This document shows, one piece after another, positions 1-64,000 of a DNA stretch of 64,000 nt. Within the stretch, counting starts at the first letter, position 1, and each line of letters starts with the position of its first letter. This DNA comes from Parcubacteria group bacterium GW2011_GWA2_42_14. Lineage in GTDB: Bacteria; Patescibacteriota; Minisyncoccia; Sungbacterales; GWA2-42-14. Location of the stretch: positions 4,132-68,131 of the forward strand of contig LCCV01000011.1 in NCBI GenBank assembly GCA_000998135.1, in the 5' to 3' direction. The position numbers were made by a program, and so were the translations under genes. Under the pieces are notes generated by a model that was not told the origin of the DNA, made no database searches, and worked only from the letters and a program-made list of their open reading frames with translations.

Positions 1-65
1 AACGGGGTCAAATACCTTGCTTTAATTTACCGTCTTTGTTAATATTTTGTTGATGCGTAAAAACC

Positions 66-1145
66 ATGAAAGAATTTTCATTTCCAATTTTTAAAACCAA
101 AACAGAGGGGGTTTCGCAAAAGTTCATGCTTGAAGATCCTGTAGAACGTCGGAAGTATTTTGAAGCGAAAGCGGGGTCTGAAATCGAGAAGCTCCGTGAA
201 TATCTCCGAACAAACACATTCATTGGTTTTTTATTGGGGCCGAAGAATTCAGGAAAAGGAACGTATACGAAACTTTTTATGGAAGCCGTGGGTGAAGATC
301 GTGTCGCGCATATTTCCGTTGGCGATATCGTTAGGAGTGTTCATAAAAATTTAAAGGATGAATATCAAAAAAATGAGCTGATTAATTTTCTCAAGCGCCG
401 TTATCGCGGATTTATTACCATTGAGAAAGCGATTGATGTGATTCTTGGCCGTGATACAAAAACACTTCTTCCCACCGAAATAATTTTAGCTTTGGTTGAA
501 CGCGAAATTGACCGGTTAGGGAGAAAAGCAATTTTTATAGACGGGTTTCCCCGGAACCTTGATCAGGTTTCTTACGCCCTTTATTTTCGCGCTCTTATAG
601 GTTATCGCGATGACCCTGATTTTTTCGTGTTTATAGATGTTCCGGAAAATGTTATTGATGAGCGGATGAAAACGCGCGTTGTGTGTCCGGAGTGCCATAG
701 TCCTCGGAACATACGGCTTTTACGGACCAAGGAGATTGGTTTTGACTCAGAAGCCGGACAATTTTTTCTTGTGTGCGATAATCCTTCCTGCCATGGATAT
801 GGGAAAAGCCGCATGGTGCCGAAAGAAGGAGACGAGTTGGGGATTGAAGCGATTCGTGACCGTATTGAGGCGGATGTGGCAGTTGCAAAAACACTTATGA
901 ATCTTGAGGGTGTTCCAAAAGTATTTTTACGAAATTCATTACCCGTTAATGCGGCAAAAGAATATGTTGATGGGTACGAGATTACGCCTGCGTATCGGTA
1001 TGAATTGGAGGGGAGTGGCGGTATTCGCGTGATAGAGGAACCATGGACGGTGAAAGACGATGAAGGGCAAGAGGCATTTAGTTTGCTGCCGGCTCCGGTG
1101 GCGTTGGCATTGATAAAACAAACAGCCCAGGTTTTAAACCTCTAA
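66..1145 (+). CDS. Adenylate-kinase-like NMP kinase with Zn-ribbon LID and a C-terminal extension
   Basis: P-loop 'LLGPKNSGKGT'. LID-like 'RVVCPECHSPRNIR...CDNPSCHGYGKSRMVPKEGDE'. Third adk-like gene in the window. Confidence 0.4.
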   Translation: MKEFSFPIFKTKTEGVSQKFMLEDPVERRKYFEAKAGSEIEKLREYLRTNTFIGFLLGPKNSGKGTYTKLFMEAVGEDRVAHISVGDIVRSVHKNLKDEYQKNELINFLKRRYRGFITIEKAIDVILGRDTKTLLPTEIILALVEREIDRLGRKAIFIDGFPRNLDQVSYALYFRALIGYRDDPDFFVFIDVPENVIDERMKTRVVCPECHSPRNIRLLRTKEIGFDSEAGQFFLVCDNPSCHGYGKSRMVPKEGDELGIEAIRDRIEADVAVAKTLMNLEGVPKVFLRNSLPVNAAKEYVDGYEITPAYRYELEGSGGIRVIEEPWTVKDDEGQEAFSLLPAPVALALIKQTAQVLNL

Positions 1146-1149
1146 ACTT

Positions 1150-1689
1150 ATGATTCTTGGAATTGACGAAATTCATAAACTGGTTGACGAGATTAAACTG
1201 CTCGAAAATCTTTCGGAAAGAGAGTTAATCAATCCGGAGGGCGCGGGCATTGATTTGCGCCTCGGAAAATTATTACGGCTTGAAGGCGGGGGATTCTTGG
1301 GAATTGATGAGCGGGAAACCCCAAAAGGAATTTTGGTTGCCGAGTTTGACCCGGTGAAACGCTCCTCGATTATTATTAAACCGGGCGAATATTTTCTTAC
1401 CGAGTCCGTTGAAAAATTCAATATGCCTTTGAATCTTTTGGCCATTGTAAAACCGCGCACCACTCTTCATCGTTCAGGGATTATTACCCGTGTTTCCGTT
1501 GTTGACCCGGGATATTCCGGTACGATTCATCCGGCTATTTTCAACGCCGGGCCTGTTTCAGTCGAAATAGAATTAGGGGCGCGTTATGTTAATGCCATGT
1601 TTTTTGAAGTTAAGGGCAGAGCCGCTTCTTATCGCGGCCAATGGCAAGGGGGCCGAATTGATACTGGCGGACGCGAAAAACAAATATGA
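1150..1689 (+). CDS. dcd: dCTP deaminase / dUTPase-fold protein
   Basis: 'GIDLRLGKL' motif typical of the Dcd/dUTPase beta-barrel. ~180 aa. Confidence 0.5.
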   Translation: MILGIDEIHKLVDEIKLLENLSERELINPEGAGIDLRLGKLLRLEGGGFLGIDERETPKGILVAEFDPVKRSSIIIKPGEYFLTESVEKFNMPLNLLAIVKPRTTLHRSGIITRVSVVDPGYSGTIHPAIFNAGPVSVEIELGARYVNAMFFEVKGRAASYRGQWQGGRIDTGGREKQI

Positions 1690-2189
1690 CCAACGAAAAC
1701 AATTTATTGGACCCGCGGCTTCATTTTGTCGTTGCAACGGCAATTATTGTGAAATGCGATGACCTTGAAAAGAAGAGGTATTTTTTAATTATAAAAAGAG
1801 CGCCTCATGAAAAAGCTTTTCCTAACCGTTGGACTGTGCCCGGCGGAAAACTCGTGCTTCATGAATACGAACACCTTTCTAAAACAGCGGGTTATCCGCA
1901 GTGGTACGGTGTTGTGGATTGGGTTTTGAGAAAAGAAGTAAAGGAAGAAACGGGGCTGGATATAGAAAAACCGAATTATCTTTGTAACTTGGTTTTCGTC
2001 AGGCCAGACGGTTATCCGGTGGTGACATTGTCTTATTGGGCTCATTATAAAAATGGCGAAGTTGTCTTGGGTAAAGATTTTACGGATTTTTCCTGGGTTA
2101 CTCTTGAGGAAGCAAGAAAATATGATTTGATTGAGGGAATTTATAATGAATTGGCTATGGTTGAAAATATATTAAGCGGGAAAAAATAG
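1686..2189 (+). CDS. NUDIX hydrolase
   Basis: Nudix-box-like 'REVKEETGL'. Start overlaps the dcd stop (ATGA). Confidence 0.55.
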   Translation: MTNENNLLDPRLHFVVATAIIVKCDDLEKKRYFLIIKRAPHEKAFPNRWTVPGGKLVLHEYEHLSKTAGYPQWYGVVDWVLRKEVKEETGLDIEKPNYLCNLVFVRPDGYPVVTLSYWAHYKNGEVVLGKDFTDFSWVTLEEARKYDLIEGIYNELAMVENILSGKK

Positions 2190-2497
2190 GAGTAATGGAC
2201 AAATTTTGATTATCCACAGTTTGCTTTTTTAACTTTAATTATTGTTTTATAATGTAATTAGGCCCCATTATTCGGATTCAGGTTTTAGGTCAAATCGTTC
2301 ATTTTGGGATGCTTATATCGTTCGAGCCCTTGGGTTAGGACTGCGGCGACCCACCTGTCTTTTTGCTAAAATCCTTTAATCCGAACAGGGGCCTTTTTAA
2401 TTTTGTCCGCGATTCATTCCATGCTTGTCGGAGAAACGAATCTTGATTTGTGATGCCGGCAAATTTTTATGAGCGGTTTATTGCGATTTTTTAAGGT

Positions 2498-3175
2498 TTG
2501 GATTACGATTGTCGTATGCGGGAAAAACAAGAACATTTTTTTGCAAAAATGAATGGAGAAGAAGAAGCAGCCGGTCCGCTAAATGAAGTATCGGAGTTAA
2601 CAGGATTGCACGAGCGCATTTCTTTAATTATCCGCACCATAAGCGGCAAGTTGAATTTGGAGGTTACTACCGATGTTGATTTGCCTACGCTTTTGAGATA
2701 TGCCAAAGAGGGCAAGGACGCCAGAACCACGTGGTTTCGTCAGGTGATCCGCGACCCCAAAACCAGAAAGCTCATAAAAGAACGCGTTCATATACCGAAG
2801 CAAATTGTTGGAATTAATGAGAACGTCCCTAAAGGAAGGGCGGCTCATGAGGCCGGTCATGTGCTTATTACGAGGCATGCGGAATTTGTTCCTGATGAGG
2901 TATTGCAGCAATTGGGTTTTCACGCCGTGCTTCAGGCGGTTGAGGAGCGCCCGACTGACCAGGTTGTGCGGGAACGTTTTTCCGGAGCGGGGCTTTGGGT
3001 TGATGAGGCCCGCCGGGAGGGAAACCAAAGATATCGCGCCATGTCTGATGAAGAAAAAAAGCGTTTGGCTATATTCCCAAATTTATGCAGTTCGCGGATT
3101 TATGCGTTTACGCGCCCCATTATGAAGAACTGCCGCCATACGCCCCCGACGTATTGGCCGCTTATGAAAATGTGA
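2498..3175 (+). CDS. Putative Zn-metallopeptidase-like domain protein (HExxH), N-terminal part of a DUF2201-like peptidase-vWA protein
   Basis: 'AAHEAGHVLITRH' HExxH motif. Overlaps the next ORF (3085..4830) in another frame. Confidence 0.4.
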   Translation: MDYDCRMREKQEHFFAKMNGEEEAAGPLNEVSELTGLHERISLIIRTISGKLNLEVTTDVDLPTLLRYAKEGKDARTTWFRQVIRDPKTRKLIKERVHIPKQIVGINENVPKGRAAHEAGHVLITRHAEFVPDEVLQQLGFHAVLQAVEERPTDQVVRERFSGAGLWVDEARREGNQRYRAMSDEEKKRLAIFPNLCSSRIYAFTRPIMKNCRHTPPTYWPLMKM

Positions 3176-4830
3176 AGGAATACGTGGAAATGGCCGAAAA
3201 AACTCTTCCGGCTGAGGGTGCTAAGGAAAAAGACGTGGTCAGGAGCGCTAAAGAGCGGTATTCAATAACGTACGAGAAAATATGGCCGGAAATGGAAAAG
3301 CTGGTTAAAAAAGATTTGGAGCTTGAAGAGTTGAGGAAATTGCTTGAGCAGGCGTTGTCCGGCAGTGAAGGCGAAAAGGGTGATAAAAAAGAAGGCCGGG
3401 ACGCGCCTCAAGGCCAAAAAGAGGATGGAGAAACCCGGCCCGACCCGGCTAAATTGCGTGAACTTTTAAAACAACTGCCGGAAGAGTTAAAAAAGGAGCT
3501 TGAGAAAATGCGGCCTTCTCAAACCGGGGAAGAGCAGCCGGAAAAAGAAAAAACCCGGCCGGACGCGCGAAACGGGCAAGACGTGATAAATGAGGATAAA
3601 ACGGAAGAAGAAGAGGAAAACATGGAAGGAAAAGAATCCGGCGAATCGGCAAAAGGTAAAAAAGAAAAAACGGTAATTTCAGGGCAGGAAGGTGGGGAAA
3701 AACAGGAAGGAAATCCGCTTCCCCTGGACCAAATAAGCGATGAGCTGAAAAAAGAACTGCGGAAGGTTTTTGACGGTTTATCCGAAGAAGAAAAAGAATT
3801 TCTTCAGCATATGGCCCGAAAGACGCTGGAGTATATTGAGGACGAAATCGTCAGGGAATTTTCCGGAAAATTAGCGGAAGATGAGCCGGAAACGCATGTT
3901 GTATTTGAAGCGCGCCAAAAAAAAGAAGAAAAAATGAAAAAGCTGGAGGAGGCGGAAGAGCGGCTGAAACGGGAAAAGGTACTGGTTAAACACGAGCTTG
4001 AAGAAATTGAAAAAAAACAGGCAAAAATTTCCGAAAACAAGAATGGATATATGCGCGCTTATGAAGAAGTGCGGGTCCTTGATGACGCGCTTTACCGCAG
4101 GTTGGATGAGATATTTACGCCCAATATCAAGCGGAATATAAAGATGAAATCTGCCGGGCTAAAACCCAATTTGCTTAAGGTGTTTAAGTGGGAGGCGGGA
4201 ATAATGGCCGGCGCTAAAGCGCTTGACAGCAAGATTTTTGAATCATATTCCCGCCATGAGAAAAAAGATTACGTTTTTTTCATTTTAAACGATATGTCCA
4301 ACTCCATGGGGAATGGAGGAAAAATTGAGAATGATTTTAAGGCCAAAATTCTTTTATCGGAAGTTTTAAACCGGCTGGGAGTTAAATTTGCGGTTGCCGG
4401 TTTTAACGACGATTTTTTCCAGTTCAAAAATTCCGGAGAAGACCTTAACGATAAAATTCGGGAAAAAATGAACGGTATGAAGATGGTTGAAGGATATACC
4501 GATACCGGCAGGGCTCTGGTAACCGCGTCCCGGGATTTGGAAAAGGAATTTGCCAAAGAGAAATTTTTGTTGGTTCTTACCGATGGAATGCCCATGACGT
4601 TAGAAAAAGACGCGCCATCAGAAACGCACCGGGCAGTGGCGGATATCTTAAAGAAAACCAGCCAAAAATTAATCGGCATCGGGCTTGGGCCGAAAACCGA
4701 ATTTGTCAGGGAATATTTTCCCGCGTCAATAGTGGAGGAAGATGTCAGAAATCTTCCGGAAACATTGTCCGCTCTTCTTGAAGACATGATATTGAATCCG
4801 GAAAAATACGCTTATAAAAACGATAGATAG
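3085..4830 (+). CDS. vWA-domain protein with a long E/K-rich coiled-coil linker
   Basis: MIDAS-like 'FFILNDMSNSMG'. 'LVLTDGMP'. E/K-rich low complexity at ~3300-4050. Confidence 0.55.
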   Translation: MQFADLCVYAPHYEELPPYAPDVLAAYENVKEYVEMAEKTLPAEGAKEKDVVRSAKERYSITYEKIWPEMEKLVKKDLELEELRKLLEQALSGSEGEKGDKKEGRDAPQGQKEDGETRPDPAKLRELLKQLPEELKKELEKMRPSQTGEEQPEKEKTRPDARNGQDVINEDKTEEEEENMEGKESGESAKGKKEKTVISGQEGGEKQEGNPLPLDQISDELKKELRKVFDGLSEEEKEFLQHMARKTLEYIEDEIVREFSGKLAEDEPETHVVFEARQKKEEKMKKLEEAEERLKREKVLVKHELEEIEKKQAKISENKNGYMRAYEEVRVLDDALYRRLDEIFTPNIKRNIKMKSAGLKPNLLKVFKWEAGIMAGAKALDSKIFESYSRHEKKDYVFFILNDMSNSMGNGGKIENDFKAKILLSEVLNRLGVKFAVAGFNDDFFQFKNSGEDLNDKIREKMNGMKMVEGYTDTGRALVTASRDLEKEFAKEKFLLVLTDGMPMTLEKDAPSETHRAVADILKKTSQKLIGIGLGPKTEFVREYFPASIVEEDVRNLPETLSALLEDMILNPEKYAYKNDR

Positions 4831-4832
4831 TT

Positions 4833-4946
4833 GACCCCGTTAGAAATCCGGCTATACATTAATGATAAAACACGGTAAAGCGAAGCGGCTCCGCCTTACG
4901 TCTTCCGGAATAAAATTACGACTTATTTAGATTTCTAACGGGGTTG
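4833..4946. mobile_element. Family H miniature inverted-repeat element (~14-bp inverted ends CCCCGTTAGAAAT / ATTTCTAACGGGG)
   Basis: Copies at 18724-18825, 21288-21399 and 62216-62327, plus a 36-bp mini-copy at 63434-63469. Confidence 0.7.
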
Positions 4947-4978
4947 AAAATTAACGTTTTTGGTATTATGATAATATT

Positions 4979-5422
4979 ATGAAGCAGGTTTTTGATGACA
5001 AACTTAATGATTACGCGGATGGTTTTAGCGCTCTTGGCGGAAGGGCTTCTTTTCCCGTTGGCGCCATTATTGCCGATAACAAAAAAAGAAAGGGAATTAT
5101 CGCGTTTTTCAAGAAGAAAAATATTACGGTTATCAAGGCGGATAAAACGATTCATCCCGATATAATTCTCGGGAAAGTTTTTCAGTCCGTTTTAAAGAAA
5201 AAAACGGCAGTATTGGATATTTCCGAAGGCGTGTCTCCGAAAATTATCACGCATCTGGAAAACTTATCGCGGAATTTTATTGACGTGAAACTTGCTCAAG
5301 ACAAGGAGTGTACAGTTTTTCTTGATATCCCCGCCGGTTCCAAACTTCTTCTTCTTATGAATAATGACGATTATGAAAATATTTTAATGCCGGACGTTAT
5401 TTCATCGGTTTGCCGGGTTTAA
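4979..5422 (+). CDS. Hypothetical protein between the vWA and AAA genes
   Basis: ORF only; no recognisable motif. Confidence 0.25.
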   Translation: MKQVFDDKLNDYADGFSALGGRASFPVGAIIADNKKRKGIIAFFKKKNITVIKADKTIHPDIILGKVFQSVLKKKTAVLDISEGVSPKIITHLENLSRNFIDVKLAQDKECTVFLDIPAGSKLLLLMNNDDYENILMPDVISSVCRV

Positions 5423-5454
5423 TTTCGCATAAATATTACTAAATTTTCATTATT

Positions 5455-7563
5455 ATGGGCGCATTTAATTCGCCGTCATTTGGACAGGAAAATAAAAATA
5501 ATCCGGACGCTAAACAAACAAAGGCGCCTTTTAAGGTAGGGCTTATTCCGGAGGCACCCATAGCCGAAAAGAAAAAAGAAGTGAACCGGGAATTCCCCGT
5601 TCCCTTTGAATATTCTCCCGACGGAAAAAAATTGTATATTTTTGACCTAGAGCTGGAAATGCCTGTTTGTCCTCCCGAGCTTAAGCAGTTTGTTCCTCCT
5701 TTGGAAAAATTCAGCCATCTTTGTTATGACCAGCGCACCCTGGAAGTGCTTTATAAGGCCGCGGAAGCGTATAAATTAAGAGAGCCCTGCCTTTTAGAAG
5801 GAGAGCCGGCAACTTCAAAAACCACGGCAGTTGAATTGCTGGCCTCTCTTTTGGGACAGCCTTTTCGCCGCATGAATTATAACGGCCAGACCGACACCTC
5901 GGAACTTATCGGAAAATTTGTGCCTAATGACGGGGACGCGCAAATTTTGTTTGAGCAGATATTGAAAAATCCGCAATCGCTTACGGAAGAATCCAGAAAA
6001 ATTTTGCATGAAGTAAGGGACCAGAACCGGGCCCTGACGAAATTTGAATCCCAGAAAATCGCTTCCAACGAAGGGCTGAAAATTTCCGATTGGAAATGGG
6101 AAGACGGTTATCTTACGTTTTGCGCGACCAAGGGATGCATTTTGCTTAATGACGAGCTTGGTTTCGCGGAGCCGCAGATTTTAGGCCGCGGCATGAGTTC
6201 TCTTGAAAAAAATCCCAGTATTGAGGTTTCCGAAAACGGTGGACTGGTTATAAGAAAATTAACGGAGGAGGAAGAGGGCTTATGGCTGCAGGGAAAGCTT
6301 AAGGGGGTTATTCCCTTGCACCGGAATTTCCGCCAGTACGGCGCGACCAATCCCGCGGAAACTCATGCCGGACGGGTTACGTTTGAACCCGCGTATAAAG
6401 ACCGGTGGCTTGCGTATAAATTCATCCAGCCGCCAGTAAAAGAAGAGTATGCGCAGATGATGGAGCTCGCGGTATACGGAAAACAGCCGGTAGTGAAATT
6501 TTTGGGCGACAGATATCATGCCGAAGGCATGTGGCCGCTTTATCCGTCTCTTCGCGAAATCAATAATTTCAGCGGTTTTTTGGAAAAACTCGCCAAATTT
6601 CACGTAACTCTTGAGGAAATGGCGCGGAAGCGCGAAATCGGCATGTCTAAGAAAGATAAATATATTTTTACGCGAAGAACGCTTATTGAATTTCTGGATT
6701 ATCTGGAACATAAAAGGATTGTGGTTGACAGGAACAGCGGGGAGCATTATTCCGTAGAAGATATGCCCAAAGAAGTCATTTTGCGGGCGATTCAATATTA
6801 TTATCTTGATAAAATAAGCGACTCGAATGATTTGGAAAAAGTCATGGACCAGCTTGATGCCATCGGCATTTCTTCGGGCAATTGGACGCATAAGTTCGGT
6901 GAGGAAGCAACAAGAAAACCGCCTTCTGGCGCCGGTGCCGGAACGGGAGCCGGGGTAGAAAGTGGGAACGGGCCGGAAACCGTGCAGAGAAAAAAGTTTA
7001 CAGATGCAAATGGTGTTTTTGCCGAGAGAGGAGAGCGCGCGGTCTTGGAAGATTTGCGCGTGGGCGATAAAGTAATGCTCACACGATACGGCATGAACAA
7101 TGTAACTGATAAAGTTAAAGACGCAAAAAAACTTGTTATTGTTGGTTTTATGGATGATGATAGAGTTATAGTGCAGATAGGTGATAATGTTGTTGTAGCA
7201 GATCCCTTAGAAGAACATCGTAAAGTTTATGAAAAAATTAACTCAGCGGAAATCCCCGAAAATAAAAATGATAATCAAACGTTTCCTACGATAGGAGGAA
7301 ATGAAGTAAGGGTTGGGTCTGAGAAAGAAATGAAAGGTTTCGGATACGATTTTAGAGTCGGCGACCGGCTGGTTTTAAGGAATCAAAAAGGTCATTACCC
7401 CCCAGAGGTGAGAAACGCCAAAACATTGACCGTTGTCGGCTTTAGTTTAAGAAAGGGCAATGTTGTTATCCAGATTGACGGAGAAAAATGTTTGGTTGAC
7501 AGCGCGGGCGTGATAAAAGGACGTTTTGAGAACCTATCAGAAATTGGGAGATTAAATGGATGA
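5455..7563 (+). CDS. AAA_5/MoxR-like ATPase with a long C-terminal extension containing two ~50-aa repeats
   Basis: Degenerate Walker A 'GEPATSKTTAVELLA'. Walker B-like 'ILLNDELGFAEP'. Repeated 'LTRYGMNNVTD...LVIVGF..DDRVIVQIGDNVVVAD' and 'RVGDRLVLRNQ...LTVVGFSLRKGNVVIQIDGEK'. Confidence 0.5.
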   Translation: MGAFNSPSFGQENKNNPDAKQTKAPFKVGLIPEAPIAEKKKEVNREFPVPFEYSPDGKKLYIFDLELEMPVCPPELKQFVPPLEKFSHLCYDQRTLEVLYKAAEAYKLREPCLLEGEPATSKTTAVELLASLLGQPFRRMNYNGQTDTSELIGKFVPNDGDAQILFEQILKNPQSLTEESRKILHEVRDQNRALTKFESQKIASNEGLKISDWKWEDGYLTFCATKGCILLNDELGFAEPQILGRGMSSLEKNPSIEVSENGGLVIRKLTEEEEGLWLQGKLKGVIPLHRNFRQYGATNPAETHAGRVTFEPAYKDRWLAYKFIQPPVKEEYAQMMELAVYGKQPVVKFLGDRYHAEGMWPLYPSLREINNFSGFLEKLAKFHVTLEEMARKREIGMSKKDKYIFTRRTLIEFLDYLEHKRIVVDRNSGEHYSVEDMPKEVILRAIQYYYLDKISDSNDLEKVMDQLDAIGISSGNWTHKFGEEATRKPPSGAGAGTGAGVESGNGPETVQRKKFTDANGVFAERGERAVLEDLRVGDKVMLTRYGMNNVTDKVKDAKKLVIVGFMDDDRVIVQIGDNVVVADPLEEHRKVYEKINSAEIPENKNDNQTFPTIGGNEVRVGSEKEMKGFGYDFRVGDRLVLRNQKGHYPPEVRNAKTLTVVGFSLRKGNVVIQIDGEKCLVDSAGVIKGRFENLSEIGRLNG

Positions 7564-7586
7564 ATTTTTTAGGCATTTTTTAAGCG

Positions 7587-7617
7587 AAAAGCCGTCGGTT
7601 TTGTGCCGGCGGCTTTT
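7587..7617 (+). terminator. Rho-independent terminator after the AAA ATPase gene
   Basis: Hairpin AAAAGCCGTCGG-TTTTGTG-CCGGCGGCTTTT followed by a T-run. Confidence 0.45.
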
Positions 7618-7648
7618 CACTATTCGGACTCGGACTACTAGACCCAGT

Positions 7649-7719
7649 TATCCTTCCACCTTTTGAAATTCGGGCCAGGCAGAATCGGACTGCCACTACA
7701 AGACCCCCAGCCTTGTGTA
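7649..7719 (-). tRNA. tRNA-Pro (anticodon GGG)
   Basis: Hand-folded cloverleaf on the minus strand. Acceptor CGGGCCA/UGGCCCG. D-arm GUAU-AGUGGUA-GUAC. Anticodon stem CAAGG/UCUUG, loop CUGGGGG (U33, G37). T-arm GGCAG-UCCGAUU-CUGCC. Discriminator A, no encoded CCA. T-loop position 55 is C, which is atypical. Confidence 0.5.
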
Positions 7720-7855
7720 CTACCACTATACTATGGCCCGAAATTTTAGTGCGGGATGTAACTACCACTATGGCTCGAAGTTAAGTATTCCCTGAGCGAG
7801 CCCGGCGAGTCGAAGGGTTTCATTGAAAGTATGCCTTTGATAAACTCAGGCAATA

Positions 7856-8122
7856 TTATATCATTGGCTTAAATTTCTCTCCGGTTAAATTTCTGTCTTC
7901 TAATAATTTTTGAACAAAATTATAAAGTTCTTTATTGATAATAAGTTTATCTAAATCAATTTTCAGTCTAAGGAGTGCTGAATTAATTTGCCCATCGGCA
8001 AGATCTCTTAACGCAAATTGAACTGCTGTTAAAAGCATTGTGTGCTTATCCCGCTCAATAAGTTCTATGAGTTTTTTTGCAATTTCATTTTCTGTTTCGA
8101 TTTTTTCTGAAATTTTTTCCAT
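7856..8122 (-). CDS. Hypothetical small protein
   Basis: ORF only. Confidence 0.25.
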   Translation of the reverse strand: MEKISEKIETENEIAKKLIELIERDKHTMLLTAVQFALRDLADGQINSALLRLKIDLDKLIINKELYNFVQKLLEDRNLTGEKFKPMI

Positions 8123-8149
8123 TTTTGTTTTTCTTATTTCTATTTTTTA

Positions 8150-9706
8150 TTATGGAATTTTATTGGCGTTTTTTGCCAGTTCCACCAAAAATCTTACTCC
8201 GGTTCCGGATGCGCCTTTTGCCAAGAATTGTCCTTCAATAGTGGTCATGGTCGGCGCGATATCAAGGTGCATCCACGGATAATTTCCCACGAATTGTTTT
8301 AAGAATATTGCTCCGGCAATTGCTCCGCCTTGTCCCTTTTTTCCGGTATTGGCAATATCGCCAAATGTTCCTTTCACGTCATCATAGTACTCGTCCCATA
8401 AAGGGAGCGGCCAGACATAATCGCCGGAATTCATGCCAATGTCGCGCGCGAATTTTTCTAATTTTTCGTTTGTGGTTCGGCCTTGCTCACCAGAACTCGA
8501 AAATAGCGCGATGGCGCGTTGTCCGAGCGCTACTGTCGCGGCGCCCGTAAGCGTTGCCGCGTCAACAATTAGTTTAGGGTTAAGTTTTTGCGCATATCCC
8601 AGAGTATCTGCGAGAATAATCCGTCCTTCGGCGTCGGTGTTCAGCACTTCAATGGTTTTTCCGGTTATGGTTTTTAAAATATCTCCCGGGTGATAGCTTG
8701 AACCGGATGGCATGTTTTCTACGGCCGGAATAAGCCCGATTATTTTTACCGGCAGTTTCATTCGGGCAATAGCGGCCATAGCGTGTATGACCGCGGCTCC
8801 CCCTGACATATCCATATGCATTTCATAGATTGCTTCTGACGGTTTTAAATTAAGTCCGCCGGTATCAAAAGTAACTCCCTTGCCGGCAAAAACTATTGGC
8901 TGTATGACTTTGTTTGGTAATCCTTTCTTCCCCAAAGGGGCGGGTTTTCCAGAATCATATTTCATAACAATAAATCGCGGTTTTTCGTCGGAACCCTTTG
9001 ATACGCCCAATATTCCGCCCATGCCGAGTTCCTTGATTTTTTTTTCGTCAAATACGTCAACTTTTATTCCGGTTTTTTTGCCGATTTCAAGAGCGGCTTG
9101 GGCAAGTTTTTGCGGAGTCATTTCTCCTCCCGGGGTGTTGGCAAGAATCCGGCAATTATTCGTTTCTTCGCCGATAATTAAACCTTCTTCCAGTCCTGTT
9201 TTTATTGATGGAGAAACCGGAACTGGAACAATTATTTCAATTTCATTTATTTCCGGCCATCCTTCTTTGGGCGGTTCTTTATATTTGTTGAATGTGAAAT
9301 CCGCGAGTATGACATTTTCCGCAAATAGTTGCGTTATCCGCCGTATAGGCAAAGGATTAAATTTAAAGTCATTTAAGAATACCGAGGATGACTTAATCCT
9401 GTGGTCTTTAAGATATGTGACCAATTTTCTTGCGAAAAGAATATATTTTTTTTCGTTCCATTCATTCGTTTTTCCGAGATTGGCAAGTACAATTAATTGG
9501 TCCGGATTTGACGGCAGATGCACTTCTCTGAATTTTTCCTGCGCTGTTGTGAAGTCATGCGCCATGATTTTGGCAATGTAGGCCGCGTCTGTTTGGGAAA
9601 GTTTTTTTAAATAAGGGTGAGCCGGTTTTTTTTCGGGTGTGAAAAAAGAAACAAGGACGGCCTTGTTTTTTGTTAAACTAGGTTTGTGAGATAAGATGAC
9701 CTTCAT
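8150..9706 (-). CDS. pepA: Leucyl aminopeptidase (M17 family)
   Basis: 'VLNTDAEGRIILADTL' M17 signature. 518 aa. Confidence 0.75.
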   Translation of the reverse strand: MKVILSHKPSLTKNKAVLVSFFTPEKKPAHPYLKKLSQTDAAYIAKIMAHDFTTAQEKFREVHLPSNPDQLIVLANLGKTNEWNEKKYILFARKLVTYLKDHRIKSSSVFLNDFKFNPLPIRRITQLFAENVILADFTFNKYKEPPKEGWPEINEIEIIVPVPVSPSIKTGLEEGLIIGEETNNCRILANTPGGEMTPQKLAQAALEIGKKTGIKVDVFDEKKIKELGMGGILGVSKGSDEKPRFIVMKYDSGKPAPLGKKGLPNKVIQPIVFAGKGVTFDTGGLNLKPSEAIYEMHMDMSGGAAVIHAMAAIARMKLPVKIIGLIPAVENMPSGSSYHPGDILKTITGKTIEVLNTDAEGRIILADTLGYAQKLNPKLIVDAATLTGAATVALGQRAIALFSSSGEQGRTTNEKLEKFARDIGMNSGDYVWPLPLWDEYYDDVKGTFGDIANTGKKGQGGAIAGAIFLKQFVGNYPWMHLDIAPTMTTIEGQFLAKGASGTGVRFLVELAKNANKIP

Positions 9707-9712
9707 TATAAA

Positions 9713-9796
9713 GCGATTCTAATACGACTCAAATTCACTCGAATGACTCGAATACGTATTTGTGTCATTAGGGTGCCATTTGTATATTGGAGTCGC
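9713..9796. repeat. Family B palindromic element (GCGACTCCAATA...TATTGGAGTCGC, ~90 bp)
   Basis: Further copies at 29828-29919, 33755-33844 and 41813-41902, all with a 'GAATGACTC...GAGTCATTC' core. Confidence 0.7.
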
Positions 9797-9979
9797 TTAA
9801 ACCTTATGCAGTTTCTTCAAACACTTTACACATGTTTTTACTCTTTTGCCGTTAGCAAGTTTAGCCCATTGCAAATTGGGATATTTTCTTCCTCTCCAGG
9901 TTAAGTTATAATGGCCTCGAAGGAGTTTTCGTTTTCCTCCCATAACCGAGCCCTTTTTACATATTGTACAAACTTTCAT
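9797..9979 (-). CDS. rpmB: 50S ribosomal protein L28
   Basis: 'MKVCTICKKGSVMGGKRKLLRGHYNLTWRGRKYPNLQ...CVKCLKK'. The ORF-track start at 10120 runs through a repeat; the true start is at 9979. Confidence 0.7.
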   Translation of the reverse strand: MKVCTICKKGSVMGGKRKLLRGHYNLTWRGRKYPNLQWAKLANGKRVKTCVKCLKKLHKV

Positions 9980-9983
9980 AGGT

Positions 9984-10089
9984 GTGATGCCAATCCGATG
10001 CGAATTTAATGCTAATCTACAAATTACGAATATTATTACGATTCGCAATTCAATAGATTCGCATTTCATTTGTAGATTGGCGTCATTGC
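9984..10089. repeat. Family C element (GATGCCAATC...GCGAATTTAATGCTAATCTACAAAT...ATTTGTAGATTGGC)
   Basis: Other copies at 23991-24074, 26631-26791 and 45045-45165. Confidence 0.65.
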
Positions 10090-10107
10090 TAAAAATAACA
10101 TTTTTAA

Positions 10108-10749
10108 ATGGAGAATGCAACCCAGTTCATAATCCAAATCGCCGTCCTTATTTTTTCTGTTGTGGTTCATGAAGTATCCCACGGATATGCCGCTTTGGCT
10201 TTGGGCGACAAGACCGCTAAATACGCGGGACGTCTTACTCTTAATCCGGTTAATCACTTTGACCCGTTTGGCTCTTTTTTACTGCCTCTGTTTACTTATT
10301 TTACAACCGGATTTATTTTTGGCTGGGCTAAGCCCGTGCCATATAATCCGTATAACCTTCGTAACCAAAAATGGGGTCCGGCTTTGGTGGGCGCGGCCGG
10401 CCCTCTTTCAAATATTTTTTTGGCGGTTTTTTTTGGCATTGTTTTGCGGATAATGATTTCATACTCCTTGGTCGGTTCCGCGCTTTTTGCTAATTTTTTT
10501 CAGATAGCCACATTCATTGTATTCCTTAATTTAGTTCTGGCGGTTTTTAATTTGGTTCCGATTCCTCCGCTTGACGGCTCCAAGGTCTTTTTCACGCTTT
10601 TGCCGTATCAATACCGGCACATTCAAGCATTTATGGAGCAATACGGTTTTATGTTGCTTTTGGCTTTCATTTTTTTCTTTTCTAATTTAATTTTTCCGGT
10701 GGTTTTGTTTTTGTTCAGGATTATTACCGGTGTTATGCCTGTTTTTTGA
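10108..10749 (+). CDS. M50-family (site-2-protease-like) membrane metalloprotease
   Basis: 'VVHEVSHGYAALALGD' HExxH in a TM helix plus 'NLVPIPPLDGSKVF' (LDG motif). Polytopic membrane protein. Confidence 0.65.
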   Translation: MENATQFIIQIAVLIFSVVVHEVSHGYAALALGDKTAKYAGRLTLNPVNHFDPFGSFLLPLFTYFTTGFIFGWAKPVPYNPYNLRNQKWGPALVGAAGPLSNIFLAVFFGIVLRIMISYSLVGSALFANFFQIATFIVFLNLVLAVFNLVPIPPLDGSKVFFTLLPYQYRHIQAFMEQYGFMLLLAFIFFFSNLIFPVVLFLFRIITGVMPVF

Positions 10750-10817
10750 AATCTTGCCATTTGGGAGTCATTGTTTTAAGGTAAAAACACCAAGCTCTTT
10801 AAAAATAATCGCGGATT

Positions 10818-12278
10818 TTGTCAATGCAAAAACGCATTTTTGGTACGGAAAACGAATATTCTTTTGCTAAGAAGTTCGGAAAAGGAGGGGGCATAGAGTC
10901 GGAAAGCGCGAATATATTATTATTTCCGTTGTTTCAGAGTAGCGATTCGTATGAACTCTTTAAACGTTATCGGGTTATTACTAAATCTTCAAATCTTGCT
11001 GAGAAACGGTTTTGGCTCGGCTCTAACGGCGGACTATTTTATTTTGATTACGTTAATGAAAGTATGTTTCCCGAATATTCCACGCCGGAATGTGATTCGG
11101 TAAAACTTTGCGTCGCCCATGACAAGGCCGGAGAAATATTTGTTAATGATGTCAGGCGCGCTTCGGCAAAAGAGAATAAGCCTATTTTCGTTGATGATTT
11201 TATAATTTCTAAAAATACTACTATTTATTCCAAAGAGGAGGAGGGAGCGCAATGCGTCGGATGCCATGAAAATTATCTTGCCGATTTTAGATTTGATCCG
11301 GTTCGTATCAGTTTGAATATGTCTCTTCCTTATCCAGTATCTCAACTGTTTTGCAATTTTTTAACGCCATTTCTTATTTCCCGTGTTATTATCCATGGCG
11401 CCGGAGGTATAAGGTGGAGCAGGGAGTCGGGCTGGCATTATGTCATATCGCAAAGGGCTTTTGCCATTAAAAAGCTGACCGGTTCCGAAACATTACGTGA
11501 TAGGACATTAATACAATTTAAAGAGGAATGCGCGCCGCCGGAATATAAAAGAATGCATTTGATTTATTCCGATCCGAATATGTCTTCTTTTGCCGCTTTT
11601 CTTAAATTCGGGACTACGCATCTTGTTCTTCGCGCTTTTGAGGAAAATAACGATTTGCTGCCGCCGGTTAATGTTGGCAATCCCATACACAAAATGTATG
11701 ATTTTTCAAAGGATATCAGTTTAACCAGAAAAGTTGCGGATAGCAGGACCGGAAAGGAATATACCGCGATTCAAATTCAGCGCGAATATCTTAATTTGGT
11801 TTTAAAAAATATCAATGGTTTTTCCGAAGAAGAAAATAATACTTTGGAACTTTGGCAGTGGGTTTTGGATAAGCTTGAAGAGAATCCGGAAGAACTTTAC
11901 CGCCATCTTGACTGGGTTACTAAACTCCACTATTTGAAAGCGGCCGTTAAAGATATTTTTTCGCCCAAGGGCCGGTTGTTTGATTTTTTGTATTCGGATG
12001 TTAGCGAAAACGGAATTTATAACAAATTGCGTGAAGCCGGCCTGGTTGAAGAATTTGTAACCAGAGAAGAGATTGCCAGCGCCTTGGATAATCCGCCTCC
12101 GACCAGGGCATGTCTTCGTTCGCGTTATATCCGGACCATCCTGGATGAAAAACATTGTTCCTGGCACGTGGATTGGCACTTGGTGAACGAGAATCCGAAA
12201 TTTTATCTTAATGACCCGTTTTCAGAGCATAATGAAGAACTGGAAAAATTTCTTGAATCATTGCGAATAAAATCATGA
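10818..12278 (+). CDS. Pup-ligase/deamidase family protein (PafA/Dop homolog)
   Basis: 'MQKRIFGTENEYS'. 'NGGLFYFDYVNESMFPEYSTPECDSVKLCVAHDKAGE'. 'VGCHENYLA'. 'SRVIIHGAGGI'. 'HLIYSDPNMSSFAAFLKFGTTHLVL'. 'DNPPPTRACLRSRYI'. 'HVDWHLVN'. Collinear with M. tuberculosis PafA motifs. Confidence 0.7.
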   Translation: MSMQKRIFGTENEYSFAKKFGKGGGIESESANILLFPLFQSSDSYELFKRYRVITKSSNLAEKRFWLGSNGGLFYFDYVNESMFPEYSTPECDSVKLCVAHDKAGEIFVNDVRRASAKENKPIFVDDFIISKNTTIYSKEEEGAQCVGCHENYLADFRFDPVRISLNMSLPYPVSQLFCNFLTPFLISRVIIHGAGGIRWSRESGWHYVISQRAFAIKKLTGSETLRDRTLIQFKEECAPPEYKRMHLIYSDPNMSSFAAFLKFGTTHLVLRAFEENNDLLPPVNVGNPIHKMYDFSKDISLTRKVADSRTGKEYTAIQIQREYLNLVLKNINGFSEEENNTLELWQWVLDKLEENPEELYRHLDWVTKLHYLKAAVKDIFSPKGRLFDFLYSDVSENGIYNKLREAGLVEEFVTREEIASALDNPPPTRACLRSRYIRTILDEKHCSWHVDWHLVNENPKFYLNDPFSEHNEELEKFLESLRIKS

Positions 12279-12304
12279 CCCGCTTTTCCCGCGGGTTTTT
12301 TTGT
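12278..12304 (+). terminator. Rho-independent terminator after the pafA-like gene
   Basis: CCCGC-TTTTCC-GCGGG followed by TTTTTTT. Confidence 0.4.
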
Positions 12305-12314
12305 CCGCGGGAAC

Positions 12315-12491
12315 CATAATTGGACTGTTGCCGAATGGCCCTTTTCCATTTCTGTCATTCTGACTCTGAGCAATGCGAAGGGGAAGAATCTCAATGTTTT
12401 CAATGTTTTCGAGTGGCTGAGTTCCTTCACGGAGTTTACACTGAGCGAAGCGAATGTGTTCAGGATGACATTCGGCAACAGTCCCATAATG
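12315..12491. repeat. Composite palindrome: outer 24-bp inverted repeat (CCATAATTGGACTGTTGCCGAATG) enclosing two inverted family-I units (GTCATyCTGA-hairpin-GAAGAATCT type)
   Basis: Family I also at 20660-20714, 38578-38610 (inside map) and as the ends of the GIY-YIG element. Confidence 0.6.
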
Positions 12492-12564
12492 TAATCCGAT
12501 TTGACGTGTTTTGTTTACTATGCTAAATTTGCTACGTTAGGTAATTTTTATTAATATCAATTTT

Positions 12565-12975
12565 ATGCCCACCATTAATCAGTTGGTAAAAAGAGGCAGA
12601 ACTCCCAAAAGAGCAAAGTCAAAAACGCCGGCGCTTGAGCGCGGTTTTAACGTAAAGAAAAACAGACCGGTACCATATTCGTCGCCTTTTAAAAGAGGTG
12701 TTTGTATAAAGGTGACTACGGTTACTCCGAAAAAGCCGAATTCCGCCTTGAGAAAAGTTGCCAGAGTTCGTCTTACCAACGGCATGGAGGTTACGGCCTA
12801 TATTCCCGGCGAAGGGCATAATTTGCAGGAACACTCGGTGGTGATAATCCGCGGCGGAAGAGTTAAAGATTTGCCCGGAGTTAGATATCATATTGTAAGA
12901 GGAATTTTGGATATGACCGGAGTTGAGGGAAGGAAGCAGCAGCGTTCAAAATATGGCGCGAAAACCCCCAAATAG
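12565..12975 (+). CDS. rpsL: 30S ribosomal protein S12
   Basis: '[12 protein letters not shown]...'. Conserved S12. Confidence 0.9.
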
Positions 12976-13044
12976 CGACAAGCGACATGTAACATGTGAC
13001 ATGGAATTTGTGCCTTGTCTCATGTCACTTGTCTCATGTCTCTC
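12975..13044. repeat. Family A heptamer-arm palindrome ((AGACAAG)n / (CATGTCA)n), inverted orientation
   Basis: GACATGTAACATGTGACATGG...CTTGTCTCATGTCACTTGTCTCATGTCTC. Confidence 0.7.
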
Positions 13045-13048
13045 GGAG

Positions 13049-13516
13049 ATGAGACGAAAAAGAAAAGTAAAAAGAATAATTGCGCCAGACCTGAAGTATG
13101 GTAACCAGCTTGTGGCCAAGTTTATTAATTATGTAATGAGAAAGGGGAAAAAGAGTGCGGCCCAAAGGGTTGTTTATAAAACTTTTGATACTATGCAGCA
13201 AAAATATCAGGTGGAGCCGCTGGCCACTTTTGATTTGGCCATAAAGAACGCGTCCCCGGCCTTGGAGGTAAAAGCAAAAAGAATTGGAGGAGCGACTTAT
13301 CAGGTGCCGCGGGCAGTTCGGGGTGAGCGAAAAATGCAGTTGGCTTTTACCTGGATTTTGAACGCGGCCAGAGCAAAAAAAGGAAGGCCGATGCATGAAA
13401 AATTAGCCGAAGAATTAATGGCCGCCTCCAAAAACGAGGGGATAGCAGTTAAGAAAAAGATGGACACCCTTCGCATGGCTGAAGCAAATAAGGCGTTTGC
13501 TCATTTTGCGTGGTAA
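13049..13516 (+). CDS. rpsG: 30S ribosomal protein S7
   Basis: 'MRRKRKVKRIIAPDLKYGNQLVAKFINYVMRKGKK'. The ORF-track start at 12923 lies in a heptamer repeat; corrected to the in-frame ATG at 13049. Confidence 0.8.
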   Translation: MRRKRKVKRIIAPDLKYGNQLVAKFINYVMRKGKKSAAQRVVYKTFDTMQQKYQVEPLATFDLAIKNASPALEVKAKRIGGATYQVPRAVRGERKMQLAFTWILNAARAKKGRPMHEKLAEELMAASKNEGIAVKKKMDTLRMAEANKAFAHFAW

Positions 13517-13965
13517 TCACTTTATTTTTTATGAAAGAGGTATTTCACAAAAATTTTCATATTTTGGAAAGAGTTGAGCCGGGTGAGGGGAAGAGGAAGC
13601 GAATGTTTATAATGGCGACATGGAGGCCCAAACAGGATATTTGGCTCATTGGCACGGCCATCGGGCTTTTGTGCTGTAAGTCGGATAATTATGAAATTTA
13701 TCTTGCGGTTTCGAAAAATCCATCGCTTGAGCCAAGAAAATTTTTAGTCGGGCTCAAAAAAGATTGGTTATTTTATCAGCAACGTGATGTCTATACATAT
13801 TCTTCCGGCATTAACGATTTAGTAAGTTATCATTTTTTACCGGAGGGATATGGTTTTTTAATCAAAAAAGGAGAGCCGGTTTATATCAAAGTCGGCGCGG
13901 TGAATTTAACCATCAATCCGTTGGAATACGATGCATTTTGCAATCTTTATTATACTTTGGCGTAA
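13510..13965 (+). CDS. Hypothetical protein inserted between rpsG and fusA
   Basis: ORF only; unusual position. Confidence 0.3.
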   Translation: MVITLFFMKEVFHKNFHILERVEPGEGKRKRMFIMATWRPKQDIWLIGTAIGLLCCKSDNYEIYLAVSKNPSLEPRKFLVGLKKDWLFYQQRDVYTYSSGINDLVSYHFLPEGYGFLIKKGEPVYIKVGAVNLTINPLEYDAFCNLYYTLA

Positions 13966-14277
13966 TTTTAATTTATGGAAATAGGAAAAGAAAAATTTGA
14001 ACCCGAGAAACGGCTGTATAAAATTCCTGAAGAAATTCGGAAAGAGCTGGAAAGCATCCGCGAGGATAAATTTTGGACAGTTGAAAATCTTGAACGGCAG
14101 TTTGAAGATGACATTGCTTTTGGCGCAAAAATGTGGACTGGTTTTGATGCAATTCTGGAAAGGAAGAATTTGAGAAAAGAAAATGGAAGAATTTGAAAGA
14201 GGGTTGCAACAGCCGCCACAAGAAAAAATTGAATAATAATTTTTGATTTTTTGCGTCTTTAGTCGTATAATACAATT

Positions 14278-14502
14278 ATGCCGACCATTACCATAGAAAT
14301 TCCTAAAAAAGTTTTAGAAAACGGAACAGGACGTCGGCTTTTGGTTGTTGACCCAAAGCAATTTGAAAAAGATTTACGCAGGCAATGGGAGGAGGGGGAA
14401 GATGTTGAGGATACGAAACGTCTATTGAGTGTTGCGCAAGATAAAAAAAATCAAAAACGAATTCCGTATGCTAAAGTAAAAAAACAGTTTAATCTGCCAT
14501 GA
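14278..14502 (+). CDS. Putative type II antitoxin
   Basis: 74-aa ORF whose stop overlaps the toxin start (ATGA). Confidence 0.35.
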   Translation: MPTITIEIPKKVLENGTGRRLLVVDPKQFEKDLRRQWEEGEDVEDTKRLLSVAQDKKNQKRIPYAKVKKQFNLP

Positions 14503-14762
14503 CCCGGATTTTCTTCAGACCAAAAGCGCTTGCGGGACTTGGTGTAGCGCCGCGGAAATATCAATTAATCATTAACGAAGCAATACGAATTTTAGAACAA
14601 GGCTTATTTCCTCCTCATACCAAGAAGTTGGAAGATTCGATGGATGGTTACCGCACCCGCGTAGGCCGGTGGCGGATTTTATTTACTCTCAAGAGCGGTG
14701 AAATTGAAGTTGTGGATATTTTTCTTAAAAAAGGCAAAAGCGATTATAAACGCAGATATTAA
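14499..14762 (+). CDS. RelE/ParE-fold type II toxin
   Basis: 'GYRTRVGRWRILFTLKSGEIEVVDIFLKKGKSDY' RelE/ParE C-terminal signature. Confidence 0.5.
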   Translation: MTRIFFRPKALAGLGVAPRKYQLIINEAIRILEQGLFPPHTKKLEDSMDGYRTRVGRWRILFTLKSGEIEVVDIFLKKGKSDYKRRY

Positions 14763-14827
14763 CCTTAGCCATTTTAGCTATTTGAGATAAATTCGAGTTA
14801 GTTCGAAGATGATTCGAGAAAAATAAT

Positions 14828-16939
14828 ATGAGAGACTACCCAATTGAACGAACTCGCGATATCGGAATTATCGCGCATATAGACGCCGGGAAAACCACCG
14901 TTACCGAACGGGTGCTTTTTTATACCGGCGTGGCTCATAAAATCGGCGAGGTTCATGAGGGCACTACGGTTATGGACTGGATGGAGCAGGAAAGAGAACG
15001 GGGCATTACCATCACTTCGGCCGCGACCAATTGCTTTTGGAAACCAACTTATTTACCTGAAGAAAAGAAAACTAAAGATAATGAATATCGGATAAATATT
15101 ATTGATACTCCCGGACACGTTGATTTTACTGTTGAAGTGGAAAGGTCATTGAGGGTTCTTGACGGCGGTGTTGTTGTTTTTGACGGGGTGGCCGGAGTTG
15201 AGCCGCAATCGGAAACTGTATGGAGGCAAGCGGATAAATACAAAGTCCCGAGAATTTGTTTTATTAATAAACTTGATAGAATGGGCGCTTCTTGGGAAAA
15301 ATCTTTACGCTCAATTTGGGAAAGATTGACTCCTAATGCCGTTGCCATGCAAATAAACATTGGTCTTGAAGAAAATTTTGAAGGAGTGATTGATTTGATG
15401 CGCATGAAAAAAATTGACTTTGAAGGAGAAAAAGGGGAAAAAATAGCGGAATCGGAAATTCCGGCAAATTTAAAAGAAGAAGCCCAAAATTGGCGCCATA
15501 AAATGATTGAAAAAATCGCGGAAACCGATGATATACTTACCGAAAAATATCTTGAAGGAAAAGAAATTGGGATGGACGAGTTAAAGTCCGCGCTTCGCCG
15601 GGCAACCATTGATTATAAGTTGGTGCCTGTTTTTTGCGGTTCGGCCCTTAAAAATAAAGGGGTTCAGCTGGTTTTGGACGGTGTGGTGGATTATTTGCCG
15701 TCTCCTAATGAAATGCCTCCGGTCAAGGGCATAAATCCCAAAACCGATGTTGAAGAAATTCGGGAAGCGAAAGACGACGCGCCTTTCGCGGCTTTGGCTT
15801 TTAAATTGCAAACCGACCCGTTTGTGGGACAACTTACTTATTTCAGGGTTTATTCCGGAGTATTAAATGCCGGCTCTTATGTGTTGAATTCAACAACCAA
15901 AGACCAGGAAAGAATCGGGAGAATTTTAAGAATGCATGCTAATCACCGCGAAGAATTAAAAGAAATTCAAGCCGGAAATATTGGAGCGATTGTGGGATTG
16001 AAAGCAACCAGAACCGGAGATACGTTATGCGATCCGGATTATCCGATTGTTTTGGAAAAAATAGTTTTTCCGGAGCCGGTGGTATCATTAAGGATTGAAC
16101 CGAAAACCAAGGCAGACCAGGAAAAAATGGGATTGGCGCTTAAGCGCCTTTCCGATGAAGACCCGACATTCAGAATCAAGGGAGATATTGAAACCGGAGA
16201 CACTATTATTTCCGGCATGGGCGAATTGCATTTGGAAATTCTTGTTGATAGGATGAAGCGCGAATTTTCCGTGGAGGCCAATGTGGGCAGACCGCAGGTG
16301 GCTTATAAAGAAACTATTAAAAAATTGGCAGAGGCCGAAGGAAAATATATTCGCCAGTCAGGAGGTCGCGGGCAATATGGACACGTTTGGCTTAAGGTGG
16401 AACCGCAAGAACGCGCCAAGGGTTTTGAATTTGTTGATGAAATCAGAGGCGGAATTATTCCGCAGGAATTTATTCCGGCTGTGGAAAAAGGAATCAGGGA
16501 GGCCATGGATAAGGGAGTGCTTGCCGGCTACCCTATGGTTGATATGAAAGTAACGCTTTATGACGGTTCTTATCACGATGTTGATTCATCCGAGGCGGCT
16601 TTTAAAATCGCGGGTTCGGTTGCTTTACAGGAGGCAGCTCGGCGTGCTATTTTGGTATTATTAGAACCGATTATGAGGGTTGAGGTGGTAACGCCGGAGC
16701 AGTTTTTGGGAGAGGTTACCGGGGACTTGAATTCCAAAAGGGGCAGGATTGAAGAAATGAGCGATAGGGGACTGGGAATCAAGACAATTAAAGCAAAAGT
16801 TCCCCTTGCAGAAATGTTCGGATATGCCACGATTATAAGGTCTTTGACGCAGGGTCGCGCCTCTTATACGATGGAATTTGACCACTACGAGGAAGTGCCT
16901 AATAATATTGCCATGCAGATTGTAGAAGGCAAGAAATAA
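14828..16939 (+). CDS. fusA: Elongation factor G
   Basis: 'AHIDAGKTT' G1. 'DTPGHVDF'. 703 aa. Confidence 0.95.
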
Positions 16940-17125
16940 CGCTCGCCCGCCATAATTTTCTTCACCAAGAGGGTGACCCTTGAACTCCCCTAATATTTGT
17001 CGATTCCGACATTTTTGACTCCCTCTTGAGTTCAGAAAATTACGGCAGGTTCGCTTTTCCAAGAATTTTAATAAACAAAAAAGCGGCACAATTTGAGATG
17101 AGTTCGAAAAGGCCGATAGCAACAG

Positions 17126-17473
17126 TCAGTTGCACTGGATAGTTATTTCGGATTTGTCGGGGATAAATGTTTCATCTCCGAAAATAGGATTACGGTAGAC
17201 TTTCATTAGAATCTTTACACAATCTCCGACTTTCGCGGTCGAGATGAACGAGTTAGCCGATTTGTAACGAACCGTGAATGTTACATTTTTCACCTGTATT
17301 ATTTTGCCAACTTCGATTATATCGCCGGGTAGCATACTTCCGTCATCTTGCGGAGTTTGGGTTTCCTCTTGTGCAATACCAACTACTTTACCGATTTCCA
17401 TTCGTTCGTAATTAGTAGTGCATCCCATAGCGCCAAGTAGTGAAAGAACAATAATCAGGCCGCCGATTTTCAT
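17126..17473 (-). CDS. Small lipoprotein
   Basis: Signal peptide plus lipobox 'LLGAMGC'. Opposite strand within the ribosomal cluster. Confidence 0.45.
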   Translation of the reverse strand: MKIGGLIIVLSLLGAMGCTTNYERMEIGKVVGIAQEETQTPQDDGSMLPGDIIEVGKIIQVKNVTFTVRYKSANSFISTAKVGDCVKILMKVYRNPIFGDETFIPDKSEITIQCN

Positions 17474-17635
17474 TGTTATTTCTCCGTGTTTTTGTTTTTT
17501 GGCAGCATTTTAATATGTAGCATACCCCCAAAATCTTGTCAAGTGGTTTGGAAAATGGTATATTTGAAATATGTTTTTCACAAAGTGATAATTTTAAGAG
17601 GGCGACTAGAAATATAAAAGAAGCGATCGAACTTT

Positions 17636-17872
17636 ATGGCTGAAGATTTACCAATAATTTTCTCTCGGCATGCGTTGTTAAAACTTGAGCATAGAAATTT
17701 AACGAAAGAAATGGTGGTTGCAGTCATAACTAAGCCGTCATATCTTATTCTTGCTGGTGACAAGTTTCATGCTTATAGAAGATTGGGAAAGTTATATCTC
17801 AAAGTCATATTTGTAAGAACAACAAACGTTATTATTGTCCTTACGCAACACTTTGTTAAAAAAGTACCATGA
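17636..17872 (+). CDS. DUF4258-like toxin
   Basis: 'IIFSRHALLKLEHRNLTKEMVVAVI' resembles DUF4258. Stop overlaps the next ORF. Confidence 0.45.
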   Translation: MAEDLPIIFSRHALLKLEHRNLTKEMVVAVITKPSYLILAGDKFHAYRRLGKLYLKVIFVRTTNVIIVLTQHFVKKVP

Positions 17873-18111
17873 TTTATACATATGACCCGATGGCTGATGC
17901 CATCAATATAACATTTAAAAAGGGCAAGGTTGCGGAAACGAAAGAAATTGCCGATGGGGTGCTGCTTGATATTGATAAAAACGGAAGCCCGCTTTATTTA
18001 GAAATTCTTTTCGCGCGCAAACGTTTTGGAAAAGAGAAAGTCGGCAATTTGTCGTTAAAACCGTTTTTATATTCTTCAGCAAAAGTTAGAAACGGCATTG
18101 CGGTAAAATGA
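17869..18111 (+). CDS. DUF2283-like antitoxin
   Basis: 'YDPMADAINITF...DGVLLDIDKNGSPLYLEIL' resembles DUF2283. Confidence 0.45.
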   Translation: MIYTYDPMADAINITFKKGKVAETKEIADGVLLDIDKNGSPLYLEILFARKRFGKEKVGNLSLKPFLYSSAKVRNGIAVK

Positions 18112-18214
18112 GAAATTAAGCGCCAAGAAGTCGGCTTTCCCGAAGAAGGCGAGGAAGAAGATGATATTTAAATATTCGTAATTCGTCAAAATTCGTAATT
18201 AGTAGGATAATAAT

Positions 18215-18487
18215 ATGTTTAACGGATTTAAAATAAACAAAGGCGAAAAATTCATAATGGTGGAAAACGGCAAGCCCACTTATGTGGTGATGAGTTATGA
18301 TGATTATGAAAATATGCTGGCACGGCGCCCGTCTGAAAGCTCCGCTCACCATGGACGGCCTGAAGTTGGTTTGGCAAACGACAGAGTTGGACGGGCAGAA
18401 GAAGAATTCAGCGCCCGCCTGGTTATGGATACGCCGAATGTGCCGGAGGATATTAGCAAGATAAGATTAGAAGATCTTCCGCTCTGA
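18215..18487 (+). CDS. Phd/YefM-like antitoxin (orphan)
   Basis: 'KFIMVENGKPTYVVMSYDDYENM'. Confidence 0.35.
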   Translation: MFNGFKINKGEKFIMVENGKPTYVVMSYDDYENMLARRPSESSAHHGRPEVGLANDRVGRAEEEFSARLVMDTPNVPEDISKIRLEDLPL

Positions 18488-18723
18488 TAGTTACAACGAG
18501 TTTCTGTTAATTTCCATGAGTTTCCACGAGTTTCTGAAATTTGTAGAAACTTGTTTCCCGCTTCGCTTGGAACGAAATTCATTGAAATTTGTTGTTTTTT
18601 GGTTGCTATTGACATGATAATTATATTTCGCTACTATTAACTTTGGTTGTCCAAATTATCATTTATTAGCATATTTAATAGCATTTTTTAATCATTTATA
18701 TATAATTATGACTCCGCAATGGT

Positions 18724-18825
18724 TTACCCCGTTAGAAGTCTGGCCCGTTTTTACGGGAAAAAGGGTTGAGATAACAGCCTTGATAAAACGGGGAAAGTCT
18801 CGAAGAAGGAAAACTTCTAACGGGG
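18724..18825. mobile_element. Family H miniature inverted-repeat element
   Basis: CCCCGTTAGAAGT...ACTTCTAACGGGG. Confidence 0.7.
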
Positions 18826-18850
18826 CGAGATCGGCGGGGAAAATAAAAAT

Positions 18851-20044
18851 ATGGCAGAGAAATTTGAGCGCACAAAACCCCACTTAAATGTTGGGACAAT
18901 AGGCCATGTTGACCATGGTAAAACCACTTTAACGGCGGCAATCACAAAGATTTTATCTTTGAAGGGATATAAGGCCCGTGTGGAATCGGTAGAGCAGATT
19001 GATAATGCGCCGGAAGAAAAGGCGCGAGGTATTACTATTGCTCTTCACCATTCCGAATATGAAACCGAAAAAAGGCACTATGCGCATATTGATGCTCCGG
19101 GACATGCCGATTATATCAAGAATATGATTACCGGTGCCGCGCAGATGGATGGCGCGATTTTGGTTGTTTCTGCCGTTGATGGTCCTATGCCTCAAACAAG
19201 AGAGCATATTTTGCTTGCGCGCCAAGTGGGGGTGCCGTCCATAATTGTATTTTTAAACAAGGTTGACGCGGTTGAAGATAAGGAATTGGTTGATTTGGTT
19301 GAGGTCGAAGTTCGCGAGCTTTTGAAAAAATATGAATTTCCCGGAGACAAAACTCCTATTATCCGGGGTTCAGCCTTAAAAGCGCTGGAAGCAACTTCGG
19401 CCGACGATGAAGCCGCCAAACCAATTTTGGAATTGGCCAATGCTCTTGATGAATATATTCCCGAGCCGGTCCGCGAGATTGATAAACCATTTTTGACGCC
19501 CGTAGAAGATGTTTTTTCTATAGAAGGCCGTGGAACTGTAGTTACCGGAAGAGTAGAAAGGGGAAAAGTAAAGGTTAATGATGAAGTTGAAGTTATAGGA
19601 TTAAAACCGACTCAAAAAACAATTGTTACCGGAATTGAAATGTTTAATAAATCGCTGGACGAAGGAATGGCCGGAGATAACGCGGGAATTTTGTTAAGAG
19701 GCCTTAAAAAAGAAGATGTGGAAAGGGGGCAGGTTATTGCTAAGCCAGGCTCCGTTACTCCTCATACCGAATTTGAAGTTGAAGCTTATATTCTGACCAA
19801 AGAGGAAGGGGGCAGGCACACGCCGTTTTTCACCGGGTATAAGCCGCAATTTTATTTGAGAACAACTGATGTTACCGGGGAGATGACCCTTCCGCAGGGA
19901 ATTGAGATGGTTATGCCTGGAGATACTGTTAAGGGTAGCGTTAAATTAATCGCGCCGGTTGCTCTTGAAGAAAAACAGAGATTTGCCATTAGAGAAGGGG
20001 GAAAAACGGTAGGGGCGGGAGTAGTTACGAAGATACTTAAATAA
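18851..20044 (+). CDS. tuf: Elongation factor Tu
   Basis: '[15 protein letters not shown]'. 397 aa. Confidence 0.95.
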
Positions 20045-20122
20045 CCAACAACCCACAACCAACAACTAACAACACGTTGGGCGCAAAGTTGTTGTAGGTT
20101 GTAAGTGGTTAGTTGTAAGTTA
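20044..20122. repeat. Family F (CAACAAC)n / (GTTGTTG)n palindrome
   Basis: Copies at 34237-34305, 46730-46775 (inside the recJ ORF) and 59860-59978. Confidence 0.65.
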
Positions 20123-20129
20123 CGCAGGA

Positions 20130-20465
20130 TTGGCAACGGCGATAAAAACAACTGAAGAAATTAAACAGCGCATCCGGATAAAGGTGCGCGCTTATGATAA
20201 TAAAATCATAGATTCTTCGGTTAAGCAGATTGTGGATACGGCGCGTCGCCAGGGCGCCGATATTATTGGTCCAGTTCCGCTTCCGACCGAAACTCATAAA
20301 TACACGGTAAACCGTTCTTCTTTTGTCCATAAAAACGCCAGGGAACAGTATGAAATGAGAGTGCATAAGCGCCTGATTGATATCATAAACCCGAACCCCA
20401 AAACAATTGATGCTTTGATGAACTTAAATTTACCCGCCGGAGTTGATATTGAGATAAAAATGTGA
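20130..20465 (+). CDS. rpsJ: 30S ribosomal protein S10
   Basis: '[18 protein letters not shown]...RGPVPLPT'. Confidence 0.85.
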
Positions 20466-20520
20466 AGTTTGGCCTGTAATTTCAAGCCGCAAGGCGCAGA
20501 AATTATAGATGCCAAACGAT

Positions 20521-20627
20521 ATCCCTTCCCAGTTTTACTGATTAGTTGTTAGAAAGGAAAATTTTTTTTTGAAACAAGAGAGAAGTTTGACCGAAAAAAC
20601 AATTCGTCCGTAAAACTGGGGAGGGAT
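20521..20627. mobile_element. Family J miniature inverted-repeat element (18-bp inverted ends ATCCCTTCCCAGTTTTAC)
   Basis: Perfect 18-bp inverted repeat. Related copy inside rnpB at 56815-56920. Confidence 0.65.
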
Positions 20628-20659
20628 GAAGTGTTTTATCCAAAATTAACAACCCAATT

Positions 20660-20714
20660 GTCATTCTGCCGCCATGTGCGAGCATCGCCTTCGGCGGGAG
20701 CAAAGCGAAGAATC
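20660..20714. repeat. Family I unit
   Basis: GTCATTCTGCCGCCATGTGCGAGCATCGCCTTCGGCGGGAGCAAAGCGAAGAATCT. Confidence 0.55.
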
Positions 20715-20767
20715 TAAAAATGCGGAAATAAATTCTTGAAAGTCGTACTTAAATATGTAAAGATAAA

Positions 20768-20995
20768 GTGGAGAAAGCAGAGTTTATGAATACCCTAACT
20801 ATTCCTCGAAAATTAGTACAAAATGACGATTTGGTGGTTGTGCCTCGCAGAGAATACGAGAGATTATTTCGATTTTGGGCCGCGGCTGAACTACTCACTG
20901 CAAGCCAGAAGAAAGCGATAAATAAGGGTGTCCGAGAAATAGCGCGGGGAAAATTTTTTACTTCAAAACAAGTAAAACATGAATTGGGACTATAG
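20768..20995 (+). CDS. Putative antitoxin
   Basis: 75 aa, overlaps the downstream RelE-like ORF. Confidence 0.35.
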   Translation: MEKAEFMNTLTIPRKLVQNDDLVVVPRREYERLFRFWAAAELLTASQKKAINKGVREIARGKFFTSKQVKHELGL

Positions 20996-21230
20996 ATTAT
21001 CGGATAAAGCGCTAAAGAACCTCAAGGAATTTCCGAAGCAGGATCGGCTACGTATTTATGAGGCTCTTGAGACAATGAAAGATGCCCCTTTTATCGGAGA
21101 TATAAAACCAATCCAGGGAGAAGAAAATCTTTGGCGGCGCAGAATTGGCGCTTATCGAATATACTTCCGGCCGTTCCACGAAAAAAGGGTCTTTGATATT
21201 CCCGGGATTGAACGCAAACGAAGCCATTGA
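20979..21230 (+). CDS. RelE/ParE family toxin
   Basis: 'LWRRRIGAYRIYFRPFHEKRVFDI' RelE/ParE C-terminal core. Confidence 0.55.
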   Translation: MNWDYRLSDKALKNLKEFPKQDRLRIYEALETMKDAPFIGDIKPIQGEENLWRRRIGAYRIYFRPFHEKRVFDIPGIERKRSH

Positions 21231-21287
21231 AAATTGGCGTGAAATATTAAAACAAAAGGTTTGTATATAATTATTCTTCGAGCCCCG

Positions 21288-21399
21288 CCCCGTTAGAAAT
21301 TTAAATAAACGCAATTTTATTCCAAAAGATGTAAGGCGGGAGCCGCTTTGCTTCACATTGTTGTGTTGTGATTGGCGTATTGCCGGATTTCTAACGGGG
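21288..21399. mobile_element. Family H miniature inverted-repeat element
   Basis: CCCCGTTAGAAATTTAAAT...GGATTTCTAACGGGG. Confidence 0.7.
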
Positions 21400-21457
21400 C
21401 AAGTCGAGAAGTTTCTATAATGTAAAGTTCTCGACAAACCTGAATAATAAATAAATT

Positions 21458-21652
21458 ATGGGAGTTGAAGGAGAAAAAATAGGCCATCCTTATGAAGGTT
21501 TGGACGATGCAAGCTTAGCAGATGCTATTCGTCTCGAAGTTTATAGATACAGAAAAGAACATGGTGAATTCATGCCTTATCACAAACAAATGTTAGAAGA
21601 AGCTCGACGTCGGATTAAGCCTTTAATGGATGTTTTAGTTTCCGAATACTAG
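21458..21652 (+). CDS. Hypothetical small protein
   Basis: ORF only. Confidence 0.2.
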   Translation: MGVEGEKIGHPYEGLDDASLADAIRLEVYRYRKEHGEFMPYHKQMLEEARRRIKPLMDVLVSEY

Positions 21653-21692
21653 TTTTTTGGTCATTGAAACGACCGGGCATGGTTAAAATTTT

Positions 21693-22037
21693 TTGTGTTT
21701 TTTGAGAATAAATGGCAGAATAAGGGTGAAAATGATTATTAATGCAAAAAAATCAAAGATGACTCTTGATAAACTTGTCAGCATGACACAGCGGGAATTT
21801 TCAGCTGTTCGGAAAGAAATGGCAACCAAAGATGATCTCAAACATTTTGCAACCAAAGACGACCTATACGACTTAAAAGAAGAAATTCGAGGCGATACGG
21901 CAAAGATTTTGCAGGGTGTTGATAAGATTGTTACACATTTTGATAAGGTGGAAAAAGACCACGCGGCTGATAAATTGCTGCATGATCGTCATGAAAAAGT
22001 GATTGAAACTTTAAAACAAAAAGTCGGCGTCAGATGA
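21693..22037 (+). CDS. Paralog 1 of a triplicated small helical protein (KKSKMTLDKL...ATKDDLKHFATKDDL...DKIVTHFDK.EKDHAADKLLHDRHEK)
   Basis: Three tandem paralogs at 21693, 22424 and 22893, each followed by an 'MGIE...' mini-ORF. Confidence 0.45.
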   Translation: MCFLRINGRIRVKMIINAKKSKMTLDKLVSMTQREFSAVRKEMATKDDLKHFATKDDLYDLKEEIRGDTAKILQGVDKIVTHFDKVEKDHAADKLLHDRHEKVIETLKQKVGVR

Positions 22038-22423
22038 TTTTTAACTTGTAGTAAAAAAACATGGGAATTGAATCACCAAAAAATAAGGAAGCTATTTTTG
22101 AACTTCATAAAAAAATATATAGTGATTTGTTTTATGATTATCCAAAGATGGATTCAAGTCCTGACTTTCTAAGTTTACAAATTTTGTTATAACTGCTTAC
22201 AGTGCAGGGTTAAACAATGAGGATTTGAATAGAATTTTTACTGAAGTTTATAATGAAGAGTTGGCTGACCATCACGGCAGTGAACACGGCGGAGAAGGCG
22301 GATTTTAATAAATAGACCTGTTGCTTATTAAGATTTTAGCCGTTTTTTTAAAAAATTAGTGGCTTAAAATAAGGGTTTTTTGCATCAAATTTTCCCAAAA
22401 AATTATTTGCAAAAAAATCAAAG

Positions 22424-22771
22424 ATGACGCTTGATAAGTTGGCGCGAATGACGGCCAATGAGTTTTCGGTTGTTAAAAAAGATATGAATGATGGTTTTGC
22501 GACTATACGTCAGGAAATGGCCACCAAAGATGATCTCAAGCATTTTGCTACCAAAGACGATCTTAAACTTTTTGCCACTAAAGTAGACTTGAATGATTTG
22601 CGAGTTGAATTAAAAGACGATATTCAGAAAGGAACCGTAGAGGTTTTACGCGCTGTTGATAAAATCGTTACAAAATTTGATAAAGCAGAAAAAGACCACG
22701 CGGCGGATAAATTGCTTCACGACCGTCATGAAAAAGCCATAGAAATTTTAAAACAAAAGGTCGGTGTTTAA
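22424..22771 (+). CDS. Paralog 2 of the triplicated small helical protein
   Basis: About 70% identical to paralog 1. Confidence 0.45.
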   Translation: MTLDKLARMTANEFSVVKKDMNDGFATIRQEMATKDDLKHFATKDDLKLFATKVDLNDLRVELKDDIQKGTVEVLRAVDKIVTKFDKAEKDHAADKLLHDRHEKAIEILKQKVGV

Positions 22772-22892
22772 AAATTTTAAAAATTATGGGAATTGAAAGA
22801 ATACCTACTCAAGAAAATATAAAGCAAAAACTACAGGCAAATTGATGTTCGACCTGGTAGCCGCTGATATAAATGAGTAAAATAATTAGTCA

Positions 22893-23321
22893 TTGAATGG
22901 CCGGGCATGGCTGAAATTTTTGTGTTTTTTGAGAATAAATGGCAGAATAAGGGTGAAAATGATTATTAATGCAAAAAAATCAAAAATAACCCTGAATAAG
23001 CTTGCGGGTATGACGGCGAGAGAATTTTCGACTGTCCGAAAAGATATGAATAAGGGTTTTGTTGAACTCCGTGGCGATATGCGGGAACTCCGTGGCGATA
23101 TGCAGAATGGCTTTTCAATGATGCGTAAGGATATTACAGGGGAGGTTCTGGATATCGTACGAGAAGGCAATATAAATATTGTCGCCAGCAACGAAAAAGT
23201 GGCGTCAAAACTTGATGAGTTCTTGAAAGATCGCGGAGCCCACGACGCGCTCCATAAACGGATTACCGATGAACTACATTATCACGACCAACGTGTCAAA
23301 AAATTAGAGGTAAAAGTTTAA
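22893..23321 (+). CDS. Paralog 3 (divergent C-terminus) of the triplicated small helical protein
   Basis: Same N-terminus 'MIINAKKSKITLNKLAGMTAREFS' and a ~70-bp conserved leader shared with paralog 1. Confidence 0.4.
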   Translation: MNGRAWLKFLCFLRINGRIRVKMIINAKKSKITLNKLAGMTAREFSTVRKDMNKGFVELRGDMRELRGDMQNGFSMMRKDITGEVLDIVREGNINIVASNEKVASKLDEFLKDRGAHDALHKRITDELHYHDQRVKKLEVKV

Positions 23322-23990
23322 AAAAGGTCGGCCAATTTAAAAAATTAATAAATTTTCAAAATCATGGGAATTGAAAGAGGGCAAAAAAGAGAAAAGATGC
23401 CAGGGAGAGAAAAATTATCTTTAACAGCAGAAGAGAAAAATTAGCTATAAAAATTGCCGACCATACCGAATTTACAGAAGAATGCGCAAGAGATTTTTTG
23501 TTGTTTGATAAATTAAATAAAGAGGAAAAAGACTTTAACAAATTGAAATTTTTATATCCAAAGCTTTTTCGTCGACTTCACTATACGTATGGATATCGTA
23601 CCGCTGATGATGTCTAGTGGTGGGTAAATGATGTAAGAGCTCATGTCGAGGATGTTAAGAATTTAGAAGCGGACGTGGAAGCCGGAGAAGGATACGAGAA
23701 TGAGGACGATGAATTTGAAGAATGATGATTTAAATTGACTGATTTTAAATTAGCCGTTGAATTCTGAGTATTCTCAAAGAGTGCTTGGAATTGAGTGACT
23801 AATAATCATTCTTGCCCGACTGAAAGGTTTAGGGCGCCCCGTTGTCGCCGCTTGACTTCGTCAAGCGGAAGGGGGTATAGTTGCATATGGTAATCAAACT
23901 AATTTTATTTGATATCTGAAGTTTAGAGGAATTAAACTCCGCATTTTTTGATTGCGCCGGGGTTGTTCCCGGTATTTTGTTTGAGAAATA

Positions 23991-24074
23991 GATGCGAATC
24001 TACAAATATGCGAATTTTAAAAATTATTAGCATATTCGTAGATTTGCATTCATTCGTATGCCGTATTAGCATCC
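23991..24074. repeat. Family C element
   Basis: GATGCGAATCTACAAATATGCGAATTTT...TTCGTAGATTTGCATTCATTCGTATGCC. Confidence 0.55.
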
Positions 24075-24081
24075 AAAAAAC

Positions 24082-24711
24082 ATGAAGTATATATTAGGCG
24101 AAAAAATAGGTATGTCGCAGGTGTTTGACTCTGAAGGCAAGGTTATTCCGGTAACCGTTGTTTCTGCTGACCCGAATGTGGTGTTGCAAGTTAGGACCAA
24201 AGAAAAAGATAGTTATGAGGCTGTACAAGTCGGATTTGGAATAAGAAAGGACAAGAATATAAAAAAGCCGCAAAAAGGCCATTTCAAGGATTTGGGGAAC
24301 TTCCGATACATAAAAGAGTTTAGAACGCCGCAAGTTTCAGAATCCAAGTTACAAGTTTCAAGAGGCGACAAATTTGACGTTTCTGTTTTTAAAGAAGGCG
24401 ACATGGTGAAAGTTTCGGGGATTTCCAAATCAAAAGGATTTCAGGGAGTTATGAAACGGCATGGCTTTCACGGCGCTCCGGCAACCCACGGAACGAAGCA
24501 CGCTCATAGAGAACCGGGGTCAATCGGCGGAGGAGGAGGAAGGGCCGGCGGGCGTGTGGTGAAAGGAATGAAGATGGCGGGAAGAATGGGTGGAGAAAGA
24601 GTAACGGTGAAAAATTTGAAGATTGTAAAAGTTGATGCGGAAAATAGTTTGTTGGCGATAAGCGGGGCGGTGCCGGGGAGAAAGGGGACATTACTTGAGA
24701 TTAGGGGGTAG
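24082..24711 (+). CDS. rplC: 50S ribosomal protein L3
   Basis: 'MKYILGEKIGMSQVFD'. 209 aa. Confidence 0.9.
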   Translation: MKYILGEKIGMSQVFDSEGKVIPVTVVSADPNVVLQVRTKEKDSYEAVQVGFGIRKDKNIKKPQKGHFKDLGNFRYIKEFRTPQVSESKLQVSRGDKFDVSVFKEGDMVKVSGISKSKGFQGVMKRHGFHGAPATHGTKHAHREPGSIGGGGGRAGGRVVKGMKMAGRMGGERVTVKNLKIVKVDAENSLLAISGAVPGRKGTLLEIRG

Positions 24712-25095
24712 TTTTTCCGTCGTCATTGCGAGCCGTAGCTACGGCGAAGCAATCTGAATCAAATTCATGAAACAAGGTTTTGTATATATTATGACCAATC
24801 CGAGGAGTACCGTTCTTTATACTGGTATTACGAGTAATCTTATTAGGCGGATATATGAACATAAAAATAAACTCATTGAAGGATTCACGAAGAAGTACAA
24901 CGCCACAAAATTGGTTTATTACGAGATATATGATTCAATTGAGGTTGCCATACAGCGCGAGAAGCAAATCAAGGATGGTTCACGAAAGAAAAAATTTTTC
25001 TTGATTGACTCTTTGAATTCGGAGTGGAAGGATTTGGCAGATGAGTTGTGAGATTGCTTCGGGCCTGCGGGGCCCTCGCAATGACGGCTCTTATT
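24712..25095 (+). mobile_element. Mini-element: GIY-YIG gene flanked by ~35-bp inverted ends (GTCATTGCGAG-hairpin-GAAGCAATCT)
   Basis: Left end 24719-24753 'GTCATTGCGAGCCGTAGCTACGGCGAAGCAATCT'. Right end 25056-25091 is its reverse complement, 'AGATTGCTTCGGGCCTGCGGGGCCCTCGCAATGAC'. Confidence 0.45.
24767..25051 (+). CDS. GIY-YIG nuclease-superfamily small protein
   Basis: 'GFVYIMTN...LYTGITSNLIRRIYEH' GIY-YIG core. Confidence 0.7.
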   Translation: MKQGFVYIMTNPRSTVLYTGITSNLIRRIYEHKNKLIEGFTKKYNATKLVYYEIYDSIEVAIQREKQIKDGSRKKKFFLIDSLNSEWKDLADEL

Positions 25096-25147
25096 CACGG
25101 GAAAAAGAAAAAAGCGACCGCAAGGGTCGCTAAGGATAGGAATATGG

Positions 25148-25417
25148 TTAATTATCTCTGAAACGCAATTCCGAAATTCGTTTCCATGGAATCACAATTT
25201 TCATATCGGAATGGGTTTCAGCTCCTGGTGGATTGGCGCGTTCTTGGTAGCAGGTAACATCGGCATTATTCAATTCTATGCCACCTATACAGTTGATTGT
25301 TCCGCCATCGGTTAGTTTAATTTCCGTGGCTCTGCGTTCTGTATGGCAAGCAGTTAGTCCGATAGCGATGATAAAAAGTATGGCCAATCCTGAAATTTTA
25401 GCCATTTTTTGCCCCAA
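25148..25417 (-). CDS. Small lipoprotein
   Basis: Signal peptide plus lipobox 'GLTAC'. Opposite strand between rplC and rplD. Confidence 0.45.
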   Translation of the reverse strand: MGQKMAKISGLAILFIIAIGLTACHTERRATEIKLTDGGTINCIGGIELNNADVTCYQERANPPGAETHSDMKIVIPWKRISELRFRDN

Positions 25418-25460
25418 ATAATGTTTTTTATGAACTATTGATTATGTATCATATAATTTT

Positions 25461-26099
25461 ATGAAAGTCAAATTATACAATCAAGTTGCAGAGGAAGTGG
25501 GGAAGGCAGAGTTGCCTGATGCGGTTTTTGGTTTGAAATGGAATGCCGACTTGGTTCATCAGGTGGTGACAAGCCAAGAAGCTAATCGCAGGCCTACTGT
25601 TGCCCATGCGAAAGGGCGGAGTGAGGTGCGGGGAGGAGGTAGAAAGCCGTGGAGGCAGAAAGGAACCGGAAGAGCGAGGCACGGCTCAATCCGTTCCCCG
25701 ATTTGGAAAGGCGGAGGCGTGACGCACGGGCCGTTGAAAGAAAAGAGCTATAAAAAATCTATAAATAAAAAAATGGCAAAGAAGGCATTGTATACGGTTT
25801 TGTCGGCCAAAGCGCGTGATGGCGAGATTGTCGTTTTGGATACGTTAAAATTCGAAGAGCCGAAAACCAAACTGGCCGCAAAAGTTTTTAAAAATTTAGA
25901 AGCGGTAAAATCGGACTTAACTAAAAAAGAAAATCGGGTTTTGGTTTTACTTCCTAAAATGGAGAATGCAATAAAGCGGGCAATAAGAAACTTGCCTTAC
26001 ACAGCGTTAGATGAGGCGAGAAATTTGAACGCGTTGCAGGCGATGAAACATAAGTATATTTTGTTTACAAAGGAATCATTAAATGTTTTTAAGTCTTAG
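25461..26099 (+). CDS. rplD: 50S ribosomal protein L4
   Basis: 212 aa. L4 'GGGRKPW' region. Confidence 0.9.
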   Translation: MKVKLYNQVAEEVGKAELPDAVFGLKWNADLVHQVVTSQEANRRPTVAHAKGRSEVRGGGRKPWRQKGTGRARHGSIRSPIWKGGGVTHGPLKEKSYKKSINKKMAKKALYTVLSAKARDGEIVVLDTLKFEEPKTKLAAKVFKNLEAVKSDLTKKENRVLVLLPKMENAIKRAIRNLPYTALDEARNLNALQAMKHKYILFTKESLNVFKS

Positions 26100-26102
26100 G
26101 TA

Positions 26103-26176
26103 TTAGAAGCAGAACTACGCTGATGAGTACGCCGAACTACGCTGAAATCAGCGTCAATCAGCGTCAATCGGCTTCT
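26103..26176. repeat. Family D element (TAGAAGCAGAACTACGC...AATCAGCGTCAATCGGCTTCTA), 7-bp inverted ends
   Basis: Second copy at 30592-30678. Confidence 0.65.
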
Positions 26177-26181
26177 ATGGT

Positions 26182-26628
26182 ATGAAATTATTTAATAAAA
26201 TTTTTCCGCCGAAGGCGGATCCGTCTCGGGCGGAAAAACGCAATGAAGGAAAAAAGGAAGATATTAGTGAAAAGGCGGTAAAACAAGATAACGATTCGAG
26301 AAACATTCGAGATAATTCAGGGGGGATTCGAGAAAAGAATGAAAAAGGCGATTATAGGCCTGGAGTTTTGCTTGCCCCGCACGTTACGGAAAAAACAACA
26401 AGCGGTAATACTTTGAATAAATATGTTTTTAGGGTTGCCAACACCGCCAATAAACCGGAAATTAAAAAAGCGGTTGAGGGCAAATACGGAGTTGCTGTTT
26501 CGAGTGTTAATATATTGAATACTAAGCCGAAAGCGGTTAGACTGGGCAGAATTGAAGGTGTGAGGCCGGGATATAAGAAGGCGATAGTGACATTGGTTGA
26601 GGGGGATAAGATAGAGATTGGGGTATAA
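26182..26628 (+). CDS. rplW: 50S ribosomal protein L23 (with N-terminal extension)
   Basis: C-terminal L23 core 'VFRVANTANKPEIKKAVE...'. Confidence 0.8.
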   Translation: MKLFNKIFPPKADPSRAEKRNEGKKEDISEKAVKQDNDSRNIRDNSGGIREKNEKGDYRPGVLLAPHVTEKTTSGNTLNKYVFRVANTANKPEIKKAVEGKYGVAVSSVNILNTKPKAVRLGRIEGVRPGYKKAIVTLVEGDKIEIGV

Positions 26629-26630
26629 AT

Positions 26631-26791
26631 GTGATGCTAATCAGGTGCGAATTTAATGCTAATCTACAAATTGCGAATATTTATTCTTAAAGTGAAATCG
26701 AGAAGTTACCATAATGTAAAATTCTCGACAGGTTCGAATAGTATTCGCAATTCGCCAGATTCGCATTTCATTTGTAGATTGGCATCATTGC
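26631..26791. repeat. Family C element, long copy
   Basis: GTGATGCTAATCAGGTGCGAATTTAATGCTAATCTACAAATTGCGAAT...GATTCGCATTTCATTTGTAGATTGGCATCATTGC. Confidence 0.65.
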
Positions 26792-26792
26792 T

Positions 26793-27617
26793 ATGAAGAA
26801 GTATAATCCAACATCACCGGGAAGAAGAGCGGCCGAAGTTATTGATTGGCGGAAATTTTTAACAAAAAAAGAGCCGGAAAAGCGTCTTGTTTTTGGTTTT
26901 CATAGGGCGCAGGGAAGAAATAATTACGGCCGTATCACTACCCGTCATAAAGGAGGGCGGGTTAAAGCTTTATACAGAGCAGTTGATTTTATGTATGATA
27001 AAAAAGATACTCCCGCCGTTGTGGAATCGTTGGAATACGACCCAAATCGTTCAGGGTTTATTGCTTTGGTAAAATACCGGGATGGCGAAAGAAGATATAT
27101 GCTTGCTCCGCAAAATTTGGCGGTCGGCGCCAAAGTTATTGTTTCTGAAAAAGCGCCGATTGAATTAGGGTCAAGAACTGTTCTTAGAAATATTCCGGTA
27201 GGAACTTTTGTTTATAATGTAGAATTGTATCCGGGCCGCGGAGCGGTTTTAGTTCGTTCCGCCGGCATCGGGGCCCAGGTTTTGGCAACCGAAGACAATA
27301 CTGCTACGCTTAAACTTCCATCCGGAGAAATAAGGGTGGTTTCGTCTTCAAGCTGGGCGTCAATCGGCATGGTTTCCAATCCGGAGCATTCTTTTATGAC
27401 CATCGGCAAAGCGGGAAGAAACAGGCGTTTGGGAATTCGTCCGACAGTCCGCGGTACGGTAATGAATCCGAGGGATCACGCCCACGGCGGAGGCGAGGGA
27501 AAAACACAACTTGGTTTGAGGCGCCCTAAAACACCGTGGGGGAAAACGGCGAGAGGTGTTAAAACCCGCAAGAAAAACAGGAAATCAAATAAATTTATTT
27601 TACAAAGAAGAAAATAA
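26793..27617 (+). CDS. rplB: 50S ribosomal protein L2
   Basis: 274 aa. 'GRNNYGRITTRHKGGG'. Confidence 0.95.
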   Translation: MKKYNPTSPGRRAAEVIDWRKFLTKKEPEKRLVFGFHRAQGRNNYGRITTRHKGGRVKALYRAVDFMYDKKDTPAVVESLEYDPNRSGFIALVKYRDGERRYMLAPQNLAVGAKVIVSEKAPIELGSRTVLRNIPVGTFVYNVELYPGRGAVLVRSAGIGAQVLATEDNTATLKLPSGEIRVVSSSSWASIGMVSNPEHSFMTIGKAGRNRRLGIRPTVRGTVMNPRDHAHGGGEGKTQLGLRRPKTPWGKTARGVKTRKKNRKSNKFILQRRK

Positions 27618-27690
27618 CGACAAGCGACAAGAGACATGAGACAAGGATTTAATTTCCATGTCGCATGTCACATGTAGCATGTCACATGTA
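27618..27690. repeat. Family A heptamer-arm palindrome
   Basis: GACAAGCGACAAGAGACATGAGACAAGG-loop-CATGTCGCATGTCACATGTAGCATGTCACATG. Confidence 0.7.
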
Positions 27691-28029
27691 GTGCCGCGCT
27701 CATTAAAGAAAGGCCCATACATCCATCCCTCTATCCTAAAAAAGTTAGGACGGCTTAGGGTTGGGGATTTAACGGTTATTAAAACCTGGGCGCGTAATTC
27801 AACTATAATTCCCGAAATGGTGGGATTCACTTTTGGGGTGCATAACGGAAGAATTTTTGTAAATGTCAATGTAAAAGAAGAAATGGTCGGTCATAAATTG
27901 GGCGAATTTTCCCCAACGCGTAAATTTTTGAGGCATGGCGGTAAGATGCAAAGAGAGTTGGAGCAAAAAGCCGAAGAAACGGAAAAGGGAAAAACAGCGG
28001 CCGCGGCAACACCCAAAGCTGGTAAATAG
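27691..28029 (+). CDS. rpsS: 30S ribosomal protein S19
   Basis: '(M)[17 protein letters not shown]' from the in-frame GTG at 27691. The ORF-track start at 27658 lies in a heptamer repeat. Confidence 0.8.
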
Positions 28030-28098
28030 CGACATGGGACAAGAGACATGGGACAAGGAACGTAAAACTTGTTACATGTTGCATGTCACATGTCACAT
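28028..28098. repeat. Family A heptamer-arm palindrome
   Basis: AGCGACATGGGACAAGAGACATGGGACAAGG...TTACATGTTGCATGTCACATGTCACATG. Confidence 0.7.
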
Positions 28099-28100
28099 GA

Positions 28101-28634
28101 ATGGAGGTCAAAGCACAACTAAAACATCTGCGTATGTCTCCCCGTAAAGTGAGATTAGTTGCCAATTTGCTTAAGGGCACTGGTGTTATCAGGGCTGAGA
28201 ATCAGCTGAAATTTTTGCCAAAGCGTGCCACCAGCCCCCTTCTTAAGCTTTTGAAATCCGCTGTGGCCAATGCTGAGAATAACCATAATTTAAAGAAAAG
28301 CAATTTATATGTTTCAAGAATTGCTGTTGACGGAGGACCCGTGCTTAAACGTATGCGCCCTAGGGCGTTCGGCAGGGCAGCTCAAATATTGAAAAGAACA
28401 AGCCATGTTAATTTGATACTTGGGGTAAGGGAAGGACAAGCTGAAGAATCTGTTCCGTTATACGCGCCCTTGAAGAGAGAAACAGTTAAAGAAGTTTCGG
28501 AAGAAGAATTGAAAAAAATAAAGGATAAGCAAATTTCCGAAAAGCCAAAGATAAAAAAATATGGGGAAAAACCCAAGTTAATGAAAAAATCAACGGATTT
28601 CGTAAGAAGAATGTTTAGACGCAAAGCCATTTAG
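28101..28634 (+). CDS. rplV: 50S ribosomal protein L22 (K/E-rich C-terminal extension)
   Basis: 'LRMSPRKVRLVANLLKG...'. Confidence 0.85.
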   Translation: MEVKAQLKHLRMSPRKVRLVANLLKGTGVIRAENQLKFLPKRATSPLLKLLKSAVANAENNHNLKKSNLYVSRIAVDGGPVLKRMRPRAFGRAAQILKRTSHVNLILGVREGQAEESVPLYAPLKRETVKEVSEEELKKIKDKQISEKPKIKKYGEKPKLMKKSTDFVRRMFRRKAI

Positions 28635-28635
28635 C

Positions 28636-28800
28636 GACATGGGACAAGAGACATGAGACAAGGAAAGTAGAGACAAGGGACAAGTGACATAAAACATGGT
28701 TTTTATTAACAGCTTTACGGATAATCCGTATTAGCGGTAATCCATGTCGCATGTTGCATGTTATCAAAAACTTGTCACATGTTATATGTTACATGTCACA
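28636..28800. repeat. Family A heptamer-arm palindrome, long copy
   Basis: Same arms with a ~60-bp internal loop. Confidence 0.65.
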
Positions 28801-28803
28801 GTC

Positions 28804-29484
28804 GTGACGCACAAAGTACATCCATATATTTTCAGATTGGGGCAAACCACGAATTGGAAATCGCGGTGGTTTAGTTTAAAAAATTATCAGGAATTTTTGC
28901 GTGAAGATATCTTGCTTAAAGAGTGGCTCGCCAAAAAATTGAAGACCTCGCACGTGTCTGATATTGAAATTGAAAGGTCTGTTAATATTTTAAACATTAT
29001 CATTAAAACTGCCCGCCCGGGAATTTTAATAGGCAGAGGCGGGGAAGGGAGCCAAAAATTAAAAAAAGAAATTGAAAAAAAGTTAATTGATATATGGAAA
29101 AGAATTCCGGTTTTAAAAAAGCGTCCCTTGCCTAAACGTGAAATAAAGCTGACCATTGAGGATATAAAATCCCCAAATACCAATGCCGCGGTTGTGGCGC
29201 AAAGTATTGCCGATGATTTGGAGAAGCGTATTCCTTTCCGTAGAGCCATGAAGCAGGTGTTGGAGAGAGTATCTTCCCAAAAAGAAGTTAAGGGCGTTAA
29301 AATTTCCATTTCCGGAAGGCTTGATGGGTCGGAAATGGCCCGTTACGAATGGCTGAAATCCGGCAGGATTCCGTTGCAGACTATTAGAGCCGATGTTGAT
29401 TTTGGTCAAAGAGAAGCCCTGACTAAATACGGGATTATAGGGGTTAAGGTGTGGATATACAAAGGCGATATTTTTGAAAAATAA
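28804..29484 (+). CDS. rpsC: 30S ribosomal protein S3
   Basis: '(M)THKVHPYIFRLGQTTNWKSRWF' from the GTG at 28804. The ORF-track start at 28744 lies in a repeat. Confidence 0.8.
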   Translation: MTHKVHPYIFRLGQTTNWKSRWFSLKNYQEFLREDILLKEWLAKKLKTSHVSDIEIERSVNILNIIIKTARPGILIGRGGEGSQKLKKEIEKKLIDIWKRIPVLKKRPLPKREIKLTIEDIKSPNTNAAVVAQSIADDLEKRIPFRRAMKQVLERVSSQKEVKGVKISISGRLDGSEMARYEWLKSGRIPLQTIRADVDFGQREALTKYGIIGVKVWIYKGDIFEK

Positions 29485-29565
29485 AAATCTGAAGCACATT
29501 GAAAGCAAAACACTTTGTTTTCAACGCCTAAATTTTAAACAAATTATAATTTTTTAAGTTCCAAA

Positions 29566-29826
29566 ATGAAAATAATAGAAAAGAAAACTTGGCCGGAATT
29601 TTTTAGGAAAGTTAAGGATGGAAAGAAAAATGTTGAGATTCGGCTGGCCGATTTTAAAATCAAGAAAGATGATATCTTGGTACTTCGCGAATGGAACCCT
29701 AAAAAGAGAAGCTATACTGGTTGGATTGTTAAGAGAAGGGTTGGGGCGGTTCACAAAGTTAATATGTTTAAATTTCATTCATTGTCAGAATTGAAAAAAT
29801 ATGGTTTGTATGCAATTGAATTTTAG
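29566..29826 (+). CDS. ASCH/PUA-like small protein inserted between rpsC and rplP
   Basis: 86 aa. Weak ASCH-like pattern; flagged for its position. Confidence 0.3.
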   Translation: MKIIEKKTWPEFFRKVKDGKKNVEIRLADFKIKKDDILVLREWNPKKRSYTGWIVKRRVGAVHKVNMFKFHSLSELKKYGLYAIEF

Positions 29827-29827
29827 G

Positions 29828-29919
29828 GCGACTCCAATACGCGAATGATATTCGAATGACTCTAATACGTGATTATTTATTCGAGTCATTCGAGTGAATT
29901 AGAGTAGTATTAGGGTCGC
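29828..29919. repeat. Family B palindromic element
   Basis: GGCGACTCCAATACGCGAATG...GAGTCATTCGAGTGAATTAGAGTA..TATTAGGGTCGC. Confidence 0.7.
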
Positions 29920-29926
29920 ATGAAAA

Positions 29927-30331
29927 ATGTTACAGCCTAAAAAAGTAAAACATAGAAAGTGGCAAAAGCGTCCTAAATTCGGTACTGAAACCCGCGGAAC
30001 GGAGTTGGCTTTTGGCTCCTTCGGCCTTAAAGCAGAAGAAACAAGATGGATTACCGCTCGCCAAATTGAAGCGGCTAGAAAAGCTATGACCCGTTATATT
30101 GAGCGAGGCGGAAAGGTTTGGATACGTATTTTTCCCGATAAGCCGGTAACCAAAAAGGCGGCGGAAATGACACTTGGCGGCGGCAAAGGAAATGTGGACC
30201 ATTATGTTTTTCCGGTTCGTCCCGGCAGAATTCTTTTTGAAATGGACGGTATTACCGAAGAAGTTGCCAAAGAAGCAATGCGGCTGGCAGGCCATAAGCT
30301 GCCGATTAAGACAAGATTTGTGAAGAAATAA
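29927..30331 (+). CDS. rplP: 50S ribosomal protein L16
   Basis: '[11 protein letters not shown]'. Confidence 0.9.
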
Positions 30332-30394
30332 TCGCCAATCAATCTCGAATTTATTTTCGAATTATCGCTAATCTGATTATTCGAGATAATTCTG
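30331..30394. repeat. Family E-related element
   Basis: ATCGCCAATCAATCTCGAATTTATTTTCGAATTATCGCTAATCTGATTATTCGAGATAATTC. Confidence 0.55.
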
Positions 30395-30415
30395 GAAGAC
30401 ATTAGTGAATGATTC

Positions 30416-30595
30416 ATGAAAGCCATCGAATTAAGCCAAAAACCCAAAGAAGAATTACAAAAACTTTTGAAAGAAAAGCGGAAACGCCTTGAGGAATTGA
30501 GATTTTTATCTTCTCAAGGAAAGGTTAAAAATGTGAAAGAGATGTCGGTAGTTAAAAAAGATATAGCCCGTATATTAACTTTGTTAAGGAAGTAG
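30416..30595 (+). CDS. rpmC: 50S ribosomal protein L29
   Basis: 59-aa ORF not in the track: 'MKAIELSQKPKEELQKLLKEKRKRLEELRFLSSQGKVKNVKEM...'. Confidence 0.7.
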   Translation: MKAIELSQKPKEELQKLLKEKRKRLEELRFLSSQGKVKNVKEMSVVKKDIARILTLLRK

Positions 30596-30678
30596 AAGCA
30601 GAACTACGCGATAAGTACGCAGAAACATGCTGAAATCAGCGTTAATCAGCGTACTCAATCAGCGTCAATCGGCTTCTA
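30592..30678. repeat. Family D element
   Basis: GTAGAAGCAGAACTACGCGATAAGTACGCAGAAACATGCTGAAATCAGCGTTAATCAGCG...GGCTTCTA. Confidence 0.65.
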
Positions 30679-30682
30679 AAAC

Positions 30683-30958
30683 ATGAGAAAATTAAAAGGC
30701 ACAATTATATCCAACAAAATGGCCAAAACTGTAGTGGTTCGAGTTGATAGTCTTAAAAAACATGAAAAATATCAGAAATTTTATAAGGTATCTAAGAAAT
30801 ATAAGGTTCATGATGATAAGGGTGAATATAAAGCCGGAGACATAGTAATGATTCAGGAAACAAGGCCGTTTTCAAAAGAAAAGAGGTGGAAAGTATCGGA
30901 GTTGGTTAAAAGGGCACAAGTGGCCGAACCCGAAGCTGAAAATGAAATAGCCGGTTAA
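30683..30958 (+). CDS. rpsQ: 30S ribosomal protein S17
   Basis: 'LKGTIISNKMAKTVVVRVD'. Confidence 0.85.
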   Translation: MRKLKGTIISNKMAKTVVVRVDSLKKHEKYQKFYKVSKKYKVHDDKGEYKAGDIVMIQETRPFSKEKRWKVSELVKRAQVAEPEAENEIAG

Positions 30959-31033
30959 GCGGGTTAAGTGAATTAAGTTAATTAAGCTTAACCTGCTTAA
31001 CTCGCTTAATTCACTTAATAAGTTAAAGAAGTA

Positions 31034-31411
31034 ATGATTCAAACACGTTCCATGTTAAAGGTAGCCGACAATACCGGCGCAAAACTTGTGCAGGTTATTA
31101 AGGTTTTGGGAGGAACCCGCAGGCGTTATGCTGCCCTGGGTGATGTTATTGTTGCTTCTGTTAAAATTGCCGAGCCGAGAAAAATGGTAAAGAAGAAAGA
31201 AGTGATAAGGGGGGTTATCGTTCGTCAGCGCTATCCCCAAAGACGTCAGGATGGTTCTTATATTCGTTTTGATGATAACGCTGTTGTTTTGGTTGAAAAA
31301 ACCAAAGAAGGTTGGGTGCCGAGAGGCGGTAGAATATTTGGACCGGTGGCGAGAGAATTGAGAGATAAGGGGTATATGAAAATTATTTCATTGGCTCCGG
31401 AAGTGGTATAG
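31034..31411 (+). CDS. rplN: 50S ribosomal protein L14
   Basis: '[17 protein letters not shown]'. Confidence 0.9.
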
Positions 31412-31493
31412 ATAACCACGAATTAGTCTCGAATAATTCACGAATAACACAAATTCGTGAAATTCGTTAAATAATTTGTGCGTAATTAGTGGT
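31412..31493. repeat. Family M1 palindrome (ACCACGAATTAG...CGTAATTAGTGGT)
   Basis: Inverted repeat ends plus an internal GAATAATTCACGAAT / AATTCGTGAAATTCG palindrome. Confidence 0.55.
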
Positions 31494-31802
31494 ATGAAAG
31501 TAAAGAAAGGCGACAATGTAAAAGTAATATCCGGTAAAGACCGCGGCAAGACCGCTAAGGTTATTAAAGTTTTTCCGAAAGAGGACAGGATTTTGGTTGA
31601 GGGCGTGAATATGAGAAAAAAGCATAGAAAACCAAGGCAGCAGGGCAAAAAAGGAGAGATTATAAATTTGCCGGCGCCAATGCATGTTTCCAACGTGATG
31701 CTGGTTTGCCCGAAGTGCAATCAGCCGACAAGGGTTGGATATGAAAAAAAGGACTCCGGACAAAAGTCCAGAGTATGTAAGAAATGCGGGGGAGAAATTT
31801 AA
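31494..31802 (+). CDS. rplX: 50S ribosomal protein L24 (with C-terminal Zn-ribbon)
   Basis: '[19 protein letters not shown]'. C-terminal CPKC...CKKC. Confidence 0.85.
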
Positions 31803-31807
31803 AAAAG

Positions 31808-31880
31808 TAATCGCGAATCAATCATGAATCTATTCGCGAATATTCGCGAATAAAAAATTAGAGATTGATTAGAAAAAGTG
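31808..31880. repeat. Family E-related element
   Basis: AATCGCGAATCAATCATGAATCTATTCGCGAATATTCGCGAAT...AGAGATTGATTAG. Confidence 0.55.
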
Positions 31881-32411
31881 ACCTTACAGGAAAAATATAA
31901 AAAAGAAGTTGTGCCAAAAATGATGGCTAAATTCGGATGGAAAAATTCTATGCGGGTTCCTAAAATTTTGAAAGTGGTTGTCAATACCGGCGTGGGAAAA
32001 ATTAAAGATGAAAAACAATTGCAGGAAATTGTTAAAATGCTGACCTTGATTACCGGCCAGAAACCGGCTTGGCGGCCGGCTAAAAAAGCCATTTCATCTT
32101 TTAAGACGCGAATAGGGCAGTTGGTCGGCTATACAGTAACGCTTCGCGGAAAGAGGATGTATGATTTTATCGGGCGATTGATAAATATAGCGCTTCCGCG
32201 AGAGCGCGATTTTAGGGGGCTTGATTCCAAATCTTTCGACAGAAACGGCAACTTGACAATAGGTGTTAAGGAGCATATTGTATTTCCAGAGATAATCGGA
32301 GAGGATTATAAGTTTTTGTTCGGATTGGAAGTTACTGTGGTTAACAATGCCCAAAAAAGAGAAGAGGGGATTGAGTTGTTGAGGATGATGGGATTCCCTA
32401 TTAAACCATAA
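31878..32411 (+). CDS. rplE: 50S ribosomal protein L5
   Basis: 177 aa. L5 core. Confidence 0.9.
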   Translation: MTLQEKYKKEVVPKMMAKFGWKNSMRVPKILKVVVNTGVGKIKDEKQLQEIVKMLTLITGQKPAWRPAKKAISSFKTRIGQLVGYTVTLRGKRMYDFIGRLINIALPRERDFRGLDSKSFDRNGNLTIGVKEHIVFPEIIGEDYKFLFGLEVTVVNNAQKREEGIELLRMMGFPIKP

Positions 32412-32413
32412 AA

Positions 32414-32482
32414 CTTATAACATGAAACATGAAACATGAAATCGAATAAATGATTCATGATTCATGGTTCATGGTTCATGAG
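32414..32482. repeat. Family G (AAACATG)n / (GTTCATG)n palindrome
   Basis: Second copy at 33143-33212, overlapping the rplF start. Confidence 0.65.
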
Positions 32483-32484
32483 AA

Positions 32485-32670
32485 ATGGCTAAGCAATCTG
32501 TAATAGCGCGTTCAATAAAAAAACCCAAATTTAAATCACGGGTGGTGAGACGCTGTTTTCGTTGCGGCAGGAAAAGAGGATATATGAGGGATTTTGATTT
32601 ATGCAGGATTTGTTTTCGCGAATTGGCGAACAAGGGAGAAATACCGGGAGTAACGAAGTCGTCGTGGTAG
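32485..32670 (+). CDS. rpsZ: 30S ribosomal protein S14 type Z
   Basis: 61 aa. '[23 protein letters not shown]'. Confidence 0.85.
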
Positions 32671-32671
32671 T

Positions 32672-32745
32672 CGCGACAAGAGACAAGAGACAAGAGACAA
32701 GGAATTTATTTCCATGTCACATGTCACATGTCACATGTCACAAGG
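32672..32745. repeat. Family A heptamer-arm palindrome
   Basis: (GACAAGA)4...CATGTCACATGTCACATGTCACATGTCACAAG. Confidence 0.7.
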
Positions 32746-33132
32746 GTGGATAACATAGCAAACATGCTAACTAAAATAAGGAACTCTTATAAGGCCGGAC
32801 ACAAAACGGTTGATGTTTCTTTTTCCAGAATCAATGGTGAAATTGCGGATATTCTTAAAAAAAATAAATTTATAGATGATTTTGAAAAAAGAGGAAAAAA
32901 GATAAAAAAACATTTGGAATTGGCGCTTAGTTACAAAGAAAAAATTCCGGCTATTGAAGAAATTAAAAGAATATCGAAACCGGGCAAAAAGGTTTATATA
33001 GGGAAAAATGATTTGTATTCAGTAAAGCACGGTTATGGAATTGCGATTATCTCCACTTCCAAAGGTGTTATGACCAATAAAGAAGCAAAAAAGCATGGGG
33101 TTGGAGGAGAGGTAATAGCGGAAGTGTGGTAG
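32746..33132 (+). CDS. rpsH: 30S ribosomal protein S8
   Basis: 'DNIANMLTKIRNSYKAGH' from the GTG at 32746. The ORF-track start at 32728 lies in a repeat. Confidence 0.8.
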   Translation: MDNIANMLTKIRNSYKAGHKTVDVSFSRINGEIADILKKNKFIDDFEKRGKKIKKHLELALSYKEKIPAIEEIKRISKPGKKVYIGKNDLYSVKHGYGIAIISTSKGVMTNKEAKKHGVGGEVIAEVW

Positions 33133-33142
33133 TTTATTTATC

Positions 33143-33212
33143 GTGAAACATGAAACATGGAACATAAAGCAAGGTTAACCATGATTCATGCTTCATGATT
33201 TATGATTCATGA
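33143..33212. repeat. Family G palindrome
   Basis: GAAACATGAAACATGGAACAT...CATGATTCATGCTTCATGATTTATGATTCATGAG. Confidence 0.65.
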
Positions 33213-33754
33213 GTAGGATAGGTAAAAAACCAATTCAGCTTCCTGAAGGTGTTTCCGTTAAAAAAGACGGAGATGTTTTAGTTGTTAATGGTCCCAAAGG
33301 GGAACTGAAAAGAAAGTTGATTCCTGATATTGATGTTGAAATGCGGGATAAAGTTTTTTTGGTTAAATTGGTTGGTAAGAGTAAAAAGGGGCCCGCGTTT
33401 TGGGGCTTGTACCGCGCTTTGGCGCAAAATATGGTTCAGGGCGTTAAAGACGGATTTTATAAAAAACTTGAGATTGAAGGTATCGGGTTTAAGGTATTGC
33501 AGGAAGGACAAAACTTAGTTTTTTCTTTAGGGCTTTCGCATCCGGTTAAGTTTGAAGCGCCGCCCGGAATTCAGTTTAAAGTTGAAAAGAATGTTGTTAT
33601 GGTTTCCGGAATTGATAAAGAGCTGGTTGGCGATACGGCCGCGCGTATTCGAAAATTAAAAGAACCCGAACCCTATAAGGGCAAAGGAATCCATTATGCC
33701 GGGGAAGTTATTAGAAGAAAGGCGGGAAAGAAGGCGGTTGCCGCTACCGCTTAA
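33209..33754 (+). CDS. rplF: 50S ribosomal protein L6
   Basis: 181 aa. L6 repeats. Confidence 0.9.
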   Translation: MSRIGKKPIQLPEGVSVKKDGDVLVVNGPKGELKRKLIPDIDVEMRDKVFLVKLVGKSKKGPAFWGLYRALAQNMVQGVKDGFYKKLEIEGIGFKVLQEGQNLVFSLGLSHPVKFEAPPGIQFKVEKNVVMVSGIDKELVGDTAARIRKLKEPEPYKGKGIHYAGEVIRRKAGKKAVAATA

Positions 33755-33844
33755 GGCGACTCCAATATGCGAATGCCATTCGAATGACTCTAATAATACA
33801 AAATTTATTCGAGTCATTCGAGTGAATTAGAGTATTAGAGTCGC
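33755..33844. repeat. Family B palindromic element
   Basis: GGCGACTCCAATATGCGAATG...CGAGTCATTCGAGTGAATTAGAGTATTAGAGTCGC. Confidence 0.7.
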
Positions 33845-33850
33845 TATAAA

Positions 33851-34237
33851 ATGAACAGGTTTAAATCAAAAAGAGAAAAACGGATTAGGCGGCATAATAG
33901 GGTAAGGGCTAAAATTGTCGGTACTCAAGAAAAACCCAGGTTTTCTGTTTTTCGTTCAAACAAGCATCTTTTTGCGCAATTGATTGATGATGTTTCCGGA
34001 AAAACTTTGGCGAGTTTCTCAAGTATGAAGTTAGGAAAAAATAAGAAAGTTAAAAGCGCAAAGAAGGAAGAAAAAATTAATGATGGCGGACGCGCTGAAA
34101 AAATCGGAACCGCTTTGGCCGAGAAAGCGTTGTACCAAGGGTTGAAAAAAGTTGTTTTTGACAGGGGCGGTTATGCGTATCACGGCAATATTAAGAAGTT
34201 GGCGGATGCGGCAAGAAAAGGCGGCCTTAAGTTTTAA
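33851..34237 (+). CDS. rplR: 50S ribosomal protein L18
   Basis: '[14 protein letters not shown]'. Confidence 0.85.
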
Positions 34238-34305
34238 TCAACAACTAATTACTAACAACTAACAACACGTGTTGTGGGTTGTGGGTTGTGGGTTGTAAGT
34301 TAATT
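34237..34305. repeat. Family F palindrome
   Basis: AACAACTAATTACTAACAACTAACAACACGTGTTGTGGGTTGTGGGTTGTGGGTTGTAAGTT. Confidence 0.65.
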
Positions 34306-34306
34306 A

Positions 34307-34756
34307 GTGAGACCAAGAAAAGAAAAATCAGAATATGACCAAAAAGTTCTTGATATAAGGCGTGTAGCTCGCGTGGTTCAAGGCGGGCGCCGTTTTAGTT
34401 TTCGGGCAACGGTAGTTGTCGGTAATAAAAAGGGTAAAGTCGGGGTGGGAGTGGCAAAGGGTCCGGATGTTTCCACGGCGGTGGAGAAAGCCGTGTATCA
34501 GGCCAAAAAGAGTTTTGTTATAGTGCCTATTACCAAGGGCGGCAGTATTCCTTATGATGTTTCTGCAAAATATTCTGCTTCCATAGTGAAGTTGATGCCG
34601 GCAAGTATCGGCGCCGGAATAATTGCCGGGGGTGCCGTAAGAACTGTAGCTGATTTGGCCGGAATTAAAAATATGTCGTCAAAGATTCTTTCACGTTCTC
34701 CCAATAAGTTGAATAATGCCATGGCCGTGATGGAAGCGCTTAAGAAACTAAAATAG
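34307..34756 (+). CDS. rpsE: 30S ribosomal protein S5
   Basis: 'RVARVVQGGRRFSFRATVVVGN'. Confidence 0.9.
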   Translation: MRPRKEKSEYDQKVLDIRRVARVVQGGRRFSFRATVVVGNKKGKVGVGVAKGPDVSTAVEKAVYQAKKSFVIVPITKGGSIPYDVSAKYSASIVKLMPASIGAGIIAGGAVRTVADLAGIKNMSSKILSRSPNKLNNAMAVMEALKKLK

Positions 34757-34823
34757 CGGCAAGAGACAAGGGACAAGAGACATGGATTTCCATGTCACAT
34801 GTCACATGTCACATGTCACATGT
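34757..34823. repeat. Family A heptamer-arm palindrome
   Basis: GCGGCAAGAGACAAGGGACAAGAGACATGG...(CATGTCA)4. Confidence 0.7.
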
Positions 34824-35258
34824 GTGCAATTACACCTTCTACAACCTAAAACCCATTTTAGAAAATCACGCAGAATCGGTCGTGGCGGAAAACGCGGCAC
34901 CACTTCGGGAAGAGGGACCAAGGGGCAAAAAGCAAGAGCCGGACATAAAATAAGGCCGGCTATTCGCGATATCATAAAAAAAATTCCCAAAAAACGGGGC
35001 TTTAAATTCAAATCATTCAGGACGAAACCGGTTGTTTTTAATTTAGCTGTTTTAGACAAGCATTTTAAAGAAGGCGATACCGTATCTTCGGAAATTTTGG
35101 TAAAAAAGGGATTAATTGATAAGATAAAGGGAAGAATGCCTAAGGTAAAAATTCTTGGCGGCGGAGAATTAAAAAAGAAACTGGTTTTTAAAGATGTTGA
35201 GTTTTCAAATTCCGTAGAAGCAAAATTAAACGCCAAAGCGGCGTCTAACATGGCGTAA
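34824..35258 (+). CDS. rplO: 50S ribosomal protein L15
   Basis: 'RRIGRGGKRGTTSGRGTKGQKARAG'. Start moved to the in-frame GTG at 34824 after the CATGTCA repeat. Confidence 0.8.
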   Translation: MQLHLLQPKTHFRKSRRIGRGGKRGTTSGRGTKGQKARAGHKIRPAIRDIIKKIPKKRGFKFKSFRTKPVVFNLAVLDKHFKEGDTVSSEILVKKGLIDKIKGRMPKVKILGGGELKKKLVFKDVEFSNSVEAKLNAKAASNMA

Positions 35259-35292
35259 TAAGTTGGCGTTTAGCATGCTTCTAAATTTATAA

Positions 35293-36558
35293 ATGTATCA
35301 AAGATTATTACAAATCTTAAAAATTTCCGATCTTCGAAAGAAGATTTTGTTCGTATTGCTTATGCTTGCGATATTCCGCGTGGCCGCGGCCATACCTGTT
35401 CCCGGAGTTGATAAAGAAGCGCTTAGAAGTTTTTTATCCGGCAACCAGTTTTTCGGGCTTTTGAACATATTTTCAGGAGGGGTTTTGGATAATCTTTCCA
35501 TTGCCATGCTCGGAGTCGGCCCTTACATTACCGCTTCAATTATCATGCAGTTATTAGGAATGATTTTTCCGCGCCTGAAAGAAATGCAGCAGGAAGAAGG
35601 AGAAGCTGGCCGTCAGAAAATTAACCAATACTCGCGTCTTCTAACTTTGCCTTTGGGGCTTTTACAGGCCTATGGCCTTCTGGTTATTTTAGTGCGCCAG
35701 GGGGTTTTGCCGAGTTTGGGACTTTTTGGTTTTGTTACCAGTATGATTGTAGTAACCGCGGGAACAGTTTTTTTGATGTGGCTTGGGGAATTGATAAGCG
35801 AAAAAGGAATCGGCAACGGGATTTCTCTTATGATTTTTGCAGGTATCGTATCCCGTCTGCCGGTGGATTTCGGGCAGGCCTTTTTTTCTTTCACCCCGGA
35901 CCAGCTTCCGATTTATCTTGTATTCGGCGCAATAGCTCTTGTGGTAATTGCCGGAGTTGTGTATATAACCGAAGCGCAAAGAAATATTCCCGTATCTTAT
36001 GCTAAAAAAATCAGGGGAAACCGCGTTTACGGCGGTGTCTCTACCCATCTTCCTCTTCGGGTAAATCAAGCCGGAGTTATTCCTATTATTTTTGCCGTTT
36101 CCATAATTTTATTTCCGGGCCTTATCGGAAGTTTTCTCGCGGGCGTGCCCAATGATACGGTTCGCGCCTTTTCCACTTTTTTAATAACTTTTTTCAATAA
36201 CCAATGGATTTACGGCATTGTTTATTTTGTAATGGTTTTTGTTTTTACTTATTTTTACACGGCAGTCACCTTTGACCCCAAAGCTATTGCTGATAATGTC
36301 CAAAAGCAGGGCGGTTTTGTTTTAGGAATACGACCGGGCAGACAGACCGCGGAATATTTATACCGTATTATTAACAGAATAACTTTGGTGGGAGCGACCT
36401 TTCTCGGAGTTATGGCGATATTGCCTCTTATAGCCCAGGCGACTTTTGCCATTCAGGCGTTTACCATCGGCGGTACCGCCCTTTTGATAGCCGTATCGGT
36501 TGTCCTTGAAACACTAAAGCAGATTCAATCGCAGATTGTTACTTATGAGTATGAATAA
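35293..36558 (+). CDS. secY: Protein translocase subunit SecY
   Basis: 421 aa, 10 TM segments, SecY motifs. Confidence 0.95.
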   Translation: MYQRLLQILKISDLRKKILFVLLMLAIFRVAAAIPVPGVDKEALRSFLSGNQFFGLLNIFSGGVLDNLSIAMLGVGPYITASIIMQLLGMIFPRLKEMQQEEGEAGRQKINQYSRLLTLPLGLLQAYGLLVILVRQGVLPSLGLFGFVTSMIVVTAGTVFLMWLGELISEKGIGNGISLMIFAGIVSRLPVDFGQAFFSFTPDQLPIYLVFGAIALVVIAGVVYITEAQRNIPVSYAKKIRGNRVYGGVSTHLPLRVNQAGVIPIIFAVSIILFPGLIGSFLAGVPNDTVRAFSTFLITFFNNQWIYGIVYFVMVFVFTYFYTAVTFDPKAIADNVQKQGGFVLGIRPGRQTAEYLYRIINRITLVGATFLGVMAILPLIAQATFAIQAFTIGGTALLIAVSVVLETLKQIQSQIVTYEYE

Positions 36559-36648
36559 TCACAAATCAATCTCGAATTTTTTCGCGAATGCCTGTGGTGA
36601 GCTCGTCGAACCATTCGCGAAAAAAATTAGCGATTGTTTCGCGAATAG
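36558..36648. repeat. Family E element (AATCAATC..CGAAT...GCGAATGCCTGTGGTGAGCTCGTCGAACCATTCGCGAA...)
   Basis: The 38-bp core is identical at 42597-42645. Related copies at 30331-30394 and 31808-31880. Confidence 0.7.
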
Positions 36649-37323
36649 GTGATCTTGCCCAAAGTTGTAATCTTTTTCGGCCTTCCCGGTTCCGGCAAAG
36701 GAACCCAAGCCGACGTACTTGCCAAGCACTTCGGTTTTTTTCATTTTGACACCGGCAAAGAAATTGAGAAAACGGTTCATAATCCGGCAAAACGCAAAGA
36801 CCCGGTTATTAAGCGCGAGGCTAAGTTTTTTGATACCGGGTTTTTAAATACTCCTTCCTGGGTTGAAGATATAGTAAAGAAAAGGACCGAAGAATATGCT
36901 GAAGCCGGCCGGAACCTTGTTTTTTCCGGCTCTCCCAGAACCCTGCCCGAGGCCAAAGGGCTTTTCAAGGTTTTTAAAAAACTTTTCGGGCTCAAAAACG
37001 TTTTAATAATCTTTCTTGATATAGATGAGGAAACTTCAATATTTAGAAACAGCCATAGGAGGGTTTGTCACGATTGTCGTATTCCCGTAATCTGGTCTAA
37101 AGAAACCAAAGATTTGACTCATTGCCCTTATTGCGGCGGAAAATTGGTTAAGCGCATCTTGGACAACCCCCAAATTATAAAAGAACGCATCAAGGAATAT
37201 CGTAAAAAATCCGAGCCATCAATGAAGTTTTTGAAAAGCAAAGGAATAAAAATGATTTGCATAGACGGAGAAAAATATCCGGAGGTGGTATCTAAAGACA
37301 TCGCGTCACATTTTAACAAATAA
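36649..37323 (+). CDS. adk: Adenylate kinase (Zn-LID type)
   Basis: 'GLPGSGKGTQA'. LID 'RRVCHDCRIP...CPYCGGKLVKR'. Confidence 0.85.
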   Translation: MILPKVVIFFGLPGSGKGTQADVLAKHFGFFHFDTGKEIEKTVHNPAKRKDPVIKREAKFFDTGFLNTPSWVEDIVKKRTEEYAEAGRNLVFSGSPRTLPEAKGLFKVFKKLFGLKNVLIIFLDIDEETSIFRNSHRRVCHDCRIPVIWSKETKDLTHCPYCGGKLVKRILDNPQIIKERIKEYRKKSEPSMKFLKSKGIKMICIDGEKYPEVVSKDIASHFNK

Positions 37324-37488
37324 ATTAACCTAATTATTCTAATTAACCATGATGAAAATTCACCTAATTCCTAATTACCTAATTCACCTAATAAAATTTC
37401 TAATGTACTAATACTTAATTTAAAATTTTGGAATTTGATTATTTTATTAGAAATTAGGTGAATTAGACAATTAGAAATTATTAAGTAC
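37324..37488. repeat. Family M2 long palindrome of (CACCTAATT)/(AATTAGGTG) units between adk and the adk paralog
   Basis: TTAACCTAATTATTCTAATTAACC...CACCTAATTCCTAATTACCTAATTCACCTAAT...ATTAGAAATTAGGTGAATTAGACAATTAGAAATT. Confidence 0.55.
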
Positions 37489-37494
37489 TTTTTC

Positions 37495-38082
37495 TTGATT
37501 AAACCGAAATTTAAAAATAAAGAATACGTTTTGCTTTTAATTGGCCCTTCTGGTTCCGGAAAAGGTACGCAGGCCGATTTTTTGAAAAAACGGATTCCGC
37601 GCCTGAAAATTATTAGAACCGGACCGATGCTAAAAAAACTTGCCAGGCGTAATACAATAACAGCCGAATTTGTTCTGCCTTATTTAAAAAATGGGTTGCT
37701 TGTTCCGGGGTGGCTTGCCTCGTTCACCTGGATGAAGGTGGTTTTTGAAAGTGTGTTATCCGGAGAAAACTTGCTTTTTGACGGAGCGCCGCGCCAAGTC
37801 AGCGAGGCCCGGCTTCTGGATGAAGTGATGAATTGGCACAAAAAGCCGCTGCCAAGAGCGATATTTTTGGATATAGACCGCAAAGAGTCGCAAAGACGGC
37901 TTTTGTTAAGAGGCCGTTCCGATGATACTAATGAGGCAATTAAGGAACGCCTTAAATTTTATTATAAAAATGTAATTCCAGTAATCAGTTATTTTAAAAA
38001 AAATAAAAGATTAATCAGGGTTAATGGCGAACAGGAGCCGGAGAAAGTGGCGGAAGATATTAGAAAAGCTTTACATATTTAA
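37495..38082 (+). CDS. Adenylate kinase paralog (short LID)
   Basis: 'GPSGSGKGTQA'. Tandem to adk. Confidence 0.7.
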   Translation: MIKPKFKNKEYVLLLIGPSGSGKGTQADFLKKRIPRLKIIRTGPMLKKLARRNTITAEFVLPYLKNGLLVPGWLASFTWMKVVFESVLSGENLLFDGAPRQVSEARLLDEVMNWHKKPLPRAIFLDIDRKESQRRLLLRGRSDDTNEAIKERLKFYYKNVIPVISYFKKNKRLIRVNGEQEPEKVAEDIRKALHI

Positions 38083-38210
38083 AAATTCAAAATCCAAAGC
38101 ATCAAATCCCAAATAAATTCAAATTCCAAAATTCAAATTAAGTTTTGCCTTTTGGATATTTGGGTTTTGATATTATTTGGGATTTGGGATTTTGAAATTG
38201 GAATTTTTCG
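38083..38210. repeat. Family L (TCCCAAA)n / (TTTGGGA)n palindrome
   Basis: AAATCCAAAGCATCAAATCCCAAATAAATTC...TTTGGGTTTTGATATTATTTGGGATTTGGGATTTTG. The same heptamer (ATCCCAA)x4 occurs in-frame inside map at 38538-38568. Confidence 0.65.
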
Positions 38211-39062
38211 ATGATTGTTAAAACTCAAGATGAAATAGATACTCTTCGCGAATGCGGGCATCGTCTTGCAAAAATACTTGATAAGGTTGTAAAAGCGGTT
38301 AAGCCCGGAGTAAGCGCTAAAGATTTGGATAGGCTCGCCGAGAGCCTGATTTTGTCGCAAGGAGGAGAGCCGGTATTTAAGGGATATAAAATTAAAGAAG
38401 AAAAAAGAGCTTATCCGGCAAGTTTATGCGTATCAATAAATGATGAGATTGTGCATGGTATTCCCTTGGAAAAGAAGATTATTAAAGAGGGTGATATTGT
38501 GGGGTTGGATATAGGAATGAAGTGGCCTTCGGCTAAAATCCCAAATCCCAAATCCCAAATCCCAAACGACCTTTTTCGTCATTCTGAGGCAGAAGGCCGA
38601 AGAATCTCCGAGGGGCTTATTACCGATATGGCCGTAACCGTAGGCGTAGGAAAAATTTCCCAAGAAGCGGAAAAATTGTTGCGTTCAACGAAAGAATCAT
38701 TGGGCATAGGAATTTCAATTTTAAGGCCGGGAGTAAAACTCGGCGATTTGGGTTTTATAATCCGGAAACATTTAGAGAAAAATAACCTTTCAATTATTCG
38801 GGATTTATGCGGTCACGGCGTAGGAAAAGAGCTTCACGAAGAGCCGATGGTTTTGAATTATGGCAAAAAAGGAACCGGTCTTGAACTTCGCGAAGGAATG
38901 GTTATTGCCATTGAACCAATGGCAAGTTTGGGCGATTGGAAAATTAAAGTTGACTCCGACGGCTGGACAATTCGCACGGCCGATAAGTCGCTTGCCGCCC
39001 ATTTTGAGCACACGGTGGTAATAATTAAAAATGGCGCAGAAGTGTTGACAAAGATAAAATAA
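38211..39062 (+). CDS. map: Methionine aminopeptidase type I (with an in-frame repeat-derived insertion at ~38530-38616)
   Basis: MetAP fold motifs 'GDIVGLDIG', 'HGVGKELHEEP' and 'AHFEHTVVI'. Confidence 0.9.
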   Translation: MIVKTQDEIDTLRECGHRLAKILDKVVKAVKPGVSAKDLDRLAESLILSQGGEPVFKGYKIKEEKRAYPASLCVSINDEIVHGIPLEKKIIKEGDIVGLDIGMKWPSAKIPNPKSQIPNDLFRHSEAEGRRISEGLITDMAVTVGVGKISQEAEKLLRSTKESLGIGISILRPGVKLGDLGFIIRKHLEKNNLSIIRDLCGHGVGKELHEEPMVLNYGKKGTGLELREGMVIAIEPMASLGDWKIKVDSDGWTIRTADKSLAAHFEHTVVIIKNGAEVLTKIK

Positions 39063-39112
39063 AATGATATCTTTGTTTTAAGTCAGTATAAAATCAAGGA
39101 GAAGGGTAAAAA

Positions 39113-39463
39113 ATGAGAATAGAGGGTTTGGGAAAGCGCGCTTTATTTCTTATTCCATCGGTAAAGGTTTATAACCGCAAATATTCAAAAACCCGTCAGA
39201 GTATCGCTCGTACCATTCATAATTTTTTGAACGATACTTTTGGCGGATATACTTGCGCCTCCGGCAATATTTACGGATATTTTACTTCCGAGTCAGCCGA
39301 ATATGATGAATTGAGAGAGTTTAGGGTAGCGTTTAAAGAGGACGAGAAGAAAACCAAAGTTCCCAAGCTTCAGGAGTTCCTTTCAAAAATTTGCGAAGAT
39401 ATCGGTGAAGAGTGTATATATCTTGAGTGCGGTGAAGATGCTATGTTGGTTTATTCAAAGTAG
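39113..39463 (+). CDS. Hypothetical protein
   Basis: ORF only. Confidence 0.3.
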   Translation: MRIEGLGKRALFLIPSVKVYNRKYSKTRQSIARTIHNFLNDTFGGYTCASGNIYGYFTSESAEYDELREFRVAFKEDEKKTKVPKLQEFLSKICEDIGEECIYLECGEDAMLVYSK

Positions 39464-39522
39464 ATAGTTTGGCTCCTGGCGGGGCTTTTTTCTTTTTTTG
39501 AAATATGTGCGACAATAAATGT

Positions 39523-39909
39523 ATGCGTTATTTAGGCATTGATTACGGTCATAAAAGAATCGGAATTGCTATTTCTGATGAAGGGGGCGTTATGGCTTTT
39601 CCTTTTAGCCGGATTTTGGCGAAAAGCCCGGCTTTTATTGTTAAAGAAATTAAGAAAATAATAAAAAAGAAAAGAATAGAAAAGATTGTCCTTGGCTTGC
39701 CGATTACTTTCGGCGGCCAGGATTCATTGCAGACAAACGCAGTTAAGGAATTTGGCCGATATCTTGGTAAAATGTTACAATTACCGATAGAGTATGAAAA
39801 CGAGATTTTGAGCACAAAGATGGCGGAACGCGGCGGCACCGTCAAACAAAAAATCGATTCATCAGCCGCCGCCATTATTTTGCAGTCATATTTGGATAGA
39901 AACAAGTGA
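39523..39909 (+). CDS. ruvX: Holliday-junction resolvase-like RuvX/YqgF
   Basis: 'MRYLGIDYGHKRIGIAISDEGG'. Confidence 0.7.
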   Translation: MRYLGIDYGHKRIGIAISDEGGVMAFPFSRILAKSPAFIVKEIKKIIKKKRIEKIVLGLPITFGGQDSLQTNAVKEFGRYLGKMLQLPIEYENEILSTKMAERGGTVKQKIDSSAAAIILQSYLDRNK

Positions 39910-39973
39910 CAAGAAACATGAGACAAGGATGCGTTCCATGTCCATGTCCATGTCCATGTCACATGTCACATGA
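39900..39973. repeat. Family A heptamer-arm palindrome (variant with a (CATGTC)n hexamer run)
   Basis: AACAAGTGACAAGAAACATGAGACAAGG...CCATGTCCATGTCCATGTCCATGTCACATGTCACATG. Confidence 0.7.
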
Positions 39974-40705
39974 GTGTATTTAAGCTGGATTATTCCTTCC
40001 TATAACGAAGAACGCAGAATTGAAAAAACTCTTCATGAAGTTGACGCTTATTTGCGTTCTAAAAATTTTTCTGAAGGATATGAAATTATTGTTGCCAATT
40101 CCGCGTCCCGCGATAAAACTGCTGAAATAGTAGAAGGACTTATAATAGAAATTCCGCGCCTCCGCCTTTTAAATTTGGAAAACAAGGGTAAGGGTTGGGC
40201 GGTTAAAAAAGGTATGCTTGATGCCAAAGGCGATATCCGGTTGTTTTCCGATGCCGATAATTCAACCGCGCCGAATTATTTTGACGCCATGCTTCCCTTT
40301 TTTGAAAAAGGATATGACATTGTAATAAGTTCGCGTAACTCCAAAGACGTAGTCGGAGCTTCGCGCGATATCAAAGAACCGTGGTATAGAGAAATTATGG
40401 GGCGTATGGGAAATATGGTGATACAAATATTCGGAGTTTGGGGCATTCAAGATACGCAAAACGGTTTTAAGGCCATGACCGCCAAAGCCGCTAAGGATAT
40501 TTTTTCAAGGGCTTTAATGTACGACTTTTCTTTTGATATTGAGATGCTGGCTTTGGCAAAAAAAATGGGATACAAAATCGCGATTATTCCTATTCAATGG
40601 AAATTTGATCCGGATAGCAAGGTTACTTTAAAGGATTATATTCAAGTATTTCTTGATGTATTCAGGATTAGGTGGAATTTTATCACGAACAAATATGAGT
40701 TGTAG
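39974..40705 (+). CDS. Family-2 glycosyltransferase (Dpm1-like)
   Basis: 'SWIIPSYNEERRIEKTL'. 'FSDADNS' DxD-like. Confidence 0.7.
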   Translation: MYLSWIIPSYNEERRIEKTLHEVDAYLRSKNFSEGYEIIVANSASRDKTAEIVEGLIIEIPRLRLLNLENKGKGWAVKKGMLDAKGDIRLFSDADNSTAPNYFDAMLPFFEKGYDIVISSRNSKDVVGASRDIKEPWYREIMGRMGNMVIQIFGVWGIQDTQNGFKAMTAKAAKDIFSRALMYDFSFDIEMLALAKKMGYKIAIIPIQWKFDPDSKVTLKDYIQVFLDVFRIRWNFITNKYEL

Positions 40706-40776
40706 AGATATGAGACAAGGGACATGATACAAGGAATGTAAAACTTGTCGCATGTTGCATGTCACATGTCACATGA
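40706..40776. repeat. Family A heptamer-arm palindrome
   Basis: GAGATATGAGACAAGGGACATGATACAAGG...CATGTTGCATGTCACATGTCACATG. Confidence 0.7.
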
Positions 40777-41811
40777 GTGAAGAATATATCCGAATTAAGA
40801 CAAGACATCGTTTTCGGCGATTGGGTTGTTATTGCCACGGGCAGGGGCAGGCGTCCTCACGATTTTGCCAAAAAAGACGGAGACCATTGGTGGAAACGAC
40901 AGAAAAAGAATTGTCCATTTGACGAACTTATTGATTCGGCTTTTTATGTTGCTTTGAAAAGCGGAGAGGTTCATAAGCTTTCTAAAAAAAATAAAACAGT
41001 TCTTGAAAAGAATTGGTTTTTACAAATTATTCCCAATAAATATCCGGCTTTTGGAAAGGGGATTTGCGCCGTGCAAAGAAAAATCGGACCTTATTTTTGG
41101 GAAGACGGCGTGGGTTTTCATGATGTTATTATTACCCGGGCTCATGAAAAATCCGTTGCTTTAATGAGTCAAAAAGAAGCTGATATTTTGATACGGGCTT
41201 ATCGCGATAGATATTTGCAGTTAAAGGATGAAGATTGTGTTGAATACGTTTCTATTTTTCATAATCACGGGCCGGAAGCAGGAGCAAGCATTGCCCATCC
41301 GCATTCGCAAGTTATCGCTATCTCGGTGGTTCCGCCGGATGTGGGAAGAAGTATTAAGGGTTCGGCGGTTTTTTATCATAAAAATAAAAAATGCGTGCAT
41401 TGCGTAATGATTGATTTTGAAAAGCGCGAAAAAATCAGGATTATTTATGAAAATGAAAAATTTGTGGTTTTCGCGCCCTTTGCTTCCCGCACTGCTTTTG
41501 AAGTTAGGGTTTTCCCCAAAAAACATTCTCCGAATTTTGAGTCCATTCATAACAGCGAAATTACTTTTTTGGCAGACGCTTTAAAAATGGCGCTGGCTAA
41601 ATTATGCAAGGGTTTGGGCAATCCTTCTTATAATTTTTTCATCCATACTTCTCCGGCGGCCAATATTGAGGCCTTAAGGCATTATCATTGGCATATAGAA
41701 ATTTTGCCTAAAACCGCGATTTGGGCCGGATTTGAACTGGGAACTGGTATTGATATTTCAAGCATAGCGCCGGAAAAAGCAGCATCCTTTTTGCGAAAAA
41801 TCAAAAATTAA
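40777..41811 (+). CDS. galT: Galactose-1-phosphate uridylyltransferase-like (HIT superfamily)
   Basis: 'FHNHGPEAGASIAHPHSQV'. Confidence 0.65.
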   Translation: MKNISELRQDIVFGDWVVIATGRGRRPHDFAKKDGDHWWKRQKKNCPFDELIDSAFYVALKSGEVHKLSKKNKTVLEKNWFLQIIPNKYPAFGKGICAVQRKIGPYFWEDGVGFHDVIITRAHEKSVALMSQKEADILIRAYRDRYLQLKDEDCVEYVSIFHNHGPEAGASIAHPHSQVIAISVVPPDVGRSIKGSAVFYHKNKKCVHCVMIDFEKREKIRIIYENEKFVVFAPFASRTAFEVRVFPKKHSPNFESIHNSEITFLADALKMALAKLCKGLGNPSYNFFIHTSPAANIEALRHYHWHIEILPKTAIWAGFELGTGIDISSIAPEKAASFLRKIKN

Positions 41812-41812
41812 A

Positions 41813-41902
41813 GCGACTCCAATATACAAATAGCACTCGAATGACTCGAATAAACGAAAATATCATTCGAGACATTCGAGTGAATTAGAGTATTAGAGTC
41901 GC
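41813..41902. repeat. Family B palindromic element
   Basis: GCGACTCCAATATACAAATAGCACTCGAATGACTCG...CATTCGAGTGAATTAGAGTATTAGAGTCGC. Confidence 0.7.
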
Positions 41903-41912
41903 ATAATTTACA

Positions 41913-42572
41913 ATGGAGTTTATTCTTGGTATTGATTTAGTTACTCTAATTAAGACGATTGGGTATCTGGGAATTTTTGGAATTGTCTTTGCGGAATCAG
42001 GGTTGTTTTTAGGTTTTTTTCTGCCCGGTGATTCTTTGCTTTTTACAGCCGGATTTTTGGCGTCCCAGGGTTTTTTTAATATTTTATTGCTGATGGCGCT
42101 TTGTTTTTTAGGGGCGGTACTGGGAGATAGTTTCGGTTATGCTTTCGGCAGAAAAACCGGGCCGGCAATTTTTAACCGGGAAGATTCTTTGTTATTTCAT
42201 AAACGGCATTTGGAAAGAGCAAAATCATTTTATGAAAAGTATGGTGGAAAAACCATAATCTTGGCAAGATTTATGCCAATCATCCGTACTTTTGCTCCGA
42301 TTCTTGCCGGAGTTGGCGAGATGCGTTATAAAACCTTTCTTTTTTACAACATAATTGGCGGAGTGATTTGGGGAGTTGGCATGCCGTTTTTAGGATATTT
42401 TTTAGGAAATGTTATTCCGGACGTTGATAAATATATTGTACCAATGGTGGTTGCGATTATTGTTCTCTCTTTTTTGCCGCCGGTGATTCATATTCTTAAA
42501 GACAAGGAACATCGTGAAGAAATAATAACTGTTTTAAAAAAGTATTTTAGGAAATCAAATATTGGCATTTAA
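41913..42572 (+). CDS. DedA/SNARE-associated family membrane protein
   Basis: 'FLPGDSLLFTAGFLA'. Confidence 0.6.
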   Translation: MEFILGIDLVTLIKTIGYLGIFGIVFAESGLFLGFFLPGDSLLFTAGFLASQGFFNILLLMALCFLGAVLGDSFGYAFGRKTGPAIFNREDSLLFHKRHLERAKSFYEKYGGKTIILARFMPIIRTFAPILAGVGEMRYKTFLFYNIIGGVIWGVGMPFLGYFLGNVIPDVDKYIVPMVVAIIVLSFLPPVIHILKDKEHREEIITVLKKYFRKSNIGI

Positions 42573-42573
42573 A

Positions 42574-42660
42574 TATCACTAATCAATCGCGAATATTCGC
42601 GAATGCCTGTGGTGAGCTCGTCGAACCATTCGCGAATAAAATTAGAGATTGATTAGAGAA
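42574..42660. repeat. Family E element
   Basis: Same 'GCGAATGCCTGTGGTGAGCTCGTCGAACCATTCGCGAA' core. Confidence 0.7.
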
Positions 42661-42662
42661 TA

Positions 42663-43442
42663 ATGGTAAAAAAAATTATAATTGCCAACTGGAAAATGAA
42701 TCCGCCAACGCTTAAGGAAGCAAAGCGGCTTTTTGATAAAGTAAAAAAAGGAATTCGCGGGGTTAAAAACACTGAAGTTATAATTTGTCCGCCCTTTCTT
42801 TATTTGTCGGAGTTAAAAGCTAAAAGCTATAAGCTAAAAGCTCAATTGGGGGCTCAAGATGTTTTTTGGCAGGCAGGCGGCCCTTTTACCGGTGAGATTT
42901 CACCAGAGATGCTTAAAGAATACGGTGTTACCCATGTTATAATTGGGCATTCGGAAAGAAAGAAATGGCTGGGTGAGACCGATGAAATGATTAATAAAAA
43001 AGTTAAAGCCGCATTAAAATATGGCTTAATTCCGGTTCTTTGCGTAGGAGAACGGGAAAGGGAGGTTCAAGGAGAAATTCCTCATATTGTTGAAGAGCAG
43101 GTGCGAGCCGCTCTGAAAGGAATTAGGAAAGGGGATTTTAAAAACGGAATAATCGCTTATGAGCCGGTTTGGGCAATAGGAACGGGCAAGGCCGAAACCC
43201 CGGATAATGCCACCAGGGCCGCGTTATATATCAGAAAGATTGTGAAGAGCGTTTTGGGAAGTAATACTGTGGAAAAAATCCGCGTAATTTACGGCGGGTC
43301 GGTTAATGCGCAAAACGCGGCATTGTTTATCGCCAAAGATATTCGCGGGATGGAAGGAATGCTGGTGGGAGGAGCAAGTTTGAAGGCAGAGGAGTTTATA
43401 CAAATTGTTAAAAATGTAGTAGAAGCGGATGGACGTAAATGA
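42663..43442 (+). CDS. tpiA: Triosephosphate isomerase
   Basis: 'IAYEPVWAIGTGK'. Confidence 0.9.
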   Translation: MVKKIIIANWKMNPPTLKEAKRLFDKVKKGIRGVKNTEVIICPPFLYLSELKAKSYKLKAQLGAQDVFWQAGGPFTGEISPEMLKEYGVTHVIIGHSERKKWLGETDEMINKKVKAALKYGLIPVLCVGEREREVQGEIPHIVEEQVRAALKGIRKGDFKNGIIAYEPVWAIGTGKAETPDNATRAALYIRKIVKSVLGSNTVEKIRVIYGGSVNAQNAALFIAKDIRGMEGMLVGGASLKAEEFIQIVKNVVEADGRK

Positions 43443-43465
43443 TTACGCGGATTAACGCGAAAAGA

Positions 43466-43498
43466 AAAAGCGGCATGAAATTTTATGCCGTTTTTATT
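43466..43498. terminator. Hairpin terminator between tpiA and the opposite-strand genes
   Basis: AGCGGCATGAAATTTTATGCCGTTTTTATTTTT. Confidence 0.4.
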
Positions 43499-43771
43499 TT
43501 TATGTTTTTAATTTGTTTTTGAATCTTTGCCAGAAAAATATTGCGGAAAGCGGTAGCCATATACCTATAGTTCTTGGAATATGGATAAAAGCAATATTTA
43601 CCTCTTGATGTTGAAGAAATACATAACCAACTAAACTCAGTGTAATTAAAAAACTAACTCCGAGGCTTATTAGAGAATATTTGATAATATTTTTTGCCCC
43701 TTTTTTCAAAGAAACCTTTTTTCTTTTTGGCAGTGGTTATAACGTAATTATAGCAAAGGAGTCATTGTATA

Positions 43772-45040
43772 TCAATCATTGGAAGTATAATACCTTATTG
43801 CTAAAAGCCAGGTGCGGATGGCCTTTTGCGGAGGAAGGATAAATAAAAGATAGCGAAGTTCCACCAATTGTTTGGCAAACCAGCCGGTAAAGCCGCAGAA
43901 TTTGAAATAAACAAAGTCGGCAATGGCGTATTTTTTTCCGATAGTAAGAATAAACGGGTATTTTTTCGCTGGAGTGAATTTTTTTAGCGGTTTGCCCGTT
44001 ATTGACCGTAAAATATTTTTAGCAGCAATTCGTCCTTCGGCTTCGGCCACAGGCACATTCCAGATAAGCGGTTTTCCTGTTTTGGGGTTAATCATTGAAG
44101 AATTATCGCCGATGGCAAAAATATGGCCTTGTCCGATCGCCACAGGCGATTTAGGGCCGTTCTGTTCTTGAATTTGCAGGTATTCGTTAATTATAGTGGA
44201 ACCTTTTTGGGATAGGGGAAGCCCGAAGTTTCCAAAGATTTCTGGTCCCTTAACGCCGCCCGTCCAGATAAGCAGGTCAAAATTTTCTTTTTTGCCGTCC
44301 TTGCAAATGAAATGATCGGCGTTAACTTCAGCAATTGTTGTATTTGTTTTTATCCTAACCCCCAAATTTTCCAGGCGTTTTTTTGTTTTTTCAACAATAA
44401 CAGCATCAAAACCGGGAAGTATTTCTAGCGAGGCCTCAACCAGTAAAAAATGCGCATTGCAGACATTTTTGCCGTTGTCTATTTTTTCTTTGATGGCGCA
44501 GACGAAATTTATGAATTCGGCCACAAGTTCCACTCCGCTTGCTCCCGCCCCTCCGACTGTGATTTTTATTTCATCCTTTTTTTGAACCAGTTCTTCTATT
44601 TTGCTTCTTAACCTTGCTCCGTCGTCAAATGTTTTCAAAGGGTAGCTGTGTTCGCGAAGTCCGGGAATGTTGAAATAATTTGTTTCCGCACCCAAGGCAA
44701 AAACAAGATATTCAAATGATAAATCTCCTCCTTTTTTAAGAATAACTTTTTTTTCCTGCTCCTTTAGCCCGCTTACTTCATCGCAGATAAACGTAATTGG
44801 TTTCCTTTTTACCGCGTCGGCAACCGGTATAAGTACGGAAGATTTAAGGGGGATGTCATCGGCATATTCCATCGGAATGGCGGCAATTTCGTAGAGCGCC
44901 GGTGTATAAAGCTGATGGTGATATTTATCTATTAAAATGATTTTATATTCTTCAGATAGTCGGCCTATTTTTTTTGCCAATTTTAAAACCGCGGTAATGC
45001 CGCCGAAACCTGCCCCTAAAATTACTATGTTCTTCTTCAT
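43772..45040 (-). CDS. ndh: Type II NADH dehydrogenase / FAD-dependent pyridine nucleotide-disulfide oxidoreductase
   Basis: 'IVILGAGFGG' Rossmann. 422 aa. Confidence 0.7.
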   Translation of the reverse strand: MKKNIVILGAGFGGITAVLKLAKKIGRLSEEYKIILIDKYHHQLYTPALYEIAAIPMEYADDIPLKSSVLIPVADAVKRKPITFICDEVSGLKEQEKKVILKKGGDLSFEYLVFALGAETNYFNIPGLREHSYPLKTFDDGARLRSKIEELVQKKDEIKITVGGAGASGVELVAEFINFVCAIKEKIDNGKNVCNAHFLLVEASLEILPGFDAVIVEKTKKRLENLGVRIKTNTTIAEVNADHFICKDGKKENFDLLIWTGGVKGPEIFGNFGLPLSQKGSTIINEYLQIQEQNGPKSPVAIGQGHIFAIGDNSSMINPKTGKPLIWNVPVAEAEGRIAAKNILRSITGKPLKKFTPAKKYPFILTIGKKYAIADFVYFKFCGFTGWFAKQLVELRYLLFILPPQKAIRTWLLAIRYYTSND

Positions 45041-45044
45041 AACA

Positions 45045-45165
45045 ATGATGCCAATCTACAAATGAAATGCTAATCTATAAATTGCGAATCGGTTATTATT
45101 CGAGCCTGTCGAGAATTTTACATTAAGGTTAACTTCTCGATTTCACTCGAAGAATATCGCCTTAG
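45045..45165. repeat. Family C element
   Basis: GATGCCAATCTACAAATGAAATGCTAATCTATAAATTGCGAATCGG... Confidence 0.6.
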
Positions 45166-45225
45166 TATCCCATTTGGCCATCTATCATTATACTCAAAAA
45201 TACTATACAATGAAATGGTTGATTT

Positions 45226-46398
45226 ATGAAATTAAAAACACTTAAAGAAGCAAAAATCAAAAAAGGAATGCGCGTTTTGGTTCGCGCCGATTTCAACGAG
45301 CCGATTTCCGGCGGAAAAGTTAGTGACGATTTTCGCATAAAAACGACCTTGCCTACGATAAAATATTTGCTGAAAAAGGGTGTTAAGATTATTTTGATTT
45401 CGCATTTGGGAAGGCCCGGCGGAAAAATTGACCCGACCTTAAGTTTGGCTCCTGTGGCTAAGCGTCTTTCGCGTCTTTTGAAAAACGAAGTTAGGTTGGT
45501 TCGCGATCCGTGGAAGTTTGACTTCTTAAGTAAGTCAAATTTCTCTAAACATCGCCCAATTTTTTTATTAGAAAATATCCGGTTTTGGCCTGAAGAGGAA
45601 AAAGGTGATTTGCGGTTTGCCGGGAAATTTTCCTCTCTGGGCGATTTTTATATTAATGACGCTTTTGGCGCATCGCACAGGGCCCATGCGTCTATCAGCG
45701 GTATTCCCAAGTATTTGCCGCATGCGGCTGGATTTTTGCTGGAAAAGGAAGTAAAGTCCCTGGAAAAACTTTTGCACCATCAAGCGCGTCCATTTTTTGT
45801 GATACTCGGAGGAGCGAAAGCGTCGACAAAAGTTGAGTTGGTTAGAAAATATTTAAAAGAGGCCGACGGAGTTTTGGCGGGAGGCGCTATCGGCAATACC
45901 ATTTTGGCGGCGCACGGGTTTGAGATTGGAAAGTCGCTGGCTGATCGTATTGGCAAGCGGGAACTTAAAAAATATATTGATATTTCTAGTTTGAAACTTT
46001 TTTCCCCGCTGGATGCGGTGGTTTCGGATAAAGTCTCTGCTAACGCGCTTTCCAAAGTTGTTCACATGGGTTTGATTAGAAAGGGAGAGTACATAGTTGA
46101 TATCGGTCCGGAAACCGGCAGGTTTTTTGCTAAGGTTTTGCGCCCGGCCAAAACAATTTTATGGAACGGGCCCATGGGTGTTATTGAAATTGAAAAATTT
46201 TCTCACGGAACGTTGAATTTTGTCAAAGCAATGAAAAAAATTAAGGCGTATAAAGTGACCGGCGGGGGAGACACGATTGCTTTTTTGCAAAAACACCGGC
46301 TTATGAATGCGTTTGACCATGTTTCCACCGGCGGAGGAGCCATGATGGAGTTTTTGGCGGGAAAAAAATTGCCGGGGATTGAAGTTTTGAAAAAATAA
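45226..46398 (+). CDS. pgk: Phosphoglycerate kinase
   Basis: 'RADFNEP'. 390 aa. Confidence 0.9.
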   Translation: MKLKTLKEAKIKKGMRVLVRADFNEPISGGKVSDDFRIKTTLPTIKYLLKKGVKIILISHLGRPGGKIDPTLSLAPVAKRLSRLLKNEVRLVRDPWKFDFLSKSNFSKHRPIFLLENIRFWPEEEKGDLRFAGKFSSLGDFYINDAFGASHRAHASISGIPKYLPHAAGFLLEKEVKSLEKLLHHQARPFFVILGGAKASTKVELVRKYLKEADGVLAGGAIGNTILAAHGFEIGKSLADRIGKRELKKYIDISSLKLFSPLDAVVSDKVSANALSKVVHMGLIRKGEYIVDIGPETGRFFAKVLRPAKTILWNGPMGVIEIEKFSHGTLNFVKAMKKIKAYKVTGGGDTIAFLQKHRLMNAFDHVSTGGGAMMEFLAGKKLPGIEVLKK

Positions 46399-46627
46399 TA
46401 GCGCCCCCGAAGGACGCTTAAAGTTATTTATTTTTTTAGAAGTTTTACTGTAACAATTGCGGCGGCAATTCCGCCAAGTACCCCGAAAGCAGTAGCTTCT
46501 ACAGGGTTTTTAAGGGCCATGACAATAGTTCCCAAGCTCCACATTACCCATATAGAAAGTAAAAACAATCCTTTTTCTGACATTTTATTACTCCTTAGGG
46601 TGGTTAAAGAACACATTTGTAATAAAT

Positions 46628-48367
46628 ATGAATTTATCTGTCAATGCCCCGCCTTCGCCAGATGGGCTTCGGCGGGCAAGTAAAAACTGGATTGTAAGAC
46701 CTCAAGCGTCGGAGGAGTTTTTGGCGTTGCCAACTAACAACTTACAACTAACAACTTACAACAGATTACTGCGTCAGCTTTTGTGGAACAGGGGACTAAA
46801 AACTAAAGAAGAAATTGAAAAGTTTTTAAATCCTGATTATGAAAAGCATGTTCACGACCCGTTTTTATTTAAGGGGATGGAAAAGGCGGTTTTACGCGTA
46901 ATTAAGGCGATTGATTCCAAAGAAAAAATAATTATTTTTGCCGATTATGATGCCGATGGGATTGACGGGGCGGTGGTACTTGCCGAATTTTTAAAAAAGG
47001 TTGAGGCGAATTTTGAGGTTTTTATTCCCGATAGATTTGTGGAGCAATACGGCTTATCCATGGCGCGGGTTGAAGAATTTAAGGGGCTCGGCGCCAAATT
47101 GGTTATTACGATTGATTGCGGAATAACAGATTTTAACGAAATAGAAAAAGCCAATGAATACGGAATAGACACAATTATTTTTGACCATCATATTGTTCCT
47201 CCGAAATGGCCCAATGCTTATGCCATTATTGACCACAAGCAGGAAGATGATACTTACCCGGAAAAAGTTCTTTGCGGAACCGGATTAGCATTTAAACTTG
47301 TGCAAGGGGTTTTGGCTAGAAAAAATTACGGAATTATTCCCGGCTGGGAAAAATGGCTTTTGGACTCGGTGGCCATTGCTACGGTTGCCGATATGGTGCC
47401 CTTAACAGGAGAAAACAGGGTGTTGGTGAAATATGGTATTGACGTGTTGAAAAAAATGCGGAGAGCGGGTATCCGTTCCATACTTCAGTCGCGAAATATT
47501 CAGCCTCAAGAAATTACTTCCGGAACAATTGGTTTTGTTTTGTCGCCCCGTATTAATGCCGCAAGCAGAATGGACCATGCTAATACCGCTTTTGAACTAT
47601 TGCTTACGGAAAATCAGATTGAGGCCGAATGGCTTACCAAGCGTCTGGAAGAAAAAAATACGGAGCGAAGAGGTCTGGTTGACGAAATTTTAAAAAAACT
47701 TGATGAAAAATTGGCTGGTGTTGAGTCGCCCAAATTGATTTTTGAAGGTTCGCGGGAATGGCCGGCCGGGGTCTTGGGAATTGCCGCTAACCGCCTTCTT
47801 GAAAAATATCATTGCCCGGTGTTTTTGTATTCGCGCCAACAAAATGTTGTAAAGGGCTCATGTAGGGCATCCGAGGGAGTGAATGTGGTAGAGTTGATGC
47901 GGGGCGCTGAAGATTGTTTTTCCGATTTCGGGGGGCATGCTTTTTCCGGCGGTTTTTCTTTGCTTCCGGAAAAATTGGAGGACTTGGAAAAAAGATTGCG
48001 GAAATCGCTTGATAGTTTTATTTATAAGGAAATCAGCCGCGAGGCAGATGCCGAAATTTCTCTTGACGACGTTACTCCGGAAATTTACGCGATGTTGCAA
48101 GAACTTGAGCCGTTTGGTCAAGGAAATCCTAAACCGGTATTTTTGCTTCATGACATTTTGATAAAAGAGTTGCGCCATGTCGGTTCTGATAAAACCCACG
48201 TAAAGATGAAACTTAGCGATAAAGGAATAGGAGCAATTTACTTTCGCGGTTCTCATAACGGTTTTAAAGCGGGCGACACGGTTGATATTTTAGCCGAGCT
48301 TCAGGAAAACCGCTGGAATGGTTTTACCAATATTGAGTTAAATATCGTTGATGCGGTAAAAATTTAG
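46628..48367 (+). CDS. recJ: Single-stranded-DNA exonuclease RecJ (DHH family). The N-terminus reads through a family-F repeat, so the start may be downstream.
   Basis: 'IIIFADYDADGIDGAVVL'. 'FDHHIVPP' DHH motif. Confidence 0.75.
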   Translation: MNLSVNAPPSPDGLRRASKNWIVRPQASEEFLALPTNNLQLTTYNRLLRQLLWNRGLKTKEEIEKFLNPDYEKHVHDPFLFKGMEKAVLRVIKAIDSKEKIIIFADYDADGIDGAVVLAEFLKKVEANFEVFIPDRFVEQYGLSMARVEEFKGLGAKLVITIDCGITDFNEIEKANEYGIDTIIFDHHIVPPKWPNAYAIIDHKQEDDTYPEKVLCGTGLAFKLVQGVLARKNYGIIPGWEKWLLDSVAIATVADMVPLTGENRVLVKYGIDVLKKMRRAGIRSILQSRNIQPQEITSGTIGFVLSPRINAASRMDHANTAFELLLTENQIEAEWLTKRLEEKNTERRGLVDEILKKLDEKLAGVESPKLIFEGSREWPAGVLGIAANRLLEKYHCPVFLYSRQQNVVKGSCRASEGVNVVELMRGAEDCFSDFGGHAFSGGFSLLPEKLEDLEKRLRKSLDSFIYKEISREADAEISLDDVTPEIYAMLQELEPFGQGNPKPVFLLHDILIKELRHVGSDKTHVKMKLSDKGIGAIYFRGSHNGFKAGDTVDILAELQENRWNGFTNIELNIVDAVKI

Positions 48368-48376
48368 AAAAAATAT

Positions 48377-51016
48377 ATGGATAAACAGCAGGCAAAACAA
48401 AAAATAAAAGAATTGGTAGAAAAATACGAAACGGTTGTTAAAGAAGGTAATCTTAATAAATATACGGAGGAGGACACCAAAAAAGGTTTTATACAGCCGC
48501 TTTTTGAAGCGCTGGGATGGAATTTTCATGATAGAAAAGAAGTATCGGCAGAAGAATCGCGGTCAGATTACGGTTTTTACATTAACGAACGGCCGAAATT
48601 TTATCTTGAAGCCAAGGCATTAAGAGTTGATTTGATGAGGGAAGATTTTGCTAATCAAGCCATTCGTTATTCATGGAATAAGGGCGTAACCTGGGCCGTA
48701 TTAACCGATTTTGAAAATATTATCGTTTTTAACGCGCAAGATATTTCTAAAAATTGGGAACAAAAGAGATTTTTAACACTTCGTTATAATGAATATATAG
48801 AGCATTTTGATAAATTATGGCTTCTTTCCAAAGAGTCATTTCAAAATGATTTGCTGGATAAAGAAGCCGAGCCACTTGGTAAAAAACTTCAGAAAATCCC
48901 GATAAGCGCGCTTTTATCCGATGACCTTAATAAATGCAGGAATATTTTGATTGACGGGTTGTCCCAGTGCAATAGGGGAGTTGATAAGAATTTGCTTGAG
49001 GAGGGGGTGCAAAAGTTGCTTGACCGCCTTATTTTTATCCGGGTTGCCGAAGACAGGGAAATTGAGCCAAAAATTCTTTTGCCGTTAATTCGTTCAAATA
49101 AAGCAGATGAAGAAATATATAACGCGCTGGTTAAAAAATTCTGCGAACTTAATGAATTTTATGACTCTGACTTATTCGCGCCGCATCCGTTGGAAAAATG
49201 GGAAGAATACAGCGGCGCGGTAAAAAAAGTTATTAACATACTTCACGGCAAGAAAGGTTATTATGAATATGATTTTAAAGCTATGCCCGCCGATGTCCTT
49301 GGCGCTGTTTATGAAAACTATTTGGGATATCGCCTTTTACAATCCAAAAAAGGAGCAACTCTTGATAAAGATGCCAAGAAGCGAAAAGAGCAGGGGATTT
49401 ATTATACGCCGACTTTTATTGTTGACTATATAGTAAAAAATGCTTTAAAACCGGTTCTTGATAAATGTCAGAGTGTTTATGATTTGAAGAAAATAAGGGT
49501 GCTTGACCCGGCATGCGGTTCCGGTTCGTTTCTCATAAAAGCGCTTGAGGTTATTTATGATAAATATTATGAATTCAGCAATAGAAGTCCGGCGGAAACA
49601 AAAAGGACGATTTTGCTTGAAAATATTTACGGAGTTGATTTGGATGAACAGGCGGTTGAAATCGCGCGGCTTAATCTTTTGTTAAGCGCTTTAGATGAAA
49701 AAAGAAAACTCCCCGTGCTTTCACAAAACATCAAAAACGGAAATTCTTTGATTTCTGGAACAGACGAAGAATTAAAAAAATATTTCGGAAAAAACTTCAG
49801 GGACAAAAAGCCGTTTAACTGGGAAGAAGAATTCCCGGAGGTTTTCAAGCAAGGCGGGTTTGACGTTGTTATTGGAAACCCGCCGTATGTAAGAGTAGAC
49901 TCATTAGATGAGATAGATAAAGATTTTTGGAAAAAAAGTTTTATGGCGGCAGAGGGCAAATACGATTTATATTATCTGTTTATAGAACAATCACTTAAGT
50001 TATTAAAAGAAGGCGGAAATTTTGGATTTATAGTGCCAAATAAGTTTTGTGTTGCTGATTCAGGAAAGCAATTAAGAAATTTGATTTTTGATAAAACAAA
50101 AACTCGCGAATTTTTTAGCGTTAGCCAAATTGATGTTTTTAAAGACGCTGCAAATTATCCAGTAATTTTGTTTTTCCAAAAAGGAAAAAGTTTCGGAAAA
50201 ACATTTCTTACTTTTGCAAAAGAAGAAAATGAGGTTTCTAAACATAATTTAAATAGGATTCTTGTAAGAGATGAAGATTTAGAAATATTTTCAGGACATA
50301 TTATCCCGGTTAATATCGATAAGAGGCAATTAGAATTGGTACTTAAACTATCAAAAACAAATAGTAAATTTGAGGATTATTTGAAAATTTCCGAGGGGTT
50401 AAGAATTCCAGAAAAGTTAGAATCAAATCAAAAAACTGATTTTAAAATTGTTAAACAGTATCAATTTTCAAGATATTCGGACGTTCGACAAGGAAGTTTT
50501 ATTAAGTTAGATGACTTAAAGACGGTGGTAAATTTCAATACAGAAAGATTTAAAAATAGTCAAAAAGATAAAATTCTTATTGCAGAGGATGCATTATTTA
50601 TTTCAGCCACATTAGATAAGGATAAATATATACCCCAAGGCGGTGTTTATTTTGCAACTTTGTTAGGTAATAAAATTTCTTTGATTATTTTATTAGGTTT
50701 ATTAAATTCTAAGCTCTTATCTTTTATATACAAAATTTTGTTTGGTGGTATGCATATGGGCGGCGGGTATCTAAGGTATAGAACAAACTTTTTATATACA
50801 TTACCAGTTATAATTAAAGATAATAATTTTGAATTAGATAGTCTTGTGGATAAGATACTGAAGTTAAATAAGCAATTAGACAAAATTGCCGAGAATTCTA
50901 ACAAATGGAATGCTCTAAAATCCGAAATTGAGAAAACTGACAGGAAAATAGACGAGGAAGTTTATAATCTCTACGGCCTTACGCCGGAAGAAATAAAAAC
51001 TGTTGAAAGTTTATGA
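48377..51016 (+). CDS. Type IIG restriction-modification enzyme (PD-ExK nuclease + gamma-class N6-adenine MTase + TRD)
   Basis: N-terminal 'SDYGFYINERPKFYLEAKAL' (D...ExK). Motif I 'LDPACGSGSFL'. Motif IV 'VVIGNPPYVRVD'. C-terminal 'EEVYNLYGLTPEEIKTVE'. Confidence 0.75.
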   Translation: MDKQQAKQKIKELVEKYETVVKEGNLNKYTEEDTKKGFIQPLFEALGWNFHDRKEVSAEESRSDYGFYINERPKFYLEAKALRVDLMREDFANQAIRYSWNKGVTWAVLTDFENIIVFNAQDISKNWEQKRFLTLRYNEYIEHFDKLWLLSKESFQNDLLDKEAEPLGKKLQKIPISALLSDDLNKCRNILIDGLSQCNRGVDKNLLEEGVQKLLDRLIFIRVAEDREIEPKILLPLIRSNKADEEIYNALVKKFCELNEFYDSDLFAPHPLEKWEEYSGAVKKVINILHGKKGYYEYDFKAMPADVLGAVYENYLGYRLLQSKKGATLDKDAKKRKEQGIYYTPTFIVDYIVKNALKPVLDKCQSVYDLKKIRVLDPACGSGSFLIKALEVIYDKYYEFSNRSPAETKRTILLENIYGVDLDEQAVEIARLNLLLSALDEKRKLPVLSQNIKNGNSLISGTDEELKKYFGKNFRDKKPFNWEEEFPEVFKQGGFDVVIGNPPYVRVDSLDEIDKDFWKKSFMAAEGKYDLYYLFIEQSLKLLKEGGNFGFIVPNKFCVADSGKQLRNLIFDKTKTREFFSVSQIDVFKDAANYPVILFFQKGKSFGKTFLTFAKEENEVSKHNLNRILVRDEDLEIFSGHIIPVNIDKRQLELVLKLSKTNSKFEDYLKISEGLRIPEKLESNQKTDFKIVKQYQFSRYSDVRQGSFIKLDDLKTVVNFNTERFKNSQKDKILIAEDALFISATLDKDKYIPQGGVYFATLLGNKISLIILLGLLNSKLLSFIYKILFGGMHMGGGYLRYRTNFLYTLPVIIKDNNFELDSLVDKILKLNKQLDKIAENSNKWNALKSEIEKTDRKIDEEVYNLYGLTPEEIKTVESL

Positions 51017-51969
51017 AATTAAATCAAGTTATTAACCTTAAGAATTGGCATCAGCGGAATATTGATAACGTTGGTTATGGTACACGCGATAAGATCGTGC
51101 TAAAGCGTAGTAAAAAGGGGAGAGTTTATTTTCTTGCCAAGACATATGATAAAGATATTGGTGAATTGAGATCAGAGGTTTGCGCCTCAAACATGGGTAG
51201 ACTTTTCGGTTTTCCTGTCCAAAAAACATGGCTTTGTAAGATTCCGCAATACAAATCTTTGAAGTTAAGGCATCCAGCTGGTGTTCTTATTCAGTTAGAC
51301 GTTCGAAGGCAGGAGGATTTATTGCACGGCGCCGAAATTATTTCTTTAGTTGATAAGAAATTCGCCAGTTTAAATTTAAAAGAAAAAAGAAGGGTATACA
51401 CACTCAGGGTGGTTGTGGATAGCATCAGAAATTATGTCAGTAATCATCCAAACTCAAATAAGCTTTGGGATCAATTCTTCGAATTATTAGTTTTTGACGC
51501 TTTGATTGGCGGTACTGACAGGCACTATTATAATTGGGGCGTACTTGCAAAAGCGGACACAGGTGAATTTATCCGTCTTGCACCGGCATTTGATAATGGG
51601 ATTAGTTTAATGTGGAAGATAGAGGAATACCGGCCGCAGTTTATGAATGATTTATTTATGAGAGATTTTCCAAGAGGAGCTGAATCAATGTTTAAAAAAG
51701 TCAACGGAGGCAAGTATTCTCTGCTTGAGGTATTGGGTGAGTTATACAGAATTGGTGACTACAAAAAATCGAACATAGTTCAAGAAATTTTGGATCGAAT
51801 TGAAAAAGTTAAAGAATCAAAAATTAGATCAGTTTTATTGAACAATATACCAAAAAGGGCTCAATTCAAGACAAAAAATGATGAGTTGAGCTTAATCTGC
51901 GAGTATGTTAAAGTAAGATTAGATTTATTGAAACAAACCCTACGTGAGTTGAATCAAATAAACATATGA
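51013..51969 (+). CDS. HipA-like Ser/Thr kinase, C-domain-only (HipT-like)
   Basis: 'FDALIGGTDRHYYNWGVL' (HipA catalytic loop DxHxxN) and 'RLAPAFDNG' (DFG-like). ATGA overlap with the RM stop. Confidence 0.65.
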   Translation: MKLNQVINLKNWHQRNIDNVGYGTRDKIVLKRSKKGRVYFLAKTYDKDIGELRSEVCASNMGRLFGFPVQKTWLCKIPQYKSLKLRHPAGVLIQLDVRRQEDLLHGAEIISLVDKKFASLNLKEKRRVYTLRVVVDSIRNYVSNHPNSNKLWDQFFELLVFDALIGGTDRHYYNWGVLAKADTGEFIRLAPAFDNGISLMWKIEEYRPQFMNDLFMRDFPRGAESMFKKVNGGKYSLLEVLGELYRIGDYKKSNIVQEILDRIEKVKESKIRSVLLNNIPKRAQFKTKNDELSLICEYVKVRLDLLKQTLRELNQINI

Positions 51970-52277
51970 ACACATTACACTATAAGGTTATTTATAGGAA
52001 CGGGGATAAAATCCCGGTAGAAATTGCAAACTTTTATCGTGATGATAATGGCAATTTTGTGTTTGAATATAAGGAACAACCGAAGTATGAATTTCCGGGG
52101 TTTGATGCATCAATAAAGAAATATAAGAATGACCATCTATGGGAGCAAATTTCTTTTCGAGTGCCAAATAATATACGGAATCAATTTCCCAATGTTCCGC
52201 CGGAAGAGTTATTAAAAGAAACGGGGGGAAAATTAGTAACTGACCACTTTGAATTTCAGTTTGTAGAAAGTGTTTAG
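51966..52277 (+). CDS. 103-aa protein, possibly a HipS-like HipA N-terminal domain
   Basis: ATGA overlap with the kinase stop. Size and the 'NGNFVFEY' beta-rich N-terminus are compatible with a HipA N-subdomain. Confidence 0.35.
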   Translation: MNTLHYKVIYRNGDKIPVEIANFYRDDNGNFVFEYKEQPKYEFPGFDASIKKYKNDHLWEQISFRVPNNIRNQFPNVPPEELLKETGGKLVTDHFEFQFVESV

Positions 52278-52285
52278 AGTATTTT

Positions 52286-52316
52286 AAAAATCCTTACGTT
52301 AATTCGTAAGGATTTT
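52286..52316 (+). terminator. Rho-independent terminator after the kinase module
   Basis: AAAAATCCTTACG-TTAATT-CGTAAGGATTTTT. Confidence 0.45.
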
Positions 52317-52591
52317 TGTTTAATACAATTTGGAAACGGAAATGGTGTCAGGTACCCTTTTTATAGTATATATATTGAAACCTCCAGCAAGTGGCGCACG
52401 TTAAAATCCGAAATTGAAAAAACTGACAAGAAAATAGATGAAGAAGTTTATAAACTCTACGGCCTCGTGTCGGAAGACCCCGATAGTACAGCATAGCTGA
52501 CTACGGGGCAAGAATAAAAATTGTGGAAGAGTTAGGTAGAAAATAGCGGGTTGTTGCGGTAAATTCTAAAATATGCTAATATGGAATTGCT

Positions 52592-52849
52592 ATGTTAAGC
52601 GAATATATTGCAAAAAAATTAAAAGAGGCAAAATATAAACTTCTTAAAGATGGAAGTTATTTTGGCAAAATTCCGGGACTGAAGGGGGTATGGGCTAATG
52701 CCAAAAATTTGGAAGATTGCAGGGAAGAATTGCGTTCGGTCCTGGAAGATTGGTTGCTTTTTAAGATTAGGGATGGGGATTCTATCCCGGATTTACGCAT
52801 TGTAGAGGACCAAAGACGATTAGTAAAAGCCCCTGCGTATGCCAAATAG
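52592..52849 (+). CDS. hicB: HicB-family antitoxin
   Basis: 'YFGKIPGLKGVWANAKNLEDCREELRSVLEDWL'. Confidence 0.5.
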   Translation: MLSEYIAKKLKEAKYKLLKDGSYFGKIPGLKGVWANAKNLEDCREELRSVLEDWLLFKIRDGDSIPDLRIVEDQRRLVKAPAYAK

Positions 52850-53012
52850 TATATCTTGGAGAAAACTTGTACAGAAATTTCGTCGTTTGGGTTTTGACGG
52901 TCCGTATGCCGGAGGCCGTCATTTATTTATGAAGAAAAATGATTTGAAGGTTGTCATACCCAATCCGCACCCCCGCGATATAGACAAGGGTCTTGTCGCT
53001 GAGATATTGTAA
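52839..53012 (+). CDS. hicA: HicA-family mRNA-interferase toxin (57 aa, not in the ORF track)
   Basis: Translation 'MPNSISWRKLVQKFRRLGFDGPYAGGRHLFMKKNDLKVVIPNPHPRDIDKGLVAEIL'. Confidence 0.55.
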   Translation: MPNSISWRKLVQKFRRLGFDGPYAGGRHLFMKKNDLKVVIPNPHPRDIDKGLVAEIL

Positions 53013-53055
53013 CAAGCGGGGATTTCTGATGAAGAATGGGATAACGCATAATTTT

Positions 53056-53658
53056 ATGGCTGAAAAAAAATTTTACGCGTATAGTGTTCCGCGAACGGGA
53101 AAGCGGGGTATTGCTGAAAGTTGGAAGGAATGCGAAAAAATCGTGAAGGGTGAGGAGAACGCCCGTTTTAAGGGGTTCAAATCGCGGACGGACGCCGAGG
53201 ATTGGCTTAGCGCGGGCGCCGATTATTCAGTTAAAAAAAAGCTTCCTAAGGGGGTTTATTTTGATGCCGGCACCGGGCGCGGTAACGGGGTTGAAGTAAG
53301 TGTTACCGATGAAGAGGGAAATGACCTGCTTCACGAAGTTCTTCCGAAAAAGAAAATAAATCGTTTCGGTAAACACTTGTTGGGAGCTGAAGTTACGAAT
53401 AATTTCGGAGAACTTTTGGCATGCCGTTTCGCGCTTGAGATTGCCGTGAAGAAAAACATAAAAAAAATTTTTGGGGATAGCCGTTTGGTTATTGATTACT
53501 GGTCAAAGGGATATATGAATATGAAAGAGATGGCGCCGGAGACGATTGAACTTGCCTATATAGTTTCATCCTTAAGAAAAGATTTTGAGCGAAGAGGCGG
53601 TAGGATGGAATATGTTTCCGGAGACGACAACCCTGCTGATCTGGGGTTCCACAAATAA
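53056..53658 (+). CDS. rnhA: RNase H1 with N-terminal hybrid-binding domain
   Basis: 'KFYAYSVPRTGKRGIAESWKECEKIVKG...FKGFKSRTDAEDWL' HBD. Catalytic 'TNNFGELLA', 'GDSRLVI' and 'GDDNPADLGFH'. Start taken at the internal ATG at 53056, after hicA. Confidence 0.65.
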   Translation: MAEKKFYAYSVPRTGKRGIAESWKECEKIVKGEENARFKGFKSRTDAEDWLSAGADYSVKKKLPKGVYFDAGTGRGNGVEVSVTDEEGNDLLHEVLPKKKINRFGKHLLGAEVTNNFGELLACRFALEIAVKKNIKKIFGDSRLVIDYWSKGYMNMKEMAPETIELAYIVSSLRKDFERRGGRMEYVSGDDNPADLGFHK

Positions 53659-53800
53659 GGTCAAAATAGAAAATAAATATGTTGATAGAATAGTTAATTT
53701 GGCCAGCAATAAAAACCTAATTGTTTCTAAAAATTATTACATCACGTTAACAACATACTGACAAACTGGAGTATGTTGGTATGTTGTAAAATGATTTTTT

Positions 53801-55360
53801 ATGGAAGAAATTGAAAAAATAGAAAACTTAAAAAAGAAACCGGAGATACATACGGAAGTATTGGAGGACTGGGAAGCAAAAACCGAAGAAGAAAAAAATG
53901 CCGTAAATATTGTTTCCCTCCTAAACAGGCAAGGTGTTGCTTATTTTGCCGGCGGTTATGTGCGCGACCTTTTGATAAATCGCGAATTCAGCAAGCATTT
54001 TATTGCTAAAGACATTGATATTGCCACAAGTATTTCTCTTGAAGAAGCAAAAACCTTGCTTGAGAAATCAGGATTTCATACCAAGATCGCGGGCGCTGAT
54101 TTTAAAACATTAAAAGTGTTTCAAGAAGGCGGTGAAGCAGAGGCAATTGATGTGGCCACGTTCCGTCAGGAAGGAAAATATCGGGATGGCAGGCATCCGG
54201 ATTTGGAAGACCTTGTTTTTATAAAAGACCCGGAAAAGGATGCCGAGCGCCGGGATTTTACTATCAATGCATTATTTTTCGAACCTGATACGAAAAAAAT
54301 AATTGATTTTGTCGGCGGTATTGAAGATTTAAAAAATAAAGTTTTGCGGCCGGTTGGGGATACGAAACAGCGTTTTCAGGAGGATTATGTCCGCATGCTG
54401 CGTTACGTTAGATTCAGGAATAAATACGGTTTTACGTTTTCGCGCGAGGTCCGTGATGTTGTTCGTGATGATGCGGATAAAATATTGCGAAAGCCAAGTG
54501 AAAAGCTATTTCAGGAGCTTGATTTAATAATGAAGCTGGATAAAAACTATATGGCTGTTGCTGATATGGCGCGTTTGGGTTTGCTGAAGCATCTTATGCC
54601 GGAATTAGACGAGTTAAAAAATGTCATGCATCCTAAAGAAGCGCCGTATCATAAAGAAGGAACCGTTTTCAGGCATACTTTGGAGGCGTTAAGGGGTTTT
54701 TCTAGAAAAGAAGGGGTTGATAAAATTCGGGAGGTTTTTGGCTTGGAAAATTCTGTCAAAATAGATGAAGTGATTAAGCGGTTTTATGAAAAATACGGAA
54801 CAGAAATTTCTTGGGCAGTACTTTTTCATGATTTAGGAAAGAGGACAAAAAAGAGTACGCGCGAATTGCCGGGCGGCCAGACCAGAACTACTTTTGTCGG
54901 CCATGAACTTGATTCCCGCGAAATGGCCGGAAAAATTGCTGCTCGTTTGAGGTTTTCTAATGTTAAAAAAGAAAAAATTTTGTGGCTGGTTGAAAATCAT
55001 TTACTGCCGCGCGACCTGCCCGTGATGAAGCAGTCAAAAAGAAGGGCTATGCTCCAGCATCCGTGGATTGAAGAGCTATTGTTTGTTGCTTTGGCCGATG
55101 AGCTTGGAAATTTTCCGTCAAGCACCAAAGATTTTGAGGCGGCTTATAAATTATTGAAAGAAGAAAGAGTGCGCGTTCCTGAGCCCAAAGAATTGGTAAG
55201 CGGAAAAGAACTTATGAATAAGTTTAATTTAAAATCCGGGCCGATGATAGGGAGATTAAAATCAGCCATCCGCGAAGCGCAATTGGAAGACAAAATAAAA
55301 ACGCCGAAGGAGGCATTGCGTTTTGCCGAAGAAAATTTAAAAAATTTATATATTCAATAA
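53801..55360 (+). CDS. cca: CCA-adding enzyme / poly(A) polymerase family with HD domain
   Basis: 'FAGGYVRDLLINREFS..DIDIAT' Pol-beta NTase. HD region 'FHDLGK'. Confidence 0.7.
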   Translation: MEEIEKIENLKKKPEIHTEVLEDWEAKTEEEKNAVNIVSLLNRQGVAYFAGGYVRDLLINREFSKHFIAKDIDIATSISLEEAKTLLEKSGFHTKIAGADFKTLKVFQEGGEAEAIDVATFRQEGKYRDGRHPDLEDLVFIKDPEKDAERRDFTINALFFEPDTKKIIDFVGGIEDLKNKVLRPVGDTKQRFQEDYVRMLRYVRFRNKYGFTFSREVRDVVRDDADKILRKPSEKLFQELDLIMKLDKNYMAVADMARLGLLKHLMPELDELKNVMHPKEAPYHKEGTVFRHTLEALRGFSRKEGVDKIREVFGLENSVKIDEVIKRFYEKYGTEISWAVLFHDLGKRTKKSTRELPGGQTRTTFVGHELDSREMAGKIAARLRFSNVKKEKILWLVENHLLPRDLPVMKQSKRRAMLQHPWIEELLFVALADELGNFPSSTKDFEAAYKLLKEERVRVPEPKELVSGKELMNKFNLKSGPMIGRLKSAIREAQLEDKIKTPKEALRFAEENLKNLYIQ

Positions 55361-55364
55361 ATTT

Positions 55365-56369
55365 ATGGATAGTGAAAAAATTTATAAACCAAAATTAAAG
55401 GTTTTTAAAGAGCGGGCTGAACGTATACCGAAGTCAGAATATGACAGCATGGTAGGAGAACTTTTAGTTAAATTCGGAAACCAATTTAAAAGGATTGAGC
55501 CGACCGAACCCATGCAAGATAAGGATAGTTTTGGAGATATTGATGTAATTTTTATGCCCAAGGGGTCGGTTGATGAGGGATATGAGTCTTACTTTCGGGA
55601 AATTTTTGGAAAATCATTTCTTGGCTATAACAGAACCCCTCATTCACACGTTCATTCGTTATTGCTTTCGGTTTCTTCCCAAAAATCAGTTCAGGCAGAT
55701 TTTATTAGGGCAGAGGACCAGACCGATTTTGAAAGGAAATTGATGTATTACTCTAAAGGACATTTTTCATCCGCGGTGGGCATGATGGCTAAAAAGCTCC
55801 ATTTTAAATATAGCACTGAAGGATTTTTTAAGAGATTTAAGGATAAACGAGGAAATTGGCACGATATTTTTATTAGTGATAAACTTTCGGACGGCTTGAA
55901 AATTCTTGGTTTTGACCGTTATGAATTTGAAGATATTAAAACAACGCCGGATATAGTTGAATTCATATCTTCCTCTTCTCTTTTTGATTCCAGTTATTTT
56001 CAGTTTAAAGACCTTCCGCGCCGAGACCGGGAGTCCATAAAAAGAAATGCCGTTGAAGAGTATATCACGCAAAAACTTGCTATTAAGAATCAAACTAGGA
56101 TAATTGACGATGAAGATGAATTTTTCAGAAAGTTTTTTCCTGAAGAATTTGAAAAATTTAAAACGGAAGCGGAAAGAATAGAAAAAGAAACTTATAAAAC
56201 AGGAAATATCAACGGTGAGGTTGTTATGAAAGCCTTCGGCTTGAAGCCATGCCCTGAAGTCGGAAAGGTTTTAAAATTTATTAGCGATTTTTATCCGAAT
56301 CTTGAAGATTTGACAGATGATGTCATTAAGGCCGTTAAAAAGAATATTTTGGAAAAAGAAGCGTTTTAA
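55365..56369 (+). CDS. Hypothetical protein with a possible minimal nucleotidyltransferase motif
   Basis: 'DKDSFGDIDVIFMPKG' resembles the NTase hG[GS]...DhDh motif. Confidence 0.3.
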   Translation: MDSEKIYKPKLKVFKERAERIPKSEYDSMVGELLVKFGNQFKRIEPTEPMQDKDSFGDIDVIFMPKGSVDEGYESYFREIFGKSFLGYNRTPHSHVHSLLLSVSSQKSVQADFIRAEDQTDFERKLMYYSKGHFSSAVGMMAKKLHFKYSTEGFFKRFKDKRGNWHDIFISDKLSDGLKILGFDRYEFEDIKTTPDIVEFISSSSLFDSSYFQFKDLPRRDRESIKRNAVEEYITQKLAIKNQTRIIDDEDEFFRKFFPEEFEKFKTEAERIEKETYKTGNINGEVVMKAFGLKPCPEVGKVLKFISDFYPNLEDLTDDVIKAVKKNILEKEAF

Positions 56370-56385
56370 CCTTTGTTAGGTTTAT

Positions 56386-56430
56386 AAAAAATATTCTCAT
56401 ATTCTTAAGAATATGAGAATATTTTTTTCT
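56386..56430. terminator. Perfect palindromic (bidirectional) terminator
   Basis: AAAAAATATTCTCATATTCTTAAGAATATGAGAATATTTTTTT. Confidence 0.45.
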
Positions 56431-56431
56431 C

Positions 56432-56459
56432 TTGCATTTTTAAAATTATTTGATATAAT
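56432..56459 (+). promoter_or_regulatory. Sigma-70-like promoter upstream of rnpB
   Basis: TTGCAT, 16-bp spacer, TATAAT, ~15 nt upstream of the proposed rnpB 5' end. Confidence 0.35.
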
Positions 56460-56651
56460 ATGATTATCGTATGCTGGATGGTCGCCGAGCACCTATTCCG
56501 TCAGATATTTGATTGTATATGGTTAAAATCTGGAATAATCAGCAGAAAATTATATCGTTGTATGTGGCAGAATAGGTGCTCGGAGGAAAGTCCGAACATT
56601 CGGTCCTAAACGCGCCTTAGGCGCGTCGGACAATGGTAGTGGGTAATTCCC

Positions 56652-56775
56652 ATCTTTCTTGTCGCAGACAAGAGCGCGGAGTTACGCGGATAGCACGCGG
56701 AATAACGCAGAAAATTTCTGCGGCGTTCTGCGTCAGGTCTGCGACCGTCAGCGTTCTCGCCTGTGGCGAGAGAAG
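56652..56775. repeat. Family K ~125-bp element (CTTGTCGCAGACAAGAGCGCGGAnTTACGCGGA...ACGCAGAA...CTCGCCTGTGGCGAGAGAA) within rnpB
   Basis: Near-identical copy at 57062-57184. Related CGCGGA/CGCAGA-rich stretches in lepA at 62540-62590 and 63370-63430. Confidence 0.6.
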
Positions 56776-56814
56776 AGGTGCGAACAGAGACGCCGAGCAT
56801 TGAAAGATGCGAGG

Positions 56815-56920
56815 CGTCCCTCTCCACTTTTACTGATAACCTATTTTTTGTTATGTTGTCTTTTGTGAAAGATAACAGTTAAAAATTTCAAGCGGTTGTT
56901 AGTAAAAGTGGGGAGGGACG
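56815..56920. mobile_element. Family J element within rnpB (at the P12 position)
   Basis: CGTCCCTCTCCACTTTTACTGATAACC...GGTTGTTAGTAAAAGTGGGGAGGGACG. Confidence 0.6.
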
Positions 56921-57061
56921 AGTTCCAATGGCAACATCGGAAGTGAAACGGCTAAACCCTTACTTGGATGCAAGAGGACCTGTTTACGGCTAATTTATGT
57001 CAAAGAACAGGAAAAATAACTCGCTTGAGCCCGAGAGTAATTGAGGGCCTAGACAGATGAC

Positions 57062-57184
57062 CATCTCTCTTGTCGCAGACAAGAGCGCGGAATTACGCGG
57101 ACAGTACGCGGAATAACGCAGAATTTTCAGTGTTGTTCGACGTTCGTTCCGCGACTATCAGCGCTCTCGTCTGCGGCGAGAGAA
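57062..57184. repeat. Family K element within rnpB (immediately 5' of CR-IV)
   Basis: TCTCTTGTCGCAGACAAGAGCGCGGAATTACGCGGACAGTACGCGGAATAACGCAGAA...GTCTGCGGCGAGAGAAC. Confidence 0.6.
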
Positions 57185-57462
57185 CAGAATTCGGCTTATA
57201 GGCGTGCGATACGGAATCCGTCCTTAAGGGGCGGGTTTTTGTTATGTAATATTGGTGTGTGCATAAAATGTGATTGATTCGGGAAAACCGTTATATTATA
57301 CTTAAAGGGTATTTTTTAAGTACTTTTAACGAAATTATAAATATTCAGCGTTTTTCAACGTATCCATCAGTGTAAATTCAGCTTTTATGGCTATAAAAGC
57401 GGATAAAACGCGGATAAGTACGCCGATATTATGCTGAAAATTATATTTCGTAATTCAGTAAT

Positions 57463-58404
57463 ATGTACGAATCAACAGCAACATACGAACCGGTTGAGGA
57501 AGTAAAAAGTGAAGGCGAGGGTCGCGGATTGGCTAAAAAAATTGCCAGATGGTTTTTATATTTCCTGATTTTTTTGACTCCTGTTTTCTTTCTTACTTAC
57601 GCGTCCCCGGTTTGGTTTGGCAAGCAGATATTTGTTTATGTTTTGGGAGGGCTTGCTTTTATCGCGTGGCTTGTCGATTTTTTGACTTCCGGAAAAATTT
57701 CTTACAGAAAATCATTTTTGAATGTTGTCATATTTTTGCTGCTTTTGGTTTTTTTACTTTCCACATTTTATTCGCTTAGTTTTTACGAGAGTCTTTGGGG
57801 TTCGGATTCAACCGGCGAAAAGCTCTCATCCTTTATTGTATTTGCCGTTTTATTTTTGCTGGTTGGTTCTGTTTTTAAGGAAGAAGATGGCGTTAAATTA
57901 GGATTGGCGATTTTTGCGGGTTCTATTCTTGTCGGCGTTTTTTCGCTTTTGCAGGTGTTCGGCATACGCCTTTTTTCTGGAGATTTTGCCCAAACCTTTG
58001 ATTTTAATCCCGTAGGCACAATCAATTCACTTGCGGTTTTTTATGGGTTGGTGTTGTCCGTAGGCATCGGGGTTCTTTCTCATTTTAAAGAAATGCCCGA
58101 ATCTCGGCATAAGAAATACTTTTTTTGGGCAGTTTTGCTTTCTTCGGCCGTTCTTTTTTTGAATCTTTTTTTGATTGTCAGTTTTAAACTGGTATGGCTC
58201 GGTTTGTCTTTGGCGATGGTTATTCTTTTGAGTTTGAGTGTCAGAGTTTCGGCTCGGGCAGAGGAACAAAACGCGATTAAAAGATTTGGGGGATTATCTT
58301 TTTATCTGCCGCTGATTCTGCTTGTGGTATCCGCTCTTTTTTATATTTCTAATTTTCAGTTAGAATCCTATACTTGGAACGGGTCCTGCCACATTCATTT
58401 ATGA
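57463..58404 (+). CDS. Polytopic membrane protein (possibly the N-terminal half of an O-antigen-ligase-like protein)
   Basis: Eight or more hydrophobic segments. Confidence 0.35.
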   Translation: MYESTATYEPVEEVKSEGEGRGLAKKIARWFLYFLIFLTPVFFLTYASPVWFGKQIFVYVLGGLAFIAWLVDFLTSGKISYRKSFLNVVIFLLLLVFLLSTFYSLSFYESLWGSDSTGEKLSSFIVFAVLFLLVGSVFKEEDGVKLGLAIFAGSILVGVFSLLQVFGIRLFSGDFAQTFDFNPVGTINSLAVFYGLVLSVGIGVLSHFKEMPESRHKKYFFWAVLLSSAVLFLNLFLIVSFKLVWLGLSLAMVILLSLSVRVSARAEEQNAIKRFGGLSFYLPLILLVVSALFYISNFQLESYTWNGSCHIHL

Positions 58405-58513
58405 TTACAGTTTATATCGGGATCCCGTTTTAAATTTTGATCGTATATTCTGGGCAGTTAAGTTTTTCCACGGTTCGGCCCTTGGTACAACCCTTCTTTC
58501 TACAACCGGCATT

Positions 58514-59857
58514 TTGGGATTTGGAGCTTTTTTGTTGTTTGTTCTTTTGGCCGTTGTCGCGGTTTTGAAAAATACTTTATCCAGTCAAAGGGCGGAAGCG
58601 CTCCGTTTTGGTATTGCCTCAGCGGTTGTTTACGGTTCTTTTATGTGGTTTATGTACCCGCCGACTTTTACAACTACGCTTTACATGTTTTTGCTTCTGG
58701 GAATTTTTGCGGCGCTTTCCGTTTATGAATCGTGGGGCATTTTGGGTTTTGGAATGAGGACAATAACAAGTTCTTCGGCTTCTACCATGTTTGTCGGCTC
58801 TCTGATTTCCATTTTCTTGATTGTGGGAAGTGTTGTCGGTATGTATTATTCGTTTCAAAAATATATAGCCGAAAGTTATTATTCCGAAGGAATCAGGATT
58901 TTGAGCCAAACCACGGATACGGATAAACCCTTGGTTGAATTTGCCAACGCGGCTTTTATTGATCCCAAAGACGATAAGTATGCGCGGCTGCAGGGGCAGG
59001 TTTATTATTTCAGATTGAGAAATTTAATCCAGGGCCAGCTGCCCAGTCCAACCAGCCCGACCTTTGTCCAGGATTTCCAGACAAATTTTATATCAGCTTA
59101 TCAGGCCATTCAGCAGGCCCAGCGCTTAAATCCCAATGAGATATCCAATTGGTCGCTTTTAGGACTTATTTGCGAAACCGTAATTCAAGTCAATCCTCTT
59201 ATTTGTTCCGAAAAATTCCTTACGGGCACTTATGAAGACGCGATTAAATATGACCCTATAAGTCCTTCAGCTCATTTAGACGCGGGAAGGGCATGGCTTT
59301 TGACGGCTGATATTTTGGCCTTGCGCGCCGGTCAAAGCCAGGGCAAAGAAGAGGCTGATAGTTTGCAGTCGGAACGCGAGACGGCCATAAATAAAGCCGT
59401 AACGCATCTTGAAAAATCAGCTTCTTTGAAACCCGATTTTGCTTCAAGCCATTTCTTGCTGGCCCAGGCCTATGTAAGGCAAAATAATCTTCAGGGCGCC
59501 ATAAAGAAACTGGAAGATACCAAGGCGGTGACTATTGGTGATGTTGGTGTTTTGTTCCAGTTAGGCCTCCTTTATTATCAGGCCAATCAAATTGATAAAG
59601 CTCAGGCAGAATTTGAACAAGCTGTGCGGTTGAATGATAATTATTCCAACGCTCGTTACTTTTTAGGATTGATTTATGATCAAAAAGGCGATAAGCCGGG
59701 CGCTCTTGAACAATTCAGGAAAATTCAGGCTTTAAATCCGGATAATACCGAAGTCCGGTTGATAATTGCCAATCTGGAAAGCGGAAAGCCGGCTCTGTCA
59801 CAAGTTGTTCCACCGCTTCCCGCTCCGGAAACAAGAAAAGAACCTCCGGTTAAATAA
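58514..59857 (+). CDS. Membrane protein with a C-terminal TPR-repeat domain
   Basis: N-terminal TM helices. TPR-like repeats 'AQAYVRQNNLQGAIKKLED' and 'ARYFLGLIYDQKGDKPGALEQF'. Different frame from the upstream ORF. Confidence 0.4.
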   Translation: MGFGAFLLFVLLAVVAVLKNTLSSQRAEALRFGIASAVVYGSFMWFMYPPTFTTTLYMFLLLGIFAALSVYESWGILGFGMRTITSSSASTMFVGSLISIFLIVGSVVGMYYSFQKYIAESYYSEGIRILSQTTDTDKPLVEFANAAFIDPKDDKYARLQGQVYYFRLRNLIQGQLPSPTSPTFVQDFQTNFISAYQAIQQAQRLNPNEISNWSLLGLICETVIQVNPLICSEKFLTGTYEDAIKYDPISPSAHLDAGRAWLLTADILALRAGQSQGKEEADSLQSERETAINKAVTHLEKSASLKPDFASSHFLLAQAYVRQNNLQGAIKKLEDTKAVTIGDVGVLFQLGLLYYQANQIDKAQAEFEQAVRLNDNYSNARYFLGLIYDQKGDKPGALEQFRKIQALNPDNTEVRLIIANLESGKPALSQVVPPLPAPETRKEPPVK

Positions 59858-59859
59858 TA

Positions 59860-59978
59860 ACCAACAATCAACGACCGACAACCCTAAAGGGCCGAGCCCT
59901 CTTATACGACCGAGTCGTCAGACTTTAGGTCGGGCCTTAGGCCAACAATTTGTGTTGCAAGTTGTAAGTTGTAAGTTA
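59860..59978. repeat. Family F palindrome, long copy
   Basis: CCAACAATCAACGACCGACAACC...GGCCAACAATTTGTGTTGCAAGTTGTAAGTTGTAAGTT, with an internal palindrome GGGCCGAGCCC / GACTTTAGGTCGGGCC. Confidence 0.6.
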
Positions 59979-61667
59979 AATCTGGACTTTATCAAACGCG
60001 AAATAGTATCCATAAACGCCGCGGCCTTTCTTATAGGGGCCGCTGGTTTTTTGTCCCGTATTCTCGGGCTTTTTCGCGACCGGCTTTTAGCGGGTCGCTT
60101 CGGGGCCTCCCGGGAACTGGATATTTATTATGCCGCGTTTCAAATTCCCGATTTTATTTTCAATTTGTTTTTAATCGGTTCGGCCACGGCGGCCATTATT
60201 CCGGTTTTTCTTGAATATTGGGAAAAAGACAAGGAAGAGGCGCGCCGCCTGATTGACGGACTTTTTAATATCTTCTTGATTTTTTCCGCTGTTTTTTGCC
60301 TGCTTACGGCGGTTTTTGCCCCCTTACTTGTTCATTTTCTTGTTCCCGGATTCAGCGCTGAAGAACAGGCGTTGGCGTCTCTTATGACGCGGATAATGCT
60401 GGTTAGCCCTTTTTTTCTTAGTTTGTCCAATATTGTTTCGGGCGTTCTGCAGGCTCATCGCAGGTTTTTTGCCTTTTCGTTAAGCTCCATTTTTTATAAT
60501 CTGGGAATTATTTTTGGAATTATGGTGTTTCTGCCGTTCTTCGGTTTTTTGGGGCTTGCTTACGGCGTTATTTTCGGGGCTTTTTTGCATCTTTTGGCGC
60601 AATTTCCTGCTTTCTACGGCTTGGGTTTTCGTTTTAATCCTTCTTTTCGTATGGCTTTTCATCCGGGCATGAAAAAAATCGCGTTGTTGTCCGGACCGCG
60701 CGTTCTGGCGGTTTCATTCAGTTCTATCGGCGTTCTTATAGTAACTGCCGCCGTTTCAACGCTGTCGCAGGGCAGTATTGCCGTGCTTCAATTGGCCAAT
60801 AACATCAAATTTATTCCGGTGGGAATTTTTGGGGTAAGTTTTGCCGTTGCGGTTTTTCCGCGGCTTTCGCAGGCGTTCGTAAAAAAAGATCCGGAAGATT
60901 TTTACGGCGCGTTTTTTGGGGTTCTTAAGACGCTTATTTTTTGGCTGGCTCCCGTTTCGGTGCTGTTTTACGTTCTTCGGGCGCATATTGTGCGCCTTGC
61001 TTTGGGTACCGGACTTTTTGACTGGAGGGATACCCGTTTAACCGCGTCGGTTTTGGGAATTTTTTCCGTGCTTATAATCATTGAAAGTATTTTGCCGCTT
61101 TTGATTAAGTCGTTTTACGCCTTGAATAAAACGTTCCGTCCTCTGATCATTAATTTTTTATCCAATGCCGTAATCGTAGCGCTTTCGCTGTGGCTGATGG
61201 GGGTTTTTTCGGACGAATCTTCTCCGGTAACGCAGTTTTTTGGAAGAGTGCTTCGTGTAGACGACATTTCCGGTTTGGGCATACTGGGAGTTGCTTTGGC
61301 CGTGGTAATAGGCCAGACCTTGAATTTTTTTATTTTGCTGAAATTTTTTCTTGGAGAAGCAAAAAAATCGTTCGGTTTTTTGCCGGAGAACGGTTTTACC
61401 GGTAATATCCGCCGTATTGTTGTAGCGGCGGCAATTTCCGGGCTTACTGCTTATGCCGTTCGCATTGTGGCCGACTTTTTTATCACCCTTGATACGTTCC
61501 TGGGTGTTTTGGCGCAAGGCGGCAGCGCGGGTATTGCCGGTTTGCTTGTTTATGGTTTGATTTTATATAAATTTGAAAATAAGGAGATTATGGATATTAT
61601 TGAAGTATTCAAGCGCCGTTTGCTAAAACCGCAAGTTTTGCCGCAGGGAATCGAACTTGACAAGTAA
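59952..61667 (+). CDS. murJ: Lipid II flippase MurJ/MviN
   Basis: 'LSRILGLFRDRLLAGRFGASRELDIYYAAFQIPDFIFNLF'. Start placed at the in-frame GTG after a family-F repeat. Confidence 0.65.
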   Translation: MLQVVSCKLNLDFIKREIVSINAAAFLIGAAGFLSRILGLFRDRLLAGRFGASRELDIYYAAFQIPDFIFNLFLIGSATAAIIPVFLEYWEKDKEEARRLIDGLFNIFLIFSAVFCLLTAVFAPLLVHFLVPGFSAEEQALASLMTRIMLVSPFFLSLSNIVSGVLQAHRRFFAFSLSSIFYNLGIIFGIMVFLPFFGFLGLAYGVIFGAFLHLLAQFPAFYGLGFRFNPSFRMAFHPGMKKIALLSGPRVLAVSFSSIGVLIVTAAVSTLSQGSIAVLQLANNIKFIPVGIFGVSFAVAVFPRLSQAFVKKDPEDFYGAFFGVLKTLIFWLAPVSVLFYVLRAHIVRLALGTGLFDWRDTRLTASVLGIFSVLIIIESILPLLIKSFYALNKTFRPLIINFLSNAVIVALSLWLMGVFSDESSPVTQFFGRVLRVDDISGLGILGVALAVVIGQTLNFFILLKFFLGEAKKSFGFLPENGFTGNIRRIVVAAAISGLTAYAVRIVADFFITLDTFLGVLAQGGSAGIAGLLVYGLILYKFENKEIMDIIEVFKRRLLKPQVLPQGIELDK

Positions 61668-62120
61668 AAAACTCTTTATTATAATAGTGTTAAGATTATG
61701 TCCGGGAAGGAATTTACGCAACAAGAGACAGGAGGATGAGACAATGAAAATTTACGTTAGGTGTGTTCTTTGGAATCGGTTTACCCTTACAGGGTATAGG
61801 TCTTATTGTCGGTTTAGTCGGTTTAGGCCTTGATTTTTTCTTTCAGTCAGGACTAAAACCAGATGCGTGGGTTTTATGGTCTTGGTGTTTATCCTCTTGT
61901 TTTATTGGAGCTCTTTTGTTGGGGCATACACTTTTAGGTTTTCAGACCAAGACGGCATATGAAAGAACCCGCGACCACATACGCGCTTTCGGGAGAGTTG
62001 ATGACAGGTTTTATAATTGTTACGACAATTATTGTGATCGCGCTGGAGTTCGCATGGCTAAGGCCGAATTTATGAGAGCGTCTCGTTAGATATTTTTTGG
62101 CCGCAAATCATTGAGAGATT

Positions 62121-62354
62121 TTGCGGCCCTTTTTATTTTTTGCAGAAACTGTTCCATTTGATACAGTATTATATATGGGCACTATTAGAAATTTCGTTAT
62201 AATCGCGCACATTGACCCCGTTAGAAGTCCGACACGGCCCCAAAGTTTTCAGCGCAACTCTAAGCGAATGCGGCTTATGCCTTACGCCTACTGCATTAAA
62301 AAGCCTCATTTTCGACTTCTAACGGGGTTGACCACGGAAATTAATGAATATTAG
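62121..62354 (+). pseudogene. Decayed duplicate of the lepA 5' end fused to a CCCCGTTAGAA element
   Basis: '[14 protein letters not shown]' then read-through of a family-H element, then a stop. Confidence 0.4.
62216..62327. mobile_element. Family H element inserted into the 5' end of lepA, flanked by a degenerate ~33-bp duplication of the lepA start
   Basis: CCCCGTTAGAAGTCC...CGACTTCTAACGGGG. Flanks are ATTAGAAATTTCGTTATAATCGCGCACATTGAC and ATTAGAAACTTTGTTATAATTGCCCACATAGATC. Confidence 0.65.
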
Positions 62355-64000
62355 AAACTTTGTTATAATTGCCCACATAGATCATGGCAAAAGTACTTTG
62401 GCCGACAGGTTTTTGGAATTGACGGGAACAATTGAGAAGCGGAAAATGCGCGAACAATTTTTGGATACTATGGAGTTGGAAAGAGAAAAAGGCATCACCA
62501 TAAAAATGCAGCCTGTGAGGATGCTGTGGCATCCTCACCGCGGAAAAAACGCGGACTACACGCAGAACAACGCAGAATCCACACTGCTTTACGAAGACCT
62601 GACATATAAAATTCGAGGGGTGTTGTTTCAGGTGAGAAAAAAAATCGGACTTGGACACAAAGAACAGGTATACCATAATGCTCTTGAAATAGAATTTAAA
62701 AATGCCGGACTCTTATATGAAAGCAAGAAAAATATTCCTATTTTGTACGAAGGACGAAATATTGGTACATACCAGCCGGATTTCGTAGTTGAAAATAAAG
62801 TGCTTATAGAATTAAAAGCATTGCCAGAAATTGGCAGGCCTCAAGTTGAACAGACGTGGTCATATCCTAAGGGCTGTGAATATAAAGTTGCCTTGTTGGT
62901 TAATTACGGTTCTACTGACTTGGAAATAAAGCGTATTGTTTATGATACGGCACGTAACGTTTCAGCGTTGTCTGCGTTAAGTCAGCATATTTCTGCGGGC
63001 GTGTCTGATCAAATTGAGAATGATGAATATATTCTCAATTTGATCGACACGCCAGGACATGTAGATTTCACTTACGAAGTTTCTCGCGCACTTGCCTGCG
63101 TTGAGGGAGCGATTTTGCTGGTTGACGCGACCCAGGGAGTGCAGGCGCAGACTATTGCCAATTTGCATTTGGCGAAACAGGCCGGACTCGCAATAATCCC
63201 GGCCATCAATAAAATTGACCTTGCCGGTGCCCGTATTAAAGAAACCGAGGATGAATTGGTTAATCTTTTGGGCGTTAAGCTTGAGGATATTTTTAAGGTT
63301 TCCGGCAAAACCGGAGAAGGTGTTGAAAAATTGTTGCAGGCCGTTATTGAATTAATTCCGCCGCCCCATGGCGCGGACAATCGCGGACAAAATGCAGACA
63401 ATGGCGGATATTTTCCGCGACTGTCCGCGCTTGCCCCGTTAGATAGCGCTCGCGGCGCATCTAACGGGGTGAATCTGCGTGAGTCCGCGAATGCGCCGCG
63501 CGCATTAATTTTTGATTCCCATTTTGATAATTTCCGCGGTGTAATCGCGCATGTGCGGGTTTTTGACGGAGAGTTTAAAAAACAGGATAAAATTTTAATG
63601 GCGGTGGCCAAAAGCAAGGCCGACATAATGGAGTTGGGTTTTTTTATGCCCGAGCTTTTACCACAGGAAAAATTAAGTACGGGAGAGATAGGATATATTG
63701 CTACCGGAATCAAGGAGCCGGAAGGGGTTCGTATAGGGGACACGGTTATATTGGCGCGTGACGCGGAAAATAAAGTAGAAATATTTTTTGGGTACCGCCA
63801 GCCGAAGCCCATGGTTTTTGCGAGCGTATATCCGGAGGATGCCGATGATTATGAAAAATTGCGCGATTCTTTGAAAAAAATTAAATTAAACGACGCCTCT
63901 TTGTTTTTTGAGCCGGAAGCATCCGACGCTTTGGGTAGGGGTTTTCGCGCCGGATTCCTCGGTATGCTTCATATGGAAATAATAGGGGAGAGATTAAAAC
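62344..64000 (+). CDS. lepA: Elongation factor 4 (LepA), 5' partial to the window end, with two in-frame insertions
   Basis: '[20 protein letters not shown]'. '[19 protein letters not shown]'. Stop-free frame to 64000. GxxExxY domain insertion at ~62524-63025. Family-H-derived insertion at ~63370-63480. Confidence 0.85.

What the first reader, a model, noticed from the sequence alone, without database searches (positions are those of the whole stretch)
56476..57223. RNase P RNA gene carrying three palindromic repeat insertions (about 750 nt instead of about 350-400)
Seen in sequence:
- Type-A RNase P landmarks occur in the correct order. CR-I/P4-5' 'GGAGGAAAGUCCGAAC'. 'UGCGAACAGAGACGCC', matching E. 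coli 'UGCAACAGAGAGCAAACC'. 'ACGGCUAAACCCUUACUUGGAUGCAAGAGG', matching 'GGUAAACUCCACCCGGAGCAAGG'. 'GGCCUAGACAGAUGACC', matching 'GGCCUAGAUGAAUGAC'. CR-IV/P4-3' 'ACAGAAUUCGGCUUAUAGG'.
- P4 shows compensatory GG-to-AA and CC-to-UU changes.
- A P1 pairing GGAUGG (56476) with CCGUCC (57218) is present, and a TTGCAT-16-TATAAT promoter sits just upstream.
- Three blocks between these landmarks are copies of repeat families found elsewhere in the window. Two are near-identical ~125-bp family-K copies at 56652-56775 and 57062-57184. One is a family-J element (56815-56920) whose 18-bp inverted ends also occur at 20521-20627.
- Each inserted block is internally palindromic, so in the RNA it would extrude as an extra helix and leave the catalytic core intact.

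Inference: this is an essential ribozyme tolerating mobile hairpin insertions. It says something about how these elements spread, and it may go unannotated by covariance models because of its length.
Basis: partly seen in the sequence, partly recalled or inferred. Interest (0 to 1): 0.72.

Follow-up and report, generated by a model that had tools for sequence, protein, structure and literature searches.

The report
Bloated RNase P RNA gene
This is a real gene for the tRNA-processing ribozyme RNase P in an uncultured Sungbacteria-like (CPR) bacterium, about twice the normal length because four outer helices are long palindromic hairpins, so standard annotation misses it.

Summary
Window 56466-57214 (+) is a type-A RNase P RNA gene of about 749 nt. 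Rfam misses it at its gathering score. The syntenic ortholog in a close relative (L001) aligns full-length to RF00010 (78 bits, E 5e-24). With the hairpin blocks removed in silico, the window sequence matches a profile of 14 Rfam-validated Patescibacteria rnpB genes almost end to end (195 bits, E 3e-60). Core helices P1, P2, P4, P5/7, P8, P12, P14, P15 and P18 are intact.

K1 is P9, J is P13 and K2 is P19. Relatives L001 and L019 carry 13-27 nt hairpins there. A fourth expansion, P3 (99 nt), is shared with L001.

Corrections:
- P1 is 56466-75/57201-10.
- The K copies are about 80% identical and occur only inside rnpB in this window.

Extended, undetected RNase P RNAs are already reported for CPR bacteria. 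New here is that the extensions belong to repeat families. Several copies of one family also recur in rnpB of three other Patescibacteria, one with a GIY-YIG gene inside P3. Mobility and retention in the mature RNA are inferred.

The parts
56385..56430 (+). Terminator-like perfect hairpin ending the upstream ORF (55365-56369). It separates rnpB as its own transcription unit.
   Evidence: 21-bp palindrome followed by a T run. An equivalent hairpin lies upstream of rnpB in L001.
56432..56459 (+). Promoter: TTGCAT (56432-37), 16-nt spacer, TATAAT (56454-59). The start is predicted about 56466.
   Evidence: Read directly. The -10 and its distance to P1 are conserved in L001 and L002. It was not listed by the consensus scan because the -35 matches only 3 of 6.
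56466..57214 (+). rnpB: type-A RNase P RNA gene, about 749 nt.
   Evidence: Ortholog L001 1890-2418 aligns to RF00010 positions 1-367, 78.2 bits, E 5.2e-24. The window with hairpins trimmed scores 195 bits, E 2.7e-60, against a profile of 14 Rfam-validated Patescibacteria rnpB genes. 60 of 75 consensus pairs are kept, and most of the misses lie in the artificially trimmed helices.
56466..56475 (+). P1 5' strand. It pairs with 57201-57210.
   Evidence: 9/9 consensus pairs; 10 bp in the MFE fold.
56477..56483 (+). P2 5' strand GAUGGUC. It pairs with GACCAUC 57059-57065.
   Evidence: 8/8 consensus pairs; coordinates.
56485..56583 (+). P3 expanded to a 99-nt hairpin. This is an older expansion, shared with L001 at 89% identity. 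Its termini resemble the J-type family.
   Evidence: 23-nt arms, 87% complementary. -40.7 kcal/mol, z -6.7. L019 has a 17-nt P3. The termini AGCACCUAUU/AAUAGGUGCU are shared with an L002 S-domain element.
56582..56597 (+). CR-I with the P4 5' strand (AAG[U]CCGAA 56588-56596, bulged U56591).
   Evidence: Invariant in the 16-sequence alignment. P4 8/8 pairs.
56597..56635 (+). P5 5' strand (56597-56601, pairs with 56966-56970), then a lineage-typical extra hairpin between P5 and P7 (56602-56635).
   Evidence: P5/7 5/5 pairs. The hairpin is seen in the folds. This region is variable in all the Patescibacteria aligned.
56639..56653 (+). P8 (GUGGG-UAAUU-CCCAU).
   Evidence: 5/5 pairs. The string GGTAGTGGGTAATTCCCATC is shared with 47 metagenome loci.
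56655..56776 (+). K1: a 122-nt palindromic element occupying the whole of helix P9.
   Evidence: -69.8 kcal/mol, z -6.8. L001 has a 23-nt hairpin and L019 a 14-nt hairpin here. The P9 segment is 16 nt in most of about 45 relatives and 123 nt here. The element is also present in a second assembly of the same organism, L124.
56777..56815 (+). P10/P11 5' strands with the conserved J11/12 (GGUGCGAACAGAGACG), then P12 (56792-56815).
   Evidence: Conserved columns. P12 4/4 pairs. Stem 56792-56801/56806-56815.
56816..56919 (+). J: a 104-nt palindromic element occupying helix P13.
   Evidence: 27-nt arms, 89% complementary. -57 kcal/mol, z -10.2. L001 has a 27-nt P13 and L019 a 13-nt P13. A second family copy lies at 20521-20627.
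56921..56944 (+). P14 with a GCAA tetraloop, retained.
   Evidence: 6/7 pairs; fold.
56943..57058 (+). The 3' strands of P11, P10, P7 and P5; the P15-17 region; P18 (57029-57048, GUAA loop); and the conserved CCUAGACAGAUGA.
   Evidence: Conserved columns. P15 3/3 and P18 6/8 pairs.
57065..57185 (+). K2: a 121-nt palindromic element between the 3' strands of P2 and P4, at the position of the optional helix P19.
   Evidence: -69.7 kcal/mol, z -8.9. L001 has an 18-nt hairpin and L019 a 22-nt hairpin here. About 80-83% identical to K1 overall; left arm 94%.
57184..57210 (+). CR-IV/V with the P4 3' strand (UUCGGCUU 57190-57197), then the P1 3' strand (57201-57210).
   Evidence: ACAGAAUUCGGCUUA is essentially invariant, with one substitution in one of the 16 aligned sequences. 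Pairs counted.
57213..57239 (+). Intrinsic terminator (GGAAUCCGUCC-UUA-AGGGGCGGGUUUU).
   Evidence: Terminator scan. Conserved in L001.
20521..20627 (+). Second copy of the J family, in the rpsJ-rplC spacer. Same termini and length, different interior.
   Evidence: -51.5 kcal/mol, z -9.4. Aligned with J.
63371..63430 (+). Short hairpin built of K-like GCGCGGACAA units, lying in frame inside lepA.
   Evidence: (I14). Absent from the LepA of L001 and L002.

Best explanation
This is the organism's bona fide, syntenic rnpB: a class-A RNase P RNA. It has its own promoter and terminator.

The catalytic and specificity core is conserved: P1, P2, the P4 pseudoknot with its bulged U, P5/7, P8, P10-12, P14, P15 and P18. 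Four peripheral helices are each replaced by a long, self-complementary repeat element: P3 (99 nt), P9 (K1, 122 nt), P13 (J, 104 nt) and P19 (K2, 121 nt).

The stem formed by each element's own termini directly abuts the conserved junction nucleotides. In the transcript each element therefore simply extends outward as a longer version of the helix it replaces. The helices whose loops make tertiary contacts keep their normal size and GNRA loops (P8, P14 with GCAA, P18 with GUAA).

The elements belong to palindromic repeat families of this genome and its relatives. These also fill operon spacers and sit in frame in lepA. They were acquired at different times: P3 before the split from L001, and K1, J and K2 after it.

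Shown: identity, architecture, insertion sites, presence/absence among relatives, and family membership of J.
Inferred: that the elements spread as selfish DNA and survive only where they are tolerated, that they stay in the mature RNA, and that the ribozyme is active.
For: Identity:
- Ortholog L001 aligns full-length to RF00010, E 5e-24.
- A profile of 14 Rfam-validated Patescibacteria rnpB genes hits the trimmed window sequence at 195 bits over profile positions 40-361. The best of 50 shuffles has E = 12.
- The RNAalifold consensus of 16 sequences recovers the type-A helices, with 59 of 75 pairs showing compensatory change. The window keeps all pairs in P1, P2, P4, P5/7, P8, P12 and P15.

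Synteny: the order CCA-adding enzyme, rnpB, TPR protein, MurJ, LepA is the same in L001 and L002.

Insertion sites: L001 has about 93% identical flanking core but 18-27 nt hairpins at P9, P13 and P19. L019 has 13-22 nt hairpins there. The P9 segment is 16 nt in most of about 45 relatives.

Hairpins: z -6.7 to -10.2. With only P1, P2 and P5/7 enforced, every element folds locally and the core helices form.

Families:
- J has a second copy at 20521.
- J, the window and L001 P3, and two L002 rnpB elements share termini and length.
- A second assembly of the same organism carries K1.

Recurrence: L174 has 3 copies, L166 2-3 copies and L002 2 copies of one family inside rnpB.
Against: - The native sequence fails the Rfam gathering score, and even L001 scores 78 against a cut-off of 100.
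- K has no copy outside rnpB in 64 kb. No target-site duplication or linked transposase was seen. K2 could therefore be an intragenic copy of K1; both are preceded by CCATCT.
- The unconstrained MFE pairs K1 with K2 in a helix of about 100 bp. It is 11 kcal/mol more stable than the native-like fold (-341.3 against -330.2). That fold would break P5/7, so folding must be kinetically or protein guided, or the hairpins must be removed.
- The stronger folding of the + strand is not specific evidence for RNA-level selection. The whole window shows the same bias (mean -24.3 against -20.1 kcal/mol per 120 nt).
- There are no expression or activity data. The rest of the genome was not available to exclude a second rnpB or a protein-only RNase P.
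Confidence: 0.8

Rival explanations
1. The hairpins behave like rRNA intervening sequences. They are transcribed but cut out by RNase III or a similar enzyme. The active RNase P RNA would then be a non-covalent assembly of three to five fragments, not a 750-nt molecule.
For: - Each element is a long, nearly continuous duplex of 26-46 bp placed at a helix tip. This is the geometry of RNase III-processed IVSs (established knowledge of 23S rRNA IVSs).
- Removal would eliminate the K1xK2 misfolding hazard.
- CPR structural RNA genes commonly carry insertions: 48% of 16S and 82% of 23S genes (PMC11270868).
Against: No data here bear on processing. Nothing in the sequence marks cleavage sites. Other CPR rnpB helices vary continuously in length, which does not demand excision.
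Confidence: 0.15
2. The expansions are not insertions of mobile DNA. They grew in place, by slippage of the 8-11 nt units that make up the arms, by fold-back template switching, or by intragenic gene conversion. K2 would be a copy of K1 made within the gene.
For: - The K arms are runs of ACGCGGA-like units with a period of about 10 nt.
- K occurs only in rnpB in the window.
- K1 and K2 share the 5' flank CCATCT, and their left arms are 94% identical while their right arms have diverged.
- No target-site duplications are seen.
Against: - J has an independent copy in the rpsJ-rplC spacer. J-type termini occur in different helices of different genomes.
- Hairpins built from similar units lie in lepA and in many operon spacers.
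- Three other organisms each carry several copies of their own family in rnpB. Repeated independent growth in place is an unlikely explanation for that.
Confidence: 0.2
3. The locus is a decaying rnpB pseudogene riddled with repeats. RNase P function is supplied from elsewhere.
For: Unusual length. Below the Rfam threshold. Potential to misfold.
Against: - Every universally conserved block is intact, and the core helices pair.
- All disruptions fall exactly on dispensable helix tips.
- The promoter and terminator are conserved with L001.
- The orthologs in L001 and L002 are at the same position and are equally unusual.
Confidence: 0.04
4. Assembly artefact: repeats were collapsed or mis-joined into the rnpB locus.
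For: A second assembly, L124, departs from the window in the loop of J.
Against: L124 is 99.9% identical over window 53775-56864, including P3, K1 and the left arm of J. Each block replaces a helix in register, and the flanking core is continuous and conserved. A mis-join would not produce that.
Confidence: 0.03

Closest known systems
Diverged RNase P RNAs of CPR/Patescibacteria (Lui et al. 2021, PMC8172020)
   Same: Class-A RNase P RNAs with large extensions of helices. They fall below Rfam cut-offs (10 of 35 closed CPR genomes) and need manual refolding. This locus is a case of that.
   Different: That paper describes extended or missing helices but, in the passages read, not what the extensions are made of. 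Here the extensions are members of palindromic repeat families, and one family can occupy several helices of one gene. At about 749 nt the RNA is roughly twice the 330-460 nt of the Rfam-detected Patescibacteria genes.
STRR repeats inside helix P12 of rnpB in heterocyst-forming cyanobacteria (Vioque 1997, Nucleic Acids Res; recalled from my own knowledge, and cited in reference lists found)
   Same: A genome-wide repeat family sits inside a peripheral helix of a functional RNase P RNA and lengthens it.
   Different: STRR are short tandem heptamers in one helix (P12). Here there are four separate hairpin elements of 100-120 nt in P3, P9, P13 and P19, and they replace the whole helix.
Rickettsia palindromic elements (RPE)
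   Same: Selfish palindromic elements of about 100-150 nt that persist in tolerant sites of essential genes. [quoted passage not shown] This genome likewise has hairpin-encoded in-frame inserts in lepA and elements in rnpB.
   Different: A different phylum, and sequence homology to RPEs was not tested. Here several elements sit in one small RNA gene. Many elements have arms built of tandem 7-11 nt units and termini that are themselves small palindromes.
Insertion sequences and introns in CPR rRNA and tRNA genes (PMC11270868)
   Same: Structural RNA genes of CPR bacteria are frequent hosts of inserted DNA, often with homing endonuclease genes. In relative L166 a GIY-YIG ORF sits in P3 of rnpB.
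   Different: The rRNA insertions are mostly group-I-like or group-II-like introns that encode LAGLIDADG enzymes. K and J are plain 100-120 nt hairpins with no intron signature (no intron family in the permissive Rfam scan) and no ORF.
MITEs and REP/BIME-type extragenic palindromes
   Same: Short non-coding elements with inverted termini, in several copies, forming hairpins in transcripts, and showing presence/absence between relatives.
   Different: No target-site duplication and no partner transposase were identified. The elements replace an existing hairpin rather than interrupting a sequence.

Membership tests
Bacterial RNase P RNA class A (Rfam RF00010) | Score at or above the Rfam gathering threshold (100 bits) | tested here: not met
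   The native window gives no hit at gathering and fragments of 25.4 and 14.3 bits in permissive mode. The ortholog L001 reaches 78.2 bits, E 5e-24, over the full model. The failure is explained by the four large insertions. 14 compact Patescibacteria homologs pass at 104-174 bits.
Bacterial RNase P RNA class A (Rfam RF00010) | Conserved regions CR-I to CR-V in the canonical order | tested here: met
   All blocks are present and align with invariant columns of 16 sequences. The profile HMM gives 195 bits after trimming.
Bacterial RNase P RNA class A (Rfam RF00010) | P4 long-range pseudoknot with a bulged U | tested here: met
   8/8 pairs: 56588-56596 with 57190-57197, U56591 bulged.
Bacterial RNase P RNA class A (Rfam RF00010) | Core helices P1, P2, P3, P5/7, P8, P9, P10-12 and P15 in type-A topology | tested here: met
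   P1 9/9, P2 8/8, P5/7 5/5, P8 5/5, P12 4/4 and P15 3/3. P3 and P9 are present as long hairpins. The constrained fold is consistent with this.
Bacterial RNase P RNA class A (Rfam RF00010) | Type-A specific P13/P14 and P18 with GNRA loops (rather than type-B P5.1, P10.1 and P15.1) | tested here: met
   P14 6/7 with a GCAA loop. P18 6/8 with a GUAA loop. P13 is present as the J hairpin. An extra hairpin between P5 and P7 is shared by all the Patescibacteria aligned.
Bacterial RNase P RNA class A (Rfam RF00010) | Catalyses 5' maturation of pre-tRNA; sole essential copy | not testable with these tools
   No expression, activity or whole-genome data. Synteny with L001 and L002 supports orthology.
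MITE-like mobile palindromic element (K, J) | Terminal inverted repeats with hairpin potential | tested here: met
MITE-like mobile palindromic element (K, J) | Several dispersed copies in the genome | tested here: inconclusive
   J has 2 copies in 64 kb, plus related termini in P3 and in L002. K has 2 copies, both inside rnpB, plus one short hairpin of similar units in lepA. The whole genome was not available.
MITE-like mobile palindromic element (K, J) | Target-site duplication | tested here: not met
   No direct repeat flanks K1, K2, J or the copy at 20521 (sequence read). The elements abut the conserved junction nucleotides.
MITE-like mobile palindromic element (K, J) | Presence/absence polymorphism between related genomes | tested here: met
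   L001 and L019 have short native hairpins at all three sites. L001 carries a different 100-nt palindrome in P15-17 where the window has none.
MITE-like mobile palindromic element (K, J) | Cognate autonomous element encoding a transposase or nuclease | tested here: inconclusive
   None with K or J termini in the window. In L166 a GIY-YIG ORF in P3 is bounded by the same 10-11 nt termini (CCAGCCCTTT / AAAGGGCTGG) as two ORF-less hairpins in the same rnpB.
Group I / group II intron | Intron core structure recognisable by a covariance model | tested here: not met
   The permissive Rfam scan of 56300-57400 lists no intron family. The elements are simple hairpins of 100-122 nt.
IVS-type helix-tip insert excised by RNase III | Post-transcriptional excision leaving a fragmented RNA | not testable with these tools
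   Only the geometry fits: a long duplex replacing a helix tip.

The most novel reading that the evidence does not exclude
Patescibacteria harbour a class of nested-palindrome hairpin elements. Their termini are themselves small hairpins, and some larger relatives carry a small nuclease gene: GIY-YIG inside P3 of rnpB in L166, and a PD-(D/E)XK domain in frame in lepA here.

These elements would preferentially replace hairpins in highly conserved, highly transcribed genes. rnpB would be a recurrent landing site, accumulating several copies of one family. The result would be the largest bacterial RNase P RNAs known (about 750-900 nt), either working with these arms attached or assembled from fragments after excision.
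Probability: 0.3. Interest if true: 0.75.

Novelty: new variant of a known kind. Interest (0 to 1): 0.58.

Why it matters
- Annotation: rnpB is used as a completeness marker for closed CPR genomes. This gene and at least five relatives (L001, L002, L166, L174, L132) are invisible to Rfam at standard thresholds. Masking hairpin repeats before the search would recover them.
- Ribozyme biology: the pattern is a natural map of where a class-A RNase P RNA tolerates 100-120 nt of extra duplex (P3, P9, P13, P19, and the P5-P7 linker and P15-17 in relatives) and where it does not (P4, P8, P14, P18). It raises a testable folding problem, because two copies of one palindrome in a single RNA favour a non-native long-range helix.
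- Genome evolution: even the compact genomes of CPR bacteria carry selfish palindromes. These persist inside essential RNA and protein genes, as RPEs do in Rickettsia.

Tried and rejected
- A protein-guided scan of GTDB genomes with the neighbouring CCA-adding enzyme found no relative. The organism is not among the species representatives. Taxonomy instead came from named hits to CCA and L2 (Candidatus Sungbacteria, 56-78% identity) and from rnpB similarity to Parcubacteria MAGs.
I substituted three things: an HMM built from Rfam-validated homologs, pair counting on a consensus structure, and cmscan of the less-expanded ortholog.
- MAFFT misaligned my artificial stubs for P3, P9 and P13 (0/7, 0/3 and 4/6 pairs). 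These misses reflect the trimming, not the RNA.
- cmscan assigned the L001 hairpin CGCGCC-UUA-GGCGCG to P8. I rejected this in favour of GUGGG-UAAUU-CCCAU, which carries the conserved GGUAG...GGGUAA context in all 16 sequences.
- The stronger + strand folding of the elements first looked like RNA-level selection. A window-wide scan shows the same bias everywhere, so I do not count it as evidence.
- BLAST of K, J and the relatives' elements against all 174 fetched loci found no K or J copies outside this organism.
- The L166 P9 insert has the same segment length (123 nt) and a similar central CGCAGAAAA..TTCTGC motif as K, but no significant alignment. I treat it as the same architecture only.
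- L124 breaks off in the J loop into unrelated sequence. I read this as a chimeric join in that assembly, not as an alternative allele.
- The microRNA family 'hits' are generic long-hairpin matches far below their thresholds.
Full report
**What is at the coordinates.**
Rfam at its gathering thresholds finds only one tRNA in the whole 64-kb window and no RNase P. A permissive scan of 56300-57400 gives only two RNaseP_bact_a fragments: 25.4 bits at 56904-57131 and 14.3 bits at 57132-57214. The prediction that covariance models would miss this gene is therefore correct.

**Identity through relatives.**
- The upstream gene is a CCA-adding enzyme. Downstream lie a TPR protein, MurJ and LepA.
- Homologs of the CCA enzyme at 83% and 57% identity lie on metagenome contigs L001 and L002 with the same gene order. 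Each has an unannotated gap of 850-980 nt at the same place.
- Those gaps hold sequences clearly homologous to the window locus.
- L001 1890-2418 aligns to the full RF00010 model (positions 1-367) at 78.2 bits, E 5.2e-24.
- An exact search for the P4 motif GGAGGAAAGTCCGAACA in one genome per species returned at least 120 loci, many from Patescibacteria. Fourteen of the 18 scanned are compact rnpB genes of 330-460 nt that pass Rfam at 104-174 bits.
- The best matches to the window gene are Parcubacteria MAGs. Ribosomal protein L2 and the CCA enzyme point to Candidatus Sungbacteria.

**In-silico deletion.**
Infernal could not be applied to an edited sequence. I built a profile HMM from the 14 Rfam-validated genes instead.
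- The native window sequence matches in two pieces (146.8 and 36.8 bits).
- With the hairpins trimmed to stubs it reaches about 194-195 bits (E about 1e-60), equal to the compact relative L019 (190 bits).
- The best of 50 shuffles has E = 12.

An RNAalifold consensus of the trimmed sequence plus 15 relatives recovers P1, P2, P3, P5/7, P8, P9, P12, P13, P14, P15 and P18. Compensatory changes occur in 59 of 75 pairs. The window sequence keeps 60 of 75 pairs, counting the P4 pseudoknot added by hand:

| Helix | Pairs kept |
|---|---|
| P1 | 9/9 |
| P2 | 8/8 |
| P4 | 8/8 |
| P5/7 | 5/5 |
| P8 | 5/5 |
| P12 | 4/4 |
| P14 | 6/7 |
| P15 | 3/3 |
| P18 | 6/8 |

Most of the misses fall in the helices I had cut and MAFFT misplaced; the others are one pair in P14 and two in P18.

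**Corrected anatomy.**
- P1 is 56466-56475/57201-57210.
- GAUGGUC 56477-83 pairs with GACCAUC 57059-65 as P2. Its CCGUCC lies in an intrinsic terminator at 57213-57239.
- A TATAAT box ends 7 nt before P1. It is conserved in L001 and L002.
- A strong hairpin at 56385-56430 ends the upstream ORF.
- The gene is thus a separate unit of about 749 nt.

**Where the extra 350-400 nt lie.**
I compared the window with L001 (flanking core about 93% identical) and with L019, a compact 386-nt rnpB from a Parcubacteria MAG. Each block occupies one entire helix.

| Helix | Window element | L001 | L019 |
|---|---|---|---|
| P9 | K1, 56655-56776 | CCCGCUUUUUAGCGGG | CCCGCUUUAGCGGG |
| P13 | J, 56816-56919 | 27 nt | 13 nt |
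| P19 position (between the 3' strands of P2 and P4) | K2, 57065-57185 | 18 nt | 22 nt |
| P3 | 99-nt hairpin, 56485-56583 | shared, 89% identical | 17 nt |

- The P3 hairpin predates the split from L001.
- L001 has its own 100-nt palindrome in P15-17 where the window has none.
- In about 45 metagenome relatives that share the P8 sequence, the P9 segment is 16 nt in most and 123 nt here.
- All four elements fold as autonomous hairpins, z -6.7 to -10.2.
- When only P1, P2 and P5/7 are enforced, all four elements fold locally around an intact core.
- The helices whose loops make tertiary contacts keep normal size and GNRA loops (P8, P14 GCAA, P18 GUAA).
- P9 had already lost its GNRA loop in L001 and L019. 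This may explain why it tolerates replacement (inference).

**Are the blocks repeat-family members?**
- J: yes. A second element with the same termini and length but a different interior lies in the rpsJ-rplC spacer at 20521-20627. That gives 4 terminus matches against 0.15 expected.
- J, that second copy, the P3 hairpins of the window and L001, and two elements within the L002 rnpB (P3 and S-domain) align as one loose family. They are 100-107 nt long with TTTTAC/GTAAAA-containing termini.
- K: only partly. K1 and K2 are about 80-83% identical (left arm 94%) and are the only copies in the window.
- A shorter hairpin of similar GCGCGGACAA units lies in frame in lepA.
- No target-site duplications or partner transposase were found. 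Both K copies follow CCATCT, so an intragenic origin for K2 cannot be excluded.

**A complication.**
K1 and K2 are copies of one palindrome, so they are also complementary to each other. The unconstrained MFE of the full RNA pairs them in a long-range helix of about 100 bp (-341.3 kcal/mol). That helix excludes P5/7. It is 11 kcal/mol more stable than the native-like fold (-330.2). Function would then depend on co-transcriptional local folding, on proteins, or on removal of the hairpins. The last possibility is the IVS-like rival.

**Context.**
- The window includes the S10-spc ribosomal protein operon, from EF-Tu to SecY. Its intergenic spacers are filled with hairpins whose arms are tandem 7-11 nt units.
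- The strongest hairpins in the window are K1, K2 and the lepA insert.
- LepA carries two in-frame insertions that are absent or much shorter in L001 and L002. One holds a PD-(D/E)XK nuclease domain (Pfam E 1e-29). The other is encoded by hairpins.

**The same phenomenon recurs elsewhere.**
- L174 has three copies of one palindromic family, in the P5-P7 linker, P9 and P15-17. Its distance between the two P4 strands is 741 nt.
- L166 has two hairpins with CCAGCCCTTT/AAAGGGCTGG termini. It also has an 84-aa GIY-YIG ORF (Pfam E 8e-16) inside a P3 bounded by the same termini.
- None of these is detected by Rfam at gathering.

**Comparison with what is known.**
- Lui et al. 2021 already reported that CPR RNase P RNAs have large helix extensions or missing helices, and that 10 of 35 escaped the model thresholds (PMC8172020). 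The existence of such a gene is therefore not new.
- Repeats inside rnpB have a precedent in the STRR sequences in P12 of heterocystous cyanobacteria (Vioque 1997; from my own knowledge and the reference lists).
- Palindromic elements in both protein genes and a structural RNA gene are known from Rickettsia (PMC1458961).
- CPR rRNA genes are rich in intron-like insertions with homing endonucleases (PMC11270868).
- I found no report that CPR rnpB extensions are repeat-family palindromes that replace whole helices, several per gene and recurrently. The paper library is incomplete, so this absence is weak evidence.

**Verdict.**
This is a genuine but ordinary-in-function rnpB with an unusual, element-derived architecture. 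I class it as a new variant of a known kind. Interest is moderate, and it would rise if the homing or 'safe harbour' reading, or a fragmented ribozyme, were shown.

Noticed in passing
window 62344-64000 (+), lepA; inserts at about 62640-63130 and 63365-63470: LepA carries two in-frame insertions relative to its orthologs in L001 and L002. One is about 165 aa and contains a PD-(D/E)XK nuclease domain (PF13366, E 1e-29). The other is about 30 aa and is encoded by two hairpins, one of them built of K-like GCGCGGACAA units. At the first site L001 has a different insert of about 40 aa that looks like a translated tandem-unit hairpin.
   Followed up: partly
L166 (Ga0118677_10079633), minus strand, oriented positions about 459-760: In the rnpB of another Patescibacteria contig, helix P3 contains a complete 84-aa GIY-YIG endonuclease ORF (Pfam E 8e-16). 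It is bounded by CCAGCCCTTT/AAAGAGCTGG. Two ORF-less 86-nt hairpins with nearly the same termini sit in the P5-P7 linker and in P13 of the same gene. This looks like an autonomous element with its non-autonomous derivatives.
   Followed up: partly
L174 (Ga0194047_10025823) 369-552, 572-746, 871-1040: Three copies of one palindromic family of 170-185 nt lie in three different helices of one rnpB. The termini, CCAGTGCGTAGCACTGG and CCATTGCTGCGCAATGG, are themselves small palindromes. The distance between the two P4 strands is 741 nt, so this gene is even larger than the window's. A related element lies near the P4 motif in L038, and a shorter match near it in L033.
   Followed up: partly
window 24000-43500, intergenic spacers of the S10-spc ribosomal protein operon and downstream genes: Many spacers hold hairpins whose two arms are tandem runs of 7-11 nt units, for example GACAAGA/CATGTCA at 27618-27686, 28027-28126, 32674-32742 and 34752-34820, and CGAATGA units at 29823-29916, 33751-33844 and 41808-41902. 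There are several sequence families with one shared architecture.
   Followed up: partly
window 20466-24081: An interval of about 3.6 kb separates rpsJ (S10) from rplC (L3), genes that are normally adjacent. It holds the second J element, a further hairpin at 21276-21411, and three paralogous ORFs of 114-142 aa (21693-22037, 22424-22771, 22893-23321) with no Pfam match. L3 itself matches its Pfam profile only over residues 101-186.
   Followed up: no
window 56655-56779 with 57060-57183: K1 and K2 can pair with each other over about 100 bp. This is the thermodynamic minimum for the full transcript and is incompatible with P5/7.
   Followed up: yes
L002 3978-4080 and 4344-4450: The L002 rnpB (about 700 nt) has two copies of one hairpin family (CCAGC..ATTTTAC...TCTTCAGTAAAAT..GCTGG), one as P3 and one in the S-domain. 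The 4-nt blocks next to the termini differ between the two copies.
   Followed up: partly
L124 3091-3407: A second assembly of the same organism (ENA ERZ28563591, 99.9% identical over window 53775-56864) switches to unrelated sequence in the loop of the J hairpin. This is probably a chimeric join at the palindrome.
   Followed up: partly
window 36649-37323 and 37495-38082: Two adenylate kinase genes lie in tandem after secY, separated by a hairpin-rich spacer.
   Followed up: no
window 55365-56369: The ORF between the CCA-adding enzyme and rnpB has no Pfam family above threshold. It gives a faint match (E 0.007) to the C-terminal tRNA nucleotidyltransferase domain 2. It is absent from L001, and L002 has a NUDIX gene at that position.
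   Followed up: no
L003 11525-11652: A LOOT RNA (RF03000, 88.5 bits) lies on the contig of a more distant relative. That contig has no rnpB next to its CCA-enzyme gene.
   Followed up: no

What the first reader, a model, noticed from the sequence alone, without database searches (positions are those of the whole stretch)
62121..64000. lepA (EF4) with a family-H element at its 5' end duplicating the start, a ~165-aa in-frame GxxExxY/PD-(D/E)xK-like domain inside the G domain, and a second in-frame repeat-derived insertion
Seen in sequence:
- The first 12 codons of lepA are duplicated in degenerate form: '[14 protein letters not shown]' at 62170 and '[22 protein letters not shown]' at 62344.
- Between the two copies lies a 112-bp family-H element (62216-62327, CCCCGTTAGAA inverted ends). 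The element therefore inserted into the start of the gene.
- In the intact copy, between '[10 protein letters not shown]' and '[14 protein letters not shown]', where EF4 normally has about 10 residues, there is a stop-free in-frame segment of about 500 bp (62524-63025).
- That segment encodes '[72 protein letters not shown]...[20 protein letters not shown]'. It contains a literal G-x-x-E-x-x-Y (G-H-K-E-Q-V-Y) and the D...E-L-K pattern of the GxxExxY/PD-(D/E)xK nuclease family, which is normally encoded by stand-alone small genes.
- The insertion borders carry CGCGGA/CGCAGA-rich family-K-like sequence.
- Further downstream, '[49 protein letters not shown]' (63367-63480) is a second in-frame insertion. 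It contains a family-H mini-palindrome CCCCGTTAGATAGCGCTCGCGGCGCATCTAACGGGG.

No intein signatures are present (no N-terminal Cys/Ser, no HN-C/S/T junction). A stop-free 167-codon stretch in AT-rich DNA is very unlikely to be an intron.

Inference: a nuclease-like domain has been domesticated, or is tolerated, as a G-domain insert in an essential translation GTPase.
Basis: partly seen in the sequence, partly recalled or inferred. Interest (0 to 1): 0.75.

Follow-up and report, generated by a model that had tools for sequence, protein, structure and literature searches.

The report
In-frame mobile nuclease element inside lepA
The extra domain in this bacterium's lepA gene is one copy of a previously undescribed selfish DNA element that encodes its own nuclease, sits in frame inside many different housekeeping genes of Patescibacteria, and is apparently translated as part of the host protein rather than spliced out.

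Summary
lepA (62344 to beyond the window) is intact; the full product is 791 aa. It carries a complete GxxExxY/PD-(D/E)xK domain in frame at the beta2-beta3 turn of the G domain, and a second repeat-derived in-frame insert.

The "domesticated LepA domain" reading is not supported. The same about 0.5-kb module occurs in frame in LepA, RecG, LeuRS, GatB, SecA, RtcB, AsnB, glycosyltransferases, transketolase and other proteins, and also stand-alone. All 62 distinct copies with enough flank keep the host frame open. The nuclease tree interleaves host genes. Nuclease divergence is uncoupled from LepA divergence. Close relatives lack the insert.

The module has a fixed anatomy: a nuclease core, 3-4 CGC[AG]GA hexamers at 10-11-nt spacing on the left, and the inverted array on the right. 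New here: in most LepA copies, and some others, each end carries a reverse-complement copy of the adjacent host codons. These perfect 8-24-bp junction hairpins track the host's synonymous codons.

Insert 2 is an ORF-less miniature of the same element. The best reading is an autonomous relative of the Rickettsia palindromic elements. The insertion chemistry is unresolved.

The parts
62175..62215 (+). Relic 5' fragment of lepA (codons 1-14, [14 protein letters not shown]). It continues after the H element as (TTGA)CCACGGAAATTAA, reading DHGN*.
   Evidence: (D1, 76% over 46 nt). The identical arrangement is present in Sungbacteria MAG locus L165.
62216..62327 (.). Family-H miniature inverted-repeat element, 112 bp, with 15-nt perfect terminal inverted repeats and a TTGA target duplication.
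   Evidence: (I9)
62344..64000 (+). lepA (EF4) ORF. It runs off the window end. The full product is 791 aa (P0092).
62515..62538 (+). Left junction hairpin. The host codons V-R-M-(L) GTGAGGATGC, a TGTG loop, and their reverse complement GCATCCTCAC, which forms the first bases of the insert (H-P-H).
   Evidence: The arms co-vary with host synonymous codons across loci.
62539..62576 (+). Left array of 4 x CGC[AG]GA at 62539, 62550, 62561 and 62571 (spacing 11, 11, 10 nt), translated as [13 protein letters not shown].
62587..62946 (+). GxxExxY / PD-(D/E)xK nuclease core, 120 codons (L82-D201), with no start or stop codon of its own.
62961..62997 (+). Right array of 4 inverted hexamers (TCAGCG, TCTGCG, TCAGCA, TCTGCG) at 9-11-nt spacing. 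As a single strand it pairs with the left array.
   Evidence: (I5, I24)
62998..63053 (+). Right junction hairpin. The insert end GGCGTGTC-T-GATCAAATTGAGAAT (62998-63021), a 9-nt loop GATGAATAT (D-E-Y), and the host codons ATTCTCAATTTGATCGACACGCC (I-L-N-L-I-D-T-P, 63031-63053).
   Evidence: (I8)
63367..63498 (+). Insert 2, an ORF-less miniature of the same element. It has 3 x CGCGGA-type hexamers followed by 4 inverted ones, and lies in frame between IPPP and RALIFDS, the linker between G domain and domain II.
   Evidence: (I3). AlphaFold pLDDT is below 50.
63434..63469 (.). Family-H mini-palindrome (11-bp stem) nested inside the right array of insert 2.
   Evidence: It is absent from the homologous mini-element of L164.

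Best explanation
Insert 1 is one copy of an autonomous selfish element of about 0.45-0.55 kb that lives inside genes by being translatable.

Anatomy (shown). From the outside in, the element has:
- a reverse-complement copy of the neighbouring host codons;
- an array of 3-4 CGC[AG]GA hexamers spaced about one helical turn apart;
- a 120-codon PD-(D/E)xK (GxxExxY) nuclease ORF with no start or stop of its own;
- the inverted hexamer array;
- a reverse-complement copy of the downstream host codons.

Behaviour (shown). It lands, or survives, only in surface loops, here the beta2-beta3 turn of the LepA G domain. It always keeps the host frame.

Expression (inferred). The host gene supplies transcription and translation. 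The nuclease is made as a flexibly tethered extra domain of the host protein, and nothing is spliced out at the RNA or protein level.

Spread (shown and inferred). It is shown that the element moves between lineages and between genes, and that short recombination patches carry such inserts together with adjacent host codons. It is inferred that the nuclease drives this, by cutting empty alleles, by acting on the element's ends or hairpins, or both. The hexamer arrays would be its binding sites.

Junction mirror copies. It is shown that they are templated from the local target. It is inferred that they arise from fold-back (snap-back) synthesis or hairpin intermediates at the cut target ends, possibly kept perfect afterwards by quasipalindrome template switching.

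Other parts. Insert 2 is a non-autonomous miniature (arrays only) of the same element, later invaded by a family-H mini-palindrome. The upstream H element sits in a dead 5' relic of lepA.

For: Same module, many hosts: of 83 loci, 50 are in LepA, 23 in RecG, 6 in LeuRS or another aaRS, 2 in GatB, 1 in SecA and 1 is stand-alone. Further hosts are RtcB, AsnB, GT4 glycosyltransferases, Wzy, a P-type ATPase and transketolase.

Translated, not spliced: 62 of 62 distinct copies give one continuous ORF from the host motif upstream to the host motif downstream. There is no Rfam intron and no intein domain.

Mobility:
- Host genes interleave in the nuclease tree, and a GatB copy is 82% identical to LepA copies.
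- LepA exon identity and nuclease identity are uncorrelated (Spearman 0.06, 703 pairs).
- LepA proteins 83% and 78% identical to the window's lack the insert.
- A genome otherwise 100% identical over about 1240 nt differs in a roughly 200-nt patch around insert 2, including synonymous host changes.

Arrays: they are read in all three frames (46/96/85), with modal spacing 10-11 nt against a background of 1.3 motifs per kb. They also flank stand-alone genes in Patescibacteria and Omnitrophota.

Mirror arms: in LepA copies the medians are 11 bp (left) and 12 bp (right), with 13 mismatches in 917 positions; control windows have a median of 5 bp. They follow each host's own codons (for example GTGAGGATG/CATCCTCAC, GTCAGAATG/CATTCTGAC, GTTCGCATGAT/ATCATGCGAAC). 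They also occur in GatB, LeuRS and RecG copies and at one miniature.

Miniatures recur at the same LepA site in other lineages.
Against: No expression data exist. Translation through the insert is inferred from frame conservation only.

No biochemical activity is known for any GxxExxY protein, and the family's function is listed as unknown (PMC3424549).

Mirror arms are weak or absent in a divergent LepA subgroup and in the AsnB, RtcB and transketolase copies examined. They are therefore not a universal hallmark.

The fold-back model does not easily explain 2-nt loops. A guide model does not explain jumps to new genes.

Recurrent occupation of exactly the same LepA codon position implies either site-specific homing or spread of whole alleles by recombination. 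These two were not separated.

The pairwise-identity test ignores phylogenetic non-independence and saturation.
Confidence: 0.8

Rival explanations
1. Domesticated domain. The nuclease-like fold was recruited once as a functional accessory domain of LepA and is inherited vertically.
For: The insert is conserved, folded and under purifying selection. It is present in more than 115 of the best 120 LepA homologues of the query.
Against: The same module with the same non-coding-type flanks is found in at least 10 unrelated proteins and stand-alone. Host genes interleave in its tree. Its divergence shows no correlation with LepA divergence. Close LepA relatives lack it. The flanks are constrained at the nucleotide level in all three frames.
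Confidence: 0.04
2. RNA-level removal. The junction hairpins and the long array stem fold the transcript into a four-way junction that marks the insert for excision and religation, for example by the encoded EndA-like PD-(D/E)xK fold plus RtcB. On this view the element is a new kind of intron.
Against: All 62 of 62 copies keep the downstream host frame open and stop-free through the 3' flank, which an excised intron does not need. Mismatches in the arms show no excess of G-U-compatible types (4 of 13). No Rfam intron or ribozyme is found. Cutting at the hairpin bases would delete essential host codons. Stand-alone copies carry the same arrays.
Confidence: 0.06
3. Old, now immobile insertion. 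The element inserted long ago and is inherited vertically. Junction palindromes are kept perfect merely by quasipalindrome template-switch mutation, and the nuclease is a relic.
For: The LepA site is the same in all copies. Template-switch correction of quasipalindromes is an established mutational process (own knowledge). L002 and L104 show single, different decays from one perfect 15-nt palindrome.
Against: The nuclease is under strong purifying selection (dN/dS about 0.07). Insert and host divergence are uncoupled, with pairs at exon 0.56 / core 0.81 and exon 0.78 / core 0.53. There are multiple host genes with near-identical cores. Presence/absence and patch polymorphism occur between near-identical genomes.
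Confidence: 0.08
4. Protein-level removal, either intein-like splicing or proteolytic excision of the insert.
For: The niche is intein-like: conserved sites of housekeeping proteins, with a nuclease inside.
Against: There is no Hint/intein domain. The N-junction residue is His, and the residue after the insert is Asp or Glu, not Cys, Ser or Thr. Flank lengths and sequences vary widely. The insert contains only the 120-aa nuclease fold plus low-complexity linkers.
Confidence: 0.02

Closest known systems
Rickettsia palindromic elements (RPEs; Ogata et al. 2000, own knowledge; mentioned in PMC1779305)
   Same: Both are palindromic repeat elements inserted in frame in protein-coding genes and in RNA genes. 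They are translated with the host and located in surface loops compatible with function. Many copies occur per lineage. Insert 2 and the two array hairpins in the RNase P RNA gene of this window behave exactly like this.
   Different: RPEs have no coding capacity and no known mobilising enzyme. Here a full-length version encodes a PD-(D/E)xK nuclease within the host reading frame. The ends are hexamer arrays at helical spacing, and many copies carry inverted copies of the target flanks.
Inteins carrying homing endonucleases
   Same: Both are nuclease-encoding selfish inserts in conserved sites of housekeeping proteins. Both are always in frame, are expressed through the host gene, and show a phylogeny decoupled from the host's with presence/absence polymorphism.
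   Different: There is no Hint splicing domain and no catalytic junction residues. The insert apparently stays in the mature protein.
PD-(D/E)xK homing endonucleases of group I introns (I-Ssp6803I; Vsr-like I-Bth0305I, PDB 3r3p)
   Different: Those nucleases sit in self-splicing introns. Here no ribozyme is present and the downstream frame is always preserved.
Stand-alone GxxExxY (TIGR04256 / PF13366) genes
   Same: The protein family is the same (full-length HMM match). Stand-alone members in Patescibacteria and Omnitrophota carry the same CGC[AG]GA arrays.
   Different: Stand-alone members have their own start and stop codons and lie between genes. No function or mobility has been published for the family in the searched library.
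Palindromic (P) nucleotides and hAT/Transib excision footprints; snap-back templated insertions of polymerase-theta end joining (own knowledge)
   Same: Both show inverted duplication of the DNA immediately flanking a break, templated from the local sequence.
   Different: Those are short repair scars of 1-4 nt, occasionally longer, left at empty sites. Here 8-24-nt mirrors flank a resident element on both sides, and no DDE transposase is encoded by the element itself.

Membership tests
GxxExxY / PDDEXK_3 (TIGR04256, PF13366) | Full-length match to the family profile above the curated cut-off | tested here: met
   TIGR04256 positions 1-116 of 116, 108.9 bits against a cut-off of 35. PF13366 gives 103.4 bits against 22.
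GxxExxY / PDDEXK_3 (TIGR04256, PF13366) | PD-(D/E)xK catalytic residues (E of GxxExxY, D of PDF, E-x-K) and a restriction-endonuclease-like fold | tested here: met
GxxExxY / PDDEXK_3 (TIGR04256, PF13366) | Small stand-alone protein of about 120-140 aa | tested here: not met
   The domain is embedded at residues 82-201 of a 791-aa LepA, with no start or stop codon of its own.
Intein | Hint domain blocks, N-terminal Cys/Ser, and C-terminal His-Asn followed by Cys/Ser/Thr | tested here: not met
   No Hint or intein Pfam hit. The junctions read M-L-W|H-P-H and I-E-N|D-E-Y. The flanks are variable low-complexity sequence.
Group I / group II intron | Ribozyme core detectable by covariance model | tested here: not met
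   There are no intron families at the gathering threshold or at E up to 5 in 62000-64000.
Group I / group II intron | No constraint on the reading frame through the 3' part of the insert | tested here: not met
   62 of 62 distinct copies are stop-free and in frame into the downstream host segment.
RPE-like in-frame palindromic element | Inverted-repeat architecture; inserted in frame in ORFs and also in RNA genes; recurrent copies | tested here: met
   The array/inverted-array architecture is shown. Miniatures occur in LepA and in the RNase P RNA gene of the window.
RPE-like in-frame palindromic element | Non-coding (no enzyme encoded) | tested here: not met
   The full-length copies encode a conserved nuclease.
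Homing-endonuclease element | Same conserved site occupied in many lineages, empty in close relatives; insert phylogeny decoupled from host | tested here: met
Homing-endonuclease element | The encoded nuclease cleaves the empty allele | not testable with these tools
   This requires biochemistry. No member of the family has a published activity in the searched library.
Classical IS / MITE | Terminal inverted repeats plus direct target-site duplication | tested here: inconclusive
   Inverted arrays are present. No direct duplication flanks the GxxExxY element; inverted copies of both flanks are seen instead. The separate family-H element does show TIRs plus a TTGA duplication.

The most novel reading that the evidence does not exclude
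These elements may be a new class of mobile DNA with two parts to the claim.

First, a third lifestyle beside introns and inteins for a homing-type nuclease inside indispensable genes: it is simply translated as a tolerated surface domain.

Second, a new integration chemistry that leaves inverted duplications of both target flanks. The element's top strand reads 5'-rc(left flank)...rc(right flank)-3'. That is a 'padlock' for the empty site. It would fit integration or excision of a single-stranded or circular form by a junction/hairpin-resolving PD-(D/E)xK nuclease bound to the helically phased hexamer arrays.
Probability: 0.35. Interest if true: 0.95.

Novelty: new variant of a known kind. 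Interest (0 to 1): 0.85.

Why it matters
If correct, Patescibacteria (and probably other phyla) host a widespread, unrecognised family of nuclease-encoding elements that colonise essential genes without any splicing machinery.

Consequences:
- Many over-long housekeeping proteins and odd low-complexity stretches such as 'ADxTQxNAE...SASSxRxSA' in these genomes would be explained. So would mis-annotations, such as 780-aa LepA proteins named 'GxxExxY protein'.
- The uncharacterised GxxExxY family (7,376 cluster representatives at E up to 1e-3) gains a concrete, testable role.
- The Rickettsia-type in-frame palindromic repeats gain a plausible model of an autonomous partner.
- The target-templated junction palindromes point to an insertion or repair mechanism not described for bacterial mobile elements.
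- Surface-loop sites that tolerate a 170-aa insertion in LepA, RecG, LeuRS, GatB, SecA and RtcB are useful for protein engineering.

Tried and rejected
- Genome-collection scan with the LepA-plus-insert alignment. The patterns chosen were generic LepA motifs, so only insert-free lepA loci came back.
- Rfam at gathering and permissive thresholds. Only chance miRNA-like hits on the junction hairpin.
- PDB sequence search. Only a weak T7 endonuclease I hit (E 0.31), too weak to use.
- Viral contigs. Only relatives at about 30% identity, so no phage vector.
- Literature, seven searches. Nothing on GxxExxY as an in-frame or mobile element. Absence from this library is not proof of absence.
- Mirror arms at insert 2 of the window. 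Only imperfect symmetry around CCATGG (inspection output).
- Mirror arms in the AsnB, RtcB and transketolase copies. None of 7 bp or more.
- Pure 'guide' model for the arms (selected complementarity, as in group II intron EBS/IBS pairing). Rejected as the sole origin, because 12-13-bp matches on both sides of a new host gene (LeuRS L123) cannot pre-exist by chance.
- Translational bypassing. Rejected on length (492 nt) and on the conserved open frame.
Full report
**Observation**

The region was read and translated. lepA starts at 62344 and is open to the window end. A database protein 100% identical to the window part (P0092) is 791 aa and ends in a normal LepA C-terminal domain. The gene is therefore intact. 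The nearest named relative, 98% identical over aligned columns, is EF4 of Candidatus Sungbacteria RIFCSPHIGHO2_02_FULL_41_12b.

Upstream, an ATG at 62175 opens a degenerate copy of the first 14 codons (46 nt, 76% identical). This copy is interrupted by a 112-bp family-H element (62216-62327) with 15-nt perfect inverted ends, five copies in the window, and a TTGA target duplication. With the element removed the copy reads ...AHIDHGN*. It is a dead 5' relic, not the live start. The whole arrangement is base-for-base identical in the Sungbacteria MAG (L165), so it is not an assembly artefact.

**Insert 1 is a complete nuclease domain**

Compared with insert-free LepA of other Patescibacteria ([18 protein letters not shown]), the window has 164 extra codons (H63-N226, 62530-63021). 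They lie at the tip of the beta2-beta3 hairpin, between the G2 (GITIK) and G3 (DTPGH) motifs.

**It is not a LepA speciality**

A search with the insert alone returned 13 LepA fragments with the same insert at the same site. A metagenome scan with an insert-only alignment gave 80 loci. With four others, these split as LepA 50, RecG 23, LeuRS or other aaRS 6, GatB 2, SecA 1 and stand-alone 1.

An exhaustive HMMER scan found 7,376 family representatives. Nearly all of the closest about 35 are internal domains of longer proteins. These include RtcB, asparagine synthase, GT4 glycosyltransferases, Wzy-type ligases, a P-type ATPase and transketolase.

Every copy has the same flanks. On the N-terminal side they translate as 'R..TQ.NAE..[12 protein letters not shown]', on the C-terminal side as 'YDxAR..SASS.R.SA'.

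**Anatomy at the DNA level**

The flanks are arrays of a hexamer.
- Left: a mean of 3.1 copies of CGC[AG]GA with modal spacing of 10-11 nt.
- Right: the inverted hexamer TC[CT]GCG at 9-11 nt.
- Background: 1.3 motifs per kb.

The left hexamer is read in all three codon phases (46/96/85). The constraint is therefore on the nucleic acid, not on the peptide. The hexamer has no stop in any phase in either orientation, which suits an element that must stay translatable. In the window the hexamers sit at 62539/50/61/71 and 62961/70/81/91.

Stand-alone GxxExxY genes carry the same arrays. Examples are L150 in Patescibacteria, with its own ATG and stop, and L167 in Omnitrophota. The array-nuclease-array unit is thus the element, and in-frame residence is one of its states.

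**Junction mirrors, a new observation**

Both ends of the window's insert are reverse complements of the adjacent host codons.
- Left: GTGAGGATGC-tgtg-GCATCCTCAC (62515-62538).
- Right: GGCGTGTC-T-GATCAAATTGAGAAT-gatgaatat-ATTCTCAATTTGATC-GACACGCC (62998-63053).

The window holds 16 perfect hairpins of at least 10 bp, against 0-6 in shuffles. Four of them are in lepA.

Across 43 (left) and 40 (right) distinct LepA-hosted copies, the median stems are 11 and 12 bp, with 13 mismatches in 917 positions. Random 83-nt windows of the same loci give a median of 5 bp.

The arms follow each host's own synonymous codons: GTGCGGATG/CATCCGCAC, GTCAGAATG/CATTCTGAC, GTTCGCATGAT/ATCATGCGAAC, ATCAAGATGACGCCAGTGC/GCACTGGCGTCATCTTGAT, and so on. 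This is why the peptide after VRMxY reads H-[PSF]-[HDN].

Mirrors also occur in:
- GatB copies (L102, L108);
- LeuRS copies (L123, 12 and 13 bp);
- RecG copies (8-10 bp on one side);
- an ORF-less miniature (L112, 11 bp).

They are weak or absent in a divergent LepA subgroup and in the AsnB, RtcB and transketolase copies.

Of the 13 mismatches, only 4 are G-T types, so there is no sign of RNA-level (G-U tolerant) selection. L002 and L104 each differ by one different base from the same perfect 15-nt palindrome. This suggests arms that are born perfect and then decay.

**Translated, not spliced**

All 62 distinct copies with at least 300 nt of clean flank form one ORF from the upstream host motif, through the element, to the downstream host motif. 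An intron would be in frame one time in three and would tolerate stops in its 3' part. No intron or ribozyme model matches. There is no intein domain and no intein junction residues.

**Mobile, not inherited with LepA**

- In a tree of nuclease cores the host genes interleave. GatB copies nest among LepA copies at 82% identity, LeuRS copies lie next to LepA copies, and some LepA copies fall among RecG copies.
- For 703 pairs of LepA-hosted copies, identity of the LepA exons and identity of the core are uncorrelated (Spearman 0.06). Pairs range from exon 0.56 / core 0.81 to exon 0.78 / core 0.53. Caveat: the pairs are not independent.
- The core is under strong purifying selection (median dN/dS 0.07 at dS about 1.9).
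- LepA of relatives 83% and 78% identical, with identical flanking exons, lacks the nuclease. One of these carries an unrelated repeat at the same turn.
- The Sungbacteria MAG is 100% identical to the window for about 1240 nt. It then differs in a roughly 200-nt patch centred on insert 2, including synonymous host codons, and then is identical again. That is a recombination patch that exchanged the insert together with flanking exon sequence.

**Insert 2**

Residues about 342-385 (63367-63498) consist of three CGCGGA-type hexamers followed by four inverted ones. An 11-bp-stem family-H mini-palindrome (63434-63469) is nested among the latter.

Array-only inserts occupy the same IPPP|RALIFDS linker in other lineages: L084 'ADFTQKVAEQGQRNSASSLR', and also L138 and L109. 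Other LepA loops carry them too. Insert 2 is therefore a miniature, non-autonomous derivative of the same element. It is the direct analogue of Rickettsia palindromic elements.

**Mechanism**

What is shown:
- the anatomy of the element;
- obligate frame preservation;
- multi-host distribution;
- decoupled phylogeny;
- recombination patches;
- target-templated mirrors.

What is inferred:
- The host provides expression, and the nuclease is displayed as a tethered domain.
- The helically phased hexamers are its binding sites.
- The nuclease promotes spread by cutting empty alleles or the element ends.

For the mirrors, a pre-existing 'guide' cannot explain 12-13-bp matches in newly invaded genes. 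They must be copied from the local target at insertion. Possible routes are fold-back (snap-back) synthesis, or hairpin-capped target ends opened off-centre. They may then be kept perfect by quasipalindrome template switching or by selection for homing.

One geometric point is worth noting. The element's top strand is 5'-rc(L)...rc(R)-3', a padlock for the empty site L|R. Crosswise joining at the centre of such a duplex would give exactly the observed product. This is speculative.

**Comparison and novelty**

The strategy matches that of RPEs: in-frame, translated, surface-loop, palindromic. The niche matches that of inteins. The differences are an encoded PD-(D/E)xK nuclease, no splicing, hexamer arrays and inverted target copies. 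Seven full-text searches found no description of this. PF13366 is listed as 'function unknown'. I file it as a new variant of a known kind (in-frame selfish palindromic insertions). There is a substantial chance that it deserves a class of its own.

Noticed in passing
window 56480-57200: An RNase P RNA gene (GGAGGAAAGTCCGAAC at about 56583) that only reaches a sub-threshold RF00010 hit (25.4 bits, E 6e-6). It carries two ORF-less CGC[AG]GA array hairpins (56663-56743 and 57074-57175). The same miniature element is thus tolerated as helix extensions in a structured RNA gene.
   Followed up: partly
L164:1501-3360 (LepA 83% identical to the window's, no nuclease insert): The empty site reads VRMQYNLNLKPYILNLID. 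ATCTTAAACCTTAT is present twice in tandem in different frames. This is a direct duplication of the right target flank exactly where the element sits elsewhere, possibly a footprint.
   Followed up: no
L004 (Zambryskibacteria lepA, match 3001-3291): The site has only a 14-nt inverted copy of the right flank (ATCAATCAAATTCA...TGAATTTGATTGAT, peptide QSNSQQN), with no arrays and no nuclease. It is a solo mirror arm, possibly a remnant of a lost element.
   Followed up: no
L165:1250-2640 versus window 62100-63560: The two are 100% identical for about 1240 nt. A roughly 200-nt patch around insert 2 then differs, including synonymous host codons, and identity resumes afterwards. This is a recent recombination/co-conversion tract.
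   Followed up: partly
L084 about 4762-4798 and L138 about 4714-4750 (LepA, just upstream of the IPPP miniature): A 9-bp and an 11-bp perfect hairpin have both arms inside host codons (E-E/A-L-L ... R-V-P-P). They co-vary between the two loci (GAGGAACTC/GAGTTCCTC versus GAGGCACTCTT/AAGAGTGCCTC).
   Followed up: no
window 63451-63460 / 63491-63500: The loop of the nested H mini-palindrome (CGCGGCGCAT) is the exact reverse complement of ATGCGCCGCG, 30 nt downstream at the end of insert 2.
   Followed up: no
window 29852-29893, 33780-33821, 41834-41882; 31831-31852, 36577-36646, 42594-42638: Two further hairpin-repeat families occur: TCGAATGACTC...GAGTCATTCGA, and (T)ATTCGCGAA(TG)...CATTCGCGAA. 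They have 10-14-bp perfect stems and recur several times in the window.
   Followed up: no
window 56386-56427: A 20-bp perfect palindrome (AAAAAATATTCTCATATTCT-ta-AGAATATGAGAATATTTTTT) lies directly after the ORF ending at 56369. It is terminator-like.
   Followed up: no
P0170, L009, L072 (LepA of other Patescibacteria): The same beta2-beta3 turn of LepA holds unrelated repeat-derived inserts (for example 'CHPERSEGS...', 'SEIPNPKSQIPNKFQNSN...'). The turn is a general landing or tolerance hotspot.
   Followed up: no
P0146, P0154: Full-length LepA proteins of 767-783 aa are named 'GxxExxY protein' in NCBI records. One is binned as 'Nanoarchaeota archaeon'. These are annotation and binning errors caused by the insert.
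   Followed up: no
L168:1060-1800: A stand-alone GxxExxY gene is flanked on both sides, in direct orientation, by complete palindromic units GCACGCAGATT...AATCCGCGTGC. This is a different flank architecture sharing the CGCAGA/TCCGCG core.
   Followed up: no
P0216 / L171:162-1553: RtcB, the RNA ligase, is itself a host of the element in some Patescibacteria.
   Followed up: partly
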